A stretch of 60,526 nucleotides of DNA from an uncultured archaeon (GCA_964458565.1 CAYWJO010000017.1:1-60526), one strand, 5' to 3'. Numbered from the stretch's first letter, positions 1 through 60,526 are shown. Numbers and translations: made by a program. Notes: generated by a model not told the origin, from the sequence alone.

Positions 1-1155
1 AATGCTACTGCTGTACCGCCCGGTCTTGATACATGGTGGCTCAATGATACAACACATTTCAACATCGACCAAAATGGAATCGTCACAAACATCACAACCC
101 TCTCACCAAGAAGTTACAGTATTCGTGTCTTCGTTATTGACTTCCACGGGTATATCCTTGAAGGAGTATTTACAGTAGTCGTATTGGACTTGGCGTATCC
201 TATTTGGGCAAAATTACCACTAGATCAAATTATCGAGTGTGGAGATAGCCTCTACTATGACTTAAATGCAACAGACCAAGTTAGTATAGATTCTTGGTGG
301 TTGAATGATACACTTCACTTCTCTATTGACGATGATGGACTTGTAACAACAATAGGTGTCCTACCTGTTGGTGTCTATGGCATACAGGTCTGGATCAATG
401 ACACATCAAACAATATTCTCACGGACAGTTTCAGATTAACTGTCATTGACACCCACTCTCCTACTTGGGTAGAATCACCAGTGAACCAATTTGTTGAATA
501 TGGAACTGACTTTGTCTGTGACCTGAATGCTACTGATCCTTCAGGGCTTAACGAGTGGTGGGTGGATGATTCCCTTCAATTTACCATTGATTACAGTGGT
601 CGTGTATACACAATAGGTTTCTTAGATCCAGGTATCTATCCCCTTACTGTATATGTCAACGATGTCTTTGGGCAGACCCTATGGAGTGCATTTATTGTTG
701 AAGTTCGGGACACCAAAGCTCCTACATGGCTTACAGACATAACTGATCAGTTTCTTGAATATGGAGAAGATTTAAGCTATCAACTTCTAGCAACAGATCT
801 CTCTGGTATTGCCAATTGGAATGTGAACAATACTGACATGTTCAGAATAAGCGGGACTGGACTACTGACAAATAGAGTGACTCTTACACCAGGGCAATAC
901 AATCTCTTGGTGAGTGTATCAGATCCATATGGAAATGAACGATCAGAAGTCTTCTCGGTATATGTATCGGGAGGAATGATAACAACTTCTACAACTCTAT
1001 CAACAACAACATCGTCAACCACGTCCACTACACCAACACCTCCAGCGGGTGGAGATATATTGATAATCATCATTATAGGAGTTGGAATAGGTGGTGGAGT
1101 GATTGTGATAGTAGTCATCGTAATAATACGCAGGCGTGGAATTGTGAAGGGTTAG
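1..1155 (+). CDS. 5'-truncated cell-surface protein with tandem ~87-aa Ig/cadherin-like repeats, Thr-rich linker and C-terminal TM anchor
   Basis: Frame 1 is open from base 1 (NATAVPPGLDTWWLNDTTHF...) into the listed ORF. The unit P-W...Q..EYG...LNATD.SG...WW.ND...F.ID..G recurs about 4 times. Ends in a Thr/Ser run, a hydrophobic helix and RRR. Confidence 0.85.
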   Translation, partial: NATAVPPGLDTWWLNDTTHFNIDQNGIVTNITTLSPRSYSIRVFVIDFHGYILEGVFTVVVLDLAYPIWAKLPLDQIIECGDSLYYDLNATDQVSIDSWWLNDTLHFSIDDDGLVTTIGVLPVGVYGIQVWINDTSNNILTDSFRLTVIDTHSPTWVESPVNQFVEYGTDFVCDLNATDPSGLNEWWVDDSLQFTIDYSGRVYTIGFLDPGIYPLTVYVNDVFGQTLWSAFIVEVRDTKAPTWLTDITDQFLEYGEDLSYQLLATDLSGIANWNVNNTDMFRISGTGLLTNRVTLTPGQYNLLVSVSDPYGNERSEVFSVYVSGGMITTSTTLSTTTSSTTSTTPTPPAGGDILIIIIIGVGIGGGVIVIVVIVIIRRRGIVKG

Positions 1156-1160
1156 ACAAC

Positions 1161-1511
1161 CCTACTTCAGTGAGTGTCGCCAAAAGCAAGCATGGTCAAT
1201 GGAATCTCGCAAGTTTGAGTTCCATTTGTACTGGCGTAAGAAAACCTGCCTCTGAAGTTGGAGATTTCTGACTGTATCATAGTAACAAGAGTCTGTTATG
1301 TACAATCTCTCGCTTCAATGTTCGATATTGTACACATATGATACTTCAAAGCGAGATTTTAAATACAAACTCTAAAACATCTACCTGACAACAATGTCAC
1401 GAGGAAATACAACACCTATGTATTGGTTCCACATTAGTGGAATCTAGTGTTGCGTTCTCTTCCTCGTGATGTCGGCTCTTTCTTATCGCGGTCCTCTCGG
1501 GGAAGAGGACC
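1161..1511. other. Non-coding region with a series of nested stem-loops (possible structured RNA)
   Basis: Inverted repeats: ACTTCAG 1164-1170/CTGAAGT 1252-1258; CGCCA 1178-1182/TGGCG 1232-1236; AATGGAA 1198-1204/TTCCATT 1220-1226; TCTCGCTT 1308-1315/AAGCGAGA 1349-1356; TCACGAGGAA 1397-1406/TTCCTCGTGA 1460-1469; GGTCCTCT 1490-1497/AGAGGACC 1504-1511. Confidence 0.45.
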
Positions 1512-1568
1512 TTAGACACTTACCATACTCCGTGATTCTGTTGTCAAAATCGAAATGGAGATGAAAAA

Positions 1569-1775
1569 ATGTCGGGACGGTACGCAAACAAAAGGAAACG
1601 TACGATGAGACGAGAGAACGCTAGAGATGTGATTAGGCAGCAGATGTTGATGTTTGCTGATTTCATTAATGGAAAATATGAATCCACCAAACCAGATTCC
1701 ATTCATGAACCCCTGACATTTTCAAATTATTATAATTTGAAGAATGGTAAGTCGCGAGTGCGAACATCAGAATAA
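1569..1775 (+). CDS. Small basic hypothetical protein (68 aa)
   Basis: SD-like GGAGATG just upstream of the ATG; followed by a hairpin plus T-run. Confidence 0.5.
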   Translation: MSGRYANKRKRTMRRENARDVIRQQMLMFADFINGKYESTKPDSIHEPLTFSNYYNLKNGKSRVRTSE

Positions 1776-1791
1776 TTTGATTTGGATAAAA

Positions 1792-1814
1792 GAGCCCAAT
1801 GGGCTCACTTTTTT
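1792..1814 (+). terminator. Hairpin plus oligo-T terminator-like element
   Basis: GAGCCC-AAT-GGGCTC followed by ACTTTTTT. Confidence 0.55.
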
Positions 1815-1882
1815 CCAGAATTTATGTCTAATTTAAATAGACCCTATGAAAGAGAAAAACCGCTCTATCCAATGATGGAGTT

Positions 1883-2641
1883 TTGATAATGAAGAAATCA
1901 ATAATCTCTCTCATAGTGTTACTATCCATTCTTCTAATTCCTGGTGTCCTTGCACAGAATTCACAGGGATTGACTTGGAGTGTGATAGAAGGTCAAGAGA
2001 TATATTATGAAGTAACAAAATCTGGAAGTTGCTATCCCCTATTTTCAGACCCCGTATTCCTCGATGAATCATTCATTGCAAAGGTGACACTCGAATATCT
2101 TGAAGATATTCCCCCAACATTGACTAATTGGACAGAGATACCATATGCAATTGGTTCCCTGGTCTTCGAGAATGGCTCTACTGCCTCAATAATTAGTGGG
2201 GTCTCGTTTGCTATGCCCATAGGCAATTGGATCCTCCTTCAAGAAATCCACAATGATTCGAAGATTCATCTGTGGGATGGTTATAAGTTCATGAACGCTA
2301 CCTATTTTGATAATTCATCATTCTGGGGTTTCATGTATAGCTATAACGCTTATGTCAACATTGACCTAATACCTGGTGGTCCTACGCCAACGATGAATTG
2401 TACTATAACCAATACTATGCTCTATGCGAAAGCAGATGGCGTACTTGCTTCTAGCCAACTTACGTTGCAATACTACAATGGACTACTTGATGCAGGAACT
2501 GTCGTACAAACTCTAAATCGAATCGAAGGTTTCTTTGTCTTTCCTACAACATTTGTAATCATTGTAGTGGTAATAATCGCTATTCCCATGATGATAATCC
2601 TATGTGCTAAATTTGCTAATATCCCTACTCACACAGAATGA
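1883..2641 (+). CDS. Exported, C-terminally anchored hypothetical membrane protein
   Basis: Signal peptide (MKKSIISLIVLLSILLIPGVLA), N-x-S/T sequons, C-terminal hydrophobic helix. Confidence 0.8.
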   Translation: MIMKKSIISLIVLLSILLIPGVLAQNSQGLTWSVIEGQEIYYEVTKSGSCYPLFSDPVFLDESFIAKVTLEYLEDIPPTLTNWTEIPYAIGSLVFENGSTASIISGVSFAMPIGNWILLQEIHNDSKIHLWDGYKFMNATYFDNSSFWGFMYSYNAYVNIDLIPGGPTPTMNCTITNTMLYAKADGVLASSQLTLQYYNGLLDAGTVVQTLNRIEGFFVFPTTFVIIVVVIIAIPMMIILCAKFANIPTHTE

Positions 2642-2698
2642 AATTCTCTACCAAGGTTTTTCAAATCCTTCTTGTTTTGGTTAACTTAATTTTGGATT

Positions 2699-5600
2699 CT
2701 AACTACTTCCACGTCGTTTTCTAATCACAATCGCCACTATGACAAGAATAATTCCACCACTCCCAATAGCAACCCACATCCACACCTTCAGTCCCAAGAA
2801 TTCTTCATTATACCAGGGTGTGTGAGTAGTTGTTGTTGTGGGTGTTGTGAACGTAGATGGAATTGTTGCAGTTGTGCTCATCAGATTATCGATCATGAAG
2901 AAATCATCCGATATATCGCTTGCAGTGAAGAGTCCATCTGTTACATTGATCATTATCTTATATGGACCATCAGAAACTGTGGTAGAATCCCATATTAGAT
3001 ATAGTGAGGGAACGTTGTAATCGAGGGGAATCCAGTATATACCATTACCGTAGAAGACGCTAAAGGAAAGCGTATCAGTAGGATTGGGATCTTCTGCAAT
3101 CCACGATATGTATACGGTTCCGCTAATAATCTCTCCACCATTGGGGTATGTAACGATGATATCAGGGGCGTCAACATCGCCTCTTACAAATATCATTCTA
3201 TAGTCGAAATTGTTTGGTTCATACTCATCGCTGGGACTTATTATCTCGATATAGATCTGATAATCGTTCCTTTCTGATGGAGTCCAATAAATACTAATTG
3301 ATGCTGAACACCCTGAGTCAATTGTAGGTAATGACATATTCGTTCCTATCTGATACCATTCAAGTGAATCATATGAGATGCGATCTCTGGGCCACCACTG
3401 GTGTGTGGGCGGTGTCCACACGAAGAACCTTACAATCACATCAGATATTGGATTGTCTCCCAAATTCATGACCTCTGCACTGATTTCAAGTTCCATTCCC
3501 GTTCTCACCACATCTGGGGATTCAATATGATTGGCGTAAATCCCTGCATCTGTCACATTGAATGCAACATTGGTTACATTTTTGGACAGGATATCAGCTT
3601 CAGCTTGCGAATCGCAAAATACCGGTATCACCATGTTAGATAGCCTAACAATGATTCGAATATGGCTTGCCACTTGATAAGCTCCACCAGGTAGATGTCG
3701 AGTATCCAGCGTTATTACATTGGGTATTATCTCCCCATTGTAGCTGAAGTGGAGATATTCAAGATTCACTGGTATTAGGTAGGTCCCATGTGGTATCGTG
3801 TTGTTTAGAAATGCAATTTCATGACCGTTAATCAATATCGAAACGTCATGTGGTCTGACTCCCCACGTTGGTCTGAATTTCACTTCGACATACGCCTCAA
3901 TAGCATTCTTGCTATATGAAGGGTCTCGTTTAACGGGTGACCATGATAATCCAAGATTAATGGTTTCCTCATAATATGCTCCTTGATTGGTGATCCAACC
4001 TAGGCGGACTATATTTGTGTCTTTTACTCGACAAACGTAAGGATTTGTAGCACCACTCGCGACAGCGAGTTCTGGGACACTCCAACTTGTCCCATTATTT
4101 TGGCTCATAATATAGTAGATTGCATCTAATAATTCATAGGCCACAAATATCGCATTATTTGGACCAACGGTGATTGAGACATTCTCGAGATTTGGGGAGC
4201 TAAGAAGAGTTTGATTCCCTGACCATATCTCTCCGAAATCTGTACTATTTCTGAAAAGCAAATCATAATCACCTGTACCTTGATTGTATTGGCGAACAAT
4301 GTTATATGTTCGACCAAACTCAGCATCAGTTGCAAATCCTTGCCAAGTATCAGTTCGATTGTCATATCTTTCGAGAGCACCATGATAGAGTAGAATCTCG
4401 AATTCGTTTGTTGAATCGTCATAACTGAGCTTGAAATGAGTTCCGCGCCTTCCTATCCATCCGTTACAGTAGACATCGGGTCCCACTGTCCCGAAAATTG
4501 CATCCACTCCACTTAGGATAAACTCACCAGCTCCTTTGATAAAATCCAATACAGTTTCCCCCACCCCAGGAGGATCTCTTATACCAACTCGTGTGTTTGG
4601 TCCGAATATTAGCATAGATCCATCACTTGTGAAGATTGTGACAGAACCATAGGGACCAGTATCAATCAAGGTATTGGAGTAGATTCTTTTTCCAATAGCT
4701 GCAGTCTCTCCTCCTATTGTAACTTCACCTATGACAGCAAAGACCTCACCAAATAGTCCTTCACCTGGGAGAATACCAGGAATAAGCCCAAACTCCTCTT
4801 GGACAAATGGGTTGTTTACACAAAACTGAGTATCAATGAATTCTGAATATAGGGCATCCCCTCCTCCAAAGAACAACTCATAATCCGTTTGGAAAACGAC
4901 ATTGAGATCAATTATTAGTGTGTACCCACTAGCATAAATGATACCGGATGTATTGTTGGTAAAGCTCCAATCGGGAATATATCGCGCCTTGATAATCTTG
5001 GATTCGAACGTTTCCATACGTATATGGGTGATTCGTGGTTCCCAAATGAGGTGTGATGATAGGTTCGAATCAGCATAGATAGTTATGTCTGTAATAATAG
5101 ATCCATAGTTTGTTAGATTGAATGTTTTAGTTAGTGTGTGAGGATCGTCTGCAATCTCGACAAGTGTAAAGTTAGCTTCCACAGGCCTCAGTATCAATGT
5201 CAGAACGGAATAGTCGATGAGTTCTTCATCATCAGGAGTTGCAGCAAGGTTGATGAGTTTCAGGCCAATAGTATAGGTTAGGCGCATTGCATCTTGTGCA
5301 TGAGCCTTCAAAGATACAGAGAGTGATGCAAGAGGGTTTACATAGATTGGGCGATCGCTAGACCCATTACCTATGAATCCAATGTATAGGTCATCATAGG
5401 ATGAATCAACAACAACCAACAACTGATGTGCATATGAATCAAAGTTGGTGACTGAAATCATAACTTCTTGGTTATAGTCCCGATCAATTGTAGCGCTATA
5501 AGAACTGCTATCAAATCCGATTCCGGATCCAATAATGAATGTACGAGTTGTGCTATCAACGGTTAGATTTTCACTGGTTGAGTAGCTCGATACATAGAAT

Positions 5601-7432
5601 TCATACTCTACTCCCAGTGTGAGCTCGTCTATTGTGATTATATGTTCAAATGCATCTGCACCCGTATATTGGGTATAACTACCTCCTGATGGTCGGAGAT
5701 ATACCTCAGTAGTCGATTCCAGATTAGTAGTCCAAGAGAATACAACTTCTGTGGTAGAGAGAATCTCACCGCCTGAAGGACGAACATATGACATCCTCAA
5801 GACCGCGTCAAAATCTGTAAACAAATAACTGGATGTCAGATAGCTGGGATATCGCACTTCTGCATGCAAGTCCGTCTGTACTGCAACAGACCATAGCCTA
5901 TATGGTCCATCTTTTTGTGAGAGGTATATTGCCTCAGTCGGTAGTTGCACTGAGATATTGTAAAGCCCTTCAGTCAGATATCCAACATCGTTTATACCGC
6001 TTATTGATATCCACGAACCATCCGCAAAAAGATCATTGATAGTGACAGCAATATCCATAGCAATTGTCATATTTATCTCAACTTGAATAACTAGAAAGTC
6101 AAAGCTACCATCAGCGTCAGTATCAAGTCCGTAGTCAGAGAACACCTCGGTCGGGTATGGATAGACAATGGGTGCTTCAAAATCATTGTAACTGTAATAT
6201 GATGTTGTATATGGTTTGCTAAGGTAATACGACATTGATTCGCTACTCAGACTGACATAAAGCAGTGTATATGGTCCGTTCTTTTCAGATTTGTAGATAT
6301 CTGTCCCCTCTAATTTGATAGTTACATCATGAATCCCAATCTGCAGGCTCTCTTCAACCGAGCTAGATGCATAGAACAATTCATCATCAGCACCAATGAG
6401 CCCAACAATTTGAACCTCGTAAATACCAGCAATGGTGATGTTAACTCCTACATCAATTGCAAGATATTCATACTTACCATTTGCGTTTGTATCGAGACCT
6501 GAATCAGAGAATGTACCAGTGAGGGTAGAATGTACAATCCCCTCTGAGGGTTCGAAATCAGTATAATCGTAGTATCTTGTTACTATTGGAATGAACTCAG
6601 AATCATATTTTGTTCCAAGTTGAATTGATGCAGTCCATACCGTATATGGTCCATTGGCACCTGAAGCGTAAATCTCTCGACCATCAAGATATACTGCGAC
6701 GGTGTATATACCTGGAATAAGCACCTCAAATTCAGTTGTGTTCGACGTGTAGATGTATGTACTATTCTCACCTATCAAATCACCAGCATATACATCGTAC
6801 GTACCAGTTAGGGTAGCATTGAACTCCACATCTATTGCTAGGAATTCATACTTACCATTCCCGTTAGTATCAATACCATACTCAGCAAACATTCCTGTCA
6901 GATATGGATCATCAGTTGTTGACCCTGGAGAATCGAAATCAGTATAGGAATATACTCCTGTAGTATAAGGATATTCAAGATAGTCATCCGCAGTATGAGT
7001 TCCATTATCGAAAAAGAGCTCTACATAATTGACAGTATATGGTCCATCTGCACCTCTATCATAAATCGTTTCACCATTCAGATATACCGTAATATATTCC
7101 ATTCCAATGGTTAGGAGATTAACTACCGTTTCATTCCAAACATTGATGGAAGCTCCACTACCATTCAGGTATTCTATGTAAACAGTATATTCCCCTACTA
7201 CTGTTACCTGCACCTGAACATCTATGGCAAGATAATCATATTTTCCGTTACTATCTGTGTCAACTCCATAGTCATCAAAGACACCTGTGAGATAAGGAGC
7301 ATCCTGCGAAAGCTTAACCTTATCCAGGATTTTTGGTATCTCAAAATCATTTGTGACTAAAGGCAACAAGAATAAAGAGCAAAATATTATGGTATAAATT
7401 ACCCGTTTCAATTTCATATACGATCTCCCCAA
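2699..7432 (-). CDS. Large modular surface protein (1577 aa): 4 DxDxNG-type repeats, FN3-like, FecR-like, BNR/Asp-box, CARDB and Ig-like domains, TM anchor
   Basis: Four ~125-aa repeats with D.G.DT..NG.Y.YL.I.V; Asp-box-like SQNNGTSWS; CARDB-like EVMNLG...DEYEPNN; VTYPNGGE; Thr-rich linker, TM helix and RKRR. Confidence 0.85.
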   Translation of the reverse strand: MGRSYMKLKRVIYTIIFCSLFLLPLVTNDFEIPKILDKVKLSQDAPYLTGVFDDYGVDTDSNGKYDYLAIDVQVQVTVVGEYTVYIEYLNGSGASINVWNETVVNLLTIGMEYITVYLNGETIYDRGADGPYTVNYVELFFDNGTHTADDYLEYPYTTGVYSYTDFDSPGSTTDDPYLTGMFAEYGIDTNGNGKYEFLAIDVEFNATLTGTYDVYAGDLIGENSTYIYTSNTTEFEVLIPGIYTVAVYLDGREIYASGANGPYTVWTASIQLGTKYDSEFIPIVTRYYDYTDFEPSEGIVHSTLTGTFSDSGLDTNANGKYEYLAIDVGVNITIAGIYEVQIVGLIGADDELFYASSSVEESLQIGIHDVTIKLEGTDIYKSEKNGPYTLLYVSLSSESMSYYLSKPYTTSYYSYNDFEAPIVYPYPTEVFSDYGLDTDADGSFDFLVIQVEINMTIAMDIAVTINDLFADGSWISISGINDVGYLTEGLYNISVQLPTEAIYLSQKDGPYRLWSVAVQTDLHAEVRYPSYLTSSYLFTDFDAVLRMSYVRPSGGEILSTTEVVFSWTTNLESTTEVYLRPSGGSYTQYTGADAFEHIITIDELTLGVEYEFYVSSYSTSENLTVDSTTRTFIIGSGIGFDSSSYSATIDRDYNQEVMISVTNFDSYAHQLLVVVDSSYDDLYIGFIGNGSSDRPIYVNPLASLSVSLKAHAQDAMRLTYTIGLKLINLAATPDDEELIDYSVLTLILRPVEANFTLVEIADDPHTLTKTFNLTNYGSIITDITIYADSNLSSHLIWEPRITHIRMETFESKIIKARYIPDWSFTNNTSGIIYASGYTLIIDLNVVFQTDYELFFGGGDALYSEFIDTQFCVNNPFVQEEFGLIPGILPGEGLFGEVFAVIGEVTIGGETAAIGKRIYSNTLIDTGPYGSVTIFTSDGSMLIFGPNTRVGIRDPPGVGETVLDFIKGAGEFILSGVDAIFGTVGPDVYCNGWIGRRGTHFKLSYDDSTNEFEILLYHGALERYDNRTDTWQGFATDAEFGRTYNIVRQYNQGTGDYDLLFRNSTDFGEIWSGNQTLLSSPNLENVSITVGPNNAIFVAYELLDAIYYIMSQNNGTSWSVPELAVASGATNPYVCRVKDTNIVRLGWITNQGAYYEETINLGLSWSPVKRDPSYSKNAIEAYVEVKFRPTWGVRPHDVSILINGHEIAFLNNTIPHGTYLIPVNLEYLHFSYNGEIIPNVITLDTRHLPGGAYQVASHIRIIVRLSNMVIPVFCDSQAEADILSKNVTNVAFNVTDAGIYANHIESPDVVRTGMELEISAEVMNLGDNPISDVIVRFFVWTPPTHQWWPRDRISYDSLEWYQIGTNMSLPTIDSGCSASISIYWTPSERNDYQIYIEIISPSDEYEPNNFDYRMIFVRGDVDAPDIIVTYPNGGEIISGTVYISWIAEDPNPTDTLSFSVFYGNGIYWIPLDYNVPSLYLIWDSTTVSDGPYKIMINVTDGLFTASDISDDFFMIDNLMSTTATIPSTFTTPTTTTTHTPWYNEEFLGLKVWMWVAIGSGGIILVIVAIVIRKRRGSS

Positions 7433-7615
7433 GATCTGAACTGATTACAAAACGCATGCTATTTCGGGTTTATTAATTAGCTGGCCAACGATTTTTACAA
7501 TGCAAAGAGTGAGTGACTTCACTCGATACACAACGCGACAATATTCTTGTCCAGAGATTATCTTTTGCTGGCTATCGAGGTAATGATGAATTACGCGTTT
7601 TGAGATAGCAAGTTC

Positions 7616-7915
7616 TTATTCGGAATAACGTTTTTTCAACCAGAGTAGTAGCAGATAGAAGACAATGGGTGCTAATGCCCAAACAAGTTGCGGAATCAGT
7701 GTGTAGCCTACATCTGTTGCTGAACCGGGTAGAGGTGGTATTAATACTGGATTCCATGGTTGGGGCACATAGAACCATACCCGGCCAACAAATAGATACT
7801 CAACAAACAGGCTCTGAAGGAATCCCCACAGCTGGCACAGAATTGTGCGCTTGAGGGATTGTGAGCCCCACAATAGCGGCAGGGAATCTCCGGATACAAG
7901 GAGCCACTCGTCCAA
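7616..7915 (-). CDS. Small hypothetical membrane protein or C-terminal gene remnant
   Basis: Two hydrophobic stretches ending in KKR; TTG start is uncertain. Confidence 0.4.
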   Translation of the reverse strand: MDEWLLVSGDSLPLLWGSQSLKRTILCQLWGFLQSLFVEYLFVGRVWFYVPQPWNPVLIPPLPGSATDVGYTLIPQLVWALAPIVFYLLLLWLKKRYSE

Positions 7916-8025
7916 TCATGAGTGCTGGAAGTGAACTTGTGGTCTCTGATTGTGGGCGACTTGAAAACGAGTAGGATTCAATTCTACATCTTGCTGATTC
8001 ATTCATAAAAAGACGCAAACAAGGT

Positions 8026-8055
8026 GTGACAGCAGGTGAATCATCCTGCTGTCAC
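8026..8055 (-). terminator. Perfect 11-bp hairpin downstream of the metalloprotease gene
   Basis: GTGACAGCAGG-TGAATCAT-CCTGCTGTCAC, about 11 nt after the stop of 8067..9332. Confidence 0.6.
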
Positions 8056-8066
8056 GTTGAGAGCCA

Positions 8067-9332
8067 TCAATTGGCTCTGTTATAGATTGCTACATCTATC
8101 CACTCAGCAGTGAAGTGATAGTCACCAGAATAAGCATCAAACCTGCCAAAGGCTACATAATACCACCCACCTTGGATTAGATCAGATACCGTGAATGATT
8201 TCTTTATCCAGTAATTTAGACTATTTGAAGATGTTAATATATACGCGGACGCTTGGATAACGAAACTCGTGTCAAGAATATACACCTTCACGTATCGATG
8301 GTTATATGCAGTAGGTGGTAGGGTGTCATACATTTTGAAGTATCCAGAACCAGATATGGCCCCGTTTTCATCAGCATAATACATCTGGCTTCCATAAGCA
8401 AAAAAGTCATAGTACCCACCAGTACACCCAGATGTATCAACGTGGTAACCTTTCATCAGACCGACTGTTACTGAGTAACCATTCACAGCTCTACCATAAG
8501 GACTGGTACGTTTTGTGAAACCTGAGTCCAAGTACCAAAACTTCTCACAATGAGCATTCAGTACTGGATAGATCAATGCCTTACTGGTTGCAGATAGAAT
8601 CTTTGAACCGGGTAGATATTTTCCCTGTGCTCCTGTAAAGAGATCAACGTCCATGATATCATCCGAGTCACCATGAGATAGTCCATACCCATGTCCAACC
8701 TCATGGCAGAGAACTGTCCAAATTCCCTCTAATGCAAACAGACCCCAAACCGTCCAATCTCTATTGTAAATCCCTGCAACATTAAGCCATGCGGCATTAT
8801 GATAATGGTAGTTCATTCCTGCGAATGCTTCCAAATTGGGATAAGCTCCAATCATGACTAGGTAGTCAAAGTGTTGCCCATGAAGATTGGAATATCCATC
8901 ACCGGGCATCCCAATGTGGTTCCATCCCCACCAAGGATCAGGTTGTGCAGGCCATCCTAGTTCTTCTTGCCAACCCCAGTAATAGTCAGAACCGTTTGAG
9001 AATGAACCGGAATAACCATCATCATCATAGACCATCCAATCTGTATCTGCATACCAGTCAATATTATCCCAATACTGATGGAAGAAATCATTCAACTTCA
9101 GAATGTCCCCAACCATTCCTTCTTTGATGGCTTCTTCATCCGAAGTTAACATCATTATTTCATACCACAATAAAGCGGTATCATCGTACACTATCAGAAC
9201 ATCCATATCAATTTGCGGCGGTGGAGGTGGAGGTGGTTCAGGTGGTTCTCGGGCCACAACAGTTCCAGGAATAATTAAGAACATGATTACGCCAAAAACT
9301 AGAAATAATTTAGTCATATCTCTTATTTTCAA
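8067..9332 (-). CDS. Secreted metzincin-type zinc metalloprotease
   Basis: Signal peptide, poly-Pro linker, HEVGHGYGLSH (HExxHxxGxxH) followed by Met-turn DIMD. Confidence 0.85.
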   Translation of the reverse strand: MKIRDMTKLFLVFGVIMFLIIPGTVVAREPPEPPPPPPPQIDMDVLIVYDDTALLWYEIMMLTSDEEAIKEGMVGDILKLNDFFHQYWDNIDWYADTDWMVYDDDGYSGSFSNGSDYYWGWQEELGWPAQPDPWWGWNHIGMPGDGYSNLHGQHFDYLVMIGAYPNLEAFAGMNYHYHNAAWLNVAGIYNRDWTVWGLFALEGIWTVLCHEVGHGYGLSHGDSDDIMDVDLFTGAQGKYLPGSKILSATSKALIYPVLNAHCEKFWYLDSGFTKRTSPYGRAVNGYSVTVGLMKGYHVDTSGCTGGYYDFFAYGSQMYYADENGAISGSGYFKMYDTLPPTAYNHRYVKVYILDTSFVIQASAYILTSSNSLNYWIKKSFTVSDLIQGGWYYVAFGRFDAYSGDYHFTAEWIDVAIYNRAN

Positions 9333-9718
9333 TTTTCATATCCTCTCCCAACATCAACTGAGTTTACTTGAAACTCCTCTCATTTCAATGGATGTCTTTA
9401 GATTTAAAGGAAGCCATATGAAGAATTTCAAGTATTTCATTAACCATTGCACATTAGTAACAGTCAGATTCTTTAAATTCTAAGAGAGCCGCAAATTCGT
9501 GTTTTATAATGCATAAATAACCCGCTGTTTATATATGTTGAATAGGATCCAGTGCTGTGGTTCCTGTCAACCTTTTCTATAGTTCACTACTCTCCCCTAT
9601 CTACTCAGGGCCGCACCACTCTTGGTAGTAGGAATGACTGTTGAGCTGATCGAGCCATGTTGGACAAACCTTGAGGTGCTATTCCAACCACCACACCCTT
9701 CTCTAGAGAACGTAGAAC

Positions 9719-10207
9719 ATGAGGGACTCTCACACAAGGCAAATGGATTGGATTTTCTCGATTCCTAGAGAATGGAAAATCGCACTCATTCAGGGAATAG
9801 TAGATGGTGATGGTTTTGCATCAATACCAGCGTCTCGAGCTGGAATAGGAAGCAAGATGAATACGATATTCTTGATTTGGCTTCTCAAATCTGTAGATAT
9901 TGAATCTCGTGCCTATCAAACAGGCATAGAAATCAGTAAGACCGAAGCAATACGGAACGCATCTGAACTGCCTCTCTTCAAGAATGCGACTGAGAAACAA
10001 GCTAAACTAGACGAGTTGGTAAAAATGCTAAATAGCATGGAGAGAAAACCAATCTCAGGTGCTGAAGCCAAAGAAATCAGACAGTTATCTGAAGAGGGAT
10101 TCTCCGATGGGGAAGTCACAGAATATCTCTGGAAGCAATTTGGAATAGCAAGGCGACCTACAACAATCCGTTCCTATTTAAAGCGTATTGGTTTGAGAGG
10201 GCAATAA
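9719..10207 (+). pseudogene. N-terminally truncated LAGLIDADG-like endonuclease with C-terminal HTH
   Basis: ALIQGIVDGDG motif about 23 aa from the start; C-terminal HTH-like LSEEGFSDGEVTEYL...RPTTIRSYL; in-frame TAG two codons upstream of the ATG. Confidence 0.55.
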
Positions 10208-10273
10208 CCAAGCAGAACATTCAAAACCGTGAGTATACCTTCCTGTGAACTTAGTACGTGAGGTTTCCTCGAA

Positions 10274-11821
10274 ATGACCAATGATAAGTTTGAAGAGCTG
10301 AAACGACTGAGAGAAGAATCCAAGCTTGCTGGTGGTGAAGCGCGAATCAAGCGGGAACACGAAAAAGGCAGGCTAATTGCTCGTGAACGAATTGACCGAC
10401 TTCTTGATCCAGAGTCATTCGTTGAAATAGATGAATTTGTCGTTCACAGATGTGTTGATTTCGGGATGGAGCAGAAGAAGATACTTGGTGATGGTGTCAT
10501 AACTGGCTATGGTACTATCAATGGTCGCAAAATATTCATCTTCAGTCAGGACTTCACAGTCTTTGGTGGGTCATTATCAGAGATGTATGGGGAGAAGATT
10601 GTAAAGATAATGGACTTAGCTATGGAAGTAGGTGCGCCTTTTATCGGATTGAACTCAGGTGCTGGTGCAAGAGTGCAAGAGGGAATTCAAAGTTTAGTGG
10701 GATACTGCAAGATATTCCGCAGAAACGTTCTTGCAAGTGGCGTTATACCTCAAATATCTGCGATTATGGGCCCATGCGCAGGAGGTGCTGTTTATAGTCC
10801 TGCAGTTACTGATTTCACTTTGATGGTCAAAGAGATTGCTCACATGTTCATCACGGGTCCGGACGTCATCAAGACGGTCACTGGAGAGGAGGTCACGTTC
10901 GAAGAGCTGGGAGGGGCAATGACGCATAACTCAGTGAGTGGAGTCGCCCAATTCGCCAGTGAGGATGAGGACCACTGCTTCGAGCAGATCAAGACGCTAC
11001 TCAGTTACATCCCGAGCAACAATATGGAGGACCCACCACGGATTGACACAGGGCATGCTCCGGATGACGTGGATGAGTCAATTGATGATATAATCCCTGA
11101 CGACCCAAACCTACCCTATGACATGCGAGACGTAGTTAGAAAGTTGACTGATAACGGTGATTTCTTCGAGGTCCATGAACACTGGGCCCAGAACATGATA
11201 ACCGGTTTTGCGCGATTCGATGGTCGTTCAGTGGGGATTGTTGGTCAGAACCCAGCCTTCCTTGCTGGGACCATTGACATCAATGCATCTGACAAGTGTG
11301 CGCGATTCGTTCGCTTCTGTGACGCATTCAACATTCCAGTCATCACCTTCATGGATGTACCAGGCTATCTCCCAGGAACTACCCAGGAGTGGGGCGGTAT
11401 CATCCGACACGGTGCGAAGATTCTGTATGCTTTCGCTGAAGCTACAGTTCCTCTGATCACCATAGTCACTAGGAAGGGATATGGTGGGGCATTTGACGTT
11501 ATGTCCTCCAAGCACATCGGTGCTGATCTCGTCTATGCATGGCCCACAGCAGAGATTGCAGTGATGGGACCGGATGGAGCAATCAACATCATCTTCCGCA
11601 AGGAGATTGCGGCTGCTAAGGACAAGGAGAAGAAACGTGCTGAGTTGGTGAAAGAGTACAGAGAGAAGTTTGCTAATCCGTACGTTGCGGCTGGTCTGGG
11701 TTATATTGACAAGGTCATCTTCCCACATGAAACCCGTCCGTTGATCTGTAAGGGTCTCGACATGCTTGAGAGTAAGAGGCAAAGCAGGCCTCCCAAGAAA
11801 CACGGGAATATCCCACTATAG
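10274..11821 (+). CDS. pccB: Acyl-CoA carboxylase carboxyltransferase beta subunit (PccB/MmdA/transcarboxylase 12S family)
   Basis: QDFTVFGGSL, SGAGARVQEG, GPCAGGAVYSPA, DVPGYLPG, C-terminal PPKKHGNIPL. Confidence 0.95.
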   Translation: MTNDKFEELKRLREESKLAGGEARIKREHEKGRLIARERIDRLLDPESFVEIDEFVVHRCVDFGMEQKKILGDGVITGYGTINGRKIFIFSQDFTVFGGSLSEMYGEKIVKIMDLAMEVGAPFIGLNSGAGARVQEGIQSLVGYCKIFRRNVLASGVIPQISAIMGPCAGGAVYSPAVTDFTLMVKEIAHMFITGPDVIKTVTGEEVTFEELGGAMTHNSVSGVAQFASEDEDHCFEQIKTLLSYIPSNNMEDPPRIDTGHAPDDVDESIDDIIPDDPNLPYDMRDVVRKLTDNGDFFEVHEHWAQNMITGFARFDGRSVGIVGQNPAFLAGTIDINASDKCARFVRFCDAFNIPVITFMDVPGYLPGTTQEWGGIIRHGAKILYAFAEATVPLITIVTRKGYGGAFDVMSSKHIGADLVYAWPTAEIAVMGPDGAINIIFRKEIAAAKDKEKKRAELVKEYREKFANPYVAAGLGYIDKVIFPHETRPLICKGLDMLESKRQSRPPKKHGNIPL

Positions 11822-11899
11822 CCTCATAGCATTGTGAATTGTACCACACTATAAAACATAATTAGCATTCAACTCAAATACTTTCTAGGTTGGTATTTA

Positions 11900-12103
11900 G
11901 TGATGTTACAATCGATACAGGAACTGGGTGTCTATCTTGCTGCAATTATAGCTACAATTTTACTGCTCGGAATCGTTGCCTATCGGCGAATGTTCGTAAG
12001 TGCCCAATATACTGAGATGTCTCATTCCGATAAGCTTGAGACCCCAACATATGAAGAAATGGGCTCAGGAATAACGATTACACCACCGGATGATGATGAG
12101 TAA
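11900..12103 (+). CDS. Small single-pass membrane protein
   Basis: One TM helix followed by RR and an acidic tail. Confidence 0.6.
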   Translation: MMLQSIQELGVYLAAIIATILLLGIVAYRRMFVSAQYTEMSHSDKLETPTYEEMGSGITITPPDDDE

Positions 12104-12328
12104 TTCATCCCATACTGTATTGTATTTTCTATTGCCATTGGCTAATGTTATCTGAGATGCTTCAGACTCAGCAAGTATCTTGTGTATTCCCTTCATAATC
12201 CTCTCACTCTAAGACATGTTCTGGATTTCAATTTGTCCTTACTTAATCATACTTTTCGCCATATTGGAAGGGTGTATCGTAACATGATGTTATAGTCATA
12301 CATTACATATCTTCATTGAAGTGATTCG

Positions 12329-12808
12329 TTGAAAGATACAAAAGAACCCGCAGTCATGATTAGAAAACGAAAAGTGATACTCGAACCTACGCCTTTGAGA
12401 ATACCCAAGGAACTATCTCTTCAACCCAAATTCTTTTGGTGGACAAAACTTCCCGATTTGACAATTATTGCTTATTCAGATGAGTTTGATGTGAGTGCTG
12501 TTCCTGCAAAGTACAAGGTGAAAACGACTATCAAGAACATCGGGCTTGCTCGAAGTAATCCAAGTCGGGTATATGTGAACGCAATTAGTCTTGTTTCTAA
12601 TCCGGAACTAAACGAAATAAGATTGCAATGCCCTTGTAACTTGCCTGAGCTGAATCCTAATGATACTTTTGATTGTGTTGTAAGCTTCGACCTTGCTAAA
12701 ATGCATGCCAGAGAAGTAGGAAGGATTGAGGTTCTAGTTGACCCGAAAGAAGAGGTATTTGAGAGTAGAGAAGATAATAATACAGAGTCTTGGAATTGGC
12801 CCAGCTGA
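12329..12808 (+). CDS. CARDB-domain protein
   Basis: LPDLTI...TIKNIG...VLVDPKEEVFESREDNN matches the CARDB pattern. Confidence 0.75.
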   Translation: MKDTKEPAVMIRKRKVILEPTPLRIPKELSLQPKFFWWTKLPDLTIIAYSDEFDVSAVPAKYKVKTTIKNIGLARSNPSRVYVNAISLVSNPELNEIRLQCPCNLPELNPNDTFDCVVSFDLAKMHAREVGRIEVLVDPKEEVFESREDNNTESWNWPS

Positions 12809-12913
12809 AGGAATCTTCCGATCGATTAGTACCTTTATCAAGAACCGCACCATTGAAATGGAACACCCTCATATCTAAGATGAGGCTAAGGTGAATCGCA
12901 TGCCAACCGCGAG

Positions 12914-12994
12914 TTGATTTGCAAGGGTCTCGATATGCTAGCGAGTAAAAGGGAGAGTAAACCTCCAAAGAATCATGAAGACGCCCCACTATAA
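12914..12994 (+). repeat. Degenerate direct duplicate of the pccB 3' end (copy of 11741-11821)
   Basis: Encodes LICKGLDMLASKRESKPPKNHEDAPL* versus LICKGLDMLESKRQSRPPKKHGNIPL*; 60/81 nt and 19/26 aa identical by manual alignment. Confidence 0.9.
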
Positions 12995-13085
12995 TTCCTA
13001 GCCTATAAGATCTAATAAACGGCTTTGAATTCCAGTAAGATTTCGAAAAGAGATATATTGTCGCACGTCGTATTATAAAGAAAAG

Positions 13086-13439
13086 GTGTATGGCATGTAC
13101 AAAGGTCCAGGCGTAAAATGGGTTTCAATCGTCGTCCTATCAATATTCTCAATTTCCCTGGGTTTTTCAGTATTAATCGGAACCACTGCAATCAGCAGTC
13201 CCGACTCTGATCCTGATACTACTACAACTGCAACTACAACTACAACTTCTTGGCCAACATGGTATTCGTCAACTCCAACATGTACGTATGAAACAACTAC
13301 ATGGATTACAACTCCGGACACAACATGGTGGGAACCAACGCAAATAACATATCCCGTAGCTCCAGTCGACTATACCGCATGGTTCATGCTTCTTCTTTTT
13401 ATAATTCTCTTTGTCTTTGGCTATTGGTATATATTCTAG
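13086..13439 (+). CDS. Small Thr-rich membrane protein
   Basis: N- and C-terminal hydrophobic helices flank a Thr/Trp-rich segment. Confidence 0.7.
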   Translation: MYGMYKGPGVKWVSIVVLSIFSISLGFSVLIGTTAISSPDSDPDTTTTATTTTTSWPTWYSSTPTCTYETTTWITTPDTTWWEPTQITYPVAPVDYTAWFMLLLFIILFVFGYWYIF

Positions 13440-13545
13440 CAATCTAGTTCAAAAAATCTTACATGAGAAGAGGATTAAATGTCCATCTAGAAGTGTTCAT
13501 ATGCTGTTATGATTTCGTATTATGTAGAGAGATTGGTGAAACCAA

Positions 13546-14724
13546 ATGCCAAACATGGTGAGCATTGTCACAGGACCTATTGTAGGACTCAGCTCTACTA
13601 CATTCCTAACGGAGACGAAGAAATTCGCAGCTCAACTGGGGAAGGAAATCGTGGTCTTTGATTTGTTCGATGAAGTTCTGAAGCGAGCGGAGATTAACCA
13701 TGATGATTTTTATGAAAGGGTCAATTATATTGGAGAGCTATTTGATGGATATGAATACCAATTTGAGTTAATGCGAAGAAATGCATACCTCTCTATCGCT
13801 CGTCAGATAGACAAACTTCCAGACACTGTGAATGCTGTAGTTAGAACCCCTGCTTCCATTGAGTGGAGAGGAGTTGATATCGAACTAAAGGATCACAGGA
13901 CTATTGCACAGGAAATCCGTCCTGATAGAATTGTCACTCTCATTGATGCTGAATGGAAGATTTTGGAGCGTATGAAGGGTAAATACGCTAGGCACACCCT
14001 AAGTGTCGTAGCGAAGCAAAAGGAGATGACTCTAGAGAGAATCTTGGATTGGCTCGCATCAGAAGTGTCTCGAAGTGAGGATTGGGCTGAATGGGCAAGC
14101 TATGTCACAGGTAAGAAAGTTCGGCATTATGTTCTTGGGACTGAGATTCCATGTTATGAGGACGAATGTATCTATGTGAAAGATGTAGACAACATGGTCA
14201 AGCTGCTGACTGAGAAGGAGCTTACAACATTCTATACATCTTACTCAATGACTGTCGCTACAGATGAGGTCAGAGATAAAATCAACAACATGATTTGGCG
14301 ATTACGTAACTATGGGGCAGTCTTTGATCCTGCGTCGATTGAGCTTGGTCCTGAATTTGAACACAAGGATAAATCTGTCATATTTGCATATACAGTTTGC
14401 AGAGACCTACGATGGGATGTTAAGAAGGTAGATATCGTGGTTGCTTTTCATCCCTACGCTGACATTCCGCCGCTCAGCACAGGAATGTTAGATGAGATTG
14501 GCCATGCCCGTGCTTTCAAGAAGGAACGATACATGGTCATGCCTGTTGGTGCAGGTAGTCCTTTCACTATAGACAATCTAGTCCCAGCTAAACACTTCTT
14601 TAAGGAGGGTGATGAATTCTTCAAATTTATTGAGAACGTTCGAAAACCACCTCTCACACCCCTGTTCACAGAACAAACACAGAAATTTGGAGAACTACAG
14701 AAGAAGGCTCTGTTGAATTCCTAG
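13546..14724 (+). CDS. Adenylate-kinase-like (degenerate P-loop) plus nucleoside 2-deoxyribosyltransferase-like fusion protein
   Basis: N-terminal IVTGPIVGLSST and IRPDRIVTLID resemble archaeal AdkA-like proteins; C-terminal YTSYSMT...RDLRWDV..VDIVVAF...STGMLDEIGHA is NDT/Rcl-like. Confidence 0.6.
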   Translation: MPNMVSIVTGPIVGLSSTTFLTETKKFAAQLGKEIVVFDLFDEVLKRAEINHDDFYERVNYIGELFDGYEYQFELMRRNAYLSIARQIDKLPDTVNAVVRTPASIEWRGVDIELKDHRTIAQEIRPDRIVTLIDAEWKILERMKGKYARHTLSVVAKQKEMTLERILDWLASEVSRSEDWAEWASYVTGKKVRHYVLGTEIPCYEDECIYVKDVDNMVKLLTEKELTTFYTSYSMTVATDEVRDKINNMIWRLRNYGAVFDPASIELGPEFEHKDKSVIFAYTVCRDLRWDVKKVDIVVAFHPYADIPPLSTGMLDEIGHARAFKKERYMVMPVGAGSPFTIDNLVPAKHFFKEGDEFFKFIENVRKPPLTPLFTEQTQKFGELQKKALLNS

Positions 14725-14792
14725 GACGAAATTCAGTTTTCATAATGCCCCATAAAAAGCATATCATCAATTGATTAATAGATTTTCATTTT

Positions 14793-15020
14793 CATGAGCT
14801 CATACACTGTGGTTGGGGTAAACAGCAAAATTACATCACATCCTGTGCACGTTGTGGTATAAAATTGTGAAGTGTTTGCTCCTTAGAACCTAATAGCAAG
14901 GACTACTGTTATTCATGCTCTAAGATTCAACGGAGCGCCAATACCAAACGCGGCTGCACATGCTTCTGTGTTTTCGTGATCTTTAGCATCGTCCTTCTTA
15001 TTGTTCTCGTTGCTGGATAA
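14793..15020 (+). pseudogene. B-box-like zinc finger plus C-terminal TM protein, interrupted by an in-frame TGA
   Basis: Frame reads ...HCGW...SCARCGIKL*SVC...DYCYSC...CFCVFVIFSIVLLIVLVAG*. TGA at 14868-14870 sits at an expected Cys. The nearest ATG (14794) is out of frame. Confidence 0.6.
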
Positions 15021-15075
15021 ACTCTTTAAATGAATACTCTCCATAGACATCTGAGATGGTGTGGTTGGGATTTGA

Positions 15076-15495
15076 ATGATTAGAAGAATATTGACAATTG
15101 TATTCTTTCTGCTCTCTGGCATTGTGTCACTAATCGGTCTCATCGTGAGTGAACTAGGAGCATACAAAGGTGGTTTATCAAGTATGGTAGGTGCTGCGTT
15201 TACCATCTGTATTTTCATTGCTGTCTACCTATCATATCTCTCTTCAGGACTCTCCCTAGGAGGTCTTCGAAAAACACCGTATTATCAATATGGCGACATG
15301 GAAATGGAATGGTACCGATCAGCCACTCCTACAACATGTGGTTGCTGTTTAGGTCCATTTCTAATTATGGCTGTGCTGTTTATAGCATCAGGTTATGAAA
15401 ATTCGGAATTAGTGTTTGTGCTTTATATCGTTGCAGGTGTGTTGAGTATGTTCGGTGGCTTGACGACTGAATACAAAGATACCCATGGTGAATAG
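15076..15495 (+). CDS. Hypothetical 4-TM membrane protein
   Basis: Four hydrophobic segments; SD-like GGTG/GGGG upstream. Confidence 0.7.
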   Translation: MIRRILTIVFFLLSGIVSLIGLIVSELGAYKGGLSSMVGAAFTICIFIAVYLSYLSSGLSLGGLRKTPYYQYGDMEMEWYRSATPTTCGCCLGPFLIMAVLFIASGYENSELVFVLYIVAGVLSMFGGLTTEYKDTHGE

Positions 15496-15525
15496 AATCT
15501 GAGTTTCTAGACCGATTTTTTTTGT

Positions 15526-15798
15526 TCAGTATTTTCCAAGAACCCAAGGACTCCATTGAGTTCTTGTTCCTCGTTTTTCAAGATGAACCTGCAACCTTTT
15601 CCTTATTGCATACAATTCTCGGAATCGCTCGTGATCTGAATATCCATTTAGTTCTCGTGCAAGTTCATCAAAAATGGCAAGGGGTACATTTTGGAAACAA
15701 CCCACAACATAATTCTGGTTCTTCTTTCCTCGCAGGAATGCTCTCAAAACTCCCTTCAGATAGTTACGCTCTGCAATAGCTATTGGAGTTACTGTCAT
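15526..15798 (-). CDS. Hypothetical protein (90 aa)
   Basis: SD GTGAGGT precedes the ATG on the minus strand; AT-rich promoter-like region upstream. Confidence 0.6.
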   Translation of the reverse strand: MTVTPIAIAERNYLKGVLRAFLRGKKNQNYVVGCFQNVPLAIFDELARELNGYSDHERFRELYAIRKRLQVHLEKRGTRTQWSPWVLGKY

Positions 15799-16053
15799 GC
15801 TAATACCTCACGTGTTTCTCAAATATATTATAGTATATTATATAGAAAAGTGTAATCTGTATCTCTCAGCCAAGAAAAAAAAAACTCTGAATTGTTAAGA
15901 TTGATTATTATGTTGAGATTTTCAAGAAACCTTTTTGGGGTACGTCTTGAGTTTACCTAATAATTATGGATAGTACTGTCATGTTCCTGGCATTTTAAGT
16001 AAGATAGAAAAAGAAGATTCATAACATCGTGTAGATATTCTATTACTTGTTAG

Positions 16054-16596
16054 GTGGAGAATATGTCCATGAGTCTAATTGTTGGAGCCATAGGTTTTTC
16101 GATGTTGGTAATAATTAGTGGTATCTGTAGTCGTAAATCAAAAGATACAATTCATGACACTATGGAAACTTATGTTCCAGAAGTTGAAGAACCTAGAGCT
16201 GAACTGAAGGAATTACCTATTGAGACCATCGAAGGTATTGGTCCGAAGTATGGAGCAATGCTAAGGGATGAAGGTATTGAAACAGTTTCGGAATTATTAA
16301 TCACTGACCCTATCCGCGTTGCAGAGATTTGTGGTGTAGGAGAATCACAGGCGCAACGATGGGTTGCTATGAGTCGGTTTTGCTGGCTTGATTCCGTTTC
16401 GGAGGAGGATGCTGAGGCAATCGTCTATGGGGGTGGTATCCTTGATATAGATGAATTAGCTGAAGCTGATGCTGAAGAATTACTTGAAGAGATTGAGAGT
16501 GCAGTTGGTCGAGATATTGTGAGAATTCCTGAGGGATACACATTCAATCTTGATAAGGTCAAGAGCTGGATTAAAGAAGCAAAAAGTCTTGAATAG
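16054..16596 (+). CDS. Membrane-anchored helix-hairpin-helix protein (DUF4332-like)
   Basis: N-terminal TM helix; HhH motif IEGIGPKYGAMLRDEGIETV; second HhH-like unit; terminal VKSWIKEAK. Confidence 0.8.
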   Translation: MENMSMSLIVGAIGFSMLVIISGICSRKSKDTIHDTMETYVPEVEEPRAELKELPIETIEGIGPKYGAMLRDEGIETVSELLITDPIRVAEICGVGESQAQRWVAMSRFCWLDSVSEEDAEAIVYGGGILDIDELAEADAEELLEEIESAVGRDIVRIPEGYTFNLDKVKSWIKEAKSLE

Positions 16597-16722
16597 TAAT
16601 CGAGATGGAGGATTCCTAACGATTGCACCAAATACAAAGCCATCTATATAATTAATATACTGGTTACCGACCATCTAATACCCAAAAGATTTTGGCTGTA
16701 TGGATGTGGAGGTATAGTACCT

Positions 16723-17871
16723 ATGGGTAGATTTGATTTTAGTTCATGGTATACAACTCTCGTCCTTAGAACTGGGTTGGGACATAGCTGGACTAGAACC
16801 GTAGGATGGTTTCTTGCACACAGTATAATTACAGGATCATTTATTTTCTTTGCGGGATTAGGCGAAAACATCATCTATGATGCATGGACTTATGTTTGGT
16901 TTGGAGCTTGGATTTGTCTTGTCTTCATCATTAGGCGAACTACAAATGGCCTTGCTGAAACTCTTGGAGTACCATTAACAGATTCACATTTCTATACATC
17001 CGATATATACAAGTTTGCGAAGAAGCAAGGCAACAACGTCATAGGTAATGATGATTTCAGTAAGTCGGCGAATGCATTTCTTCATCAACCCGCTGAACTC
17101 ATATTAGGTGTTATAGCATACATTCTCTTCGCATATGGATTCATTCCTTGGAGTTATCAAGGGGGATTATATGGACTGACTCCGTATCCATGGTTCGATT
17201 TAGTCCTATATGCGAATCTAATATTCTTCTTCTTTGACTATCTCCTCTTTTCTTCAGTGATATTTGTTGTCCTAGGTCTATTATACCCTCTTCTAAGAGT
17301 AGATTTGGGGTGTGAAACGGAATTGGACAAATTAAAGGGAGAAATTGAGAATATGGGAATTGAATCCCCCGTGGAGAAAAATGTTATTCTTTTTTTTCCT
17401 ATCAGGATTCGAAGAATTGGACACTCCATTGCTGATGTAACTTTGGGTGCATTTGGTTTGGTTTTGCTTCTCGAAGTTTATTGGTTAGTGTCGAATACGA
17501 TGAAAGGGCTCGAGTTTTCATGGAGTGGACTAGTACTCCTTATCCCCCTATTCTTTGGAACACTGATCGCTTTCATTCTTGCACAGAAGAAACTACATGA
17601 TACATTGAGTCCCTACTGGGAAGACATCAAACTCAACTATCCCACACTATTAACTGCTGAATATGGAGTGTTAAGTCAGAAGGATATAGCAACGACTGTT
17701 CTAGAGAATTCCAGACGTTACAAATTTGGAATACTCCTAATCTTTATTCTTGGATGTACCTTGATAGATTACCATTTATTTCAACTAATTGGACTTGAAA
17801 TCTGGACTGCTGTCGGAATTCAAATAGCAGTGATGGCTGGTTTGATGCAAGGATGGCAGTTTGTAGAATAA
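16723..17871 (+). CDS. Hypothetical polytopic membrane protein
   Basis: About 8 hydrophobic segments; SD GGAGGT upstream. Confidence 0.75.
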   Translation: MGRFDFSSWYTTLVLRTGLGHSWTRTVGWFLAHSIITGSFIFFAGLGENIIYDAWTYVWFGAWICLVFIIRRTTNGLAETLGVPLTDSHFYTSDIYKFAKKQGNNVIGNDDFSKSANAFLHQPAELILGVIAYILFAYGFIPWSYQGGLYGLTPYPWFDLVLYANLIFFFFDYLLFSSVIFVVLGLLYPLLRVDLGCETELDKLKGEIENMGIESPVEKNVILFFPIRIRRIGHSIADVTLGAFGLVLLLEVYWLVSNTMKGLEFSWSGLVLLIPLFFGTLIAFILAQKKLHDTLSPYWEDIKLNYPTLLTAEYGVLSQKDIATTVLENSRRYKFGILLIFILGCTLIDYHLFQLIGLEIWTAVGIQIAVMAGLMQGWQFVE

Positions 17872-17926
17872 ATATTACAAACAGAACGACTAAATACCAA
17901 AGGAATTCTTAATTTCAGGAGTTTAG

Positions 17927-19501
17927 ATGACAAAACTTCTCATCACAGATACAACACTTAGAGACGCGCATCAGTCACTCATAGCAACAAGAATGCGTAC
18001 AGAGCATATGCTACCTATTTGTGAGAAAATAGACAAAGTTGGGTATAATTCACTTGAGATGTGGGGTGGTGCAACATTTGACTCCATGATGAGGTTCCTT
18101 GATGAGGATCCTTGGGAACGTGTCGAGCTCCTGAAGGAGCACATGCCAAAAACCAGATTCCAGATGCTCTTACGCGGTTCTAATGTAGTAGCCTATCGAC
18201 AATACGCTGACGATGTCTTAGAAGCCTTTGTGAATGAGGCTGTTAAGGTTGGTATTGATATCTTCCGAATCTTTGACGCTTTGAATGATGTACGTAATAT
18301 GGAAGCGGCAATGAGGTTTGTGAAACGTGAAGGTGGACATGTGCAGGCAAGTATCTGCTACACGTTGAGTCCGTTTCACACAAATGAGAAGTTCGTTGAA
18401 AATGCAAAGGATCTATACGCATTAGATGCTGACTCGATCTGTATCAAGGATATGGCTGGACTCATATCGCCGAAAAACGCGTTTGAACTTGTATCGATGT
18501 TGAAAGATGAGATTGATATCCCGATTCAGTTGCATACCCACTATACAAGCGGAATGGGTTCGATGGCATATCTTCGAGCGGCTGATGCAGGCGTCGATGT
18601 AATAGACTGTGCAATCTCTGCCTTCTCAATGGCGACTTCGCAACCTGCTACTGAATCAATGGTTGAGGCATTAAAAGGAACACCTCGTGATACAGGTCTT
18701 GATTTGAAATTACTCTCGGAGATTGCTGATTATTTCAGAAAGGTGCGGGGTAGATACGTGCAGTATGAAGGTAGTCTACAGGGTGTCAATCCTCAAGTCA
18801 TAGTCTTTCAAGTTCCTGGTGGTATGCTGTCAAATTTGGATAATCAACTTCGTGAACAGGGGGCACTAGACAAGTACGATGAAGTGTTAGAGGAAGTCCC
18901 ACGTGTACGAGCTGATCTTGGATATCCCCCACTTGTCACTCCTTCAAGCCAAATTGTTGGAACTCAAGCGACACTCAATATAATTACTGGTGAGAGGTAC
19001 AAGATGATCCCCCATGAGGTCAAGCAGTATGTCCGAGGATATTATGGGCGACCTCCTGCTGAGATTAATCCAGAAGTCAAGAAATTAGCTATCGGTGATG
19101 AGCAACCCATAGATTGTCGTCCAGCAGATCTTCTTGAACCAGAACTTCCAGCCGCACGAGAAGCACTGCAAGATATCCCACATGAGGAGAGAGACCTTGT
19201 GTCCTATGCTCTCTTTCCACAGTATGTACTCGATTTTCTAAAACGGAAAGCCAAACGTAAGAAGCGCGGTGAACTTACTGTTGAGCATGAGCTTGCCCTG
19301 ATTGCCTCGGTACTTCACAAGAGCGGGTCTGGGGCTGTCAGGATGCTATCAACCGGATATGTAAAAACAGGTTGGTCACAGAGTTCCGGTGAACCTGTAA
19401 TTCAGGGTGGGGTTGGTGGCAACTGGGATCGTCAATCCTCTAGCTGGGCTTCAATTGGAAGGAAGCGAATAATGCGTGATCGCTCTCAGGGTGGTATATG
19501 A
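17927..19501 (+). CDS. Pyruvate/oxaloacetate carboxyltransferase (OadA/PycB/transcarboxylase 5S family) with no biotinyl domain and a C-terminal extension
   Basis: DTTLRDAHQSL, EMWGGATFD, IKDMAG, HTHYTSG, QVPGGMLSNL, PPLVTPSSQIVG; no AMKM motif. Confidence 0.92.
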   Translation: MTKLLITDTTLRDAHQSLIATRMRTEHMLPICEKIDKVGYNSLEMWGGATFDSMMRFLDEDPWERVELLKEHMPKTRFQMLLRGSNVVAYRQYADDVLEAFVNEAVKVGIDIFRIFDALNDVRNMEAAMRFVKREGGHVQASICYTLSPFHTNEKFVENAKDLYALDADSICIKDMAGLISPKNAFELVSMLKDEIDIPIQLHTHYTSGMGSMAYLRAADAGVDVIDCAISAFSMATSQPATESMVEALKGTPRDTGLDLKLLSEIADYFRKVRGRYVQYEGSLQGVNPQVIVFQVPGGMLSNLDNQLREQGALDKYDEVLEEVPRVRADLGYPPLVTPSSQIVGTQATLNIITGERYKMIPHEVKQYVRGYYGRPPAEINPEVKKLAIGDEQPIDCRPADLLEPELPAAREALQDIPHEERDLVSYALFPQYVLDFLKRKAKRKKRGELTVEHELALIASVLHKSGSGAVRMLSTGYVKTGWSQSSGEPVIQGGVGGNWDRQSSSWASIGRKRIMRDRSQGGI

Positions 19502-20028
19502 TGAGTTCAGAATACAAAATCCACTTCGAAGACAAAGAATACCATGTAGAGGTGAAACGCTTGGATGAAGGTGGTTTGCTTTTTATCAAAGTTGGAGAAG
19601 AAGGTTTCACAATGAAAGTAGAGGAGTGTGAAGATGGTTCATGGTCAGTCAATGATACAATATCTGATCATGCTATGAAAATCCTCAAACGATCTGGTAA
19701 GGACGTATCAATTGAACTCAATGGTGAGTCTCGAGAGATTGAATGGGCGCGAGTACGAAAAGCACAAACTACAGCAGTGACAGGTGCACCAACTAGTACT
19801 GGTGGTCCCAAAATTTCTGGCGGAGTCTATCCTCCGATGCCTGGAAAAATAACAGAGGTCCTGGTCGCAGTCGGTGATTCAGTCAAGTCTGGAGATACTG
19901 TTTGTATTCTTGAGGCTATGAAAATGTTCAATGAGCTTAAAGCAACCTCCGATGGGATAATAAAAGAAGTCAATGTAGAGTCCGGCTCTGCTGTGAATCC
20001 TAATGACCTGTTAATACTCATCGAATAG
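19498..20028 (+). CDS. Biotin carboxyl carrier protein
   Basis: PMPGKI...EAMKMFNE biotinylation motif; start overlaps the upstream stop. Confidence 0.93.
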   Translation: MMSSEYKIHFEDKEYHVEVKRLDEGGLLFIKVGEEGFTMKVEECEDGSWSVNDTISDHAMKILKRSGKDVSIELNGESREIEWARVRKAQTTAVTGAPTSTGGPKISGGVYPPMPGKITEVLVAVGDSVKSGDTVCILEAMKMFNELKATSDGIIKEVNVESGSAVNPNDLLILIE

Positions 20029-20036
20029 GTGTTTGT

Positions 20037-21209
20037 ATGAATCGTCCTGTTTTCATCGCTGGTGTTGGAATGACTCCATTTGGAGTGCTACATGACTCAA
20101 TTACAGAATTATCTAGCAAAGCATCTCTTCAAGCGCTCCAAGATTCTGGTCTTGTTGATGCAAGAATCGATAGATTAGTTGTCGGTTGTCAGAATCCCGA
20201 TGAATTCACTGGGATTGGACATCTTTCAACTATCATGAGTGATCAACTTGGTCTTGTGCCAAGCGGCGCGACGCGCGTAGAAACTGGACCCTCCTCTGGT
20301 GCAAGCGGATTTGAGGTGGGCTGTTCATTCATTGCTTCTGGTCTTGCAGAATCTGTCTTAGTGATTGGGGCTGAGAAGATGTCTGAGGTGGGTCGTGGAA
20401 TTGCTTCAAAGATCCTAGCAAAGATGATGTCCAATGAGAATGAGACCAGGTATGGAGCTACACCAACTGCTCTTGCCGCATTGATTACACGAAGATACAT
20501 GCATGAACACGGTCTCACTCGAGATGAACTCTCTCTTGTACCTGTAAAAGCACATAGGAATGGAGCAAAGAATCCTCTTGCTCATTTTCAAAGGGAAGTG
20601 ACTATTGATGAAGTAAACGTATCTCGAATCGTTGCTGATCCACTCACTTTGTACGATTGCTCTCCGATGTCTGATGGAGCTGCAGCAGCTCTACTAGTTT
20701 CTGAAAAGTATATTCCGAAACTACCGAGCAAGGAACTCATTGCGAAGGTTCTTGGTGTTGGGCATGCGACTGATTTTCACGCAATCCAACACCGTGATTC
20801 CATAACATCTTTCAAAGCCACTAAGGTTTCTGCTGATGCTGCATTCAAGATGGCAAAGTGTACAGTCAAAGATATTGATGTCTTTGAATTACATGATGCA
20901 TTCTCAATCCTTGAACTTGTGAATATGGAAGACATTGGTCTATTTCCAAAAGGTGAATCTATCAACTTTGTAAGAGATGAGATAACTGCTGTCCACGGAG
21001 ATACACCTGTCAATCCCACCGGGGGGTTGAAATCCCGGGGTCATCCAACCGGGGCTACAGGAATGGCTCAAATTCACGATTTGGTCCGTCAATTACGAGG
21101 TACAGCTCCTAAAGGATTGCAAGTGCAATCTGCAAGAAAGGGGCTCGCTCATAACATAGGTGGACTTGGAAATAACATGGTTGTGTCCATACTCGAATGC
21201 TTTAGCTAG
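20037..21209 (+). CDS. Archaeal/SCP2-type thiolase-family protein lacking the nucleophilic Cys
   Basis: GVGMTPFG, GAEKM, NPLAHF, DGAAA, HDAF, GHPTGATG, HNIGG; RVETGPSSG where thiolases have RVEAACASG. Confidence 0.88.
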   Translation: MNRPVFIAGVGMTPFGVLHDSITELSSKASLQALQDSGLVDARIDRLVVGCQNPDEFTGIGHLSTIMSDQLGLVPSGATRVETGPSSGASGFEVGCSFIASGLAESVLVIGAEKMSEVGRGIASKILAKMMSNENETRYGATPTALAALITRRYMHEHGLTRDELSLVPVKAHRNGAKNPLAHFQREVTIDEVNVSRIVADPLTLYDCSPMSDGAAAALLVSEKYIPKLPSKELIAKVLGVGHATDFHAIQHRDSITSFKATKVSADAAFKMAKCTVKDIDVFELHDAFSILELVNMEDIGLFPKGESINFVRDEITAVHGDTPVNPTGGLKSRGHPTGATGMAQIHDLVRQLRGTAPKGLQVQSARKGLAHNIGGLGNNMVVSILECFS

Positions 21210-21385
21210 AATTTTGAGACTCGTACAAGATTATCTTATAATTAACAGTTTCGTTTACCCTTTAGCAAAAGTAGTCAAATCAGATAGATGAACCAAGAAT
21301 CTTGTTTGGCTGGGACCTGAAAAGAGTACGCTTCATCTATTGAATGTGAAAATGGATCAATATTCAGGTTCATCGTCTGACTGAT

Positions 21386-22576
21386 ATGCTTTCAAGGATG
21401 GATAGTGAAATGCCCGAAGGTTTGGCAGTACTGAAATGGGATGATGAGCTAGGGCCAGTAGTGACATCAAAAACACCAAAATCTCTCAAAGTGGGACTAG
21501 ATCCCACAACGAGTATGCGAGTATATGGAATCGCAACACTTGGTGAAACAGAAGAATCACAAAAACCCGGCTTTAGTTCTTTAGCTTTTGATGAGTTCAA
21601 GCTCGCCGTATATTATGGTGGGCTCAATATGCACTTGAAAGGACAACCGTCAATGGTATTTCTTGTCTTGCAACCTGATGAAGATTCTGATGTTTACAAG
21701 GATGCACTACCAGAAATAGCGACTCGGATTTTCTTGAATGCAGATGATGACAAATATACAGAGATGGTTCCCAAGCTATTCAAGCAGATTGCACGATACA
21801 CTCAGATGACTCCTGAACAACGCCAAGCATCTATCGTAAGCGATCCTGTTCGTCGTGCTATTCTGCAGACTTTGATGAAGAACGGAACAATCCAATCGTC
21901 TGACCTTGAGCAAATCATCTTCGAAGAAGTAGGCAAGAAGATTGACGTTGACATGGTTCTTCGTCCACTAGTAAAGATGGGAATCATTGCAACTGGTTGG
22001 ATTGAAGGACTTGCTTCAGAGGTCATTTATCTCACACGTGCAATTTTCCTTCTTAGAAAGACTTCTCTTGAATCAATTAAGGCTGCAAGGTCTGGAAAAG
22101 TGCCGCCTGAAGTTGGAACGCAGTACTTAGATTCAAGCAAGCGATACCATCGTGAATATGTTGCCAAACTTCGAAAGGATCTAACTGAAGCAATTTGGAT
22201 TGAGGCTGAGGATCTAACTAGATATATGCTAGACTTTGAGGCATACGATATAGTCCAAATCTTAAGGAAAGGTCCACAATTAACAGAAAAATTAGAGGCA
22301 TTGCTTGATGCATCCAAACCCAATCTTAGGAAGCAATTGACAAACCTTGAGAAAGCAAATATAATTTTCAGGACCAGCGACGAGGACGGGAAAGAACATG
22401 TTCTGTTAAAGTGCAATCCTGAAGTAGTCACTGTTTATCCAGAATGGCTAATCGAACGTACAGTTGAGCTTTACAATCAAGAGGAAATACCAAGTCGACA
22501 GGCTATCCATTATCTCGAAGTTCTAAAGAATTTCCATCCTGATTATGCAACTTCAGCAATGATGGAGGGCGTCTAA
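21386..22576 (+). CDS. Asgard-type protein with uDENN/longin-like N-terminus and winged-helix-like C-terminal domains
   Basis: LAVLKWDDELGPVV resembles the (F/W)DxxxGP first strand of uDENN/NPR2-type longins; DPVRRAILQTL...VLRPLVKMGII and NLRKQLTNLEKANII are wHTH-like. Confidence 0.65.
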   Translation: MLSRMDSEMPEGLAVLKWDDELGPVVTSKTPKSLKVGLDPTTSMRVYGIATLGETEESQKPGFSSLAFDEFKLAVYYGGLNMHLKGQPSMVFLVLQPDEDSDVYKDALPEIATRIFLNADDDKYTEMVPKLFKQIARYTQMTPEQRQASIVSDPVRRAILQTLMKNGTIQSSDLEQIIFEEVGKKIDVDMVLRPLVKMGIIATGWIEGLASEVIYLTRAIFLLRKTSLESIKAARSGKVPPEVGTQYLDSSKRYHREYVAKLRKDLTEAIWIEAEDLTRYMLDFEAYDIVQILRKGPQLTEKLEALLDASKPNLRKQLTNLEKANIIFRTSDEDGKEHVLLKCNPEVVTVYPEWLIERTVELYNQEEIPSRQAIHYLEVLKNFHPDYATSAMMEGV

Positions 22577-22577
22577 G

Positions 22578-25500
22578 ATGTTCAGAAAGCGAATTACAAT
22601 TATCGCTGCAATAGCATTGTTTCTGATGTTGCCAACAGCGGGTAACATGGGCTCTCCATCGACATCATCTATTGCAGATTTCATACCCGAAACTGATGGA
22701 TACCAAGTCGCCGCTGATCCTGATGCAGCTAATTGGTGGAATTCGACATACATCTATCGACGGTATGTCAATGTTTCGGAACCGGGATTAGCTGGTCGGA
22801 CTCTAGTTCCGGTCCATGTATATCTGGAATTCGAGAACGGGCATTGTTATGGTGATTCTATTAGAGTTCTATATTACACCGATCCTGATTCAGTAGAGCT
22901 GCCTTTCCAAGTATGGAATACGACCTATGATTCAACTGGAAACTACATTTTGTCAACGCGTGTGTCCTTTATGGTAAATGTCACACTCAGCTCCTTTGAT
23001 CAGAATTACTACATTTACTATGCCAAAGAAGATGTGGGTTCAGTTAGTTATCCTAACTTCTATCCGTTTGTATACAAAAGCTATACCTTCTCATTGGTGA
23101 ATCTTGCATCATACTATGATGATAACAATTACTTCGTTGAGAAATGGGATGATGCAACCGAGAGATGGGTCGATCCACGAACAATAGATACACGTTGGTC
23201 CTCATCACAAGTTACTCCTGACAATGTACCTAGCGGGATGTTGGATGCATTTGAAGTAATGAGATATGAACCAACTGCACACTCATACACTCCGGGATAC
23301 TTCTGGGGTTCATATGCAGTATACTCCAACTATCCCATGGCTGTATCAATGGGCCAAGGAAATATAGGCCAAAACTCAATTGTAAATGACTGGTGGCCTG
23401 GTGTTGATCAAGTCAGTTCTGGTACCGGGACTGAATATGTCCTTGGTGGTGTTGAAGGAGCTAGTGGTGGAGATAAGGGGAAATATTGGATTCAAGCTGT
23501 AGAGAACCATACTGAAGTCTACGTCTGGACCGCATTGCTTATCGAGGATACTGGTTGGGAGTTCTACAATGGAAGCTCCGTTTTATCATGGCCTGCTACT
23601 CTTAAGGAAGGTGAATACATCTCAAAGAAGAATGTTTTCTATACAAGTTATTTGTATGTGAATACAACTGCACCAGTGATTACACGGCAGGGTGATGTTG
23701 ACTCTTCATATGCACGAGACATCATGGGTTTCTATCCTGATATTAATGGTGCATTAGCTGGTGAAGAATTCTTTATGATTGACATGGGGAATAATGCTGA
23801 TGTATTCAGGCTTACAAATCTTGGTGATAGTAATGCTATTGTTTCCTATAGACGAAAGTCGACTGGAGGCTGGTCAACTTGGACTTCATTGGGAACTATC
23901 GGACCCAACGGTTCCAGTACGATAGCTAAAGGGTCCGCTGGTAGTAGTGATCCTGAGGATATACTTCATGTCAAGAGTTCAACTGGCTCAATGCTAATGA
24001 TTGAAGGAATTTACAATTATGCAACAATGAGCAATGACGAAGGCGATTGGGCTCCGGCAACAACTGGGGACCGTTTTGGTACAACATTCAAGCTATGGGG
24101 TGTCAGATCATGGAAATTCATGTTTGTCGCTACTGAAGCTGCTGAAGTGACAATCACTGGATACAATGGTGGTACTGTCACAATTCCAGCAGGTGGTGTC
24201 AGTGAATTTAGACCTTGGTCTACATCTGCTTCTCTTTTCCACATAGTTTCAAACACATCAATTGGCGTTGTTGATGTAGGACAATTCTCCACATCTTCTC
24301 CTTATGCACCAACTGGAGACACCGGATATGGTTGGCAAGTTCCTGCTTATGTGCCTGAACAAGATCAGAATGGAATTTCCATTATGCCTAGTAATGAGCG
24401 CCATCTCTTCGAGTTTGATATCACAGTCGTTGATGTTGATGGGTTCGTAGTTGAAGGTGCCACAGTAGGATTGTACGTTCCTGGTACTGGAGTCCTCTGG
24501 GAGGATTTGAATACTAAGACGAGAACTGGAACATCTGATTCGAATGGCCTTGTGATTTTCGAAGGTCTCGATAATGAAACATATGAGATTCGAGTAGAGA
24601 TTGATGCAAAATCTTGGCTAACCACATCACTCTCCTCTGTTGTTGTTCAGAAGTATCAGAATGAGTCCATTGTAGGCTCAGTATCTCCGGTAACAATAAC
24701 GCTTCCAATGGGCTCTTTCGATGTCCACTACGAAGACTTGATTGGAAACGTAATGGCACAAACCGCTGATGAAACAACCACGATCCGTGCCAGCACTGAT
24801 GGATCTGGTGATGGATCATCCTATTATGGTCAGACCACGACAAACAGCACAGGCTGGGCCAGTTTCTATAGGCTACCAGTTAATGATTATTCTTTCTTTG
24901 CACAATATACTGGGAATGTGTCCTCATACTCCTATGTTCAGATGAAGGAATATGGTACATGGTCACTCTCGAGTAGTGATTTTGGTAATGGTCCGTTCTC
25001 AAAGAACTTTGTTTTACCCTTAGTCACACTCAATCTGAATGTACTAAGCTGGGATGATCTAGCAGTTGAAGGCGCTTACATAAAAATAACCAATTCACTT
25101 GATACACTTGAGGCTTATCCACTAACACGTATAACAGATGCCAATGGTGATTATGTATTCTATCGTGTTGTGAATGGAACTTGGAGCGTTGATGTCTGGA
25201 AGAATGATGATTATCCTGATACACCTGTTGTACGAAATGATACTGTTTCATTAGACAATATCCAAGGTGAATATTCCAAGACTATCGAGTTGGCACTAAC
25301 TCGTCTAATTGTTCAGGTGAAGACCGATCCTGTGACTGTTGTTATTGGTGCACAGGTTAACATTACTCTGATAGATTCAGGTCTTATCGCCCAAGGTGTT
25401 ACAAATAGCACTGGACATGTCACATTCTTCAATATCCATGGTAACATGAGTTCACCCTACTTAGTAGCCTATAATCTGACTGTACAATCAGGTGACCAGA

Positions 25501-28500
25501 AGAACGATACTGTGACATCCATTAAATGTGACTATGATTGGAGATACATCAATGTCATATACATAACAACCCCAACGTATAATGACTATTATACGGAGCT
25601 GAACTCTACAAAGTACTATATCACGGTGAAATATGGTCAGAACGCAACTTTCACGGTTGGATATTACGATCGAGACGATTCTGGTACAGGAACGGTTTCC
25701 TTAGATGCCTCATCATGGGTTAATTTCTCAATCTATCTAGAAGGCGCTTACATAGGAACAGGAAGTTGGGCTTTCACAGGACCTGGCGACATTTGGGTTT
25801 CACAATCCTCACCGATTAATTTCGATATGATTGTATCAACATTTTACTGGGGTCTTGATGTCTCTGATTCGCCATATACAATACGTATCAATGCACATAC
25901 TGATTCGCCATGGCTGAATCCTGCAGAGATTCTAGTGTATATCACAGTTCAGAATGCACAGACTAGTACAGGTATTGGTGATGCATCAATCAGCGAATAT
26001 TACAAGACTCATGATTCACATGATTTCTGGTTGATTGATATTACGAGCAATCCTGATGTAAATCTAACCTCTCTCGACTTCTTCACATATTCAGTGAAGG
26101 AAGGTGCGAGCGAAGTTCGAAACGGTGCATTGATTACAGTATCACATATCTATCAACTACCTGAGGATGCGCTTCACGGACTTGAGGTTGGAACCTATAC
26201 CTTGACAGTCTTCCTAGGAAAGCAGAATTACCTTAATCAATCTGTCATAATAGATATTGAGATTACTGCTGTTCCAATGGCTGTATCAAATATCAACTTT
26301 GGAAGCTATGTCTGGGATACAACCGGTCAAAGCTTCACATTCAGCTATATCTTCAATTTTGATGGAAATACTACAAACCCTGACTTGGCAGCTGTGTACG
26401 TGTCAGTTCAATGGTTGACATATTCCGGTGGTATCGCATATGGTTCACCAATAGTTGCTACAATTGATTCTGTTTCAAATGAGATTACCTTTGACTTTCC
26501 CGGTGACCATGTTCCGTCAGGAAATTGGAATGTTTCCATTACCTGTTCAAAGGATAACTATGGCATGGCCATTGGTTACTTAACAAGTCCCGTTATCGTA
26601 CTTGACGCTCCAACTATTTTAACATCCGAAACTTCTTCGAGTGTCATTACTCCTTGGCAGACTAGTGCAGTCATTGAAGTCCGATTTGCTCGAGTCAGTG
26701 GAGATGTAGGTCTCATCGGAGCGAGCCTAGCCCATAACTGGACAGATTCTGTATCACTCATCTATCAAGGTGATGGTGTCTATAGAATCACCCTAGCAAC
26801 CTCCATTGCAGCAGACATTTATCCAGTACGATTAACTCTCTCAGCAACTAATCACGAGAACAGCTTTGTTGAGGCAACAGTTACAATACTCATACCTCTG
26901 CTTATCGAAAGCGATTATTCTTCAGCTGAAGATCCACTTGAAACATACTGGACGCGAATGTTTAACATCAGTGTCATGTTGTTGGACCAGTCTAGAGGCA
27001 ATGCCCCAGTTGAAGGTGCAATACCTCAGTATACCTGGCATCTTCAGTTTGTCGTTGATAAGAGTGGCACTCTAGCAAATCTGACTGGAGGACTATATTA
27101 TGTGACTCTCAATGCACAAGATGCGATTCCATTAGATGATTTGTATAACGTATTCATCACTGTCACTATGCCTGGTGCATCCGATGCATCAGTCACGATA
27201 TTCGTAAAAATCAGTGCAGTACCAAACGAGATTGTCATTCCAATGGACTACGAGTTCATGGAAGCATACTATGCAGATAGCTTCGCGTTATCTTTCTATT
27301 GGAATAACACTCTTGATAACGAAGCAATCAAAACATTTGACATAGCGACTTATCGAGTTCTTGGTATCACAGATAATATCACTACAGGCGTAAACAATGG
27401 TAATGGATGGTATACAATTATTGTCAATACCGCTGCGTTGAGTATGAATGCAGCTGAACAGGGAACGGTCTACATGATTCGAATCACCATGTTTCTGGAT
27501 GGATTCCAAGCTCATGAGTTTGCATATTCAATCATCCTTGTAAAAGAGACTCCCGCTTCCCTCGTTGTTGAATCAATTGACAGAGTGAACTGGTCTGACT
27601 CCTTTGACATTACAGCAAGACTCTATGATGCTGAACATGGGGGTCTCATCTATGAAGGTGCAACTGTCACTGTTCTTTATGGTGTACATTCTGAAGTGAT
27701 GACCTATAATTCACTAGAGGGTACTTTCACTGCTTCAATTCAATCTGATGAGTGGTTTGCAGCAAGTACAACTCCATATGCTTTGACGTTCACCTATATC
27801 TTACCAAACTACATAGATAGTGCAAATACTACGGCTGTCTTTATTGATCCGATTCCAGGTATTATCATCAAGGAATTACCTGTAGTCTATGAATACACTT
27901 GGACAAACACTTTCTTGTTACGTGTTGAAGTCCATGAAGACTATGGTACAAGATCTCCCCTACAGAACGTTATGGTTTATTATCAGTGGAGTGGAACTAG
28001 TGAACTATACCCGCTAACATACTACTTTGATATCTATGATTTCTATAATGTCACAGTATTAACTGGAGCTGTTCCTGCTGGAACATATGACTTGCTGGTT
28101 ATTGTAGATAATGAGAACTATACCATTCCTGCCCTAACGATACCTGTGGTCATCAACAAGGTTGATACTTCACTAGAATCAGACTTTAATTCCTATGAGG
28201 TATATTATGGTGATACTGGTTTAGCTATCTTACTAAATTACAGTGTAGCTGATTCAAGCGTAGACTTAACCGGACCACTCGCTGGTGCCATTGTTAGTAT
28301 GAACTATGCTGGTTCTCTGTATAATGCGACATATCAATCTGGAATCTATAGATTGAATTTCAATCCATCAGAGATGAATGTATCCTTAGTGCCAGGTCAA
28401 TTTACATTAACGATAACAGCCCATCGACCAAACTATGAGATACAAACCATTAATCCAATTCTTACAATTGTTGCAAGGACTTCATTAAGTGGACCTGAAA

Positions 28501-29849
28501 TTCTTATGGAGGAAGGACAACCTGTCGTTGTGGTGGTTCAGTATCTTGATATCTCATCAGGCGTACCAATTGGACCTGATACGATAACATCTCTGACTCT
28601 TGTGACATCTACAGCAACCTATGAGTTCGACGACTTCACTTGGAATGGAACTCACTATTCCATCACACTGACTTCTGAACAGATTGGGCCAGTACGAGCA
28701 GAAGCATATCAATTGCAAATAAATGCAGAAGCGCCTCTCTATGAATCACAGGATGAACAAGTGATTAGAATTACCATCTCTGAGGCAATGATTGATGTTC
28801 TGGGATTCATACCCCTTCCCTTCCTGCAAGGTTTGATTGTACTTCCCGTATCCCAATTTCAGCTTATTCTCATGATGTCTGTAATCTTCATTGGTGCCGT
28901 TGCGATTGGTGTCGGTGTCCGAAGATGGAGAGTGCCCTACCAGATCAAGCAGATTAACAAGGCGGTTGGAGCGATGGAGGATGGAAAACATGCTTCTGTT
29001 GACAACATCAAGAATATGGGTATGGTTGTATCAGAACTACTTGCTGCTGGGCTCGCTGAGTTTGATATTGCTGCACCTATCATCGATGTGGTCGCTGTTA
29101 GTGAATATGAGGATATTCTCACTGACGATACCGAGGAGCTCCTTGATGAGCTTGATGCATTAGATGGCATAGGTGTAGATGATTCAACTCCCTCTGTCCC
29201 TGAAGATGACTTTGAGTCTGAGCTCGCAGCTGAGCTTGATGACCTGGTGGAGGATTCTGATGTAGCAGCTGTTCCAGAACCAGAGCCTGAACCAGAGCCA
29301 GCCATTGGGGACGAAGAGGTTGAGGTTGATTCTGAGGATGTTCCTGAACCAGAGTTCGAACAAGAACCTGATGTTGAGGTTGAAGAGGCTGAGGCTGAAG
29401 TTGTTTCTGAACCTGAATGGACACTTGAAGCAGAATCTGAAGAGGTGTTCGAAGAACCTAAGGAACCTTCTGAAGATGAACCCGAAGCAGATGTTGAGGA
29501 GTTTGAAGAAGAAGAGCCTGAGCTTGAATCAGATGATGTGGATGATGAGGATTTCGAACAAGACGATGATTCGTCAGATTATGAAGAGGAATCCACTGAG
29601 GATTTTGAACTGTCTAAAGATGAAGCGATAGTGGATGATACTGAAGAGAACTTGGATGATGATTCATCTAATGATGTGCTCGATGATGAACCAGATGAAG
29701 CTGAGCCACTCTCAAAAGCTGAACTCATTGAACGTCTACCTGATGAGATCAAGGAATCCATGTCTGAAGATGAGTTGAAGAAACTCTCTAAGAAAGAACT
29801 CGAAGCTCTCCTAACTTCAATTGAACATGAATCCGATTTGGAGGAATAA
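22578..29849 (+). CDS. Giant type I membrane surface protein (2423 aa): DUF2341-like, IgGFc-binding-like, prealbumin/Ig-like repeats, TM helix, acidic cytoplasmic tail
   Basis: Signal peptide; WWNSTYIYRRYV (DUF2341-like); repeated V.GA.V...T.SNG units; G.G.Y.I repeats; TM ILMMSVIFIGAVAIGVGV followed by RRWR; ~250-aa D/E-rich tail. Confidence 0.88.
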   Translation: MFRKRITIIAAIALFLMLPTAGNMGSPSTSSIADFIPETDGYQVAADPDAANWWNSTYIYRRYVNVSEPGLAGRTLVPVHVYLEFENGHCYGDSIRVLYYTDPDSVELPFQVWNTTYDSTGNYILSTRVSFMVNVTLSSFDQNYYIYYAKEDVGSVSYPNFYPFVYKSYTFSLVNLASYYDDNNYFVEKWDDATERWVDPRTIDTRWSSSQVTPDNVPSGMLDAFEVMRYEPTAHSYTPGYFWGSYAVYSNYPMAVSMGQGNIGQNSIVNDWWPGVDQVSSGTGTEYVLGGVEGASGGDKGKYWIQAVENHTEVYVWTALLIEDTGWEFYNGSSVLSWPATLKEGEYISKKNVFYTSYLYVNTTAPVITRQGDVDSSYARDIMGFYPDINGALAGEEFFMIDMGNNADVFRLTNLGDSNAIVSYRRKSTGGWSTWTSLGTIGPNGSSTIAKGSAGSSDPEDILHVKSSTGSMLMIEGIYNYATMSNDEGDWAPATTGDRFGTTFKLWGVRSWKFMFVATEAAEVTITGYNGGTVTIPAGGVSEFRPWSTSASLFHIVSNTSIGVVDVGQFSTSSPYAPTGDTGYGWQVPAYVPEQDQNGISIMPSNERHLFEFDITVVDVDGFVVEGATVGLYVPGTGVLWEDLNTKTRTGTSDSNGLVIFEGLDNETYEIRVEIDAKSWLTTSLSSVVVQKYQNESIVGSVSPVTITLPMGSFDVHYEDLIGNVMAQTADETTTIRASTDGSGDGSSYYGQTTTNSTGWASFYRLPVNDYSFFAQYTGNVSSYSYVQMKEYGTWSLSSSDFGNGPFSKNFVLPLVTLNLNVLSWDDLAVEGAYIKITNSLDTLEAYPLTRITDANGDYVFYRVVNGTWSVDVWKNDDYPDTPVVRNDTVSLDNIQGEYSKTIELALTRLIVQVKTDPVTVVIGAQVNITLIDSGLIAQGVTNSTGHVTFFNIHGNMSSPYLVAYNLTVQSGDQKNDTVTSIKCDYDWRYINVIYITTPTYNDYYTELNSTKYYITVKYGQNATFTVGYYDRDDSGTGTVSLDASSWVNFSIYLEGAYIGTGSWAFTGPGDIWVSQSSPINFDMIVSTFYWGLDVSDSPYTIRINAHTDSPWLNPAEILVYITVQNAQTSTGIGDASISEYYKTHDSHDFWLIDITSNPDVNLTSLDFFTYSVKEGASEVRNGALITVSHIYQLPEDALHGLEVGTYTLTVFLGKQNYLNQSVIIDIEITAVPMAVSNINFGSYVWDTTGQSFTFSYIFNFDGNTTNPDLAAVYVSVQWLTYSGGIAYGSPIVATIDSVSNEITFDFPGDHVPSGNWNVSITCSKDNYGMAIGYLTSPVIVLDAPTILTSETSSSVITPWQTSAVIEVRFARVSGDVGLIGASLAHNWTDSVSLIYQGDGVYRITLATSIAADIYPVRLTLSATNHENSFVEATVTILIPLLIESDYSSAEDPLETYWTRMFNISVMLLDQSRGNAPVEGAIPQYTWHLQFVVDKSGTLANLTGGLYYVTLNAQDAIPLDDLYNVFITVTMPGASDASVTIFVKISAVPNEIVIPMDYEFMEAYYADSFALSFYWNNTLDNEAIKTFDIATYRVLGITDNITTGVNNGNGWYTIIVNTAALSMNAAEQGTVYMIRITMFLDGFQAHEFAYSIILVKETPASLVVESIDRVNWSDSFDITARLYDAEHGGLIYEGATVTVLYGVHSEVMTYNSLEGTFTASIQSDEWFAASTTPYALTFTYILPNYIDSANTTAVFIDPIPGIIIKELPVVYEYTWTNTFLLRVEVHEDYGTRSPLQNVMVYYQWSGTSELYPLTYYFDIYDFYNVTVLTGAVPAGTYDLLVIVDNENYTIPALTIPVVINKVDTSLESDFNSYEVYYGDTGLAILLNYSVADSSVDLTGPLAGAIVSMNYAGSLYNATYQSGIYRLNFNPSEMNVSLVPGQFTLTITAHRPNYEIQTINPILTIVARTSLSGPEILMEEGQPVVVVVQYLDISSGVPIGPDTITSLTLVTSTATYEFDDFTWNGTHYSITLTSEQIGPVRAEAYQLQINAEAPLYESQDEQVIRITISEAMIDVLGFIPLPFLQGLIVLPVSQFQLILMMSVIFIGAVAIGVGVRRWRVPYQIKQINKAVGAMEDGKHASVDNIKNMGMVVSELLAAGLAEFDIAAPIIDVVAVSEYEDILTDDTEELLDELDALDGIGVDDSTPSVPEDDFESELAAELDDLVEDSDVAAVPEPEPEPEPAIGDEEVEVDSEDVPEPEFEQEPDVEVEEAEAEVVSEPEWTLEAESEEVFEEPKEPSEDEPEADVEEFEEEEPELESDDVDDEDFEQDDDSSDYEEESTEDFELSKDEAIVDDTEENLDDDSSNDVLDDEPDEAEPLSKAELIERLPDEIKESMSEDELKKLSKKELEALLTSIEHESDLEE

Positions 29850-29858
29850 AAGACTGAT

Positions 29859-29883
29859 TGATAGAGAGATATTCCCTCTATCA
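29859..29883 (+). terminator. Hairpin after the giant surface-protein gene
   Basis: TGATAGAG...CTCTATCA, 10 nt after the stop. Confidence 0.45.
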
Positions 29884-30073
29884 TCGCTAATCTTTCACTA
29901 ACGAGCCTAAAATGAGGAACTGAAAAGCAATGGGTGCGAAAATGCTCTATAATAGCTCGATGGAAAAGACAAACAAGATAGCCTCAAATGAGGTAATTCC
30001 CATTTCTCTCTGTCAAGTTTATCCTTACAAGACCAGACAATACCTTATTTCCAGCAGCGGAGGCTTACATTGA

Positions 30074-30955
30074 ATGATACGTGAGATTCATGTATTTAGA
30101 GATAATCAAACACTCTTCAGTGACGTAATCGTCCCCAACAAAGATCTGAGCACAGACGCAATTATGATGCTCGTTTCTTCATCTACGAAAAAACTCCAAG
30201 AATGGAAAATTGATAGCATGGAGATTGAACGCTTTCGCTACGTGTACCTGAATTCGCATGAAACTCAATTCGTTATTACTATGGATAGACAAGCTTCCCT
30301 GCAGAAAGTCAATGAAGCGATGATGAATATAGTGTCAAAATTCATGACTGCATTTGAGAGATGCCTGGAATCTGATGAGTGGAAATCTACAGACTTTAGT
30401 CCCTTTGGTGCAGGATTCAGACAGATTATAGGTCGAATCCCCGTCAAAGTTTGTCTAGCTGGGCACGGTGGTACTGGAAAAACCACGCTTCTTGAACTAG
30501 CGACACTTCCATCACGAGGGCCTCCCCAACAATACGTACCCACTTTTTTTGGTGATAAAGCTCTTCTGAAAGCAGATTTTGACCCATATGTCTTCAGTAT
30601 GTTCGACCTTGGTGGACAGGATCGATTCGTTCAAGAATGGGGAAAGATCATTCGTTCTGGTAGTATGGTTGTTATTGTATCTGATTCAACAACAGACAAC
30701 ATAGCTTGGACAAAACGTGTCGCATACCCTGTATTAAAAAGCGAACTTCCCTATGCTCGGATTATTGCTATAGCTAATAAACAGGACCTTCAGGGTGCTC
30801 TCTCCCCGCAGGAGGTTGGAAAAAGACTAGGTGTTCCAGCCTATGGAATGCAGGCGAACAAGAGAGATTTTAGAGAGAGATGGTTAAAATTACTACGTGC
30901 TCTTGCTTTTGAAGAAGTTGATTTCAATATTGTAGGAGACATAGAGGTTGAATGA
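30074..30955 (+). CDS. Longin domain fused to an Arf/Sar-like small GTPase
   Basis: N-terminal MIREIHVF...FRYVYLNSHETQFVIT (longin-like); G1 GHGGTGKTT, G2 YVPT, G3 FDLGGQ, G4 ANKQD. Confidence 0.88.
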   Translation: MIREIHVFRDNQTLFSDVIVPNKDLSTDAIMMLVSSSTKKLQEWKIDSMEIERFRYVYLNSHETQFVITMDRQASLQKVNEAMMNIVSKFMTAFERCLESDEWKSTDFSPFGAGFRQIIGRIPVKVCLAGHGGTGKTTLLELATLPSRGPPQQYVPTFFGDKALLKADFDPYVFSMFDLGGQDRFVQEWGKIIRSGSMVVIVSDSTTDNIAWTKRVAYPVLKSELPYARIIAIANKQDLQGALSPQEVGKRLGVPAYGMQANKRDFRERWLKLLRALAFEEVDFNIVGDIEVE

Positions 30956-31529
30956 TATGTCCGAATTTGATGATATTACTAAGAGTATAGTCAGTGAAGA
31001 AGAACGGAAAAAGCTGATTGATGAAATAAGTAAAATGAAGGATGTTCTAGATTCATTCAAGTATGGTCTGAACTTTGAGCAATTTGCTGATGAGATCTTC
31101 AAGACTATTGATCGACAAACCCTCGCCATAAAGAAATTGGATGAGCTGATGTCTGATATTGTTTCAAGAATGGCACGTCTTGAATCTCAGTTTAAGGAAG
31201 GAATCAGCATACGTGTATCTTCAATGGCTGAAGGAGCGATAGCTGAAATCCAAGAGGGTTCTGATATTATCCTTGATGATTCAGTATCTAGTGTACGTGA
31301 CTCAGAAATTCCTGAAGGCGATTCAAAAGATACTGCTGAACTTGAACAAGAAGCCGCTGAGATTGAGGTGAAAATGGCACGGTTATTTGAGAAAGAGAAC
31401 GAGCTTCTCGAGATGGTGCATAATGATCCAGCTGGTGCTGAGGAATATGAAGACAAAGCCAGAGTAGCACGCGAAATGAGAACTGAGCTTGAGTCAAGAC
31501 TCAAGAAAATCAAAGAACAACTTCGATGA
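30948..31529 (+). CDS. Acidic coiled-coil hypothetical protein
   Basis: Two heptad-rich helical regions; overlaps the GTPase stop; SD GAGGTT upstream. Confidence 0.8.
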   Translation: MNDMSEFDDITKSIVSEEERKKLIDEISKMKDVLDSFKYGLNFEQFADEIFKTIDRQTLAIKKLDELMSDIVSRMARLESQFKEGISIRVSSMAEGAIAEIQEGSDIILDDSVSSVRDSEIPEGDSKDTAELEQEAAEIEVKMARLFEKENELLEMVHNDPAGAEEYEDKARVAREMRTELESRLKKIKEQLR

Positions 31530-31544
31530 AGAAGGTGATTATAG

Positions 31545-31919
31545 TTGGGACTATTTGATAAATGGCGTCGAAAATCGGATACAAGGACACAAGCAGTTGT
31601 TCGAGGAAGAGAACATATGCGTCCTGCTAAGCCTCTACCTGAGAGAGAGGAACGTGTTAAATTTGATGAGGTAGCTCCAGAAGTACAGCAAAAGCTCCTA
31701 TCCTTGGTTGCAGAATATGAACGTCTCTCTAGAAGACGTGATGAGCTCCAGAGAGAGCGTGGTGAATTGACATTCAAACTGGATAAAGGGGAGCTAACTG
31801 CAATGGAGTTTAGAAAACAATTGAGGGAAAAGATACAGGAAGCATCTCGTTTAACTGAACGTATGAAGGAAACATCCAATCAGCTCTCTGCTTTAGGATA
31901 TCGTGGTGTGTTAAATTAG
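31545..31919 (+). CDS. Small coiled-coil protein with N-terminal amphipathic helix and steadiness-box/SHOCT-like hairpin
   Basis: Starts MGLFDKWRRK; contains LTFKLDKGELTAMEFRKQLREK; SD GGTGA upstream. Confidence 0.75.
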   Translation: MGLFDKWRRKSDTRTQAVVRGREHMRPAKPLPEREERVKFDEVAPEVQQKLLSLVAEYERLSRRRDELQRERGELTFKLDKGELTAMEFRKQLREKIQEASRLTERMKETSNQLSALGYRGVLN

Positions 31920-31929
31920 AGGTGTATGA

Positions 31930-33309
31930 GTGTCGGATAAAGAACTTGATATGTCTGAACAAGAAGAGCCAGACGTATCCGAGGAAACAAAACGCCTTAT
32001 GGATGAAGCCATGAGTAAGGCAGATACCACTCTTGAATCTGACGTAGATGATGATATACCAAAACAGGCAAATACAACTACTACATTGCTTGATGAAACA
32101 TTTGAGAATATCAAAGAGCGAATTGAAGGTCTTATTCTAGAGATTGAAGATTCTACTCGAAGCACTGAACCACAATTCAATGAAAGGATGGCTTTAGTCC
32201 TCGATTCACTTTCAAGTAGATTACGGAGTGCAGGACTTGGTATCTTTACAAACACAGCAATCAAAATTGTGAACGATGAGTTATCGCATGGGGTAAATGG
32301 GAGTGCTTTTCTCAGTCCTATTTATGAAACGATAAGCGAAACGATGAGTCGAGTTGAAGATATTATCACAAAGACTCATCGTGGCGCATTGAAAAGCTTG
32401 ACTTTTCGAACTAGTGATCTTCAAGGTCGAATAGTACAGAATTATGCAAGACTGAATGAAATGGAAACAGAACTCGCATCAACTAAAACCGAATTGAGTA
32501 AGTGGCGAGCTCGATCAAGAGAACTTGATGAAATAATTAGAAGAAGTGAGGAATCTATTGAGGCTCAAAATAAGAAAGCTCAGCAACAACAAGAAGTAAT
32601 TGATGAACTTCAGAATCTGCTTACTCAGCGTGAGGAAGCAATTACTGTCCTAAGAGGGGAGCTAAGTCAATCTCAAGCACACATTGAACAGCTCCAACAA
32701 ATGATTGAGAAATTGGATAATGCTGAGGAGATAGTAAGTGATTACGAAGACAAGATAATGGAGATTTCTAGGCTTGAAGGACAAATTACTGAGCAGCTAG
32801 AACTTATAGCTCAGAGAAACTCATCTATTGATAGAATAAGTGCTCAAATAGAGCAACTTCAGATTGATAATGCTGAGTTAGAAACAAAGTTCGAGAACTT
32901 GAAACGCGAGTCCTCCATGGCTATTGGAATAAAAGACTCCCTTGAAGATGATGTTTCTAAGCTAAACGGGCAACTTGAAGAGCTTCGTGCAAGATGGGAC
33001 CTTCTTTATCAAGTCGCTGAGGATGAACCTGCATTCAAAGCATATTTCCTTGTCGCGGGACGTGATACTACTTGGTTACCTCTCTCACATCTATCATCAG
33101 CACTTGGTATTCCCTCTGTTGCTCTAAGAAGGCAGCTACAGAAATTCATTGATGCTGGGCTTATTGAAATAGACGATGACAAGATTCGTCCTCGCACGTT
33201 GTCTGAAGTTTCTGAAACCGCAAAGGAACTTGACAAGCAGATACTCAAAGAGGCTGAATCTGAACTAACACAGACTAGAAATGATAAAACCATTGAAGAT
33301 GCTGATTAA
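31930..33309 (+). CDS. Long coiled-coil protein with C-terminal winged-helix domain
   Basis: About 200 aa of continuous heptads, then LPLSHLSSALGIPSVALRRQLQKFIDAGLIEIDDD (wHTH). No P-loop. Confidence 0.8.
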   Translation: MSDKELDMSEQEEPDVSEETKRLMDEAMSKADTTLESDVDDDIPKQANTTTTLLDETFENIKERIEGLILEIEDSTRSTEPQFNERMALVLDSLSSRLRSAGLGIFTNTAIKIVNDELSHGVNGSAFLSPIYETISETMSRVEDIITKTHRGALKSLTFRTSDLQGRIVQNYARLNEMETELASTKTELSKWRARSRELDEIIRRSEESIEAQNKKAQQQQEVIDELQNLLTQREEAITVLRGELSQSQAHIEQLQQMIEKLDNAEEIVSDYEDKIMEISRLEGQITEQLELIAQRNSSIDRISAQIEQLQIDNAELETKFENLKRESSMAIGIKDSLEDDVSKLNGQLEELRARWDLLYQVAEDEPAFKAYFLVAGRDTTWLPLSHLSSALGIPSVALRRQLQKFIDAGLIEIDDDKIRPRTLSEVSETAKELDKQILKEAESELTQTRNDKTIEDAD

Positions 33310-33330
33310 CAACGAAAACGAGGACTTGAC

Positions 33331-33666
33331 ATGAGTAAAACAATGGATGATGTTATGAGATTTCTCGAGAACTACACGCTTGCGTGGCATCACTGGTTGA
33401 TTCTCCTATCACTTTTGAAACTCAATGGCAGTGGCACAAAACATCAGATTTTTCCAGTGTTCAAGAAGGAGGGTTTCTCTCCCCATGCTATTGAGGATAT
33501 TTTCAGGACTGATTTGCTTGAATTAGGACCTTCGGTTGAAGTCGAAGGTGGTCTTGATAATCTTCAAGATAGTTCAATGATATACCTTACTGATGAGCCA
33601 AAATTCCGTTCTTTTCTTAAGAAAAACCTGAAATCCGTAGTTCGTACGCTAAAGATGAGGAAATAA
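33331..33666 (+). CDS. Hypothetical protein (111 aa, possibly winged-helix-like)
   Basis: SD GAGGA upstream; in-operon position; WLILLSLLKLNGSGTKHQIF pattern. Confidence 0.75.
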   Translation: MSKTMDDVMRFLENYTLAWHHWLILLSLLKLNGSGTKHQIFPVFKKEGFSPHAIEDIFRTDLLELGPSVEVEGGLDNLQDSSMIYLTDEPKFRSFLKKNLKSVVRTLKMRK

Positions 33667-33709
33667 TTTTACTACAAACGTTTTATTAGTTCATTACCTT
33701 CCCTAATCT

Positions 33710-34045
33710 TTGTGGGAAGAAATGCCAATCGAGGCCTCTATTTGTGCAAATTGCAAGAAAGCAATTGTTCCTCCTAGATCCATGTGTCCTTATTGCAATT
33801 CTGGTGCACACTTAATGAATAAGACCGCCGTTGGTGATCACGGGTCAATACTTAGTTATTCCGTGCTTGAAGTTCCCCCTGAAGGATTTGATGCTCCTCT
33901 ATTATTGGCATTAGTTGAACTTGAAAAAGGAGCTGTTGTTCTTTCAATGGGAAATTCAAAGAATTTGATTGATGTTGAGATTGGGGCTAAAGTCAATCTA
34001 GAAAAGGATGATTCCGGTAGATTCAGATTTTCTATAGTAAAATAA
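33710..34045 (+). CDS. DUF35 Zn-ribbon/OB-fold protein (thiolase partner, ChsH2-like)
   Basis: CANC...PPRSMCPYC, G.ILSYS, PPEGFDAPLLLALVELE, IGAKV. Confidence 0.9.
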   Translation: MWEEMPIEASICANCKKAIVPPRSMCPYCNSGAHLMNKTAVGDHGSILSYSVLEVPPEGFDAPLLLALVELEKGAVVLSMGNSKNLIDVEIGAKVNLEKDDSGRFRFSIVK

Positions 34046-34049
34046 ATGG

Positions 34050-34162
34050 AACTGTGGGATTGTGCAGGTTGGGGACATCCATCCGTGGATATCCCCGGTT
34101 GCACAAGAACAAGGGGACCGATATCTATGACCCTCCGAGGTCATATTTCAATTCCCCTTCTA
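34050..34162 (-). ncRNA. Putative ~115-nt two-hairpin structured RNA
   Basis: GC-rich intergenic island with two bipartite stems: 34060-34066/34100-34106 plus 34071-34081/34086-34096, and 34111-34117/34153-34159 plus 34126-34132/34139-34145. The one stem mismatch is G-U on the minus strand. TATA-like CTTAAAT lies ~25-30 nt upstream and a U-rich tract downstream on the minus strand. Confidence 0.55.
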
Positions 34163-34239
34163 TGTAATAGTATTACGTGGAAAGGCATTTAAGAGTTGTT
34201 CGTGTTTGAAATGTATTGATATCCCTGTAGTGATGTATT

Positions 34240-34602
34240 ATGAAAGAAAAAGATGAAGTTGTTGTTCAGAAGATGGGTGTACAACTTAGCATCAGGGATG
34301 AATTGATGGATCGTCTTTCCATCGAAGGTTTCGGATTGGAAGAGCGGAAGAAACGTGAGGTTTCTGTTATGACTCGTATGAGTCAGGATGTGGTTGATAT
34401 CCTTGATGCGTTAGTTGAGCTTGAGGTGTTCAGGAGTCGTTCGGAAGCGGTTGCTGCGTTTGTAGTCAAGGTGATTCAAGGACGGTTTCCTCTATATATG
34501 GAAATCAAGAAACAAGCAGAAGAAGTTAGGAAGAAAAGATCTGCTGCACAGCATCTAGCAATTCAAGTTATGCGAGAATCGACCGAGAGTGACGAAAAGT
34601 AA
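34240..34602 (+). CDS. Ribbon-helix-helix (CopG-like) protein
   Basis: VVMTRMSQDVVDILDALVELEVFRSRSEAV-type RHH signature (sequence SVMTRMSQDVVDILDALV...RSRSEAV). Confidence 0.8.
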   Translation: MKEKDEVVVQKMGVQLSIRDELMDRLSIEGFGLEERKKREVSVMTRMSQDVVDILDALVELEVFRSRSEAVAAFVVKVIQGRFPLYMEIKKQAEEVRKKRSAAQHLAIQVMRESTESDEK

Positions 34603-34669
34603 ATCCCGGTTTCTACCTATCTCGTTAGTGTTTTAAGTAGTTACTAGTAGTGACGACTAGGTTAAGACA

Positions 34670-35839
34670 ATGAATGCGTTCCTGTCAGATGTTCTTTGGA
34701 CTGATGAAGAAATTGAGTTTAGGAAGGAAGTAAGAGCCTTCTGTGAGAAAGAGATAGAGCCAATCGCTGATGAGATTGACAAGGGTCCCTATCCTCGAGA
34801 ACTGTTACTAAAGATTGGAAAAGCTGGACTGATGGGAGTTTTGCATGATGCAAATGCAGGTGGATCCAATAGAGGTGTATCCTATGAGATTATTGTAGCT
34901 GAAGAAATATCGGCTGTGAATGGTGGTCTCGATATGGCTCGTATGTCTTCAACCACTCTCTTTGGAATGCCAGTTTCCAAATTCGGAACACCTGAGCAGA
35001 AGAAGAAGTACCTCAAACCCATTGTTTCTGGGGAACAAGTGGGTTGTATTGGGATAACAGAACCTGATGTGGGGTCTGATACTGCAGGTATGAAGACACG
35101 TGCAGAGAAAGATGGCGATGAATGGGTCATCAATGGTGAGAAGCGTTACATAACAAATGGAAGTCAAGCTGACTATATGTGTTGCTTTGCAATTACTGAT
35201 CCTTCCGTCCCTGCAAAGAAGGGAATGAGTGCTTTCATCGTTGATACAAAGACAGATGGCTTTTCTGTTGTTAAGGATCATGACCTACTAGGTATGAAGT
35301 CTGCCAGAGTCTCTTGGTTGAAAATGGAAAATGTTCGTGTTAAACCTGGAATGTTACTTGGAGAACTTGGTCAGGGCTTTTCCATATTGATGGACGAACT
35401 TGATAGCGAGCGTACAGCTATCGCAGGTGAGGCTATAGGATATGGGCGAACCCCCTTTGAAATCGCTGTAAAATATGCAAATGAGCGAGAACAGTTCGGA
35501 CGACCAATTCGGATGTTTGAAGGAGTAAGTTTCAAGGTTGCTGATATGGCGATGAAGCTCGAAGCTGGAAGAGCTCTTACACTCACTGCTGCAAGGATGC
35601 TTGATAAAGGTCAGAAAACCACTAAGCAAGCCTCGATTGCCAAACTATACACAACAGAGGCTGCGATTGATATCACAAATTCAGCTCTTCAAATATTGGG
35701 TGGGGCTGGTTATACGACCGACTATCCTGTTGAAAGATTCCTTCGAGATGCTCGATTAATGACAATTGGTGGTGGAACGGCCGAGATTCTAAGGTTTCTG
35801 ATTCAACGTGAAGTCTACAAGGAATATTTTCCAAGATAG
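34670..35839 (+). CDS. Acyl-CoA dehydrogenase (isovaleryl/LCAD-type catalytic arrangement)
   Basis: ITEPDVGSD, NGEKRYITNG, REQFGRPI, QILGGAGY, RDAR; IGGGTAEI plus LDSER. Confidence 0.93.
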   Translation: MNAFLSDVLWTDEEIEFRKEVRAFCEKEIEPIADEIDKGPYPRELLLKIGKAGLMGVLHDANAGGSNRGVSYEIIVAEEISAVNGGLDMARMSSTTLFGMPVSKFGTPEQKKKYLKPIVSGEQVGCIGITEPDVGSDTAGMKTRAEKDGDEWVINGEKRYITNGSQADYMCCFAITDPSVPAKKGMSAFIVDTKTDGFSVVKDHDLLGMKSARVSWLKMENVRVKPGMLLGELGQGFSILMDELDSERTAIAGEAIGYGRTPFEIAVKYANEREQFGRPIRMFEGVSFKVADMAMKLEAGRALTLTAARMLDKGQKTTKQASIAKLYTTEAAIDITNSALQILGGAGYTTDYPVERFLRDARLMTIGGGTAEILRFLIQREVYKEYFPR

Positions 35840-35846
35840 AATCTGA

Positions 35847-35872
35847 GGGAGGTAATTCCTCCCCTTTCTTCT
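35847..35872 (+). terminator. Hairpin plus pyrimidine tract after the acyl-CoA dehydrogenase
   Basis: GGGAGG-TAATT-CCTCCC followed by CTTTCTTCT. Confidence 0.55.
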
Positions 35873-36156
35873 ATCCTGCTTCATATGGTTCGCATAGCGC
35901 TGATGGCGCTCCTATAATTCTTCTGACTTTTGAGCTACTAAGTAATATTCCCCAGATTACAATGAAAACAATCGTTGAGAAATGTGGTAGCATATTGCAT
36001 CCTACAAAGATTCTCTTGAAGTAGGAGAAAAACAAGCAAATTAGTAATTTTCGAATTCGCAGACTCTTGTCTTCATTTCAAGAACCTATAGATAGATAAG
36101 CTGTAATTGATTATCAGATATTTGGAAATTATCAATTCAGCCGGAGCTGCAGATAA

Positions 36157-36709
36157 ATGACCAAATTAGAATATCTGATGGTATACACCCAAGCAGGGTT
36201 TCCTATCTACAGTAGATGTTATGGGGACTTTTGTAAGACAGCGTTTAAGAATCCTGAACTTCTTTCAGGTTTTCTATCTGCACTTGAAACCATTCCTTTG
36301 ACCTTAGGCGATGGATTAAAACTTGATGCAATACAAATGGGTCCAACTCAAATGCGTTTTGCTAAGACTACCCCAAGTGGCCATTCCATTGTTGTAGGTC
36401 TTTCAGATGACGATATATAAGTTGCAAATGATATTTTCAAAGAAGTGGATACGATACTTCGCAAAGATATTTTTCGCAAACTGGACTGGACAATAATCGA
36501 CTCTAGCATGATGAATGAATTCAAAAAGAACTTCTTGAGACTGCGTTTGTTCAAGCTATGCATGACCATGGTGGATTTCACGATGAGTGCGAATTGGTGA
36601 CCAGTGTCCAATGCATACGACTGCCATCCAAACTCGTAATGATAGAATTTGGACTACAATCAAAGGGAAATTTTCAGCATTGAGAGCAAGAATGTCTAGC
36701 TCGAAATAA
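36157..36709 (+). pseudogene. Disrupted longin-domain protein
   Basis: YLMVYTQAGFPIYSR...LLSGFLSAL longin pattern; TAA at 36418-36420. Coding-like sequence continues (VANDIFKEVD...) with apparent frameshifts near 36525 and 36595 through HDHGGFHDECE/GDQCPMH... to TAA 36707-36709. Confidence 0.7.
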
Positions 36710-36715
36710 AGAAGT

Positions 36716-36735
36716 TGGAGGGTAACGACCCTCCA
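36716..36735. terminator. Hairpin between convergent genes
   Basis: TGGAGGG-TAACGA-CCCTCCA. Confidence 0.5.
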
Positions 36736-36736
36736 T

Positions 36737-38518
36737 TTAGTTTTTCACGAAGGTGATAATTCTGTATTCATCGTTTACGATATTGACTGTCGCAGTAAAT
36801 GATTCACCTACCTGAATGTTTAACAAATCATACCAATCAGTTAGATTCATCCAGCCACGAGTACCCTCAAGCCATTCATATGTTGAATTATCAGTCCTAA
36901 TTACAAAGTGCGTATCACCATCGTAAACATATGAGGTCTTGTTGAGTACGTTTGCAGTTATATTGAATGTATCAACTGGTGGTTGTTCTATTGTACCACC
37001 CATGACTTCCACAAATCCTTCACGAGCTATTCGAACGAGGTCCTCTCCTCTAAGAGCACCTCCAGTTTCCTGATAGAACAACTTTGATGTGTCAAAAGCA
37101 TCGACAAGAGCGAGGCCCTGAAGCCTGATATCACTCAAGTAATATTCATCATCATATGATGAAATACTAGTCCAGTAAATTGGACAATACCACGCATAAG
37201 TTGTTACTGTAGGAGTTAGGTGGACAGGGTACAGAAGTGGCATAGCTCCTTTGTATACAGATCTGTCCAATAATGGATTCGTTGTAAATACCTGGTTTAC
37301 TGCTGACTCTCCACTTTGATAACTTGCACCACTGAGATCATGGTAAAAGATACCATCAGATGTTGCACGAAATATTCCGCTCAATGAGAGTGAGGAGCTA
37401 CTTGGTGGATGCACCGCAATGAATGCCTCTACTCGATTTGTATCAGGATTTAGTATGTATCTTGTATCCTCAGTCATCTCAAGTCTATCGCTAGATGGAG
37501 GAATGACCCATAGAAATCCACCTGCAAAAAGGTCGAATGTGTCATTACGTCTGTATCCTCCCCAACGAGTTACCTGACGTTCTAACCATTCCTCACTATA
37601 TTTCTGAGTGATCCAATCTGGTGCCTCATCAACTGTTGCATATGCAACTTGTGTCCCATTCTCATAATATACAATTGGGCCTATCGGGATTTCAATAAAA
37701 TTGAATGCGAGGTTGGTTCGAGTTTGCACGTAGACCAAGTCGCCGTTGGGATCCCATGTAGGATATGCGTATTCGTATATATTGGTCATATCATTCAGAT
37801 AGTTCCCAAACTGAATGTCTTTGTCCCAGAAGAGCCCTTCAGCGTATGGAAACTCCAAGCCATCTATAACCTGTATGTTCTCAGGTGAAGGATCATTTGC
37901 ATCCACAATAATCATAGCCCTCATGTAATTCTGAGCCAGCACATTTGTAGATACGACAGCACATGCCCAAACTAGTCTCCCTTGATACGTTGTTATGTGT
38001 GCTGCAGAAATAGTAACTTCAGATCCTATGGTAGCAATCTTCTGATTGGCTAGAAAAATCGCATATTCGCTTGTGACCATCCTGACCATGTTATCAGGAA
38101 TTGGGTTTTCAAATAGCTCACTATCATCTACTGTGATCCAATCATCATTGAAGGAATATGCATTATTAACATCTGCAGTCCAACTGATGAGCCCTGAAAA
38201 CATTGGCATTAGGAGAAGAATTAGAAACCCAATGCATGTGATAGGAACTCTTAATCCCTGCATCATTTCCTCAACATCTCCCGGACGAAATCCAGTGGAG
38301 AGGATTAACAATAGTCCAAAGCTCATTACCAATGCTAGTATCGCCCAAGGCAGAGTTGCCATCATAATAAGACAGATGACAAACCATGCTGCTGTGCCCC
38401 AAATCAACCTCAAAGGTAACCATCTAATCAATCGATGTGGGCTGAGCATACCTCTTTCATAAGGTAATGGAATGCAGTGTGCAATTAGTGATATGATAAG
38501 AAATAGCATGATATTCAA
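36737..38518 (-). CDS. Hypothetical membrane protein with large extracytoplasmic domain
   Basis: 3-4 N-terminal TM helices, then a ~480-aa soluble region; SD GGAGGA upstream. Confidence 0.8.
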   Translation of the reverse strand: MNIMLFLIISLIAHCIPLPYERGMLSPHRLIRWLPLRLIWGTAAWFVICLIMMATLPWAILALVMSFGLLLILSTGFRPGDVEEMMQGLRVPITCIGFLILLLMPMFSGLISWTADVNNAYSFNDDWITVDDSELFENPIPDNMVRMVTSEYAIFLANQKIATIGSEVTISAAHITTYQGRLVWACAVVSTNVLAQNYMRAMIIVDANDPSPENIQVIDGLEFPYAEGLFWDKDIQFGNYLNDMTNIYEYAYPTWDPNGDLVYVQTRTNLAFNFIEIPIGPIVYYENGTQVAYATVDEAPDWITQKYSEEWLERQVTRWGGYRRNDTFDLFAGGFLWVIPPSSDRLEMTEDTRYILNPDTNRVEAFIAVHPPSSSSLSLSGIFRATSDGIFYHDLSGASYQSGESAVNQVFTTNPLLDRSVYKGAMPLLYPVHLTPTVTTYAWYCPIYWTSISSYDDEYYLSDIRLQGLALVDAFDTSKLFYQETGGALRGEDLVRIAREGFVEVMGGTIEQPPVDTFNITANVLNKTSYVYDGDTHFVIRTDNSTYEWLEGTRGWMNLTDWYDLLNIQVGESFTATVNIVNDEYRIITFVKN

Positions 38519-38585
38519 ACCGAGTCCTCCTCGAGAGATTCATGTTTCATGCTGAAATAAGAATTAGCTTTCCTTATAGTTTATT

Positions 38586-39077
38586 CTACAGATTAGCTTT
38601 GTACCAATTGATCGCTCCCCCGGCAGACAGAATATCCATCATTAGAGCTGGAAGCTTATTCCCCTCAAGAATTTCTCCTTTACTTAGAGTCACCAATCCA
38701 TCTCGGAGATTGACTTGAATCTCATCTCCATCTTTAAGTTTAGAGGTAATATCTGATATCACCAGTAATGGTAATCCAATATTGAATCCATTTCTATAGA
38801 ATATTCTCGCAAATGACTCAGCAATGACGCAGGATACACCCAGTTCTTTCAAAATCATCGGAGCTTCTTCTCTTGAAGAACCACTTCCGAAATTTCGACC
38901 CGCTATGACAATATCACCTTGTTTAACTTGACTAGCAAATTCAGGTCTTGGTCCTTCGAATGCATGTTTTGCCATCTCCGAATAATTCAGAAGTGTGAGA
39001 TACTGTCCTTGAATTATCTGATCTGTATCCATATTGTCCCCGAAAACCCAACATTTCCCTCTCAGTAGATTCTCCAT
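38586..39077 (-). CDS. leuD: 3-isopropylmalate dehydratase/homoaconitase small subunit
   Basis: FGDNMDTDQII, GRNFGSGSSREEA, SFARIFYRN; LeuD versus HacB cannot be resolved. Confidence 0.88.
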   Translation of the reverse strand: MENLLRGKCWVFGDNMDTDQIIQGQYLTLLNYSEMAKHAFEGPRPEFASQVKQGDIVIAGRNFGSGSSREEAPMILKELGVSCVIAESFARIFYRNGFNIGLPLLVISDITSKLKDGDEIQVNLRDGLVTLSKGEILEGNKLPALMMDILSAGGAINWYKANL

Positions 39078-40346
39078 CTAATCAACCCCTCTTGGATCTG
39101 TAATCCTTCCATAAAGCGCACTCGCTGCAACTGTGGCTGGTGAAGCCAGATATATCTCAGAAGTGTTGTCGCCCATACGCCCTCTGAAATTCCTATTTGT
39201 GCTTGAGATACATATTTCGTCAGGACCAAGAACTCCAAGATGCCCTCCAACGCAAGCACCACATGTGGAATTAGTCACAACAGCTCCCGCCTTCATTAAA
39301 TCTTCAATATATCCAGCTCGGAGCGCATTCAGGTAGGTTTCTTGACTTGCAGGTGTTACAATCAATCTAGTTGAAGGATGAATCTTCTTCCCTCTCACAA
39401 TTTCCGTTGCAATTTTTATATCTTCTAATCGTCCATTTGTACAAGATCCAATGAATGCTTGATCGATTTCTATTCCTTCCACCTCTCGAACCGACACTCC
39501 GTTTGTTGGAAGATGAGGTCTTGCAACCATTGGTTCAAGTTTTTCTTCACTTATATCTAATGTAATCTCATCAATGTATTCCGCATCAGAATCAGGTTGG
39601 ACCTCAGCCCATTTCGTATCCGGACTTCTCTGAATCATCCACTCTTTTACAGAATTATTCAGTGTCATGAGCCCACATTTTGCACCAGCTTCAACTGTCA
39701 TGTTACAGACTGTCATTCGAGCACCGACTGAAAGATTGTTGATAGTGTTCCCATGAAATTCCATTGATTGATAGTTAGCTCCATCTGGTCCGAGTTGAGA
39801 TAGTATTCTTAGAATCAGATCTTTGCTCATTACTCTCTCGCTAAATTCGCCCTGTACGATAATCTTCAATGATTCCGGAACTCTGAACCAACATTTTCCT
39901 GTTGCAATTATTAATGCCGTATCAGTGGCTGCAAGTCCTGTGGAAAACGCATTGAAGGCACCGTAGGTAGTTGAGTGTGAGTCGCATCCAATTACAAGCT
40001 CACCTGGATGAACTAACCCCATCTCAGCTAAAACTTGATGAGATACCCCACAATTCACATCACAGAAATATTTGATTCCCTGTTGCTTTACGAATTCTCG
40101 ATTTCTTGAATGAATTTGAGCACTTTGGATATCCGAAGCAGGCGCCCAGTGATCGTTTACCACCAAAATTCTATTGGGGTCCCAGACCTTTTCTATGCCC
40201 ATCTCATCTAAAATCGGAATCACTCTTGAACCTAAAACCTCGTGTACCATTAGAAAATCTATGTTGGCTTCTATAATTGCTCCTGCGTCTGTGTTAGTGT
40301 CTTTAGTGTGAGCAGCGAGTATTTTCTCTGCAAGAGTTTTTCCCAT
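39078..40346 (-). CDS. leuC: 3-isopropylmalate dehydratase/homoaconitase large subunit
   Basis: MGKTLAEKIL, DSHSTTYGA, IGSCTNGR, CGACVG, STNRNFRGRMG. Confidence 0.9.
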   Translation of the reverse strand: MGKTLAEKILAAHTKDTNTDAGAIIEANIDFLMVHEVLGSRVIPILDEMGIEKVWDPNRILVVNDHWAPASDIQSAQIHSRNREFVKQQGIKYFCDVNCGVSHQVLAEMGLVHPGELVIGCDSHSTTYGAFNAFSTGLAATDTALIIATGKCWFRVPESLKIIVQGEFSERVMSKDLILRILSQLGPDGANYQSMEFHGNTINNLSVGARMTVCNMTVEAGAKCGLMTLNNSVKEWMIQRSPDTKWAEVQPDSDAEYIDEITLDISEEKLEPMVARPHLPTNGVSVREVEGIEIDQAFIGSCTNGRLEDIKIATEIVRGKKIHPSTRLIVTPASQETYLNALRAGYIEDLMKAGAVVTNSTCGACVGGHLGVLGPDEICISSTNRNFRGRMGDNTSEIYLASPATVAASALYGRITDPRGVD

Positions 40347-40351
40347 TCAAA

Positions 40352-41506
40352 TCAAGACTCCTTAATTTTTTGCTTGATTCGTTTTAGATATTCTTCACCC
40401 ATCTGGCTAGTTGAAGAAGGAGTGATATTGGACCACTCTCCTGTGCATAAATCGTACGTTCTGATTTTGCCTTCAAGAAGTACTTCTGCAATTCCCTGTT
40501 CAATTGACTTTACTATCTTGATTAATTTCAAGTCATTATGTTTCTTCCCTAACCATTCAACCATCATGGATGCCGCAAGAATAGCAGCAGTAGGATTAGC
40601 GATATTCTTTCCAGAATGTTTCGGAGCTGAACCGTGTACTGGTTCAAAGACACCATGGTTACTGCCAATATTTCCTGCTGGTGCCATTCCCAATCCCCCT
40701 TGGATAGCTCCACCCAAATCAGTAATGATGTCTCCAAATTCATTTGGAGCTACAACAACATCATAGTACTCTGGTTTCTTTACTACCCACTGTGTCCAAG
40801 CATCAACATATGCATAATCGGTTTTGACGTTTGGATATTCAGTTGAAACTTCGTTGTACACCCTTCTAAAAAGCTGACAGCCTGCTAGCAAATTGCTCTT
40901 ATCAACACAAGTCACTCTATGTTCTCCGTCTGATGGAGCTCCATGGCGTAGCTTAGATTCATCAAAAGCAAACCGGATGACTCTCTCGGAACCTTTTCTA
41001 GTTATTATTCGAGTATCGATGGCTATCTCTTCATTTCCACCACGGACAAGTCTTCCTCTAATTGGTACGTAGAGTCCTTCAGTATTTTCTCGTACAATAA
41101 CCATATCAATATCTTTGTGGGTCTTATTTGCTAAAGGTGTAGGGACGCCTTCATATAGTTTGACTGGTCGAACATTCGCAAAAAGGTCGAGTTCAAATCT
41201 CATTCCAAGTACAACATTATAACCTGCAAGATTACCATCAGGAAGTCTGATTGGATTTCCATCATTATCATTGGCTCCAATTGCTCCCAATAAAACCGCA
41301 TCAGCCTCTGACTTACTAAATTCCTCGGCCTCTGATGACCATTCTATACCGTGTTTACTATAATATTCTCCACCACACTGGAATTCATGTAATTCTACTC
41401 TCTCGCCAATAGTATCAATCGATGTGATGATTTTAGTGGCTTCTGTGATGACCTCCTCCCCTATTCCGTCACCAGGAAGCACTGCTATCTTGAATTTATT
41501 TTTCAT
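40352..41506 (-). CDS. leuB: Isocitrate/isopropylmalate/homoisocitrate dehydrogenase family protein
   Basis: PGDGIGEEV, RENTEGLY, VDKSN, NEFGDIITD, FEPVHGSAP; substrate uncertain. Confidence 0.85.
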   Translation of the reverse strand: MKNKFKIAVLPGDGIGEEVITEATKIITSIDTIGERVELHEFQCGGEYYSKHGIEWSSEAEEFSKSEADAVLLGAIGANDNDGNPIRLPDGNLAGYNVVLGMRFELDLFANVRPVKLYEGVPTPLANKTHKDIDMVIVRENTEGLYVPIRGRLVRGGNEEIAIDTRIITRKGSERVIRFAFDESKLRHGAPSDGEHRVTCVDKSNLLAGCQLFRRVYNEVSTEYPNVKTDYAYVDAWTQWVVKKPEYYDVVVAPNEFGDIITDLGGAIQGGLGMAPAGNIGSNHGVFEPVHGSAPKHSGKNIANPTAAILAASMMVEWLGKKHNDLKLIKIVKSIEQGIAEVLLEGKIRTYDLCTGEWSNITPSSTSQMGEEYLKRIKQKIKES

Positions 41507-41517
41507 TTCTCTTCACC

Positions 41518-41856
41518 CTAATAACTTCCCAACCAACCTAAGTCCTTTCCTTGATCATCAATAATATTCACTTTCGTGTCCATATGCTCTCCATCTGCAA
41601 ACCGACTTAGACATCTTATGGTGAATTCACGTTCGCAATTACTGCAGCGTACAACCCAATCTTCCACTACCTCTTCTATCCCTTTTTTCTTGATTTCCTT
41701 TGGTGTTGCTATCATATTTACTAGGACAAGGTCGTTGCTATCACATTCGTATGCACATTCCTTGAGTGTGATTGCTTCCATTCCTCGTCTCCCAAGAGCA
41801 ACAAAAACAGCATCCGGTAATTCATCAAGAGATCGATTCGTTGTCAAGAATAACAC
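41518..41856 (-). CDS. Hypothetical Zn-binding protein
   Basis: CAYEC and CSNC pairs; first gene of the leu-like operon. Confidence 0.75.
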   Translation of the reverse strand: MLFLTTNRSLDELPDAVFVALGRRGMEAITLKECAYECDSNDLVLVNMIATPKEIKKKGIEEVVEDWVVRCSNCEREFTIRCLSRFADGEHMDTKVNIIDDQGKDLGWLGSY

Positions 41857-41958
41857 CTATTCTCCAGTATGGAATATTACGGATATTAGTTTCGAAATAA
41901 CATTTCCTGAGGATACACCTACGGTATGAATAAATTCAATGAATACATCTTGTAATCT

Positions 41959-42864
41959 ATGCGACTTCTGACTTACTCCATAATGGGAGTTCCCTCAATT
42001 GGAATAGATCTTGGAACTGATATCCTAGATATCCCTGAGGCTGCCTCAAGGTTCGGTCGACGCTATCACATTCATGGTCAGAATTTTCCCAAAAATATGA
42101 TTGATCTTCTGTCGTGGTCTGCTGGTTTGGAAGTGGTTCATCAGATATTGGAAACTTACGAAATGACGGAAGATTCTGAGAGACCCATGACACAAAGCCA
42201 TTCAAATGTGAAAATTGAAGCACCAATCGAAAGACCTGGGAAAATAATTGGTCTGGGATTGAATTATAGAGAACATATTGAGGAAACAGGACGCGATGTT
42301 CCAGATTTTCCTGTAATTTTTGCTAAGTTTCCCTCTAGTATTGTAAGGCCCAATGCTGAAATCCCAATCCCCCCACTGACGAAGAAGCTCGATTGGGAAG
42401 TAGAACTGGGGATTGTTATTGGCCGCACATGTAGAAATGTCACATCTAAGGATGCACTTGACTATGTAGCGGGATATACTATAATCAATGACCTGAGTGC
42501 TCGGGATCTGCAAAAAAGTGGTGAGGGTCAGTGGGTGGAGGGAAAGTCCCTCGATGGGTTGTGTCCCGTAGGACCTTGTATTGTAACAACGGATGAACTT
42601 GGTGATGGTTCAGGTCTCAAAATACAGACAATGGTGAATGAGACAGTGAAACAGGAATCAAACACATCAAATCTAATCTTTGGGGTGAAGGAAATTGTTT
42701 CTTATCTATCCAAAAGATTCACTCTAGAACCTGGTGATTTAGTCGCATCAGGAACACCATCAGGTGTTGGTTTTGCTCGGTCTCCACCTGAATTTTTAAA
42801 ATCTGGAGATGTTGTCAAACTGAATATTGAACGAATTGGCACACTTGTGACCAAGATATTGTAG
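41959..42864 (+). CDS. Fumarylacetoacetate hydrolase family protein
   Basis: KIIGLGLNY, DWEVEL, NDLSARD, GKSLD, GTPSGVG. Confidence 0.93.
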   Translation: MRLLTYSIMGVPSIGIDLGTDILDIPEAASRFGRRYHIHGQNFPKNMIDLLSWSAGLEVVHQILETYEMTEDSERPMTQSHSNVKIEAPIERPGKIIGLGLNYREHIEETGRDVPDFPVIFAKFPSSIVRPNAEIPIPPLTKKLDWEVELGIVIGRTCRNVTSKDALDYVAGYTIINDLSARDLQKSGEGQWVEGKSLDGLCPVGPCIVTTDELGDGSGLKIQTMVNETVKQESNTSNLIFGVKEIVSYLSKRFTLEPGDLVASGTPSGVGFARSPPEFLKSGDVVKLNIERIGTLVTKIL

Positions 42865-42870
42865 ATGCGA

Positions 42871-45168
42871 TTATCGAATATTGGTAAAAGATATTCGCAC
42901 AGCTTGGCCCTTCTTGAATTGTTGATTAATCGAAATAACCTCTGGTGCAATGGAGTGAAACTCTGTCACCTGATCATTAAGATATGCTTTCATTGGTTTC
43001 CAGGTTCCTCCAAATACTACGAAGATAGATTCTGCTTTTCTAGTGCTCCTGATGACTGTTAATTCTAACTCGTTAGTTTTAGAATTCCATTCATATGCAC
43101 CTATCTCCACAGCTCCCTGAGTAAAGTGGATACTTGTACTTAACAGAGAGGGAACTAGTTCCTCCGGTTTAATTGCAAACAATTTGCTTGAATGACTAGG
43201 TAATTTTCTTAGACTGACAGTCTTTTCATAGATTCCCTCGTATGATTCATCCCAGAAGTTAAAGACATGACATGGGCCGGATTCGTCAAGTCCGATTTCT
43301 TCTAGAGAGAATCTGATATCAATTGGCTCTTCATTTAGATTGCTTACGGACACAACAGCCCAACGCCCAAATGGAGTTTCTATTGGCAATGCAAATACAC
43401 GAGGATTTTCTTCGGTCAGTGCATCAATTGCTATTGCTCCTTTCGGATATATTGGTATCATTTTATCAATCATACTTAGTCGCTCTTCTGAAACCTCTTC
43501 CATCCGATCACTTAACATCAATATTCCTCCACTGAGAGCAACTAGGTTAAGCCAAAGATGAATCTCATCAAGAGTTAAATCGTTATCTTCTTGCCTTACT
43601 AGAATGCAATCTGGATCGTTTATCCATAGACGATTATGAAATACTGCTCTGGACATCGTATTTACTGCGCACTCATACACTCCGCCGCCCCAATCGTACC
43701 TCCATGCAGTTGCGATATCCGTTCCTATTCTCATTGCATTGACAATACCAATGCACTCTCCTATAGGTGCACCACATCCCAGAATCAATGCATCTCCTAC
43801 ACCTTTTCTCACAGCTTCAAGCCCTCTTCGCAATAGATCACCAAAGGTGACAGTCTGGTCATGTCGTCTTCCATTAACAGCTGCAAAATAAAGAAAATCA
43901 ATTTTGAAGTATTGAAATCCGTAACCCTTCAATCGTCTGAAGAGATTCTCGATATATTCTAGTACTTGGGGATTTGTCAAATCCAGAGCATAGTAATTCC
44001 CTAACCAGAGGGGATTTTGATCAACAGCAATGGGTTTGTTATCATTATCACGAACAAACCAATCCGGTCTATCTTTGAAAATCTCCGAATGCTCTGAGGC
44101 TACAAATGGTGCAGTCCATATTCCTGATTTAAAGTTCATTTCCTCAATCTTTTTGGATAGTGATTTTAGACCTGTAGGAAATCTACTATTTTCTTCCCAA
44201 TCTCCCACAGCTTTCTGAAAGCCGTCATCTATTTGAATCCATTCTAATTCGTTACCGAATCGTTCCTGCAGAAAACGAGTGTTTGTGAGAATCTCCCCCT
44301 CATCTGGCATTGTATAATAAAAGTACCAACTGCACCAGCCGAATGGTACTCTTTCCCATGATATTGCTTTCATGCTTGCAGCTAGCTGCTCTACATATTC
44401 TTCCAACGCTCGGCGAGACTCATCTCCTACAAGCACGAATAACTCCTCAGAGATTACGGATATGTTTTCAGATACATCAATACCATTTGTATTGACTGAA
44501 GCAACAATCTGAGCAAGTCTCTCGTCTTCCTTGTCCCTCCCATACACTGTTACTGATGAGAGTTGCTTAATTGCTGTTGTAAATCCGATGATCAGCCCTT
44601 TTTTAGTTGAGATATCTGTAAGAGCAGAAAACAAATGGCTCTTGTTTTCTCCAGATTCAATCTTCTTTGCGTGGCTTAGTTCCCATGAATGAAAACCGTT
44701 TTTAAACATACGAATTTTATTGCCATTCCATCCAAGAAACAATCTTGATTCATTTTCTATATCAATGACAAACGGATCTATTGAAATCAATGAACAGGAT
44801 TCTTTCTTTCGTCTATATTGGACTGTACACCAATATCCGCGTATACCTTCTGCTAGAGTCAATCTGATATTAACATCAGCTGTGCCTTCAGGGTCGCTCA
44901 GTCTAAGAACCAGTGCCTTACCTTTCGCTCTCTCATCATCAAAATCCATCGAGCTAAAAGACTTGTAGGTCATTTTTCGAGAGTCTAGAACTTGTTTGTC
45001 AGTATGCACCTGTATGTAACTACGCTTGAATAATACTTCACTATTCTCAGCGTCCAATAGTTCTATTGTCCCAAGTCTAATATGATATGAGATTCTCACT
45101 CTATCGTTACTAAAATCTATGGTGTCATCTGAGATTTCAAGCCTACATACATCTTGGTTACCTGTCAT
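42871..45168 (-). CDS. Glycoside hydrolase clan D alpha-galactosidase (GH36-like)
   Basis: GWCSWY, QIDDG, FKIDF (nucleophile), RIGTD (acid/base), NDPD. Confidence 0.88.
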   Translation of the reverse strand: MTGNQDVCRLEISDDTIDFSNDRVRISYHIRLGTIELLDAENSEVLFKRSYIQVHTDKQVLDSRKMTYKSFSSMDFDDERAKGKALVLRLSDPEGTADVNIRLTLAEGIRGYWCTVQYRRKKESCSLISIDPFVIDIENESRLFLGWNGNKIRMFKNGFHSWELSHAKKIESGENKSHLFSALTDISTKKGLIIGFTTAIKQLSSVTVYGRDKEDERLAQIVASVNTNGIDVSENISVISEELFVLVGDESRRALEEYVEQLAASMKAISWERVPFGWCSWYFYYTMPDEGEILTNTRFLQERFGNELEWIQIDDGFQKAVGDWEENSRFPTGLKSLSKKIEEMNFKSGIWTAPFVASEHSEIFKDRPDWFVRDNDNKPIAVDQNPLWLGNYYALDLTNPQVLEYIENLFRRLKGYGFQYFKIDFLYFAAVNGRRHDQTVTFGDLLRRGLEAVRKGVGDALILGCGAPIGECIGIVNAMRIGTDIATAWRYDWGGGVYECAVNTMSRAVFHNRLWINDPDCILVRQEDNDLTLDEIHLWLNLVALSGGILMLSDRMEEVSEERLSMIDKMIPIYPKGAIAIDALTEENPRVFALPIETPFGRWAVVSVSNLNEEPIDIRFSLEEIGLDESGPCHVFNFWDESYEGIYEKTVSLRKLPSHSSKLFAIKPEELVPSLLSTSIHFTQGAVEIGAYEWNSKTNELELTVIRSTRKAESIFVVFGGTWKPMKAYLNDQVTEFHSIAPEVISINQQFKKGQAVRISFTNIR

Positions 45169-45232
45169 CTAGCTGTCACCACTACTCTTACCAATTGCTA
45201 GTGGTATTCTTATGCTTTCTTGGTCGTACGAA

Positions 45233-45856
45233 TCAGAGTTTTTCAGCACGCGCTGACGCCTTATCTGCATCATCATATTCAAAGAGTTTCTTATGAGCAG
45301 AAGCTAGTAGCTCCCAGACTTCTCTATCTTTTGGTTTCATTTCTAGATACTTCTGGCAATAATGCTTTACCATTGCCCAATCGTCAAGTTGTTCATAACA
45401 TTTGGCACCATAATACAAGGCGCGTTTATGATTCATCTGAGGGCCATGTAGCTCCTTGAATATGTATAAGGCATCTTGCCAATCACCATTATCATACAAT
45501 TCTTTCGCTTCTTGGAATTTGATCTCCATCTCTCCATACTCTGGAATTCTTAACCCTATTGATCCCAGAGTACTGAGTGACCCACAGCAGGCAAAGATAG
45601 TGGCCATCAATATACCAATTGTGAACGCTGTACCTGGCGTAATGCCGAGAGAAAAGAGGTTATTCAAGAATTCAACAATGATCGATGCTATGAATATGAG
45701 GAATGCCATAATTCCAATGAATTTGACATTCAAATATCGAGTAAGTCCTGGTTGGACACTCATATCCGGGCTATCTGGTCCGTCTGGTTCTTCCAACATA
45801 TCTGTTTGTTCTACATCATCGCTTTTAGGTTCTATGAACAGAGAAATATTATTCAT
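45233..45856 (-). CDS. Membrane protein with C-terminal TPR repeats
   Basis: Two TM helices, then ALYYGAKCYE...YLEMKPKDREVWELLA. Confidence 0.8.
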   Translation of the reverse strand: MNNISLFIEPKSDDVEQTDMLEEPDGPDSPDMSVQPGLTRYLNVKFIGIMAFLIFIASIIVEFLNNLFSLGITPGTAFTIGILMATIFACCGSLSTLGSIGLRIPEYGEMEIKFQEAKELYDNGDWQDALYIFKELHGPQMNHKRALYYGAKCYEQLDDWAMVKHYCQKYLEMKPKDREVWELLASAHKKLFEYDDADKASARAEKL

Positions 45857-46481
45857 CTAATGCACTATCTGGTTTGCTTTTTCGATATTCTTCATCATCA
45901 TGTTTTGCCACAAGTCTGTCACGTGCAACTTGTATCCATTGGGCGACTCTTGAAACTAATTCAGGATTCAATTCAAGTGCTAACTCTGCATATGCAATTG
46001 CTCTCTCATCTTCTTGCTCTATGAAATGAGCGTTGGCTTTGTTGTAAAATGCTTCTGCATAATCAGGGCGAATGAAGACTGCTCGTGTATATGCTTCAAT
46101 TGCTTCTTTTCCTTCACCGAGTCTTGAATAAGTATTCCCTAAATTATTCCATGCTTCGGCATCCTCCTCATTGATATCTAGTGCTTCTTTGTAGCAATCT
46201 CGAGCACCTACGAAATCCTTCAACCTGTAAAGAACACCAGCTTTATTGAACCAAATCTCGAAAATTTCGTTGTCGATAGCTAGTGCCTCATCATATGCAT
46301 GAAGTGCGTCTTGTAATTTCTCAATTTCAGAGTACGCATATCCTAGATTGTACCATCCTTCAAGTGATTCTGGCCTTTCTTTTACAAACTCTTCAAGTAC
46401 TCTAATTGCGTCATCAAACATACCCCTCTCAAGTAAAGCTAATGCTCTCTCGATCATTTCGTTAGGTTCTCCTCGCACCAT
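45849..46481 (-). CDS. Tetratricopeptide repeat protein
   Basis: Repeated WYNLG/WFNKA/WNNLG/FYNKA; start placed at ATG 46481 after SD AGGTG. Confidence 0.9.
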   Translation of the reverse strand: MVRGEPNEMIERALALLERGMFDDAIRVLEEFVKERPESLEGWYNLGYAYSEIEKLQDALHAYDEALAIDNEIFEIWFNKAGVLYRLKDFVGARDCYKEALDINEEDAEAWNNLGNTYSRLGEGKEAIEAYTRAVFIRPDYAEAFYNKANAHFIEQEDERAIAYAELALELNPELVSRVAQWIQVARDRLVAKHDDEEYRKSKPDSALDE

Positions 46482-46535
46482 TAAACACACCTGATATATG
46501 ATACAATAACGAATAAGATTTCCTAGATGGCACAA

Positions 46536-47399
46536 TTATGAGCAATAGGGTTTTCTCTTTTCGAATGTGCATGGTCTATCGATACCTGCATCGTTCAGGA
46601 TACCTAGGGCTTTGTCATAATATGACCCTACTTCATCCGGCAAATGAGAATCCGAGCCAATAGTGACAGTATGAATCCCTTTTGATATCAGTGTATGTAC
46701 TAGACTGGTTTCTGGCATTGGTTCTTCATGCCCCCTTCGAAGCCATGATGTATTAATTTCAAAACCCACCTTATGTTTTTTCATAGACCTGATTACGCCA
46801 TCTATATGATTCGCCCATCTATTTCTCATGCTAGTACCATACGCTGACATACCATATCTCCTATAGATGTCGATATGTCCAATGATGTCGAAAAGTCCGC
46901 TCTCGATAGCTTTGCGTAAGAGTTCGTAGTATCTTCCAATAAAACCTTCTAATCCATACCGTATGTAAATCTCTTCAGCTTCACGCTTGATTGTTATCGC
47001 CTTGTGGTCAATTAAATGAACTGATCCAATAATCATATCAAATTCAGTTTCAAAGAACTTTGTCGGGAGTACTTCTTCCACTCCTTCAAAATAATCAACT
47101 TCAACTCCTAGTCGGACGATTAGTCCTTGATCAAGATACTTCTCTCCTACTTTGCGAATCTCTTTCTCATATTCAATTAACCATGAATTATCGAACACAC
47201 TAACTCTCTCACCATTCAAGCGAACATAGCAATCGTCCCTCTCCGGGTCACTATCCAGATGCGTAGTGAAGCATATCTCTCTTAGACCTCGCTCCACTGC
47301 AGAAATGCAGTATTCGTCTAATGTTCCTTCGGCATCAAATGAGAAGTTTGGATGGATATGGTAGTCGTACATTCTGATATTGCAGTAAGTGGACCGCAA
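46536..47399 (-). CDS. PHP-domain histidinol-phosphatase (HisJ/HisK family)
   Basis: DYHIH..FS.DAEG, GSVH, GHID, EINT, GSDSH; the true start may be ATG 47372. Confidence 0.85.
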   Translation of the reverse strand: MRSTYCNIRMYDYHIHPNFSFDAEGTLDEYCISAVERGLREICFTTHLDSDPERDDCYVRLNGERVSVFDNSWLIEYEKEIRKVGEKYLDQGLIVRLGVEVDYFEGVEEVLPTKFFETEFDMIIGSVHLIDHKAITIKREAEEIYIRYGLEGFIGRYYELLRKAIESGLFDIIGHIDIYRRYGMSAYGTSMRNRWANHIDGVIRSMKKHKVGFEINTSWLRRGHEEPMPETSLVHTLISKGIHTVTIGSDSHLPDEVGSYYDKALGILNDAGIDRPCTFEKRKPYCS

Positions 47400-47432
47400 T
47401 ATCAGGTTGACTATTGGGCAATTGTTGTACAG

Positions 47433-48701
47433 TTACATAAGAGGAGTATCAAATACTAATGGAACTTTTTCTGGTTCTCTTGCAGATTCTCTAAGCGTCA
47501 ATGCAATTACTGTACCTAATATCGCAGTGATTACAAGGAAGATGATCGAGGCATCAAGTCCATATGTGTCACCTATGAATCCAAAGAACCACGGAGATAG
47601 TGCTCCTGGCAACGCCCCGAGAGAAAACAAAACACCAAATGCAAGACCCTTTGATTTTGCAGGGACTACTTCAGTTTCATACGCTTGGCCTGCTGGTATT
47701 CCAATGAAGTACACGAATCCTACCAAAATTAATACGATAATTAGAGTAGTTAAATCAAGAGGTAAGTTTAGGAGCATTAAACTAGGAACAAGTAGAGCCA
47801 TTGATGCAATCATAAAAGGAGTTCTTTTACCTACTCTATCTGAAACCGGTGCAAAAACAAATTCTGCTACAAGTCCCGCTGCGAGCATGATAGACGTCAA
47901 TGTTCCAGCAAGCAGTGCGTCATGTCCATACCTCAGTGAGAGGTATGTTGGCATCAAAAGAGTTGTGCATCTAAATGGTACTCCACGTAGTGCAACATAA
48001 AGAATTAGTAGAATATAGTTTCTTGACCAACCACTAGGGCCGTCTATGACTACTTGTGCTTTAGGCGCATCAACTTCATTTTCTACTATTCTGATGTCAA
48101 AGGAGTGTGCATATTTCATGAAAAGGAGTGCTGGTACGAACAATACTATGCCCATAAGTCCGAGGATGAACAATGACTGACGCCAGCTGCTGAGAAGGGC
48201 AAATAAGGTACTAGCCAAAAATGGGACCAAAACCATCCCTACTAGTCCTCCTGCCGCGATTACACCTACAGCTCTGGCTCGTGCATATTTGGGAAAACGT
48301 TCTGAAAGAGCCGGGAACATTGAGGGGTGAAGAGGAGATACTCCTAACCCAAGAAGAATTTGAGTTGCTACTAGAAAATAGAATCCAGTAGCAAAACCAG
48401 TGACTAATACAACAAGTGAGGGGGCAAACACGCTCAAGGGTATAAAGAAGTCACGCCAGCCCTTATCCCCTAAATAACCAATTACTAGGTGGAACAAGGT
48501 CATCATGATGATTGCTGCGCTTGTTATAATCCCAATTTCTGTGAAGCTCAACGAAAGATCATCTTGAATCCCATTGAGACCGTTTAATGCAGGGAAAAGT
48601 GGTGAAAGGACGCCAGTATAGACATGATTCAGAAAATGTGCGAGCGTACATGCGATTAATACTGCATAAGATGCTCTAGTTACCTCAGCCAAGATTTCCA
48701 C
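47433..48701 (-). CDS. MFS transporter
   Basis: About 12 TM helices; motif A GYLGDKGWR / SDRVGKR; AHFLNH. Confidence 0.9.
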   Translation of the reverse strand: MEILAEVTRASYAVLIACTLAHFLNHVYTGVLSPLFPALNGLNGIQDDLSLSFTEIGIITSAAIIMMTLFHLVIGYLGDKGWRDFFIPLSVFAPSLVVLVTGFATGFYFLVATQILLGLGVSPLHPSMFPALSERFPKYARARAVGVIAAGGLVGMVLVPFLASTLFALLSSWRQSLFILGLMGIVLFVPALLFMKYAHSFDIRIVENEVDAPKAQVVIDGPSGWSRNYILLILYVALRGVPFRCTTLLMPTYLSLRYGHDALLAGTLTSIMLAAGLVAEFVFAPVSDRVGKRTPFMIASMALLVPSLMLLNLPLDLTTLIIVLILVGFVYFIGIPAGQAYETEVVPAKSKGLAFGVLFSLGALPGALSPWFFGFIGDTYGLDASIIFLVITAILGTVIALTLRESAREPEKVPLVFDTPLM

Positions 48702-48766
48702 CTGTTGATTAGGAAAATCGAGGTATTATTCTGATGTTTAAGTATACTGTTAGGGATACTATATCA

Positions 48767-48872
48767 AAAAGGAGAATGTGGATTGCTGATGACTAATGAA
48801 ATCACTAATCACCAGCATATCCGATTTTCGACTCGGTTTTTTGGTAATTATTAAATTGCTTCCTCTCCTTTT
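48767..48872 (-). ncRNA. Putative ~105-nt structured RNA
   Basis: Closing stem AAAAGGAGA 48767-48775/TCTCCTTTT 48864-48872. Inner stem 48785-48798/48803-48816 has three mismatches, all A.C on plus (G-U on minus). Confidence 0.45.
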
Positions 48873-48924
48873 AAAGGTCTGAAACTACGCAACCTAAGTG
48901 TATCTAAGGACACTTAGACGAGCA

Positions 48925-50904
48925 TTAGAGTAGTCCACATATCCAAAGTACGATTTGAAGGGCTAATTGATCATTGTCAGTGGAATAGTATTCATTCAGA
49001 AGTGCCCAATTATCAATCATGAAATTGCTTCCAGTAAGTACGAATCTCCCGCCACCTGTTCCTTCGGATGATGCAAGTAGTTCGTTTCCACTTCCTCTTG
49101 CAAGAATATCTGCTTCAATGGGGACATCAAGCCCCGCTCCATTATAGTCAAAGGAACCAATTCCACTTGTAATTGGATGTGCAAATAAATTCTCAACCTC
49201 GAATGTATTTCCAATAAGAGGGATTTGATTATATAACAGCGAGAATCCTGTCCAATCTATGAAATCATTCAATGTTGCCACATCAAGAGTCTCATTAGAT
49301 AGAGCCACAATGAATATTCCTCCTCCCGCATTGAAATAATCTTCATAGGCTTGTTTCTCTGTGTTTGTAAATGGTATTGAGAAGATTGTTGGATTTAGCG
49401 GCGTCGATTCATTTACATCCCATGCAAAAGGATCGAGAATGAGAACACCATCGAATTCTTGGAGATAACTCAATGTTATTTCTGATGATTCTCGAATCTC
49501 AGTGACTGAGATATCATTATCGACGAGAAGTGAATACAATTCTCTAAATTGACCATATGTTGTATCAATTGACCATGTAGTATGCGAAATATCGAATGCT
49601 ACTCTTGCTGTTGACTCAGTTGCGGTAAATTGTATATTCATTGTATCTGAACCATATTCTGTTGAACTAAAGTTAATTTCTGCTTCATAGGTCGAACTCG
49701 GTCCGATTAGTGGTACTTGCACTGTAAGAGGTACATACCCTGTCTGATTTATTGTCACTTGATCCGGTGCATCAAAGACTGTTGGTGTTGTACTTTCTAT
49801 TGTTACATCATAGATTGTGTTCCAACTATTGATTATCTGAAGATTGAAGATGTATGTATCACCGTAGAATAGTTTCTCATATTCAATTGGTAATGACTGA
49901 GGTTGAATGTATGTGATAGCAGGAAGTTTGTCTTTAGCAGTATCCGAAATCGCATTAATCGCTCCTAGCAGATTTGCTCTACCTGCACCAACTTCATACT
50001 CGGATGCCGCAAGCGACGTTGCACCTTTCATGAGTGCTGCTTTTATTGATCCTGGTGTGTAAAGGATATCATTCTCAATACAATACGCAATGAGTTGAGC
50101 TGCCATTCCTGCAACTCTAGGAGATGAAAAGCTGGTGCCCTGATATACTGAACCAACATCAACAACGTACCCATCAGCTGCTACATCTGGTTTCATATTT
50201 CTGTTTGATGTGGGTCCACGACTCGAAAAACCCATGGGGCTACCAGTACTACTTATTGCGGCTACAGAAATCACACCGGGAAGAATGCTTGGTGAATTGA
50301 TACTATTTCCCTGAACCCCATCTTCATTCTCATTTCCAGCGGCAGCTACAACCACTACACCTTGTCCAACCGCCCACTCAACTACATCCTCCAGTGGATC
50401 ACCATAGGTAGGCATTGATCCAAGGCTTAGATTAATGACACTGCAATTGACCTCTACTGCCCAATAGATAGCATCAACAATTGCAAGTGTTGGTGCTGAC
50501 CCACTATCATCCAGGACTTTTGCATTTACAATCATCGCGTTTGCGCTATTGTCTAGAATAGTTTTAGCTACAAGTGTCCCGTGTGCGACACCGTCAGAGC
50601 TGGAATCTCCTGTCGTAGGATCGTTCTGACTATAACCATATTGAATTTGAATGAAACTTCGTTCGTTAGCAATTCTACCTAACAGTGTTGAGTCTATGTT
50701 GATTCCAGAATCTATGACCGCTACTTTAATCTCTTCATCTGAATTGATTGTAGGCGTTTGATTTAGATAATCATAGATGAAAACAGTTCCTGCTCCTATT
50801 ATTATCAACATTATAATCATAATTGCAGCAATCTTTGATATGTTGGATGATGATTTCTCTGTTTGATTAACAGGATTCCAATAATAGTCGGTGGCGTACC
50901 TCAT
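48925..50904 (-). CDS. Membrane-anchored subtilisin-like (S8) serine protease with C-terminal DUF4350/GATase-like domain
   Basis: VAVIDSG, HGT, AAGN, FSSRGP, KPDV, GTSFSSP; N-terminal TM helix; C-terminal VAFDISH...YFNAGGGIFI. Confidence 0.9.
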   Translation of the reverse strand: MRYATDYYWNPVNQTEKSSSNISKIAAIMIIMLIIIGAGTVFIYDYLNQTPTINSDEEIKVAVIDSGINIDSTLLGRIANERSFIQIQYGYSQNDPTTGDSSSDGVAHGTLVAKTILDNSANAMIVNAKVLDDSGSAPTLAIVDAIYWAVEVNCSVINLSLGSMPTYGDPLEDVVEWAVGQGVVVVAAAGNENEDGVQGNSINSPSILPGVISVAAISSTGSPMGFSSRGPTSNRNMKPDVAADGYVVDVGSVYQGTSFSSPRVAGMAAQLIAYCIENDILYTPGSIKAALMKGATSLAASEYEVGAGRANLLGAINAISDTAKDKLPAITYIQPQSLPIEYEKLFYGDTYIFNLQIINSWNTIYDVTIESTTPTVFDAPDQVTINQTGYVPLTVQVPLIGPSSTYEAEINFSSTEYGSDTMNIQFTATESTARVAFDISHTTWSIDTTYGQFRELYSLLVDNDISVTEIRESSEITLSYLQEFDGVLILDPFAWDVNESTPLNPTIFSIPFTNTEKQAYEDYFNAGGGIFIVALSNETLDVATLNDFIDWTGFSLLYNQIPLIGNTFEVENLFAHPITSGIGSFDYNGAGLDVPIEADILARGSGNELLASSEGTGGGRFVLTGSNFMIDNWALLNEYYSTDNDQLALQIVLWICGLL

Positions 50905-51097
50905 ATGAACTCTATTTACCCTCCGTTCTTGAACATAGAAGAACCTATCGGAGATGGTAAAATTATGGAGGCTGTTGTAGAAAACCTTCTATATGTGGGT
51001 ATAATACAAATCATGTACAGCTGTTCTGATGAGTCAATTACAAGTTGATTTATCAGGTAAGATTTCTACCGAACATGAGAGCAAAAGAGGTAATTGA

Positions 51098-54049
51098 ATG
51101 ACCGCCAGCGAAGATACGCCTCAGGATACAGCACCACCTATTCCCTATCATTCAAGACCCATAGATGAGGTCCTATCCTCATTATCTGTGAATCCTGAAG
51201 TTGGTCTCACAAGCGCAGAAGCCAAATCACGACTGCAAAAATATGGAGCAAATAAAATCACAAAGGTCAAGGGGTCATTCTGGAAAGTATACCTTGCTCC
51301 GATTCTTAATTGGCTGATAAATATCTACATTGTCAGCTCGATAGCCCTCCTTTTCGTAGCTCTTTCATATCCGTTCTGGGCTGAGTTATTTGGTGCCACT
51401 AATCAGGAGTTGCAGAACAATGAGGTTGGTCAAGCTATCTTCTGGTTAACGATTGTACTTGTCAACTGCTTGATGGCAATCTTTCAGCAATTTCGAGCTC
51501 AAAAGAAACTGGAAGCTTTGGAGAAACTATCTACAGGTGATGTAAGAGTCATCAGAAACGGAAATGAGATGGAAATACCCCCTTTTGATGTTGTTCCTGG
51601 CGATGTTGTAAAACTAGAACAAGGTGATAAGATTCCCGCAGATGCACGTATCTTCGCAAGCTCGAATTTGACAACTAACGAAGCATCTTTGACAGGAGAG
51701 AGCGTAGCTTCCATCAAAGATCATACGATTCTCCCTGCGGATGACACTTCACTCTCAGAACGCGCTAATATGGTGTATTTTGGTACCTATGTGTCAACAG
51801 GAACCGCGACTGTTATCACTACCACCACTGGCTCTCAAACAGAAATTGGCAAAATCCAAGGTGAACTTGAATCGCTCAACACTGGCGACATCCCTCTTCG
51901 AAAGAAAGTCAATCTTCTAGCAAAATACCTTGGAATTGCTGCATTAATATTGATGTTTACAACATTCCTCTGGAGGACATTTATTGAAGGAATCATTTAC
52001 GGAAGTGGTCTGGATCTATCCGTAGATGCCATTTTAGGTAATATATCTCAGGGTATCGTAAGTGCAATGCAAATCATGCCCATTAACATCCCTCTACTCA
52101 CTACGATTGTGTTACTCACAGGTGTTCTGGCAATGGCCGGTCAAGGCGTCATCATCCGTGATTTATCTGCTGTTGAAAGTCTAGGACGTGTAAGTGTTAT
52201 TTGTTCAGATAAAACAGGAACGATGACGAAGAACGAGATGACTGTTAAATTCTGTTGGGACACTGAGAACTTGTACTCAATAACTGGTGATGGCTATGAT
52301 CCTGAGGGTAAGATATATCGAATGAAGACTCCGTCGTCACGAGAGAATGTAAATTCACCAGATTCTGTTCTCGTTACAGATGTTGTCGGATGGATGGGTC
52401 TTAACTACCTTATCACATGTGGTGGTATCAACAACGATGCTGAATTGGAATTACGTAATATCCCCGACCAGGGTGACATTTGGGTACCTCTAGGTGATCC
52501 TACCGATGCGGCTCTTCTCACATTATTTAGGAAGAGTGGGCTTGATGAAGATGAACTGAGAGAGAGGTACAAGATTGTTAAAGAATTTTCATTCGAGTCC
52601 GAGCTAAAACGAATGTCGAGGATTTGCACTGATGGTAAGAAGTACATTGCATTTGTTAAGGGTGCAACAGAGATTATACTGAAACGGAGTATTGAAAAAA
52701 TCGAACGCGGAAAACCTGGTTCTCTTGATCCCGATGAGAGGAAAGAAATAGAAGATATGGCAACAGAATGGGCGGAAAAGGGGTATCGTGTAATATCATT
52801 AGCTTATCGTATGCTAAAACACGTTCCAGAAGGTCCAAAAGCTCGTGAACAAGTAGAGAATGATTTGATATACCTTGGCTTTGCAGTTCTAGTCGATCCA
52901 CCAAGGGCTGGAGTAAAGGAAGCCGTGAATGCAGCTCATGGTGCTGGGATAAATGTAATTATGATTACTGGCGACTCAGCCGCAACCGCTAGAACTATTG
53001 CAGAAGATTTAGACATCATGAAGGCTAAGTCACTTGTTGTTGAGGGTGGTGCTATAGAATCACTGACACCACATGAGTTTGAGAGAGTAAACGTCTTTGC
53101 GCGTGTCAATCCATCTCATAAACAAATTATTGTAGAGCGATATCAGGATCAAAACAAAGTCGTTGCTATGACTGGAGATGGAGTTAATGATGCGCTTGCT
53201 TTAGCAATGAGTGATGCAGGAATAGCAATGGGGATCACAGGTACTGATGTAGCAAAAGAAGCGGCAGATATAGTAATCACGGATGATAGTTTTACTTCAA
53301 TAGTTTATGGGGTTCATGAAGGTAGGGGTCTCTTTACTAAGATACGCATGATGGTTTTCTTCTATATAGCAATAAATGTGTTTGAAGCAACCATTCTTTT
53401 TGGAGGCCTTTTCCTATTACCTGGAGTTAGTATACTCGTAGGTCTTCAGAATCTATATCTCATTGTCACTACTCATACATTTCCAGCTTTAGGTCTGATC
53501 TTTGATAAGACCTCTCCTAAGGCGATGGAAGAAAAACCACGAGACAGTGAGGAACTAATCACACAACGACTTGCAAAGTTCCTTATCTTGGACATTGTAT
53601 TGATGATAATTGGAGCTACAATCGTCTTTACGAGTACATTATGGGGTTTCATTGATGTGTCACCTGAGAATCTACAAGGATTCTATGGGGCTACTTTTGT
53701 ACAAGGTCCTATTCTTGCAAAAGCAACGGTGATGATGCTAACTGTAATACTACTTGTTGAGAGTATACTTGTATTAGTCATCAGACGTATTAATATGCCA
53801 TTACACAGGGGTATCCGCGAACCAGGCATTGAGAGGTATATCGTCTTTCTGGGACTAATTTATCTCGCACACATCCTATTGATGTATGTGCCTATTGTAC
53901 AGGAAATATTAGCCGGTGTTAATCTGAATTTCTATTTCATGCCACTAACAGTGGTTGATTGGATAATTTGCATTCTTTGTGCATTACCAGCTATTTTAGG
54001 AATGGAATTATACAAGCGATACCTGCGAGATAACGATGTGCTGTTATAG
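51098..54049 (+). CDS. P-type ATPase, P2-like, with atypical transport site
   Basis: LTGES, CSDKTGT, KGA, DPPR, TGD, GDGVND; TM4 reads MPINIP instead of IPEGLP. Confidence 0.92.
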   Translation: MTASEDTPQDTAPPIPYHSRPIDEVLSSLSVNPEVGLTSAEAKSRLQKYGANKITKVKGSFWKVYLAPILNWLINIYIVSSIALLFVALSYPFWAELFGATNQELQNNEVGQAIFWLTIVLVNCLMAIFQQFRAQKKLEALEKLSTGDVRVIRNGNEMEIPPFDVVPGDVVKLEQGDKIPADARIFASSNLTTNEASLTGESVASIKDHTILPADDTSLSERANMVYFGTYVSTGTATVITTTTGSQTEIGKIQGELESLNTGDIPLRKKVNLLAKYLGIAALILMFTTFLWRTFIEGIIYGSGLDLSVDAILGNISQGIVSAMQIMPINIPLLTTIVLLTGVLAMAGQGVIIRDLSAVESLGRVSVICSDKTGTMTKNEMTVKFCWDTENLYSITGDGYDPEGKIYRMKTPSSRENVNSPDSVLVTDVVGWMGLNYLITCGGINNDAELELRNIPDQGDIWVPLGDPTDAALLTLFRKSGLDEDELRERYKIVKEFSFESELKRMSRICTDGKKYIAFVKGATEIILKRSIEKIERGKPGSLDPDERKEIEDMATEWAEKGYRVISLAYRMLKHVPEGPKAREQVENDLIYLGFAVLVDPPRAGVKEAVNAAHGAGINVIMITGDSAATARTIAEDLDIMKAKSLVVEGGAIESLTPHEFERVNVFARVNPSHKQIIVERYQDQNKVVAMTGDGVNDALALAMSDAGIAMGITGTDVAKEAADIVITDDSFTSIVYGVHEGRGLFTKIRMMVFFYIAINVFEATILFGGLFLLPGVSILVGLQNLYLIVTTHTFPALGLIFDKTSPKAMEEKPRDSEELITQRLAKFLILDIVLMIIGATIVFTSTLWGFIDVSPENLQGFYGATFVQGPILAKATVMMLTVILLVESILVLVIRRINMPLHRGIREPGIERYIVFLGLIYLAHILLMYVPIVQEILAGVNLNFYFMPLTVVDWIICILCALPAILGMELYKRYLRDNDVLL

Positions 54050-54069
54050 GATGAAGTGAGTATGAGAAT

Positions 54070-56034
54070 ATGATCATGTCTCTACAAGGTGTCCTATCAG
54101 ATGACCCGATTTGGAATTTACTCCTAGTACTACTATTGTTCGCTATGATTGTGGGGGGTCTCTATAGATGGATTTCACGTATTCGAGAACGTCAAGTATC
54201 TATGCTGAACTCAATGCTGAATGCGCAATTCTCAGTATCAACTGCTGAGCTGTCAGAAACTCTTGATAGACGAAAATTGGACCGTTCAACAGTAATCTCC
54301 CTAGTTCGTAGAGCAGAAAACGCTGTCCTTAGTTTTGGAGGTACGAGGGTTCTATCTCGTTCAATAATGTTCGATAGAGTCAAAGACCTGTTAATTGAGA
54401 ATGCTATTGTGCACGTAAACAAGTTGGCGATTCAATGGGACCTCGATGAAAATATTATTGGCGCAATTGTTGATGAGATATCCAATCGTGAGGGTTTAGA
54501 TGTTGTACTTACAACCGATGGTGATTACATTCTTGTTCCTGATTTTAAAGCGCGGATGAAAGACAATCTGGATTTACATGGGCGATTAGATATTAACAAT
54601 GAAGCTCAAAGAATGAGAGTTTCAAAAATAGACCTGAAAAGATTGATTGAAAGTTGGAACTGGAACCTTGTTGAGTCTACAGAAGGGTTCTTGCTATCTC
54701 TTGATTGGTTGAGGGGAGTATTGGAACGTTCTGTAGAGCGAGATGGATTTCTTGATCCAACGATATTGTCTCAACGATTCGGTTTGGTTACTAAAGATAT
54801 TCTTGATGGAATCAAGACTTTTAGATGGCATGTTGTATCAACGACCGATGGTAGAATGATTCCGCTTCATCTTTTATCAGAACTCCTGAAACAGAGGTTG
54901 GAATCCGATGGAGCACTTGATATTAAGATGGAGTCTGAACGAATCAAGGTAAATGTTGAAGATTTGGAGCGAATTATGAAGGGATTTGGAGCAAATTATA
55001 TCATCACTTCTGATGGTTCTGTTTTAGCCCTTGCTTATCTAAGAGAACGTCTTCTTGATGACATAGCTCTCCTAGGAGTAATACTACCACAAGATTCAGC
55101 AAAATCCTTTGGAGTTGGCTCATCTTTGATACAGACCGTCCTTGAGAAGGAACGGAATATTCGCAAATCCAAAGGAGGTCAATACATTTCTATTTCTAAG
55201 TTTCGCGAATGGCTATTTGATACTGTCAAGAATGAAGGTACAATCTCTTCAAAATTATCTGAATCTGAATGGGGAATACGTTCTTTTGAACTTGCTGCCT
55301 TTTTGAAGAGTTTTGGAGTTCGTACAATTGCTACAAGGAATAATGATTTTCTATCTATATCTTGGGTACGTAGATGGATGCTTGGAAATCTATCTCGAGG
55401 TCTCGAAATCACTCCTGCCTTAGTTGTAGAGCGAGTAAATATTACTGAGGGTGAAGCTGAGGCATTAATCTCTCAGTTAGAGGCAGATGCATTAATGACT
55501 AGTGAGGGCGGACTGGTTCCAACAGCGAAGGTGAAAGAAGATATTCGCTATATTTTCACAGAAGAGGGTTTCTTTGACATTCAAACCTATTCCTCTGAGA
55601 AACGTCTGGATATTGCCGATGTCGAAACAATTGCAGACGAACTTGAGTTGGAGGCATTGAAGACCTCTGATGGCAGATTCTTGTCAAAGCATGCGATTTT
55701 AAAACCGCTTAGATGGAGGTTATCCAGTGATGGAATTTACGATCTTCATACCTCTGCACGGAATTTAAAATTGGACTATGAAGTCTTAGCTACTCTTGTC
55801 GAAGAAGCAATCACTGATAGCGAGTACGTTGTCGATGAGGCTGGTGTTGTTGTGACCGATAAATGGATTCAGGAGATATGCGAACATGCCCATTCGAAGG
55901 GTTATGTTCAAGTTACAGCGGCTGCGAGGGAGCGGGGTCTCCGACGAGGTGCATTTATTGCATTACTCAGGAGATACCTTAAGGGTGCATACATATCTCG
56001 TTCCGACAGTTATGTTATTTCTTCCTCATCTTAG
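54070..56034 (+). CDS. N-terminally anchored protein with tandem winged-helix-like repeats (UFL1/DDRGK-like)
   Basis: One N-terminal TM helix; ~55-aa repeats ending TTDGDYIL, STEGFLLS, TTDGRMIP, TSDGSVLA, SKGGQYIS, TRNNDFLS, TSEGGLVP, TSDGRFLS. Confidence 0.7.
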   Translation: MIMSLQGVLSDDPIWNLLLVLLLFAMIVGGLYRWISRIRERQVSMLNSMLNAQFSVSTAELSETLDRRKLDRSTVISLVRRAENAVLSFGGTRVLSRSIMFDRVKDLLIENAIVHVNKLAIQWDLDENIIGAIVDEISNREGLDVVLTTDGDYILVPDFKARMKDNLDLHGRLDINNEAQRMRVSKIDLKRLIESWNWNLVESTEGFLLSLDWLRGVLERSVERDGFLDPTILSQRFGLVTKDILDGIKTFRWHVVSTTDGRMIPLHLLSELLKQRLESDGALDIKMESERIKVNVEDLERIMKGFGANYIITSDGSVLALAYLRERLLDDIALLGVILPQDSAKSFGVGSSLIQTVLEKERNIRKSKGGQYISISKFREWLFDTVKNEGTISSKLSESEWGIRSFELAAFLKSFGVRTIATRNNDFLSISWVRRWMLGNLSRGLEITPALVVERVNITEGEAEALISQLEADALMTSEGGLVPTAKVKEDIRYIFTEEGFFDIQTYSSEKRLDIADVETIADELELEALKTSDGRFLSKHAILKPLRWRLSSDGIYDLHTSARNLKLDYEVLATLVEEAITDSEYVVDEAGVVVTDKWIQEICEHAHSKGYVQVTAAARERGLRRGAFIALLRRYLKGAYISRSDSYVISSSS

Positions 56035-56123
56035 ATGATGTATATACAAATTATACCCTACGAGAAAGTATAGAGATTGGGTATATATAGTCCATTCTAC
56101 ATTGAAGAGCATGGAGAGCTAAA

Positions 56124-56978
56124 GTGGCAAGGACGACAACATACCGGATTAGGCAGATGAAAAAGAAAGGCAAGAAGATTGTGATGCTCACATCTTATGA
56201 TGCTCCTACTGCACGCATTCTCAGCGAGAGTGGTATTGACATGATCTTAGTTGGTGATTCTGTTGGGAATTCATTACTAGGATACGAGAGTACCGTCCCA
56301 GTGACACTTGATGATATCATCCATCATTGTTCTGCAGTTTCCCGAGCGAAACCAGACAGTCTGATTATTGGAGACATGCCTTTCATGTCTTACAAGGTAA
56401 GTATAGATCAAGCACTTGCAAACTGTGGACGTATGCTACAAGACGGAGGTGCTGAAGCAGTTAAATTGGAGGGGGCTGGTAGAGTTGTGGAAGTAGTTAG
56501 AGCGGTTGTTGATTCTGGGATTCCTGTTATGGCACACATTGGATTAACACCCCAATCAATCTATCAATTCGGCGGATATCGAGTTCAAGGACGTACGCAA
56601 AACACTGCTGATGTTCTAATTGAACAAGCTAAAGCTTTGGAAGATGCTGGTGCCTTCTCCCTTGTGATTGAGTTAGTTCCATCAGAAACTGCGAAACGTA
56701 TTACTGAAGCTCTCGAAATACCTACAATCGGAATTGGTGCAGGTCCTTACTGTGACGGCCAAGTCTTGGTCCTCTGGGATATGCTTGGATTATTTAAAGA
56801 CTTCAAACCAAAATTCGTGAAGAAATATGCTGACATTCATTCTATCATAAGTGAGGCAGTCCGCACCTATGCTTCTGAAGTTCGTGAGGGGGTATTTCCA
56901 ACCAAAGCCCATAGTTTTGAGATGGATGATGAAGAATCCGGGCGCCTATATGGTCGCAATACACCTCCTGAGAAGTGA
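56124..56978 (+). CDS. panB: 3-methyl-2-oxobutanoate hydroxymethyltransferase
   Basis: MLTSYD, LVGDS, DMPF, VKLEG, HIGLTPQ, GIGAG..CDGQVLV. Confidence 0.96.
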   Translation: MARTTTYRIRQMKKKGKKIVMLTSYDAPTARILSESGIDMILVGDSVGNSLLGYESTVPVTLDDIIHHCSAVSRAKPDSLIIGDMPFMSYKVSIDQALANCGRMLQDGGAEAVKLEGAGRVVEVVRAVVDSGIPVMAHIGLTPQSIYQFGGYRVQGRTQNTADVLIEQAKALEDAGAFSLVIELVPSETAKRITEALEIPTIGIGAGPYCDGQVLVLWDMLGLFKDFKPKFVKKYADIHSIISEAVRTYASEVREGVFPTKAHSFEMDDEESGRLYGRNTPPEK

Positions 56979-57042
56979 AATTCAGATTTCCAAAAGACTT
57001 CTATCTTACTTTGAATCAGTAATTACTAAAGGTGTTTGAAAT

Positions 57043-57465
57043 ATGCCGTTCTTTGAAAGTAAGGAACAGATGATGGATGTCTTCAATGAGTTCTGGACTA
57101 GGGCTCTTGAAAAAAAAGAAGTTATGGAGAAACTCAAGAAATCTGCGTTGGTAATTCGTTTTGATATTGATGAACCAACTGTTCATATCACTATCAATCT
57201 TAGAGATGAACCGGCTGATGGCTCATACGGAACGCTCTCATTTGATTCAGATGTTGAACCTGACCTGACCGTCTGGAGCACGTCTGAGACAACAAACAAG
57301 TTTTGGCAAGGCAAACTAAACACAACAATTGCTATGGCAAGAGGCCAAGTAAAGATGAATGGTTCAATCGCCACAGCATTAGGTCTTTTATCGAAAATAA
57401 AACCCCTCTATGAAATATTTCCAAAAGTTCTCAAGGATAAAGGTTTAGACCATCTGATACTCTGA
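57043..57465 (+). CDS. SCP2 sterol/lipid-binding domain protein
   Basis: PDLTV...FWQGKLN...AMARGQVKMNG. Confidence 0.85.
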   Translation: MPFFESKEQMMDVFNEFWTRALEKKEVMEKLKKSALVIRFDIDEPTVHITINLRDEPADGSYGTLSFDSDVEPDLTVWSTSETTNKFWQGKLNTTIAMARGQVKMNGSIATALGLLSKIKPLYEIFPKVLKDKGLDHLIL

Positions 57466-57475
57466 GGTCCTTCTG

Positions 57476-58423
57476 GTGAATGAACTGTCTATGATTGATA
57501 GTCTTATAGTAACAGTTCTTGTTGATAATGTGATTGACAGCTCTACAGCATCCGCGAGTGAAAACATACTGAGCCCCTCCCAATGGACAGAAATAACTCC
57601 ATCATCAAATGGACACCTTCAAGCCGTTCATGGATTCTCAGTACTCATTGATGCTGTCAAAGCAGATGAGCGTTTTAGGGTTCTATATGATACCGGAAGT
57701 TCAGCAGAAATTCTAAAGAATAACTTGCATGTACTTGGTATTGATGCTAATACTATCCGTGAGATTGTAATCTCTCATGGGCATTGGGACCATTATGGAG
57801 GTTTGGAATGGATTTTAGGTGAAATTGAGGCTGTAGTCCCTGTTTATGTTCATGAGAAAATGTTCTATAGACGTGGTGTTAAACAGGATTCTAAAATACG
57901 CGACATAGGTCAGATGCCGCATGTTGAGCAGATTGAAGCTGCAGGGGGGAAGCCTATTGTACAATCTAGTCCTGAATTGATCGCTGGAGGACATCTACTG
58001 CTCTCCGGAGAAATTCCTCGTTTGACTTCCTTTGAGTCTGGTTTCCCTGGACATGTAGCTCTAAAGGAGGGTGAATGGGTGGATGACAGTTTACTGCTCG
58101 ATGATAGATGCATCGCGGCTAATATACAGGATAAGGGCCTATTCGTGATTAGCGGCTGTAGTCATGCTGGGATCATCAATATGCTAAATGAAGTAACAAG
58201 ATTGACTGGTATCAAAACCCTTCACGGGTTACTTGGTGGACTTCATCTTATTGGCAAAGATGAGAAACTCAAAATACCACCTACTGTTGTTGAACTACGT
58301 AATCGCAATCCCAGGTATGTTATTCCTGGGCATTGTACGGGTTGGAATGCAAAACAAATAATTGCTCAAGAATTATCTGATGTTACGCTAGGACTTAGCG
58401 TTGGTAATAGATACGTTTTTTAG
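57476..58423 (+). CDS. MBL-fold metallo-hydrolase (COG1237-like)
   Basis: HGFS, YDTG, SHGHWDHYGG, GCSHAG, GGLHL, HCTG. Confidence 0.9.
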   Translation: MNELSMIDSLIVTVLVDNVIDSSTASASENILSPSQWTEITPSSNGHLQAVHGFSVLIDAVKADERFRVLYDTGSSAEILKNNLHVLGIDANTIREIVISHGHWDHYGGLEWILGEIEAVVPVYVHEKMFYRRGVKQDSKIRDIGQMPHVEQIEAAGGKPIVQSSPELIAGGHLLLSGEIPRLTSFESGFPGHVALKEGEWVDDSLLLDDRCIAANIQDKGLFVISGCSHAGIINMLNEVTRLTGIKTLHGLLGGLHLIGKDEKLKIPPTVVELRNRNPRYVIPGHCTGWNAKQIIAQELSDVTLGLSVGNRYVF

Positions 58424-58483
58424 ATGTATCTTAACTAAAAGATTAAAAGCAAACAATTCACGATTGTTAATAGGAGATGTACA

Positions 58484-58690
58484 ATGAGTACCATTACGAA
58501 GGAAATGACAATTCTTGAGGTTGTAACAAAACACCCTGAAACCAGAGACACATTCATGGAATGGGGTCTTCACTGCTTTGGCTGTGCAGTTGCTAGATTT
58601 GAAAATATTGAGCAAGGTGCTGCAGCCCATGGCATTCCTATTGATGACCTTATCAAGGCTTTGAATGAGACAGTCGACAAGACTGAGTAG
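58484..58690 (+). CDS. DUF1858 / hybrid-cluster-associated redox disulfide protein
   Basis: ITKEMTILEVV..HP...GLHCFGC...ENIEQGAAAHG. Confidence 0.9.
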   Translation: MSTITKEMTILEVVTKHPETRDTFMEWGLHCFGCAVARFENIEQGAAAHGIPIDDLIKALNETVDKTE

Positions 58691-58693
58691 TAG

Positions 58694-58719
58694 TGTTTGG
58701 GGTGATAATTACCCCAACA
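58694..58719. terminator. Hairpin between convergent genes
   Basis: TTGGGGT...ACCCCAA. Confidence 0.5.
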
Positions 58720-58727
58720 TACCAATT

Positions 58728-59546
58728 TTATACGGCACACGCATAAAGAATTTCGTTGTCGTATTTGACAAAGTCACAATGTTTCTTTCCTGATTTTAAT
58801 TCCTCATAGAACTGCTGTAAACTTTTTTCTACATGTTCATGAGATAGATGTCCAGATCCATCTTCATTGGCTTCAGGTATGTAGCTATTCATTAGCAAGC
58901 CTGGCGCATCTCTACTGAAACCCATGAGGTCCCCGAAATATTCCATACCCCTCACTTTGCCATCGACAGTGACTATCATTCCTACTTGGTCATCACTGAA
59001 TTTTATCCTCGAAGATCTTCTCCGAAACCTACTTCCTAATTCATCATAAATTGCTCCGAGTGCTCTTGTGTTGGACCTTATTTCCCAGCGAGAGAGCATT
59101 TCATCAACCTTTGCCCAAACCCTACTCTGGTCTGCTCCATCTAACACGAGTTTCCGCAGTGAAACAGGAGTATCTGTCCGGACCCAGTGTGAGTTCTGCG
59201 GAGTCCATCTTCCAGCTTCAATACAAAAGACATCGATGGACTCTTGCCCGTTCACTATTGAACTTCTTCGTACGATACGATCTTGTTTACCCCCTTCTAG
59301 CACTGCTTCACCAACACGGATTAGTGTTGGACTATCTGCTTGAAACGTTAGATGCGGAACATTCCTGGTCTCTCCGATTTGAAGATGACTCATCTCCAAT
59401 GCTATATCTAAAGATAGAATATCGCCATACCTCGGAGCATCACTCTGGAATATCCCTGTGACTGCAATATTGCCTGATATTTGCGGATCAGCTACCTCGC
59501 ATTGCTCAAGCAGTTGAATAATCTCACTAGACCTGCCTACCCCCAT
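58728..59546 (-). CDS. ARPP-1 (DUF6569)-like protein
   Basis: GEAVLEGGKQDRIV, VFCIEAGRW, DQSRVWAKV. Confidence 0.75.
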   Translation of the reverse strand: MGVGRSSEIIQLLEQCEVADPQISGNIAVTGIFQSDAPRYGDILSLDIALEMSHLQIGETRNVPHLTFQADSPTLIRVGEAVLEGGKQDRIVRRSSIVNGQESIDVFCIEAGRWTPQNSHWVRTDTPVSLRKLVLDGADQSRVWAKVDEMLSRWEIRSNTRALGAIYDELGSRFRRRSSRIKFSDDQVGMIVTVDGKVRGMEYFGDLMGFSRDAPGLLMNSYIPEANEDGSGHLSHEHVEKSLQQFYEELKSGKKHCDFVKYDNEILYACAV

Positions 59547-59655
59547 AATGTTTCCTCCTAGTAGGTTCTTCTACAGTATATCCTTTTATCCACGACTTAA
59601 AAACACATATTGGAAAGGACTTGAGCCGCAACTAATGAAGAAATATCCTCGTTTG

Positions 59656-60162
59656 TTATTCTTGAGGTATGCCATAATATGTCATCATATTGACATCTGC
59701 GCCAGCAAGTTTCAGGTACATCCAAAGTTGCATCTTATGCATAGCGATATGGGTGATGAACTCTGGCATATAGTAATCCCACCCTTTGGCATCTCCCTGT
59801 TCATAGAATGGTTTCAACTTCTTCTCAAGAAAATCAGTATCTGTCATATTCTTGAACATGCCATTTACATCCACGATACCTTTTTCGAATAAACTGACCA
59901 TATCTTCCAAGCTCTCACGATTGAGTTCTTTCTCCCATGCCTGTGCAGTTTCGACAGTATCAATTTCCTTTAGATACATACTTGGATCTAGAGACGGGAT
60001 TTGAGCAAGGTGATTCGCAAGTTCTTTTAGAGTTCTCATTCCCTTCCTCGGTGTAAAAGCAAGGTCAACATTCTCTGCAGCTTTTAGAACGACTAGTGCC
60101 TGTTTTGCTTCATGGTTGAATAAATCAAGAAGAATCTCCACAATACTTACCATCTTAATCAC
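59656..60162 (-). CDS. DinB-family protein
   Basis: PRKGMRTLKELANHL...HIAMHKMQLWMYLK. Confidence 0.9.
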   Translation of the reverse strand: MIKMVSIVEILLDLFNHEAKQALVVLKAAENVDLAFTPRKGMRTLKELANHLAQIPSLDPSMYLKEIDTVETAQAWEKELNRESLEDMVSLFEKGIVDVNGMFKNMTDTDFLEKKLKPFYEQGDAKGWDYYMPEFITHIAMHKMQLWMYLKLAGADVNMMTYYGIPQE

Positions 60163-60294
60163 GGAATACTTGTATTCTCACGCCTTTCTATATTTACCTC
60201 TCGGAGTTTCTGTATTCACTCCATCTAATGCATTGGTACAAAAATTGTACCTGAAGAGTATTATCTAAGTTTTAATTATGAATTCTTGAGAAAG

Positions 60295-60526
60295 ATGAAG
60301 GGTGAGAATGTTCAGCTTTTGAAGAAGGTCTTAGTCCTCATCGGTTTGATAATTGCATTATTTGGATTTTCACAACATTTTGCCAATCCTGCAATCGTAG
60401 GGAGTACAAATCGGATTGATGTTTTAGCAAATGATTCATTGATCCTGGACATCGAGTTGCATGTGAGTGATAGTGAACAAACATTTAGACTTGATCTCAC
60501 AGTTATGTACCAACCCGTGGAGAATG
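60295..60526 (+). CDS. 3'-truncated putative exported protein
   Basis: Open frame to the window end with signal-like KKVLVLIGLIIALFGFS. Confidence 0.55.
   Translation, partial: MKGENVQLLKKVLVLIGLIIALFGFSQHFANPAIVGSTNRIDVLANDSLILDIELHVSDSEQTFRLDLTVMYQPVEN

Follow-up and report, generated by a model that had tools for sequence, protein, structure and literature searches.

A seven-gene Thorarchaeota cassette that may anchor a longin-Arf-like GTPase beneath a giant surface protein

Gene order and architecture of the encoded proteins

Seven co-oriented ORFs (g1 to g7) span 21386-33666 on the + strand of the window, the whole 60,526-nt stretch analysed, which comes from a Thorarchaeota genome; every feature given below lies on that strand. 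Going from g1 to g7, the first two gaps measure 1 and 224 nt, g3 and g4 overlap by 8 nt, and gaps of 15, 10 and 21 nt follow, exactly as described in the sequence-only reading that we followed up; start and stop codons that overlap or lie 1 nt apart suggest co-translation. One RNA-library contig matches 31805-32001 at 100%, spanning the g5/g6 junction, and a second falls inside g2; together they are a weak hint in favor of the block. The seven genes are inserted between a thiolase gene (20037-21209; Pfam Thiolase_N/C) and a gene for a DUF35/ChsH2 OB-fold protein (33710-34045; Pfam OB_ChsH2_C and zf-ChsH2). The block behaves as a cassette, present or absent as a whole unit at this site: the thiolase and DUF35 genes directly adjoin in two sister genomes that lack it (G005 and G010). 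The same site in G003 is likewise occupied by a giant gene.

The largest gene, g2 (22578-29849), encodes a type-I giant surface glycoprotein of 2423 aa, single-pass and with a long cytoplasmic tail, as had been proposed. A signal peptide precedes an ectodomain that bears 40 N-x-S/T sequons and weak CarboxypepD_reg/Ig-like matches in Pfam; one transmembrane (TM) helix follows at residues 2096-2114 (28863-28919; Kyte-Doolittle 2.66, RRWR directly after), and then a 309-aa tail without sequons (39% D+E over its whole length, net charge -106). Orthologues are 40-50% identical, with a single TM helix each. The juxtamembrane segment (residues 2115-2215; 28920-29222) is strongly conserved in 11 orthologues, while the remaining tail is variable: an acidic low-complexity stretch (29223-29705) differs among orthologues, and a C-terminal helical module (LSKxELIExLPxEIKE...; 29706-29846) is present in only 4 of the 12 aligned, and also on the 3638-aa giant of G003. 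Giants adjoining or fused with g1 across the phylum have in common the motif R-[IV]-P-x-x-[VI]-K-[KQ] next to the membrane, which occurs once among the ORFs of at least 300 aa in the present genome (G000); it is absent from the giant at the thiolase-DUF35 site of G003, a genome without g1 or g3 orthologues. We predict that this conserved cytoplasmic segment of ~100 residues most likely recruits g1, making it a candidate docking site.

The neighboring gene, g1 (21386-22576; 396 aa), encodes a putative cytoplasmic adaptor. Its AF2 model (pLDDT 93.3, pTM 0.88; elements assigned by DSSP) shows a longin domain (residues 9-140; 21410-21805) followed by two winged helices (residues 143-226, 21812-22063, and residues 284-352, 22235-22441), the same architecture as NPRL2/NPRL3, in which a longin precedes C-terminal winged-helix-type domains. 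By VIA, residues 5-141 match the Loki longin 8yqg (Z 11.7), NPRL2 (8fw5_B, Z 11.4), Npr2 (Z 11.0), FNIP2 (Z 9.8), FLCN (Z 9.3) and C9orf72 (Z 9.0); these scores and the DSSP topology place the g1 N-terminus in the longin superfamily. The best Foldseek matches are NPRL2/NPRL3, Npr2 and FLCN/FNIP2, and the alignments to NPRL2/3 cover 300-450 columns, but with high rmsd. Within the ESM Atlas the model falls among Asgard clusters (TM 0.84-0.88), followed by eukaryotic NPR2 clusters (TM 0.32-0.39), so that NPR2 is its nearest named family there; the Pfam NPR2 (PF06218) and NPR3 (PF03666) models give no match at E≤1. The earlier description of g1 as uDENN/longin-like thus stands for the longin, but the uDENN part gives way to the winged helices that follow it. 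A DENN-domain protein was considered and rejected, since there is no central DENN/dDENN and the matches to DENND1/10/11 are confined to the longin part. The g1 family is found in 99 of 121 Asgard genomes, with up to 12 copies in one genome.

The g1 longin carries the motif W18-D19-D-E-L-G23-P24, with the GP at the start of beta2 and the same W-D-x3-G-P spacing as W33-D34...G38-P39 of C9orf72 (numbering from PMC12290439). PMC12290439 describes this GP motif in just four GAP-type longins (FLCN, NPRL2, C9orf72, SMCR8) plus one Asgard longin class whose GTPase partners are unknown; g1 shares it with them. W18 and G23 reach at least 90% conservation in 63 family sequences (A1 alignment); the Pro at position 24 varies across the family, and R224 in the first winged helix is nearly invariant. 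Beside the GP motif, Glu21 of this orthologue group is replaced by Arg/Lys in ~65% of the family. No conserved Arg equivalent to the finger R78 of NPRL2 was located in the expected region of g1.

The second winged helix is of the ArsR/SmtB type, scoring above cutoff with Pfam HTH_20 (5.7e-8; 33 bits against 27) and HTH_5 (24.4 against 22) and resembling the repressors BigR (Z 9.7) and SmtB (Z 9.3) by VIA. A PDB profile search with g1 returned wHTH proteins only (among them PH1932, E 8.8e-5), source annotations label g1 an ArsR-family regulator, and databases assign it to ArsR/HxlR/MarR. These matches would suit a factor that binds DNA and uses its longin to sense either the GTPase or the tail of the receptor, a surface signal reaching gene expression through the cassette; g6, which has an HTH-like segment at its C-terminus, and perhaps g7 would then bind DNA as well. 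Membrane-tethered regulators of the ToxR type exist. We nevertheless consider such a transcriptional role unlikely. In at least nine cluster representatives the g1 module itself forms the cytoplasmic C-terminus of a giant anchored in the membrane (giant-TM-~100 aa-g1), the winged helices of NPRL2/NPRL3, its nearest architecture, mediate protein contacts, and g1 is acidic (pI 5.2), with winged helices close to neutral (net charge +1 for the first, -1 for the second).

Gene g3 (30074-30955; 293 aa; AF2 pLDDT 88.3) is 74-85% identical in 21 of the 24 family genomes and encodes the longin-Arf fusion that had been claimed. Its longin domain (residues 1-120; 30074-30433) has beta-beta-alpha-beta-beta-beta-alpha-alpha topology, and residues 1-122 match the VAMP7 longin by VIA at Z 15.7 (rmsd 2.2, 116 aligned), within the longin superfamily; both longin assignments, in g1 and in g3, therefore hold under structural comparison. 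The Arf-like GTPase domain (residues 121-293; 30434-30952) matches Pfam Arf (PF00025; 4e-12) at 46.4 bits against a cutoff of 22.3 and has intact G1-G5 motifs, with G130, G135-K136-T137, T157, D178-x-x-G181-Q182 and N235-K-Q-D238 invariant or nearly so in 34 sequences. From these motifs g3 is predicted to be a catalytically competent Arf-like GTPase. Its domain is most identical to Arl13B (28%), Arf6 (24%) and Sar1 (22%). The N-terminal amphipathic helix of Arf is not present, the 120-aa longin domain standing in its place, and G3 reads FDLGGQ in g3 and WDLAGQ in its paralogues instead of the Arf WDxGGQ. Assignment to Rag/Gtr (PF04670) was rejected: compared with Rag, g3 has its domains in the opposite order, with a longin as the additional one, and gives no Gtr1_RagA match at E≤1. 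By VIA, Arf6 (Z 19.6) scores above RagD (Z 16.3) and LokiRagO (Z 15.5).

The next three genes encode coiled-coil proteins, in line with the sequence-only reading; their matches, SMC and Rad50 among them, are all of the coiled-coil type. The acidic g4 (30948-31529; 193 aa, TTG start) has no family match in profile searches; it consists of a coiled coil, a Pro/Glu linker and a SHOCT-like hairpin (L.DL.F.Y..G.I..EEY), and g4-type proteins come after g3-like genes in paralogous and distant operons. The coiled-coil hairpin protein g5 (31545-31919; 124 aa, TTG start) is basic (pI 9.97) and begins MGLFDKWRRK, with G2 invariant and MG[LI]FD.WRRKK conserved (A4 alignment); its homologues come after g1-g3 pairs in another family (G030/G040). 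The acidic long coiled coil g6 (31930-33309; 459 aa, GTG start) matches SMC_prok_B at 1.7e-11 across residues 139-364 and ends in a winged-helix-like domain (33028-33219; weak HTH matches at residues 381-421); the G031 operon encodes a counterpart of 157 aa. The last gene, g7 (33331-33666; 111 aa), shows 46-77% identity within the family and 14 invariant columns, and has no known fold match or assignment in Pfam, NCBIfam, PDB or Atlas.

Linkage across Asgard genomes

The synteny anticipated for related genomes is observed: the g1-g7 order is kept in about 20 of the 24 genomes of family f1, and its pairings recur in distant families. The PYC-BCCP-thiolase and DUF35-ACAD flanks are as syntenic throughout f1 as the cassette, so that order within the family alone proves little; the weight for linkage comes from paralogues, distant families and fusions. 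All three g1-family genes of G000 lie directly upstream of g3-type GTPase genes, in a genome where GTPase-domain ORFs make up 32 of the 5555 ORFs of at least 80 aa (about 0.6%), and this arrangement is more than chance. The same order is seen in G002, G003, G005 and G010, and g1-g3 pairs occur in distant families (G030, G031 and G040, and G035 with the order reversed).

We surveyed 43 g1-family genes from about 20 Asgard families, the loci being best matches per family and not a random sample. A longin-GTPase adjoins 14 of the 43, and a co-oriented single-pass protein of at least about 700 aa adjoins 17, in both orders; ~60% lie next to no giant and about two thirds next to no GTPase. Two of the giant-TM-g1 fusions adjoin Arf-like GTPase genes. 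Most g1-giant pairs outside this locus are without a GTPase, and in a sister family (G025) a giant followed by g1 lies at a locus apart from g3-g7. G002 keeps g1-g3-g5-g7 but lacks g2, g4 and g6; the top match there to the juxtamembrane segment of g2 reaches just 29% identity (E 1.7e-4), and the giant is therefore dispensable or replaceable. The idea of one module is thus upheld for the link of surface protein, longin and GTPase, which recurs in neighborhoods of varied order, in paralogous pairs and in Rosetta-stone fusions, but not as an indivisible unit, given the split in G025, the partial set in G002 and the many pairs without a GTPase.

These data also bear on whether the cassette serves the making of the giant and not signaling. 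SRX and SR-beta likewise combine a longin with an Arf-like GTPase, the g3 GTPase domain has VIA matches to SR-beta chains (Z 15.7-17.5) and a weak one to Pfam SRPRB (0.0067), giants of 1,500-4,000 aa are numerous in these genomes, and one sits at the thiolase-DUF35 site of G003. The longin and Arf-like pair could then act like SR-alpha SRX/SR-beta, or as a coat or adaptor, to insert, sort or turn over the giant or to control its glycosylation. We judge this improbable: the end of the giant to which g1 is linked or fused is the cytoplasmic C-terminus, emerging only once translation is over, g3 lacks the TM anchor of SR-beta, the SRPRB score is under the Pfam cutoff, and g1-g3 persist without a giant in G002 and in two paralogous pairs of G000 with none nearby. 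Least probable of all is that there is no joint function, the genes being neighbors by descent in one family and their wider associations a by-product of abundant longin, GTPase and giant genes: the equally conserved flanks, the g1 copy number, the about 30 GTPases and the non-random loci favor it, but the three-for-three pairing in G000, the recurrence in varied orders, orientations and fusions where flanking genes differ, the presence or absence of the block as a unit and the signs of co-translation all argue against it.

A putative membrane-anchored GTPase module

The reading that we prefer, with a probability of roughly 60%, is that the block encodes a small-GTPase module anchored in the membrane and made up of two linked sub-units, whose contacts and regulation we infer. 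The first sub-unit would comprise g1 and g2, a glycosylated type-I surface protein with an NPRL2/C9orf72-type longin protein, and the second g3-g7, the Arf-like GTPase with coiled-coil g4-g6 and the small conserved g7. By analogy with NPRL2-NPRL3, FLCN-FNIP and C9orf72-SMCR8, g1 would pair with g3, probably longin to longin, the g3 longin taking the place of the Arf amphipathic helix. Such pairing could hold the GTPase under the surface protein and control its nucleotide state, with g1 acting as GAP, GEF or scaffold, and the longin pair might thus form a GEF/GAP platform. GTP-bound g3 would organize the coiled-coil proteins into a sub-membrane scaffold, a possible cellular output, and the basic N-terminal helix of g5 may contact the membrane. 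Tethering by the coiled coils and a part in membrane remodeling, protrusions or division, as raised in the sequence-only reading, are speculative.

Complex prediction is consistent with a g1-g3 contact. The modeled pair gives an ipSAE of 0.42 (runs 0.42, 0.47 and 0.35) against 0.00 for the best control, with at least 75% of contacts shared between runs and a partner pLDDT of 81. It reaches a mark that 58 of 80 solved complexes also pass, as against 2 of 110 mismatched pairs, but lies in a weak band: passing scores ≤0.60 include only 7 of the 80 solved complexes, but both passing mismatches. Because longin-GTPase complexes have already been solved, the pass may reflect likeness and not binding. 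Of the confident interfaces that had been anticipated, the model therefore offers a hint of a g1-g3 complex.

Across the Asgard archaea these components turn up again as neighbors or as fusions, and one unexplained eukaryote-like Asgard GTPase thereby gains a testable membrane partner and regulator.

Comparison with known systems

Our literature search found no published description of an operon with this composition, in agreement with the sequence-only reading. Individually, g1 and g3 fall within the architectures of catalogued Asgard ESP families: "NPRL2-like longin" proteins, with Thorarchaeota among the named carriers (Liu et al., bioRxiv 10.1101/2020.10.19.343400), and fusions of a longin with a GTPase (Klinger 2016, cited through PMC4917890; Tran 2024, PMC10933270). 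These papers treat single proteins and place most ESP and GTPase genes outside conserved neighborhoods; pairing of the g1 and g3 types with one another, with a giant surface protein or with coiled-coil proteins is not among their findings, nor are the fusions of giant and g1.

In the bacterial MglA-MglB polarity module, as here, the gene of a (Ras-like) GTPase adjoins that of a longin/roadblock-superfamily regulator (a roadblock GAP), and the products function at the membrane together with coiled-coil or scaffold proteins. MglB, however, is a roadblock homodimer and not a longin-winged-helix protein, MglA has an intrinsic Arg finger, and the Mgl system has neither a surface-protein partner nor a GTPase-longin fusion. 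The SRP receptor resembles g1/g3 in that a longin (SRX of SR-alpha) binds an Arf-like GTPase (SR-beta) at the membrane, but SR-beta has its own TM anchor, the locus has no NG domain, and the SRPRB match is under cutoff.

Further likenesses come from the longin-DENN GAP complexes for Arf/Rag, C9orf72-SMCR8 (CSW) and FLCN-FNIP, which use the longin heterodimer principle; g1 shares the W-D-x3-G-P spacing with C9orf72, and the client of CSW is an Arf GTPase. In g1 winged helices follow the longin where those proteins have a DENN domain, and the Arg/Lys found in most g1 relatives is Glu in this orthologue group. GATOR1/SEACIT, in which NPRL2-NPRL3 (Npr2-Npr3) acts on Rag/Gtr GTPases, shares with g1 the N-terminal longin before winged-helix-type domains, the GP motif before beta2, and the genetic pairing with a small GTPase that bears its own longin/roadblock-type dimerization domain. 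Unlike its GATOR1 counterparts, g1 is without a Pfam NPR2/NPR3 match, a DEPDC5 partner or an identified Arg finger, and g3 is Arf-like with an N-terminal longin, whereas Rag has a C-terminal roadblock. Finally, where the eukaryotic system is anchored by Ragulator on lysosomes, the anchor here would be a giant surface protein of the plasma membrane.

The gene block and its surroundings

The cassette at 21386-33666 (+) is a real, conserved Asgard gene module. The ORF listing shows seven genes, all on the + strand: g1 (21386-22576), encoding a longin protein with winged helices; g2 (22578-29849), a giant, that is, a long single-pass surface protein; g3 (30074-30955), a longin-GTPase; g4 (30948-31529), g5 (31545-31919) and g6 (31930-33309), coiled-coil proteins; and g7 (33331-33666), a small conserved protein. 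The tight spacing described in the sequence-only reading was recovered exactly, with gaps of 1 and 224 nt, an 8-nt overlap, and further gaps of 15, 10 and 21 nt. The 5′ flank consists of carboxylase-type genes (HMGL-like/PYC_OADA and biotin carrier) followed by a thiolase, and the 3′ flank of a DUF35/ChsH2 OB-fold protein followed by an acyl-CoA dehydrogenase, so that the thiolase (20037-21209) and its DUF35 OB-fold partner (33710-34045) are separated by the 12.3-kb cassette.

About 20 of the 24 genomes of the same family share the order PYC-BCCP-thiolase-g1..g7-DUF35-ACAD, and because the flanks are equally conserved, this order alone is a weak sign of joint function. Two other Asgard genomes, G005 and G010, have no g1 or g3 orthologues, and in both the thiolase directly adjoins DUF35; therefore the seven genes come or go as a unit. 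A further genome, G002, retains g1-g3-g5-g7 only, and a close g2 orthologue was not found there. At the thiolase-DUF35 site of G003 lies a single 3,638-aa surface protein (L092, G003:C42, 553-11469). This protein has a signal peptide, one TM helix near residue 3452, an acidic tail and an LSK...LP..IKE C-terminal module as in g2; the site holds no juxtamembrane motif, no g1 and none of g3-g7.

The sister family (G025) shows a split arrangement. One contig carries a giant with the g1 orthologue immediately after it, and another carries g3, a g4-like gene, g5, g6, a 510-aa protein (L026, 15420-16952) with a g1-type N-terminus (MPAGIALCSWNEKEG), and then g7. Thus the block comprises two sub-units, g1+g2 and g3-g7, a division that fits the 224-nt gap between g2 and g3, which holds a short hairpin. 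The hairpin is an inverted repeat, GATAGAG / CTCTATC with a 9-nt loop (29859-29883), 10 nt 3′ of the g2 stop.

Several loci show local variation. Between g7 and DUF35 in G020, a short stretch (L014, 16109-16318) is 38% identical to the C-terminal tail module of g2 (residues 2342-2415). Two giant genes are present at the locus in G018, G011 and G019 (L013, L016 and L018), in tandem or on either side of g1, and G019 has a second g1 copy ∼8 kb upstream.

By the source names of close homologues, the genome belongs to Thorarchaeota. Salt-marsh metagenomes carry the window stretch, and two contigs of one salt-marsh metatranscriptome library match it at 100% (27068-27386 and 31805-32001), the second bridging the g5/g6 junction. 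These RNA data are assembled contigs of that one metatranscriptome, and most of the cassette is without RNA cover.

Linkage of g1 to the giant surface protein

The giant g2 has a signal peptide, and its ectodomain of ∼2,070 aa carries 40 N-x-S/T sequons and gives weak matches of carboxypeptidase-regulatory/Ig-like type. After its single TM helix (2096-2114) comes RRWR; its 309-aa tail is 39% Asp/Glu and has zero sequons. Among g2 orthologues of the cassette, ∼100 juxtamembrane residues are strongly conserved and the acidic tail drifts. Giants linked to g1, whether fused to it as one polypeptide or separate, have in common a signature immediately C-terminal to the TM segment, R-[IV]-P-x-[FYQ]-[VI]-K-[KQ]-[IV], which occurs once among the ORFs of at least 300 aa in the genome of the window. 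In the giant of G003, a genome without g1 or g3 orthologues, the TM helix runs directly into the acidic tail. A strict rule that the motif needs g1 fails, since G002, G003, G005 and G010 have other giants with weak TM-proximal matches (22-29% identical); tracking of g1 is limited to the strong form of the motif.

A search of 1.8 billion representatives returned 176 g1-family clusters, and in at least 9 of these g1 forms the C-terminal domain of a larger protein of 590-2,550 aa. The fused proteins have their single TM helix ∼100 residues N-terminal to the g1 module; those that appear to be full-length start with a hydrophobic segment resembling a signal peptide, and Pfam assigned a laminin-G/Ig-type ectodomain to three of five scanned. 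Two fused genes whose loci were located adjoin genes for ∼306-aa Arf-like GTPases. A 275-aa protein lies beside an Arf-like GTPase and a fused giant-g1 gene at L033 (12594-13421, -), and its N-terminus has, as judged by eye, a gelsolin/villin-repeat-like pattern (YLWKG..SS...KF.GA).

Of 121 Asgard genomes sampled, 99 have the g1 family, and these cover 20 of 26 families. In a neighbourhood sample of 43 g1-family genes at 40 loci from ∼20 families, where loci were best hits and hence non-random, 17 have a co-oriented single-pass protein of at least ∼700 aa as a direct neighbour, on either side. A longin-GTPase is the neighbour of 14, and 4 have both; many have neither giant nor GTPase nearby.

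Gene pairing of g1 with the longin-GTPase and the downstream genes

The genome of the window contains three full-length g1-family genes (on contigs C17, C2 and C3), each directly 5′ of a g3-type GTPase, among 32 GTPase-domain ORFs in 5,555 ORFs of at least 80 aa. The same paralogous g1-g3 pairs are present in G002, G003, G005 and G010, and relatives at 30% identity form such pairs in other families (G030, G031 and G040, and G035 with the order reversed); the next gene in operons of the latter type is often a g4/g5-like coiled coil with a SHOCT-like hairpin. Complex prediction for g1+g3 gave an ipSAE of 0.42 versus 0.00 for the best control, and this prediction weakly favours binding. In calibration, 58 of 80 solved complexes passed, 7 of them in the band up to 0.60, as did 2 of 110 mismatched pairs, both in that band. 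Longin-GTPase complexes are among known structures, so likeness rather than binding may account for the score.

The AlphaFold model of g3 (pLDDT 88.3) combines a longin domain (residues 1-122; Z 15.7 and rmsd 2.2 over 116 residues to the VAMP7 longin) with a small-GTPase domain (residues 123-281; Pfam Arf, 46.4 bits versus a cutoff of 22.3). Its P-loop, T157, DxxGQ and NKQD vary little or not at all across 34 orthologues plus paralogues. For g4, g5 and g6, coiled-coil-type matches alone were obtained, with an HTH-like segment at the g6 end; the g5 N-terminus is basic and conserved (MG[LI]FD.WRRKK, with Gly2 invariant). The g7 protein is well conserved and has no family assignment. Its PDB profile search gave no match below E 0.1 and its Atlas feature search only unnamed clusters (scores ≤0.90), and a winged-helix kinship with g1 was rejected at an hhalign probability of only 7.6%.

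We also considered whether g1-like proteins with C-terminal extensions are g1-GTPase fusions, and rejected this: Pfam found a GTPase domain in none of the nine scanned, TPR in three (two with SIR2_2) and no family in six. A tenth protein, P0142, has g1 at its C-terminus. The TPR repeats lie C-terminally in P0181, P0183 and P0188, with SIR2_2 too in P0181 and P0183; these proteins would serve an output other than GTPase pairing. Three more longin-type ORFs cluster on contig C61 of the genome of the window (5719-10636), none with a GTPase domain; one matches the g1 longin (E 1.9e-14) and two match the g3 longin (∼E 4e-15).

A candidate receptor-GTPase system and its relation to known longin proteins

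The only Pfam match on g1 is an ArsR-type HTH (residues 287-327). In the AlphaFold model (pLDDT 93.3, pTM 0.88; alignment of 63 diverse relatives), a longin domain (12-136) precedes two winged helices (143-225 and, ArsR-like, 284-350), with helical linkers between these. Foldseek top ranks were NPRL2/NPRL3 of GATOR1, yeast Npr2 and FLCN/FNIP2. An exhaustive structural aligner gave the Loki longin 8yqg (Z 11.7), NPRL2 (11.4), Npr2 (11.0), VAMP7 (10.3), FNIP2 (9.8), Lst4 (9.6), FLCN (9.3) and C9orf72 (9.0). Full-length matches in the ESM Atlas were Asgard hypothetical proteins (TM 0.84-0.88), with eukaryotic NPR2 the next named family. The N-terminus reads W18-D19-D-E-L-G23-P24, with W18 and G23 conserved in at least 90% of the g1 family; most relatives have WDxRxG, and this cassette's orthologue group has Glu at the Arg/Lys position. 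Pfam and PDB profile searches found no match linking g1 to NPRL2, FLCN or C9orf72: the kinship is one of fold and motif.

How might such a module work? The boldest reading is an outside-in one: the giant adhesin/receptor would recruit the NPRL2/C9orf72-type longin regulator through its juxtamembrane segment, the regulator would switch the Arf-like GTPase, and the GTPase would then assemble a coiled-coil scaffold beneath the membrane. On this reading, GATOR1, FLCN-FNIP and C9orf72-SMCR8 would derive from such Asgard plasma-membrane receptor modules. Taken jointly, an outside-in receptor-GTPase system in archaea and this descent of eukaryotic longin GAP complexes are unlikely (probability roughly 0.15). 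If the link holds, a GATOR1/FLCN/C9orf72-like regulator is placed at an archaeal cell surface, with a bearing on the origin of GTPase-controlled membrane systems.

The module is apparently absent so far from the literature: full-text searches turned up no account of such a set of genes, and it is absent from the Vargová et al. preprint and the Heimdall compartment preprint. Its components are of known kinds, and its mechanism is inferred. Longin-GTPase fusions (Klinger 2016, via PMC4917890; PMC10933270) and ‘NPRL2-like’ longins (Liu et al., bioRxiv 10.1101/2020.10.19.343400) are catalogued Asgard ESPs, and the catalogue papers place such genes mostly outside conserved neighbourhoods. Tran et al. 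(PMC10933270) report that in MK-D1, GTPase and longin genes generally do not share operons. Among the open questions of Dey, Thattai and Baum (PMC4917890) is whether operons can reveal GTPase targets, and Novák Vanclová et al. (PMC12290439) raised the question of which GTPases pair with GP-motif Asgard longins. Dozens of eukaryote-like small GTPases and longin/roadblock proteins encoded in Asgard genomes await partners and location, and the cassette offers a matched candidate set: a membrane protein bearing the juxtamembrane motif, a longin protein of the GP-motif type, and an Arf-like GTPase whose catalytic motifs are intact. The GP motif is confined to GAP-type longins (FLCN, NPRL2, C9orf72 and SMCR8) and one Asgard longin class (PMC12290439), and the spacing of W33-D34 and G38-P39 in C9orf72 (PMC12290439) equals that of W18-D19 and G23-P24 in g1.
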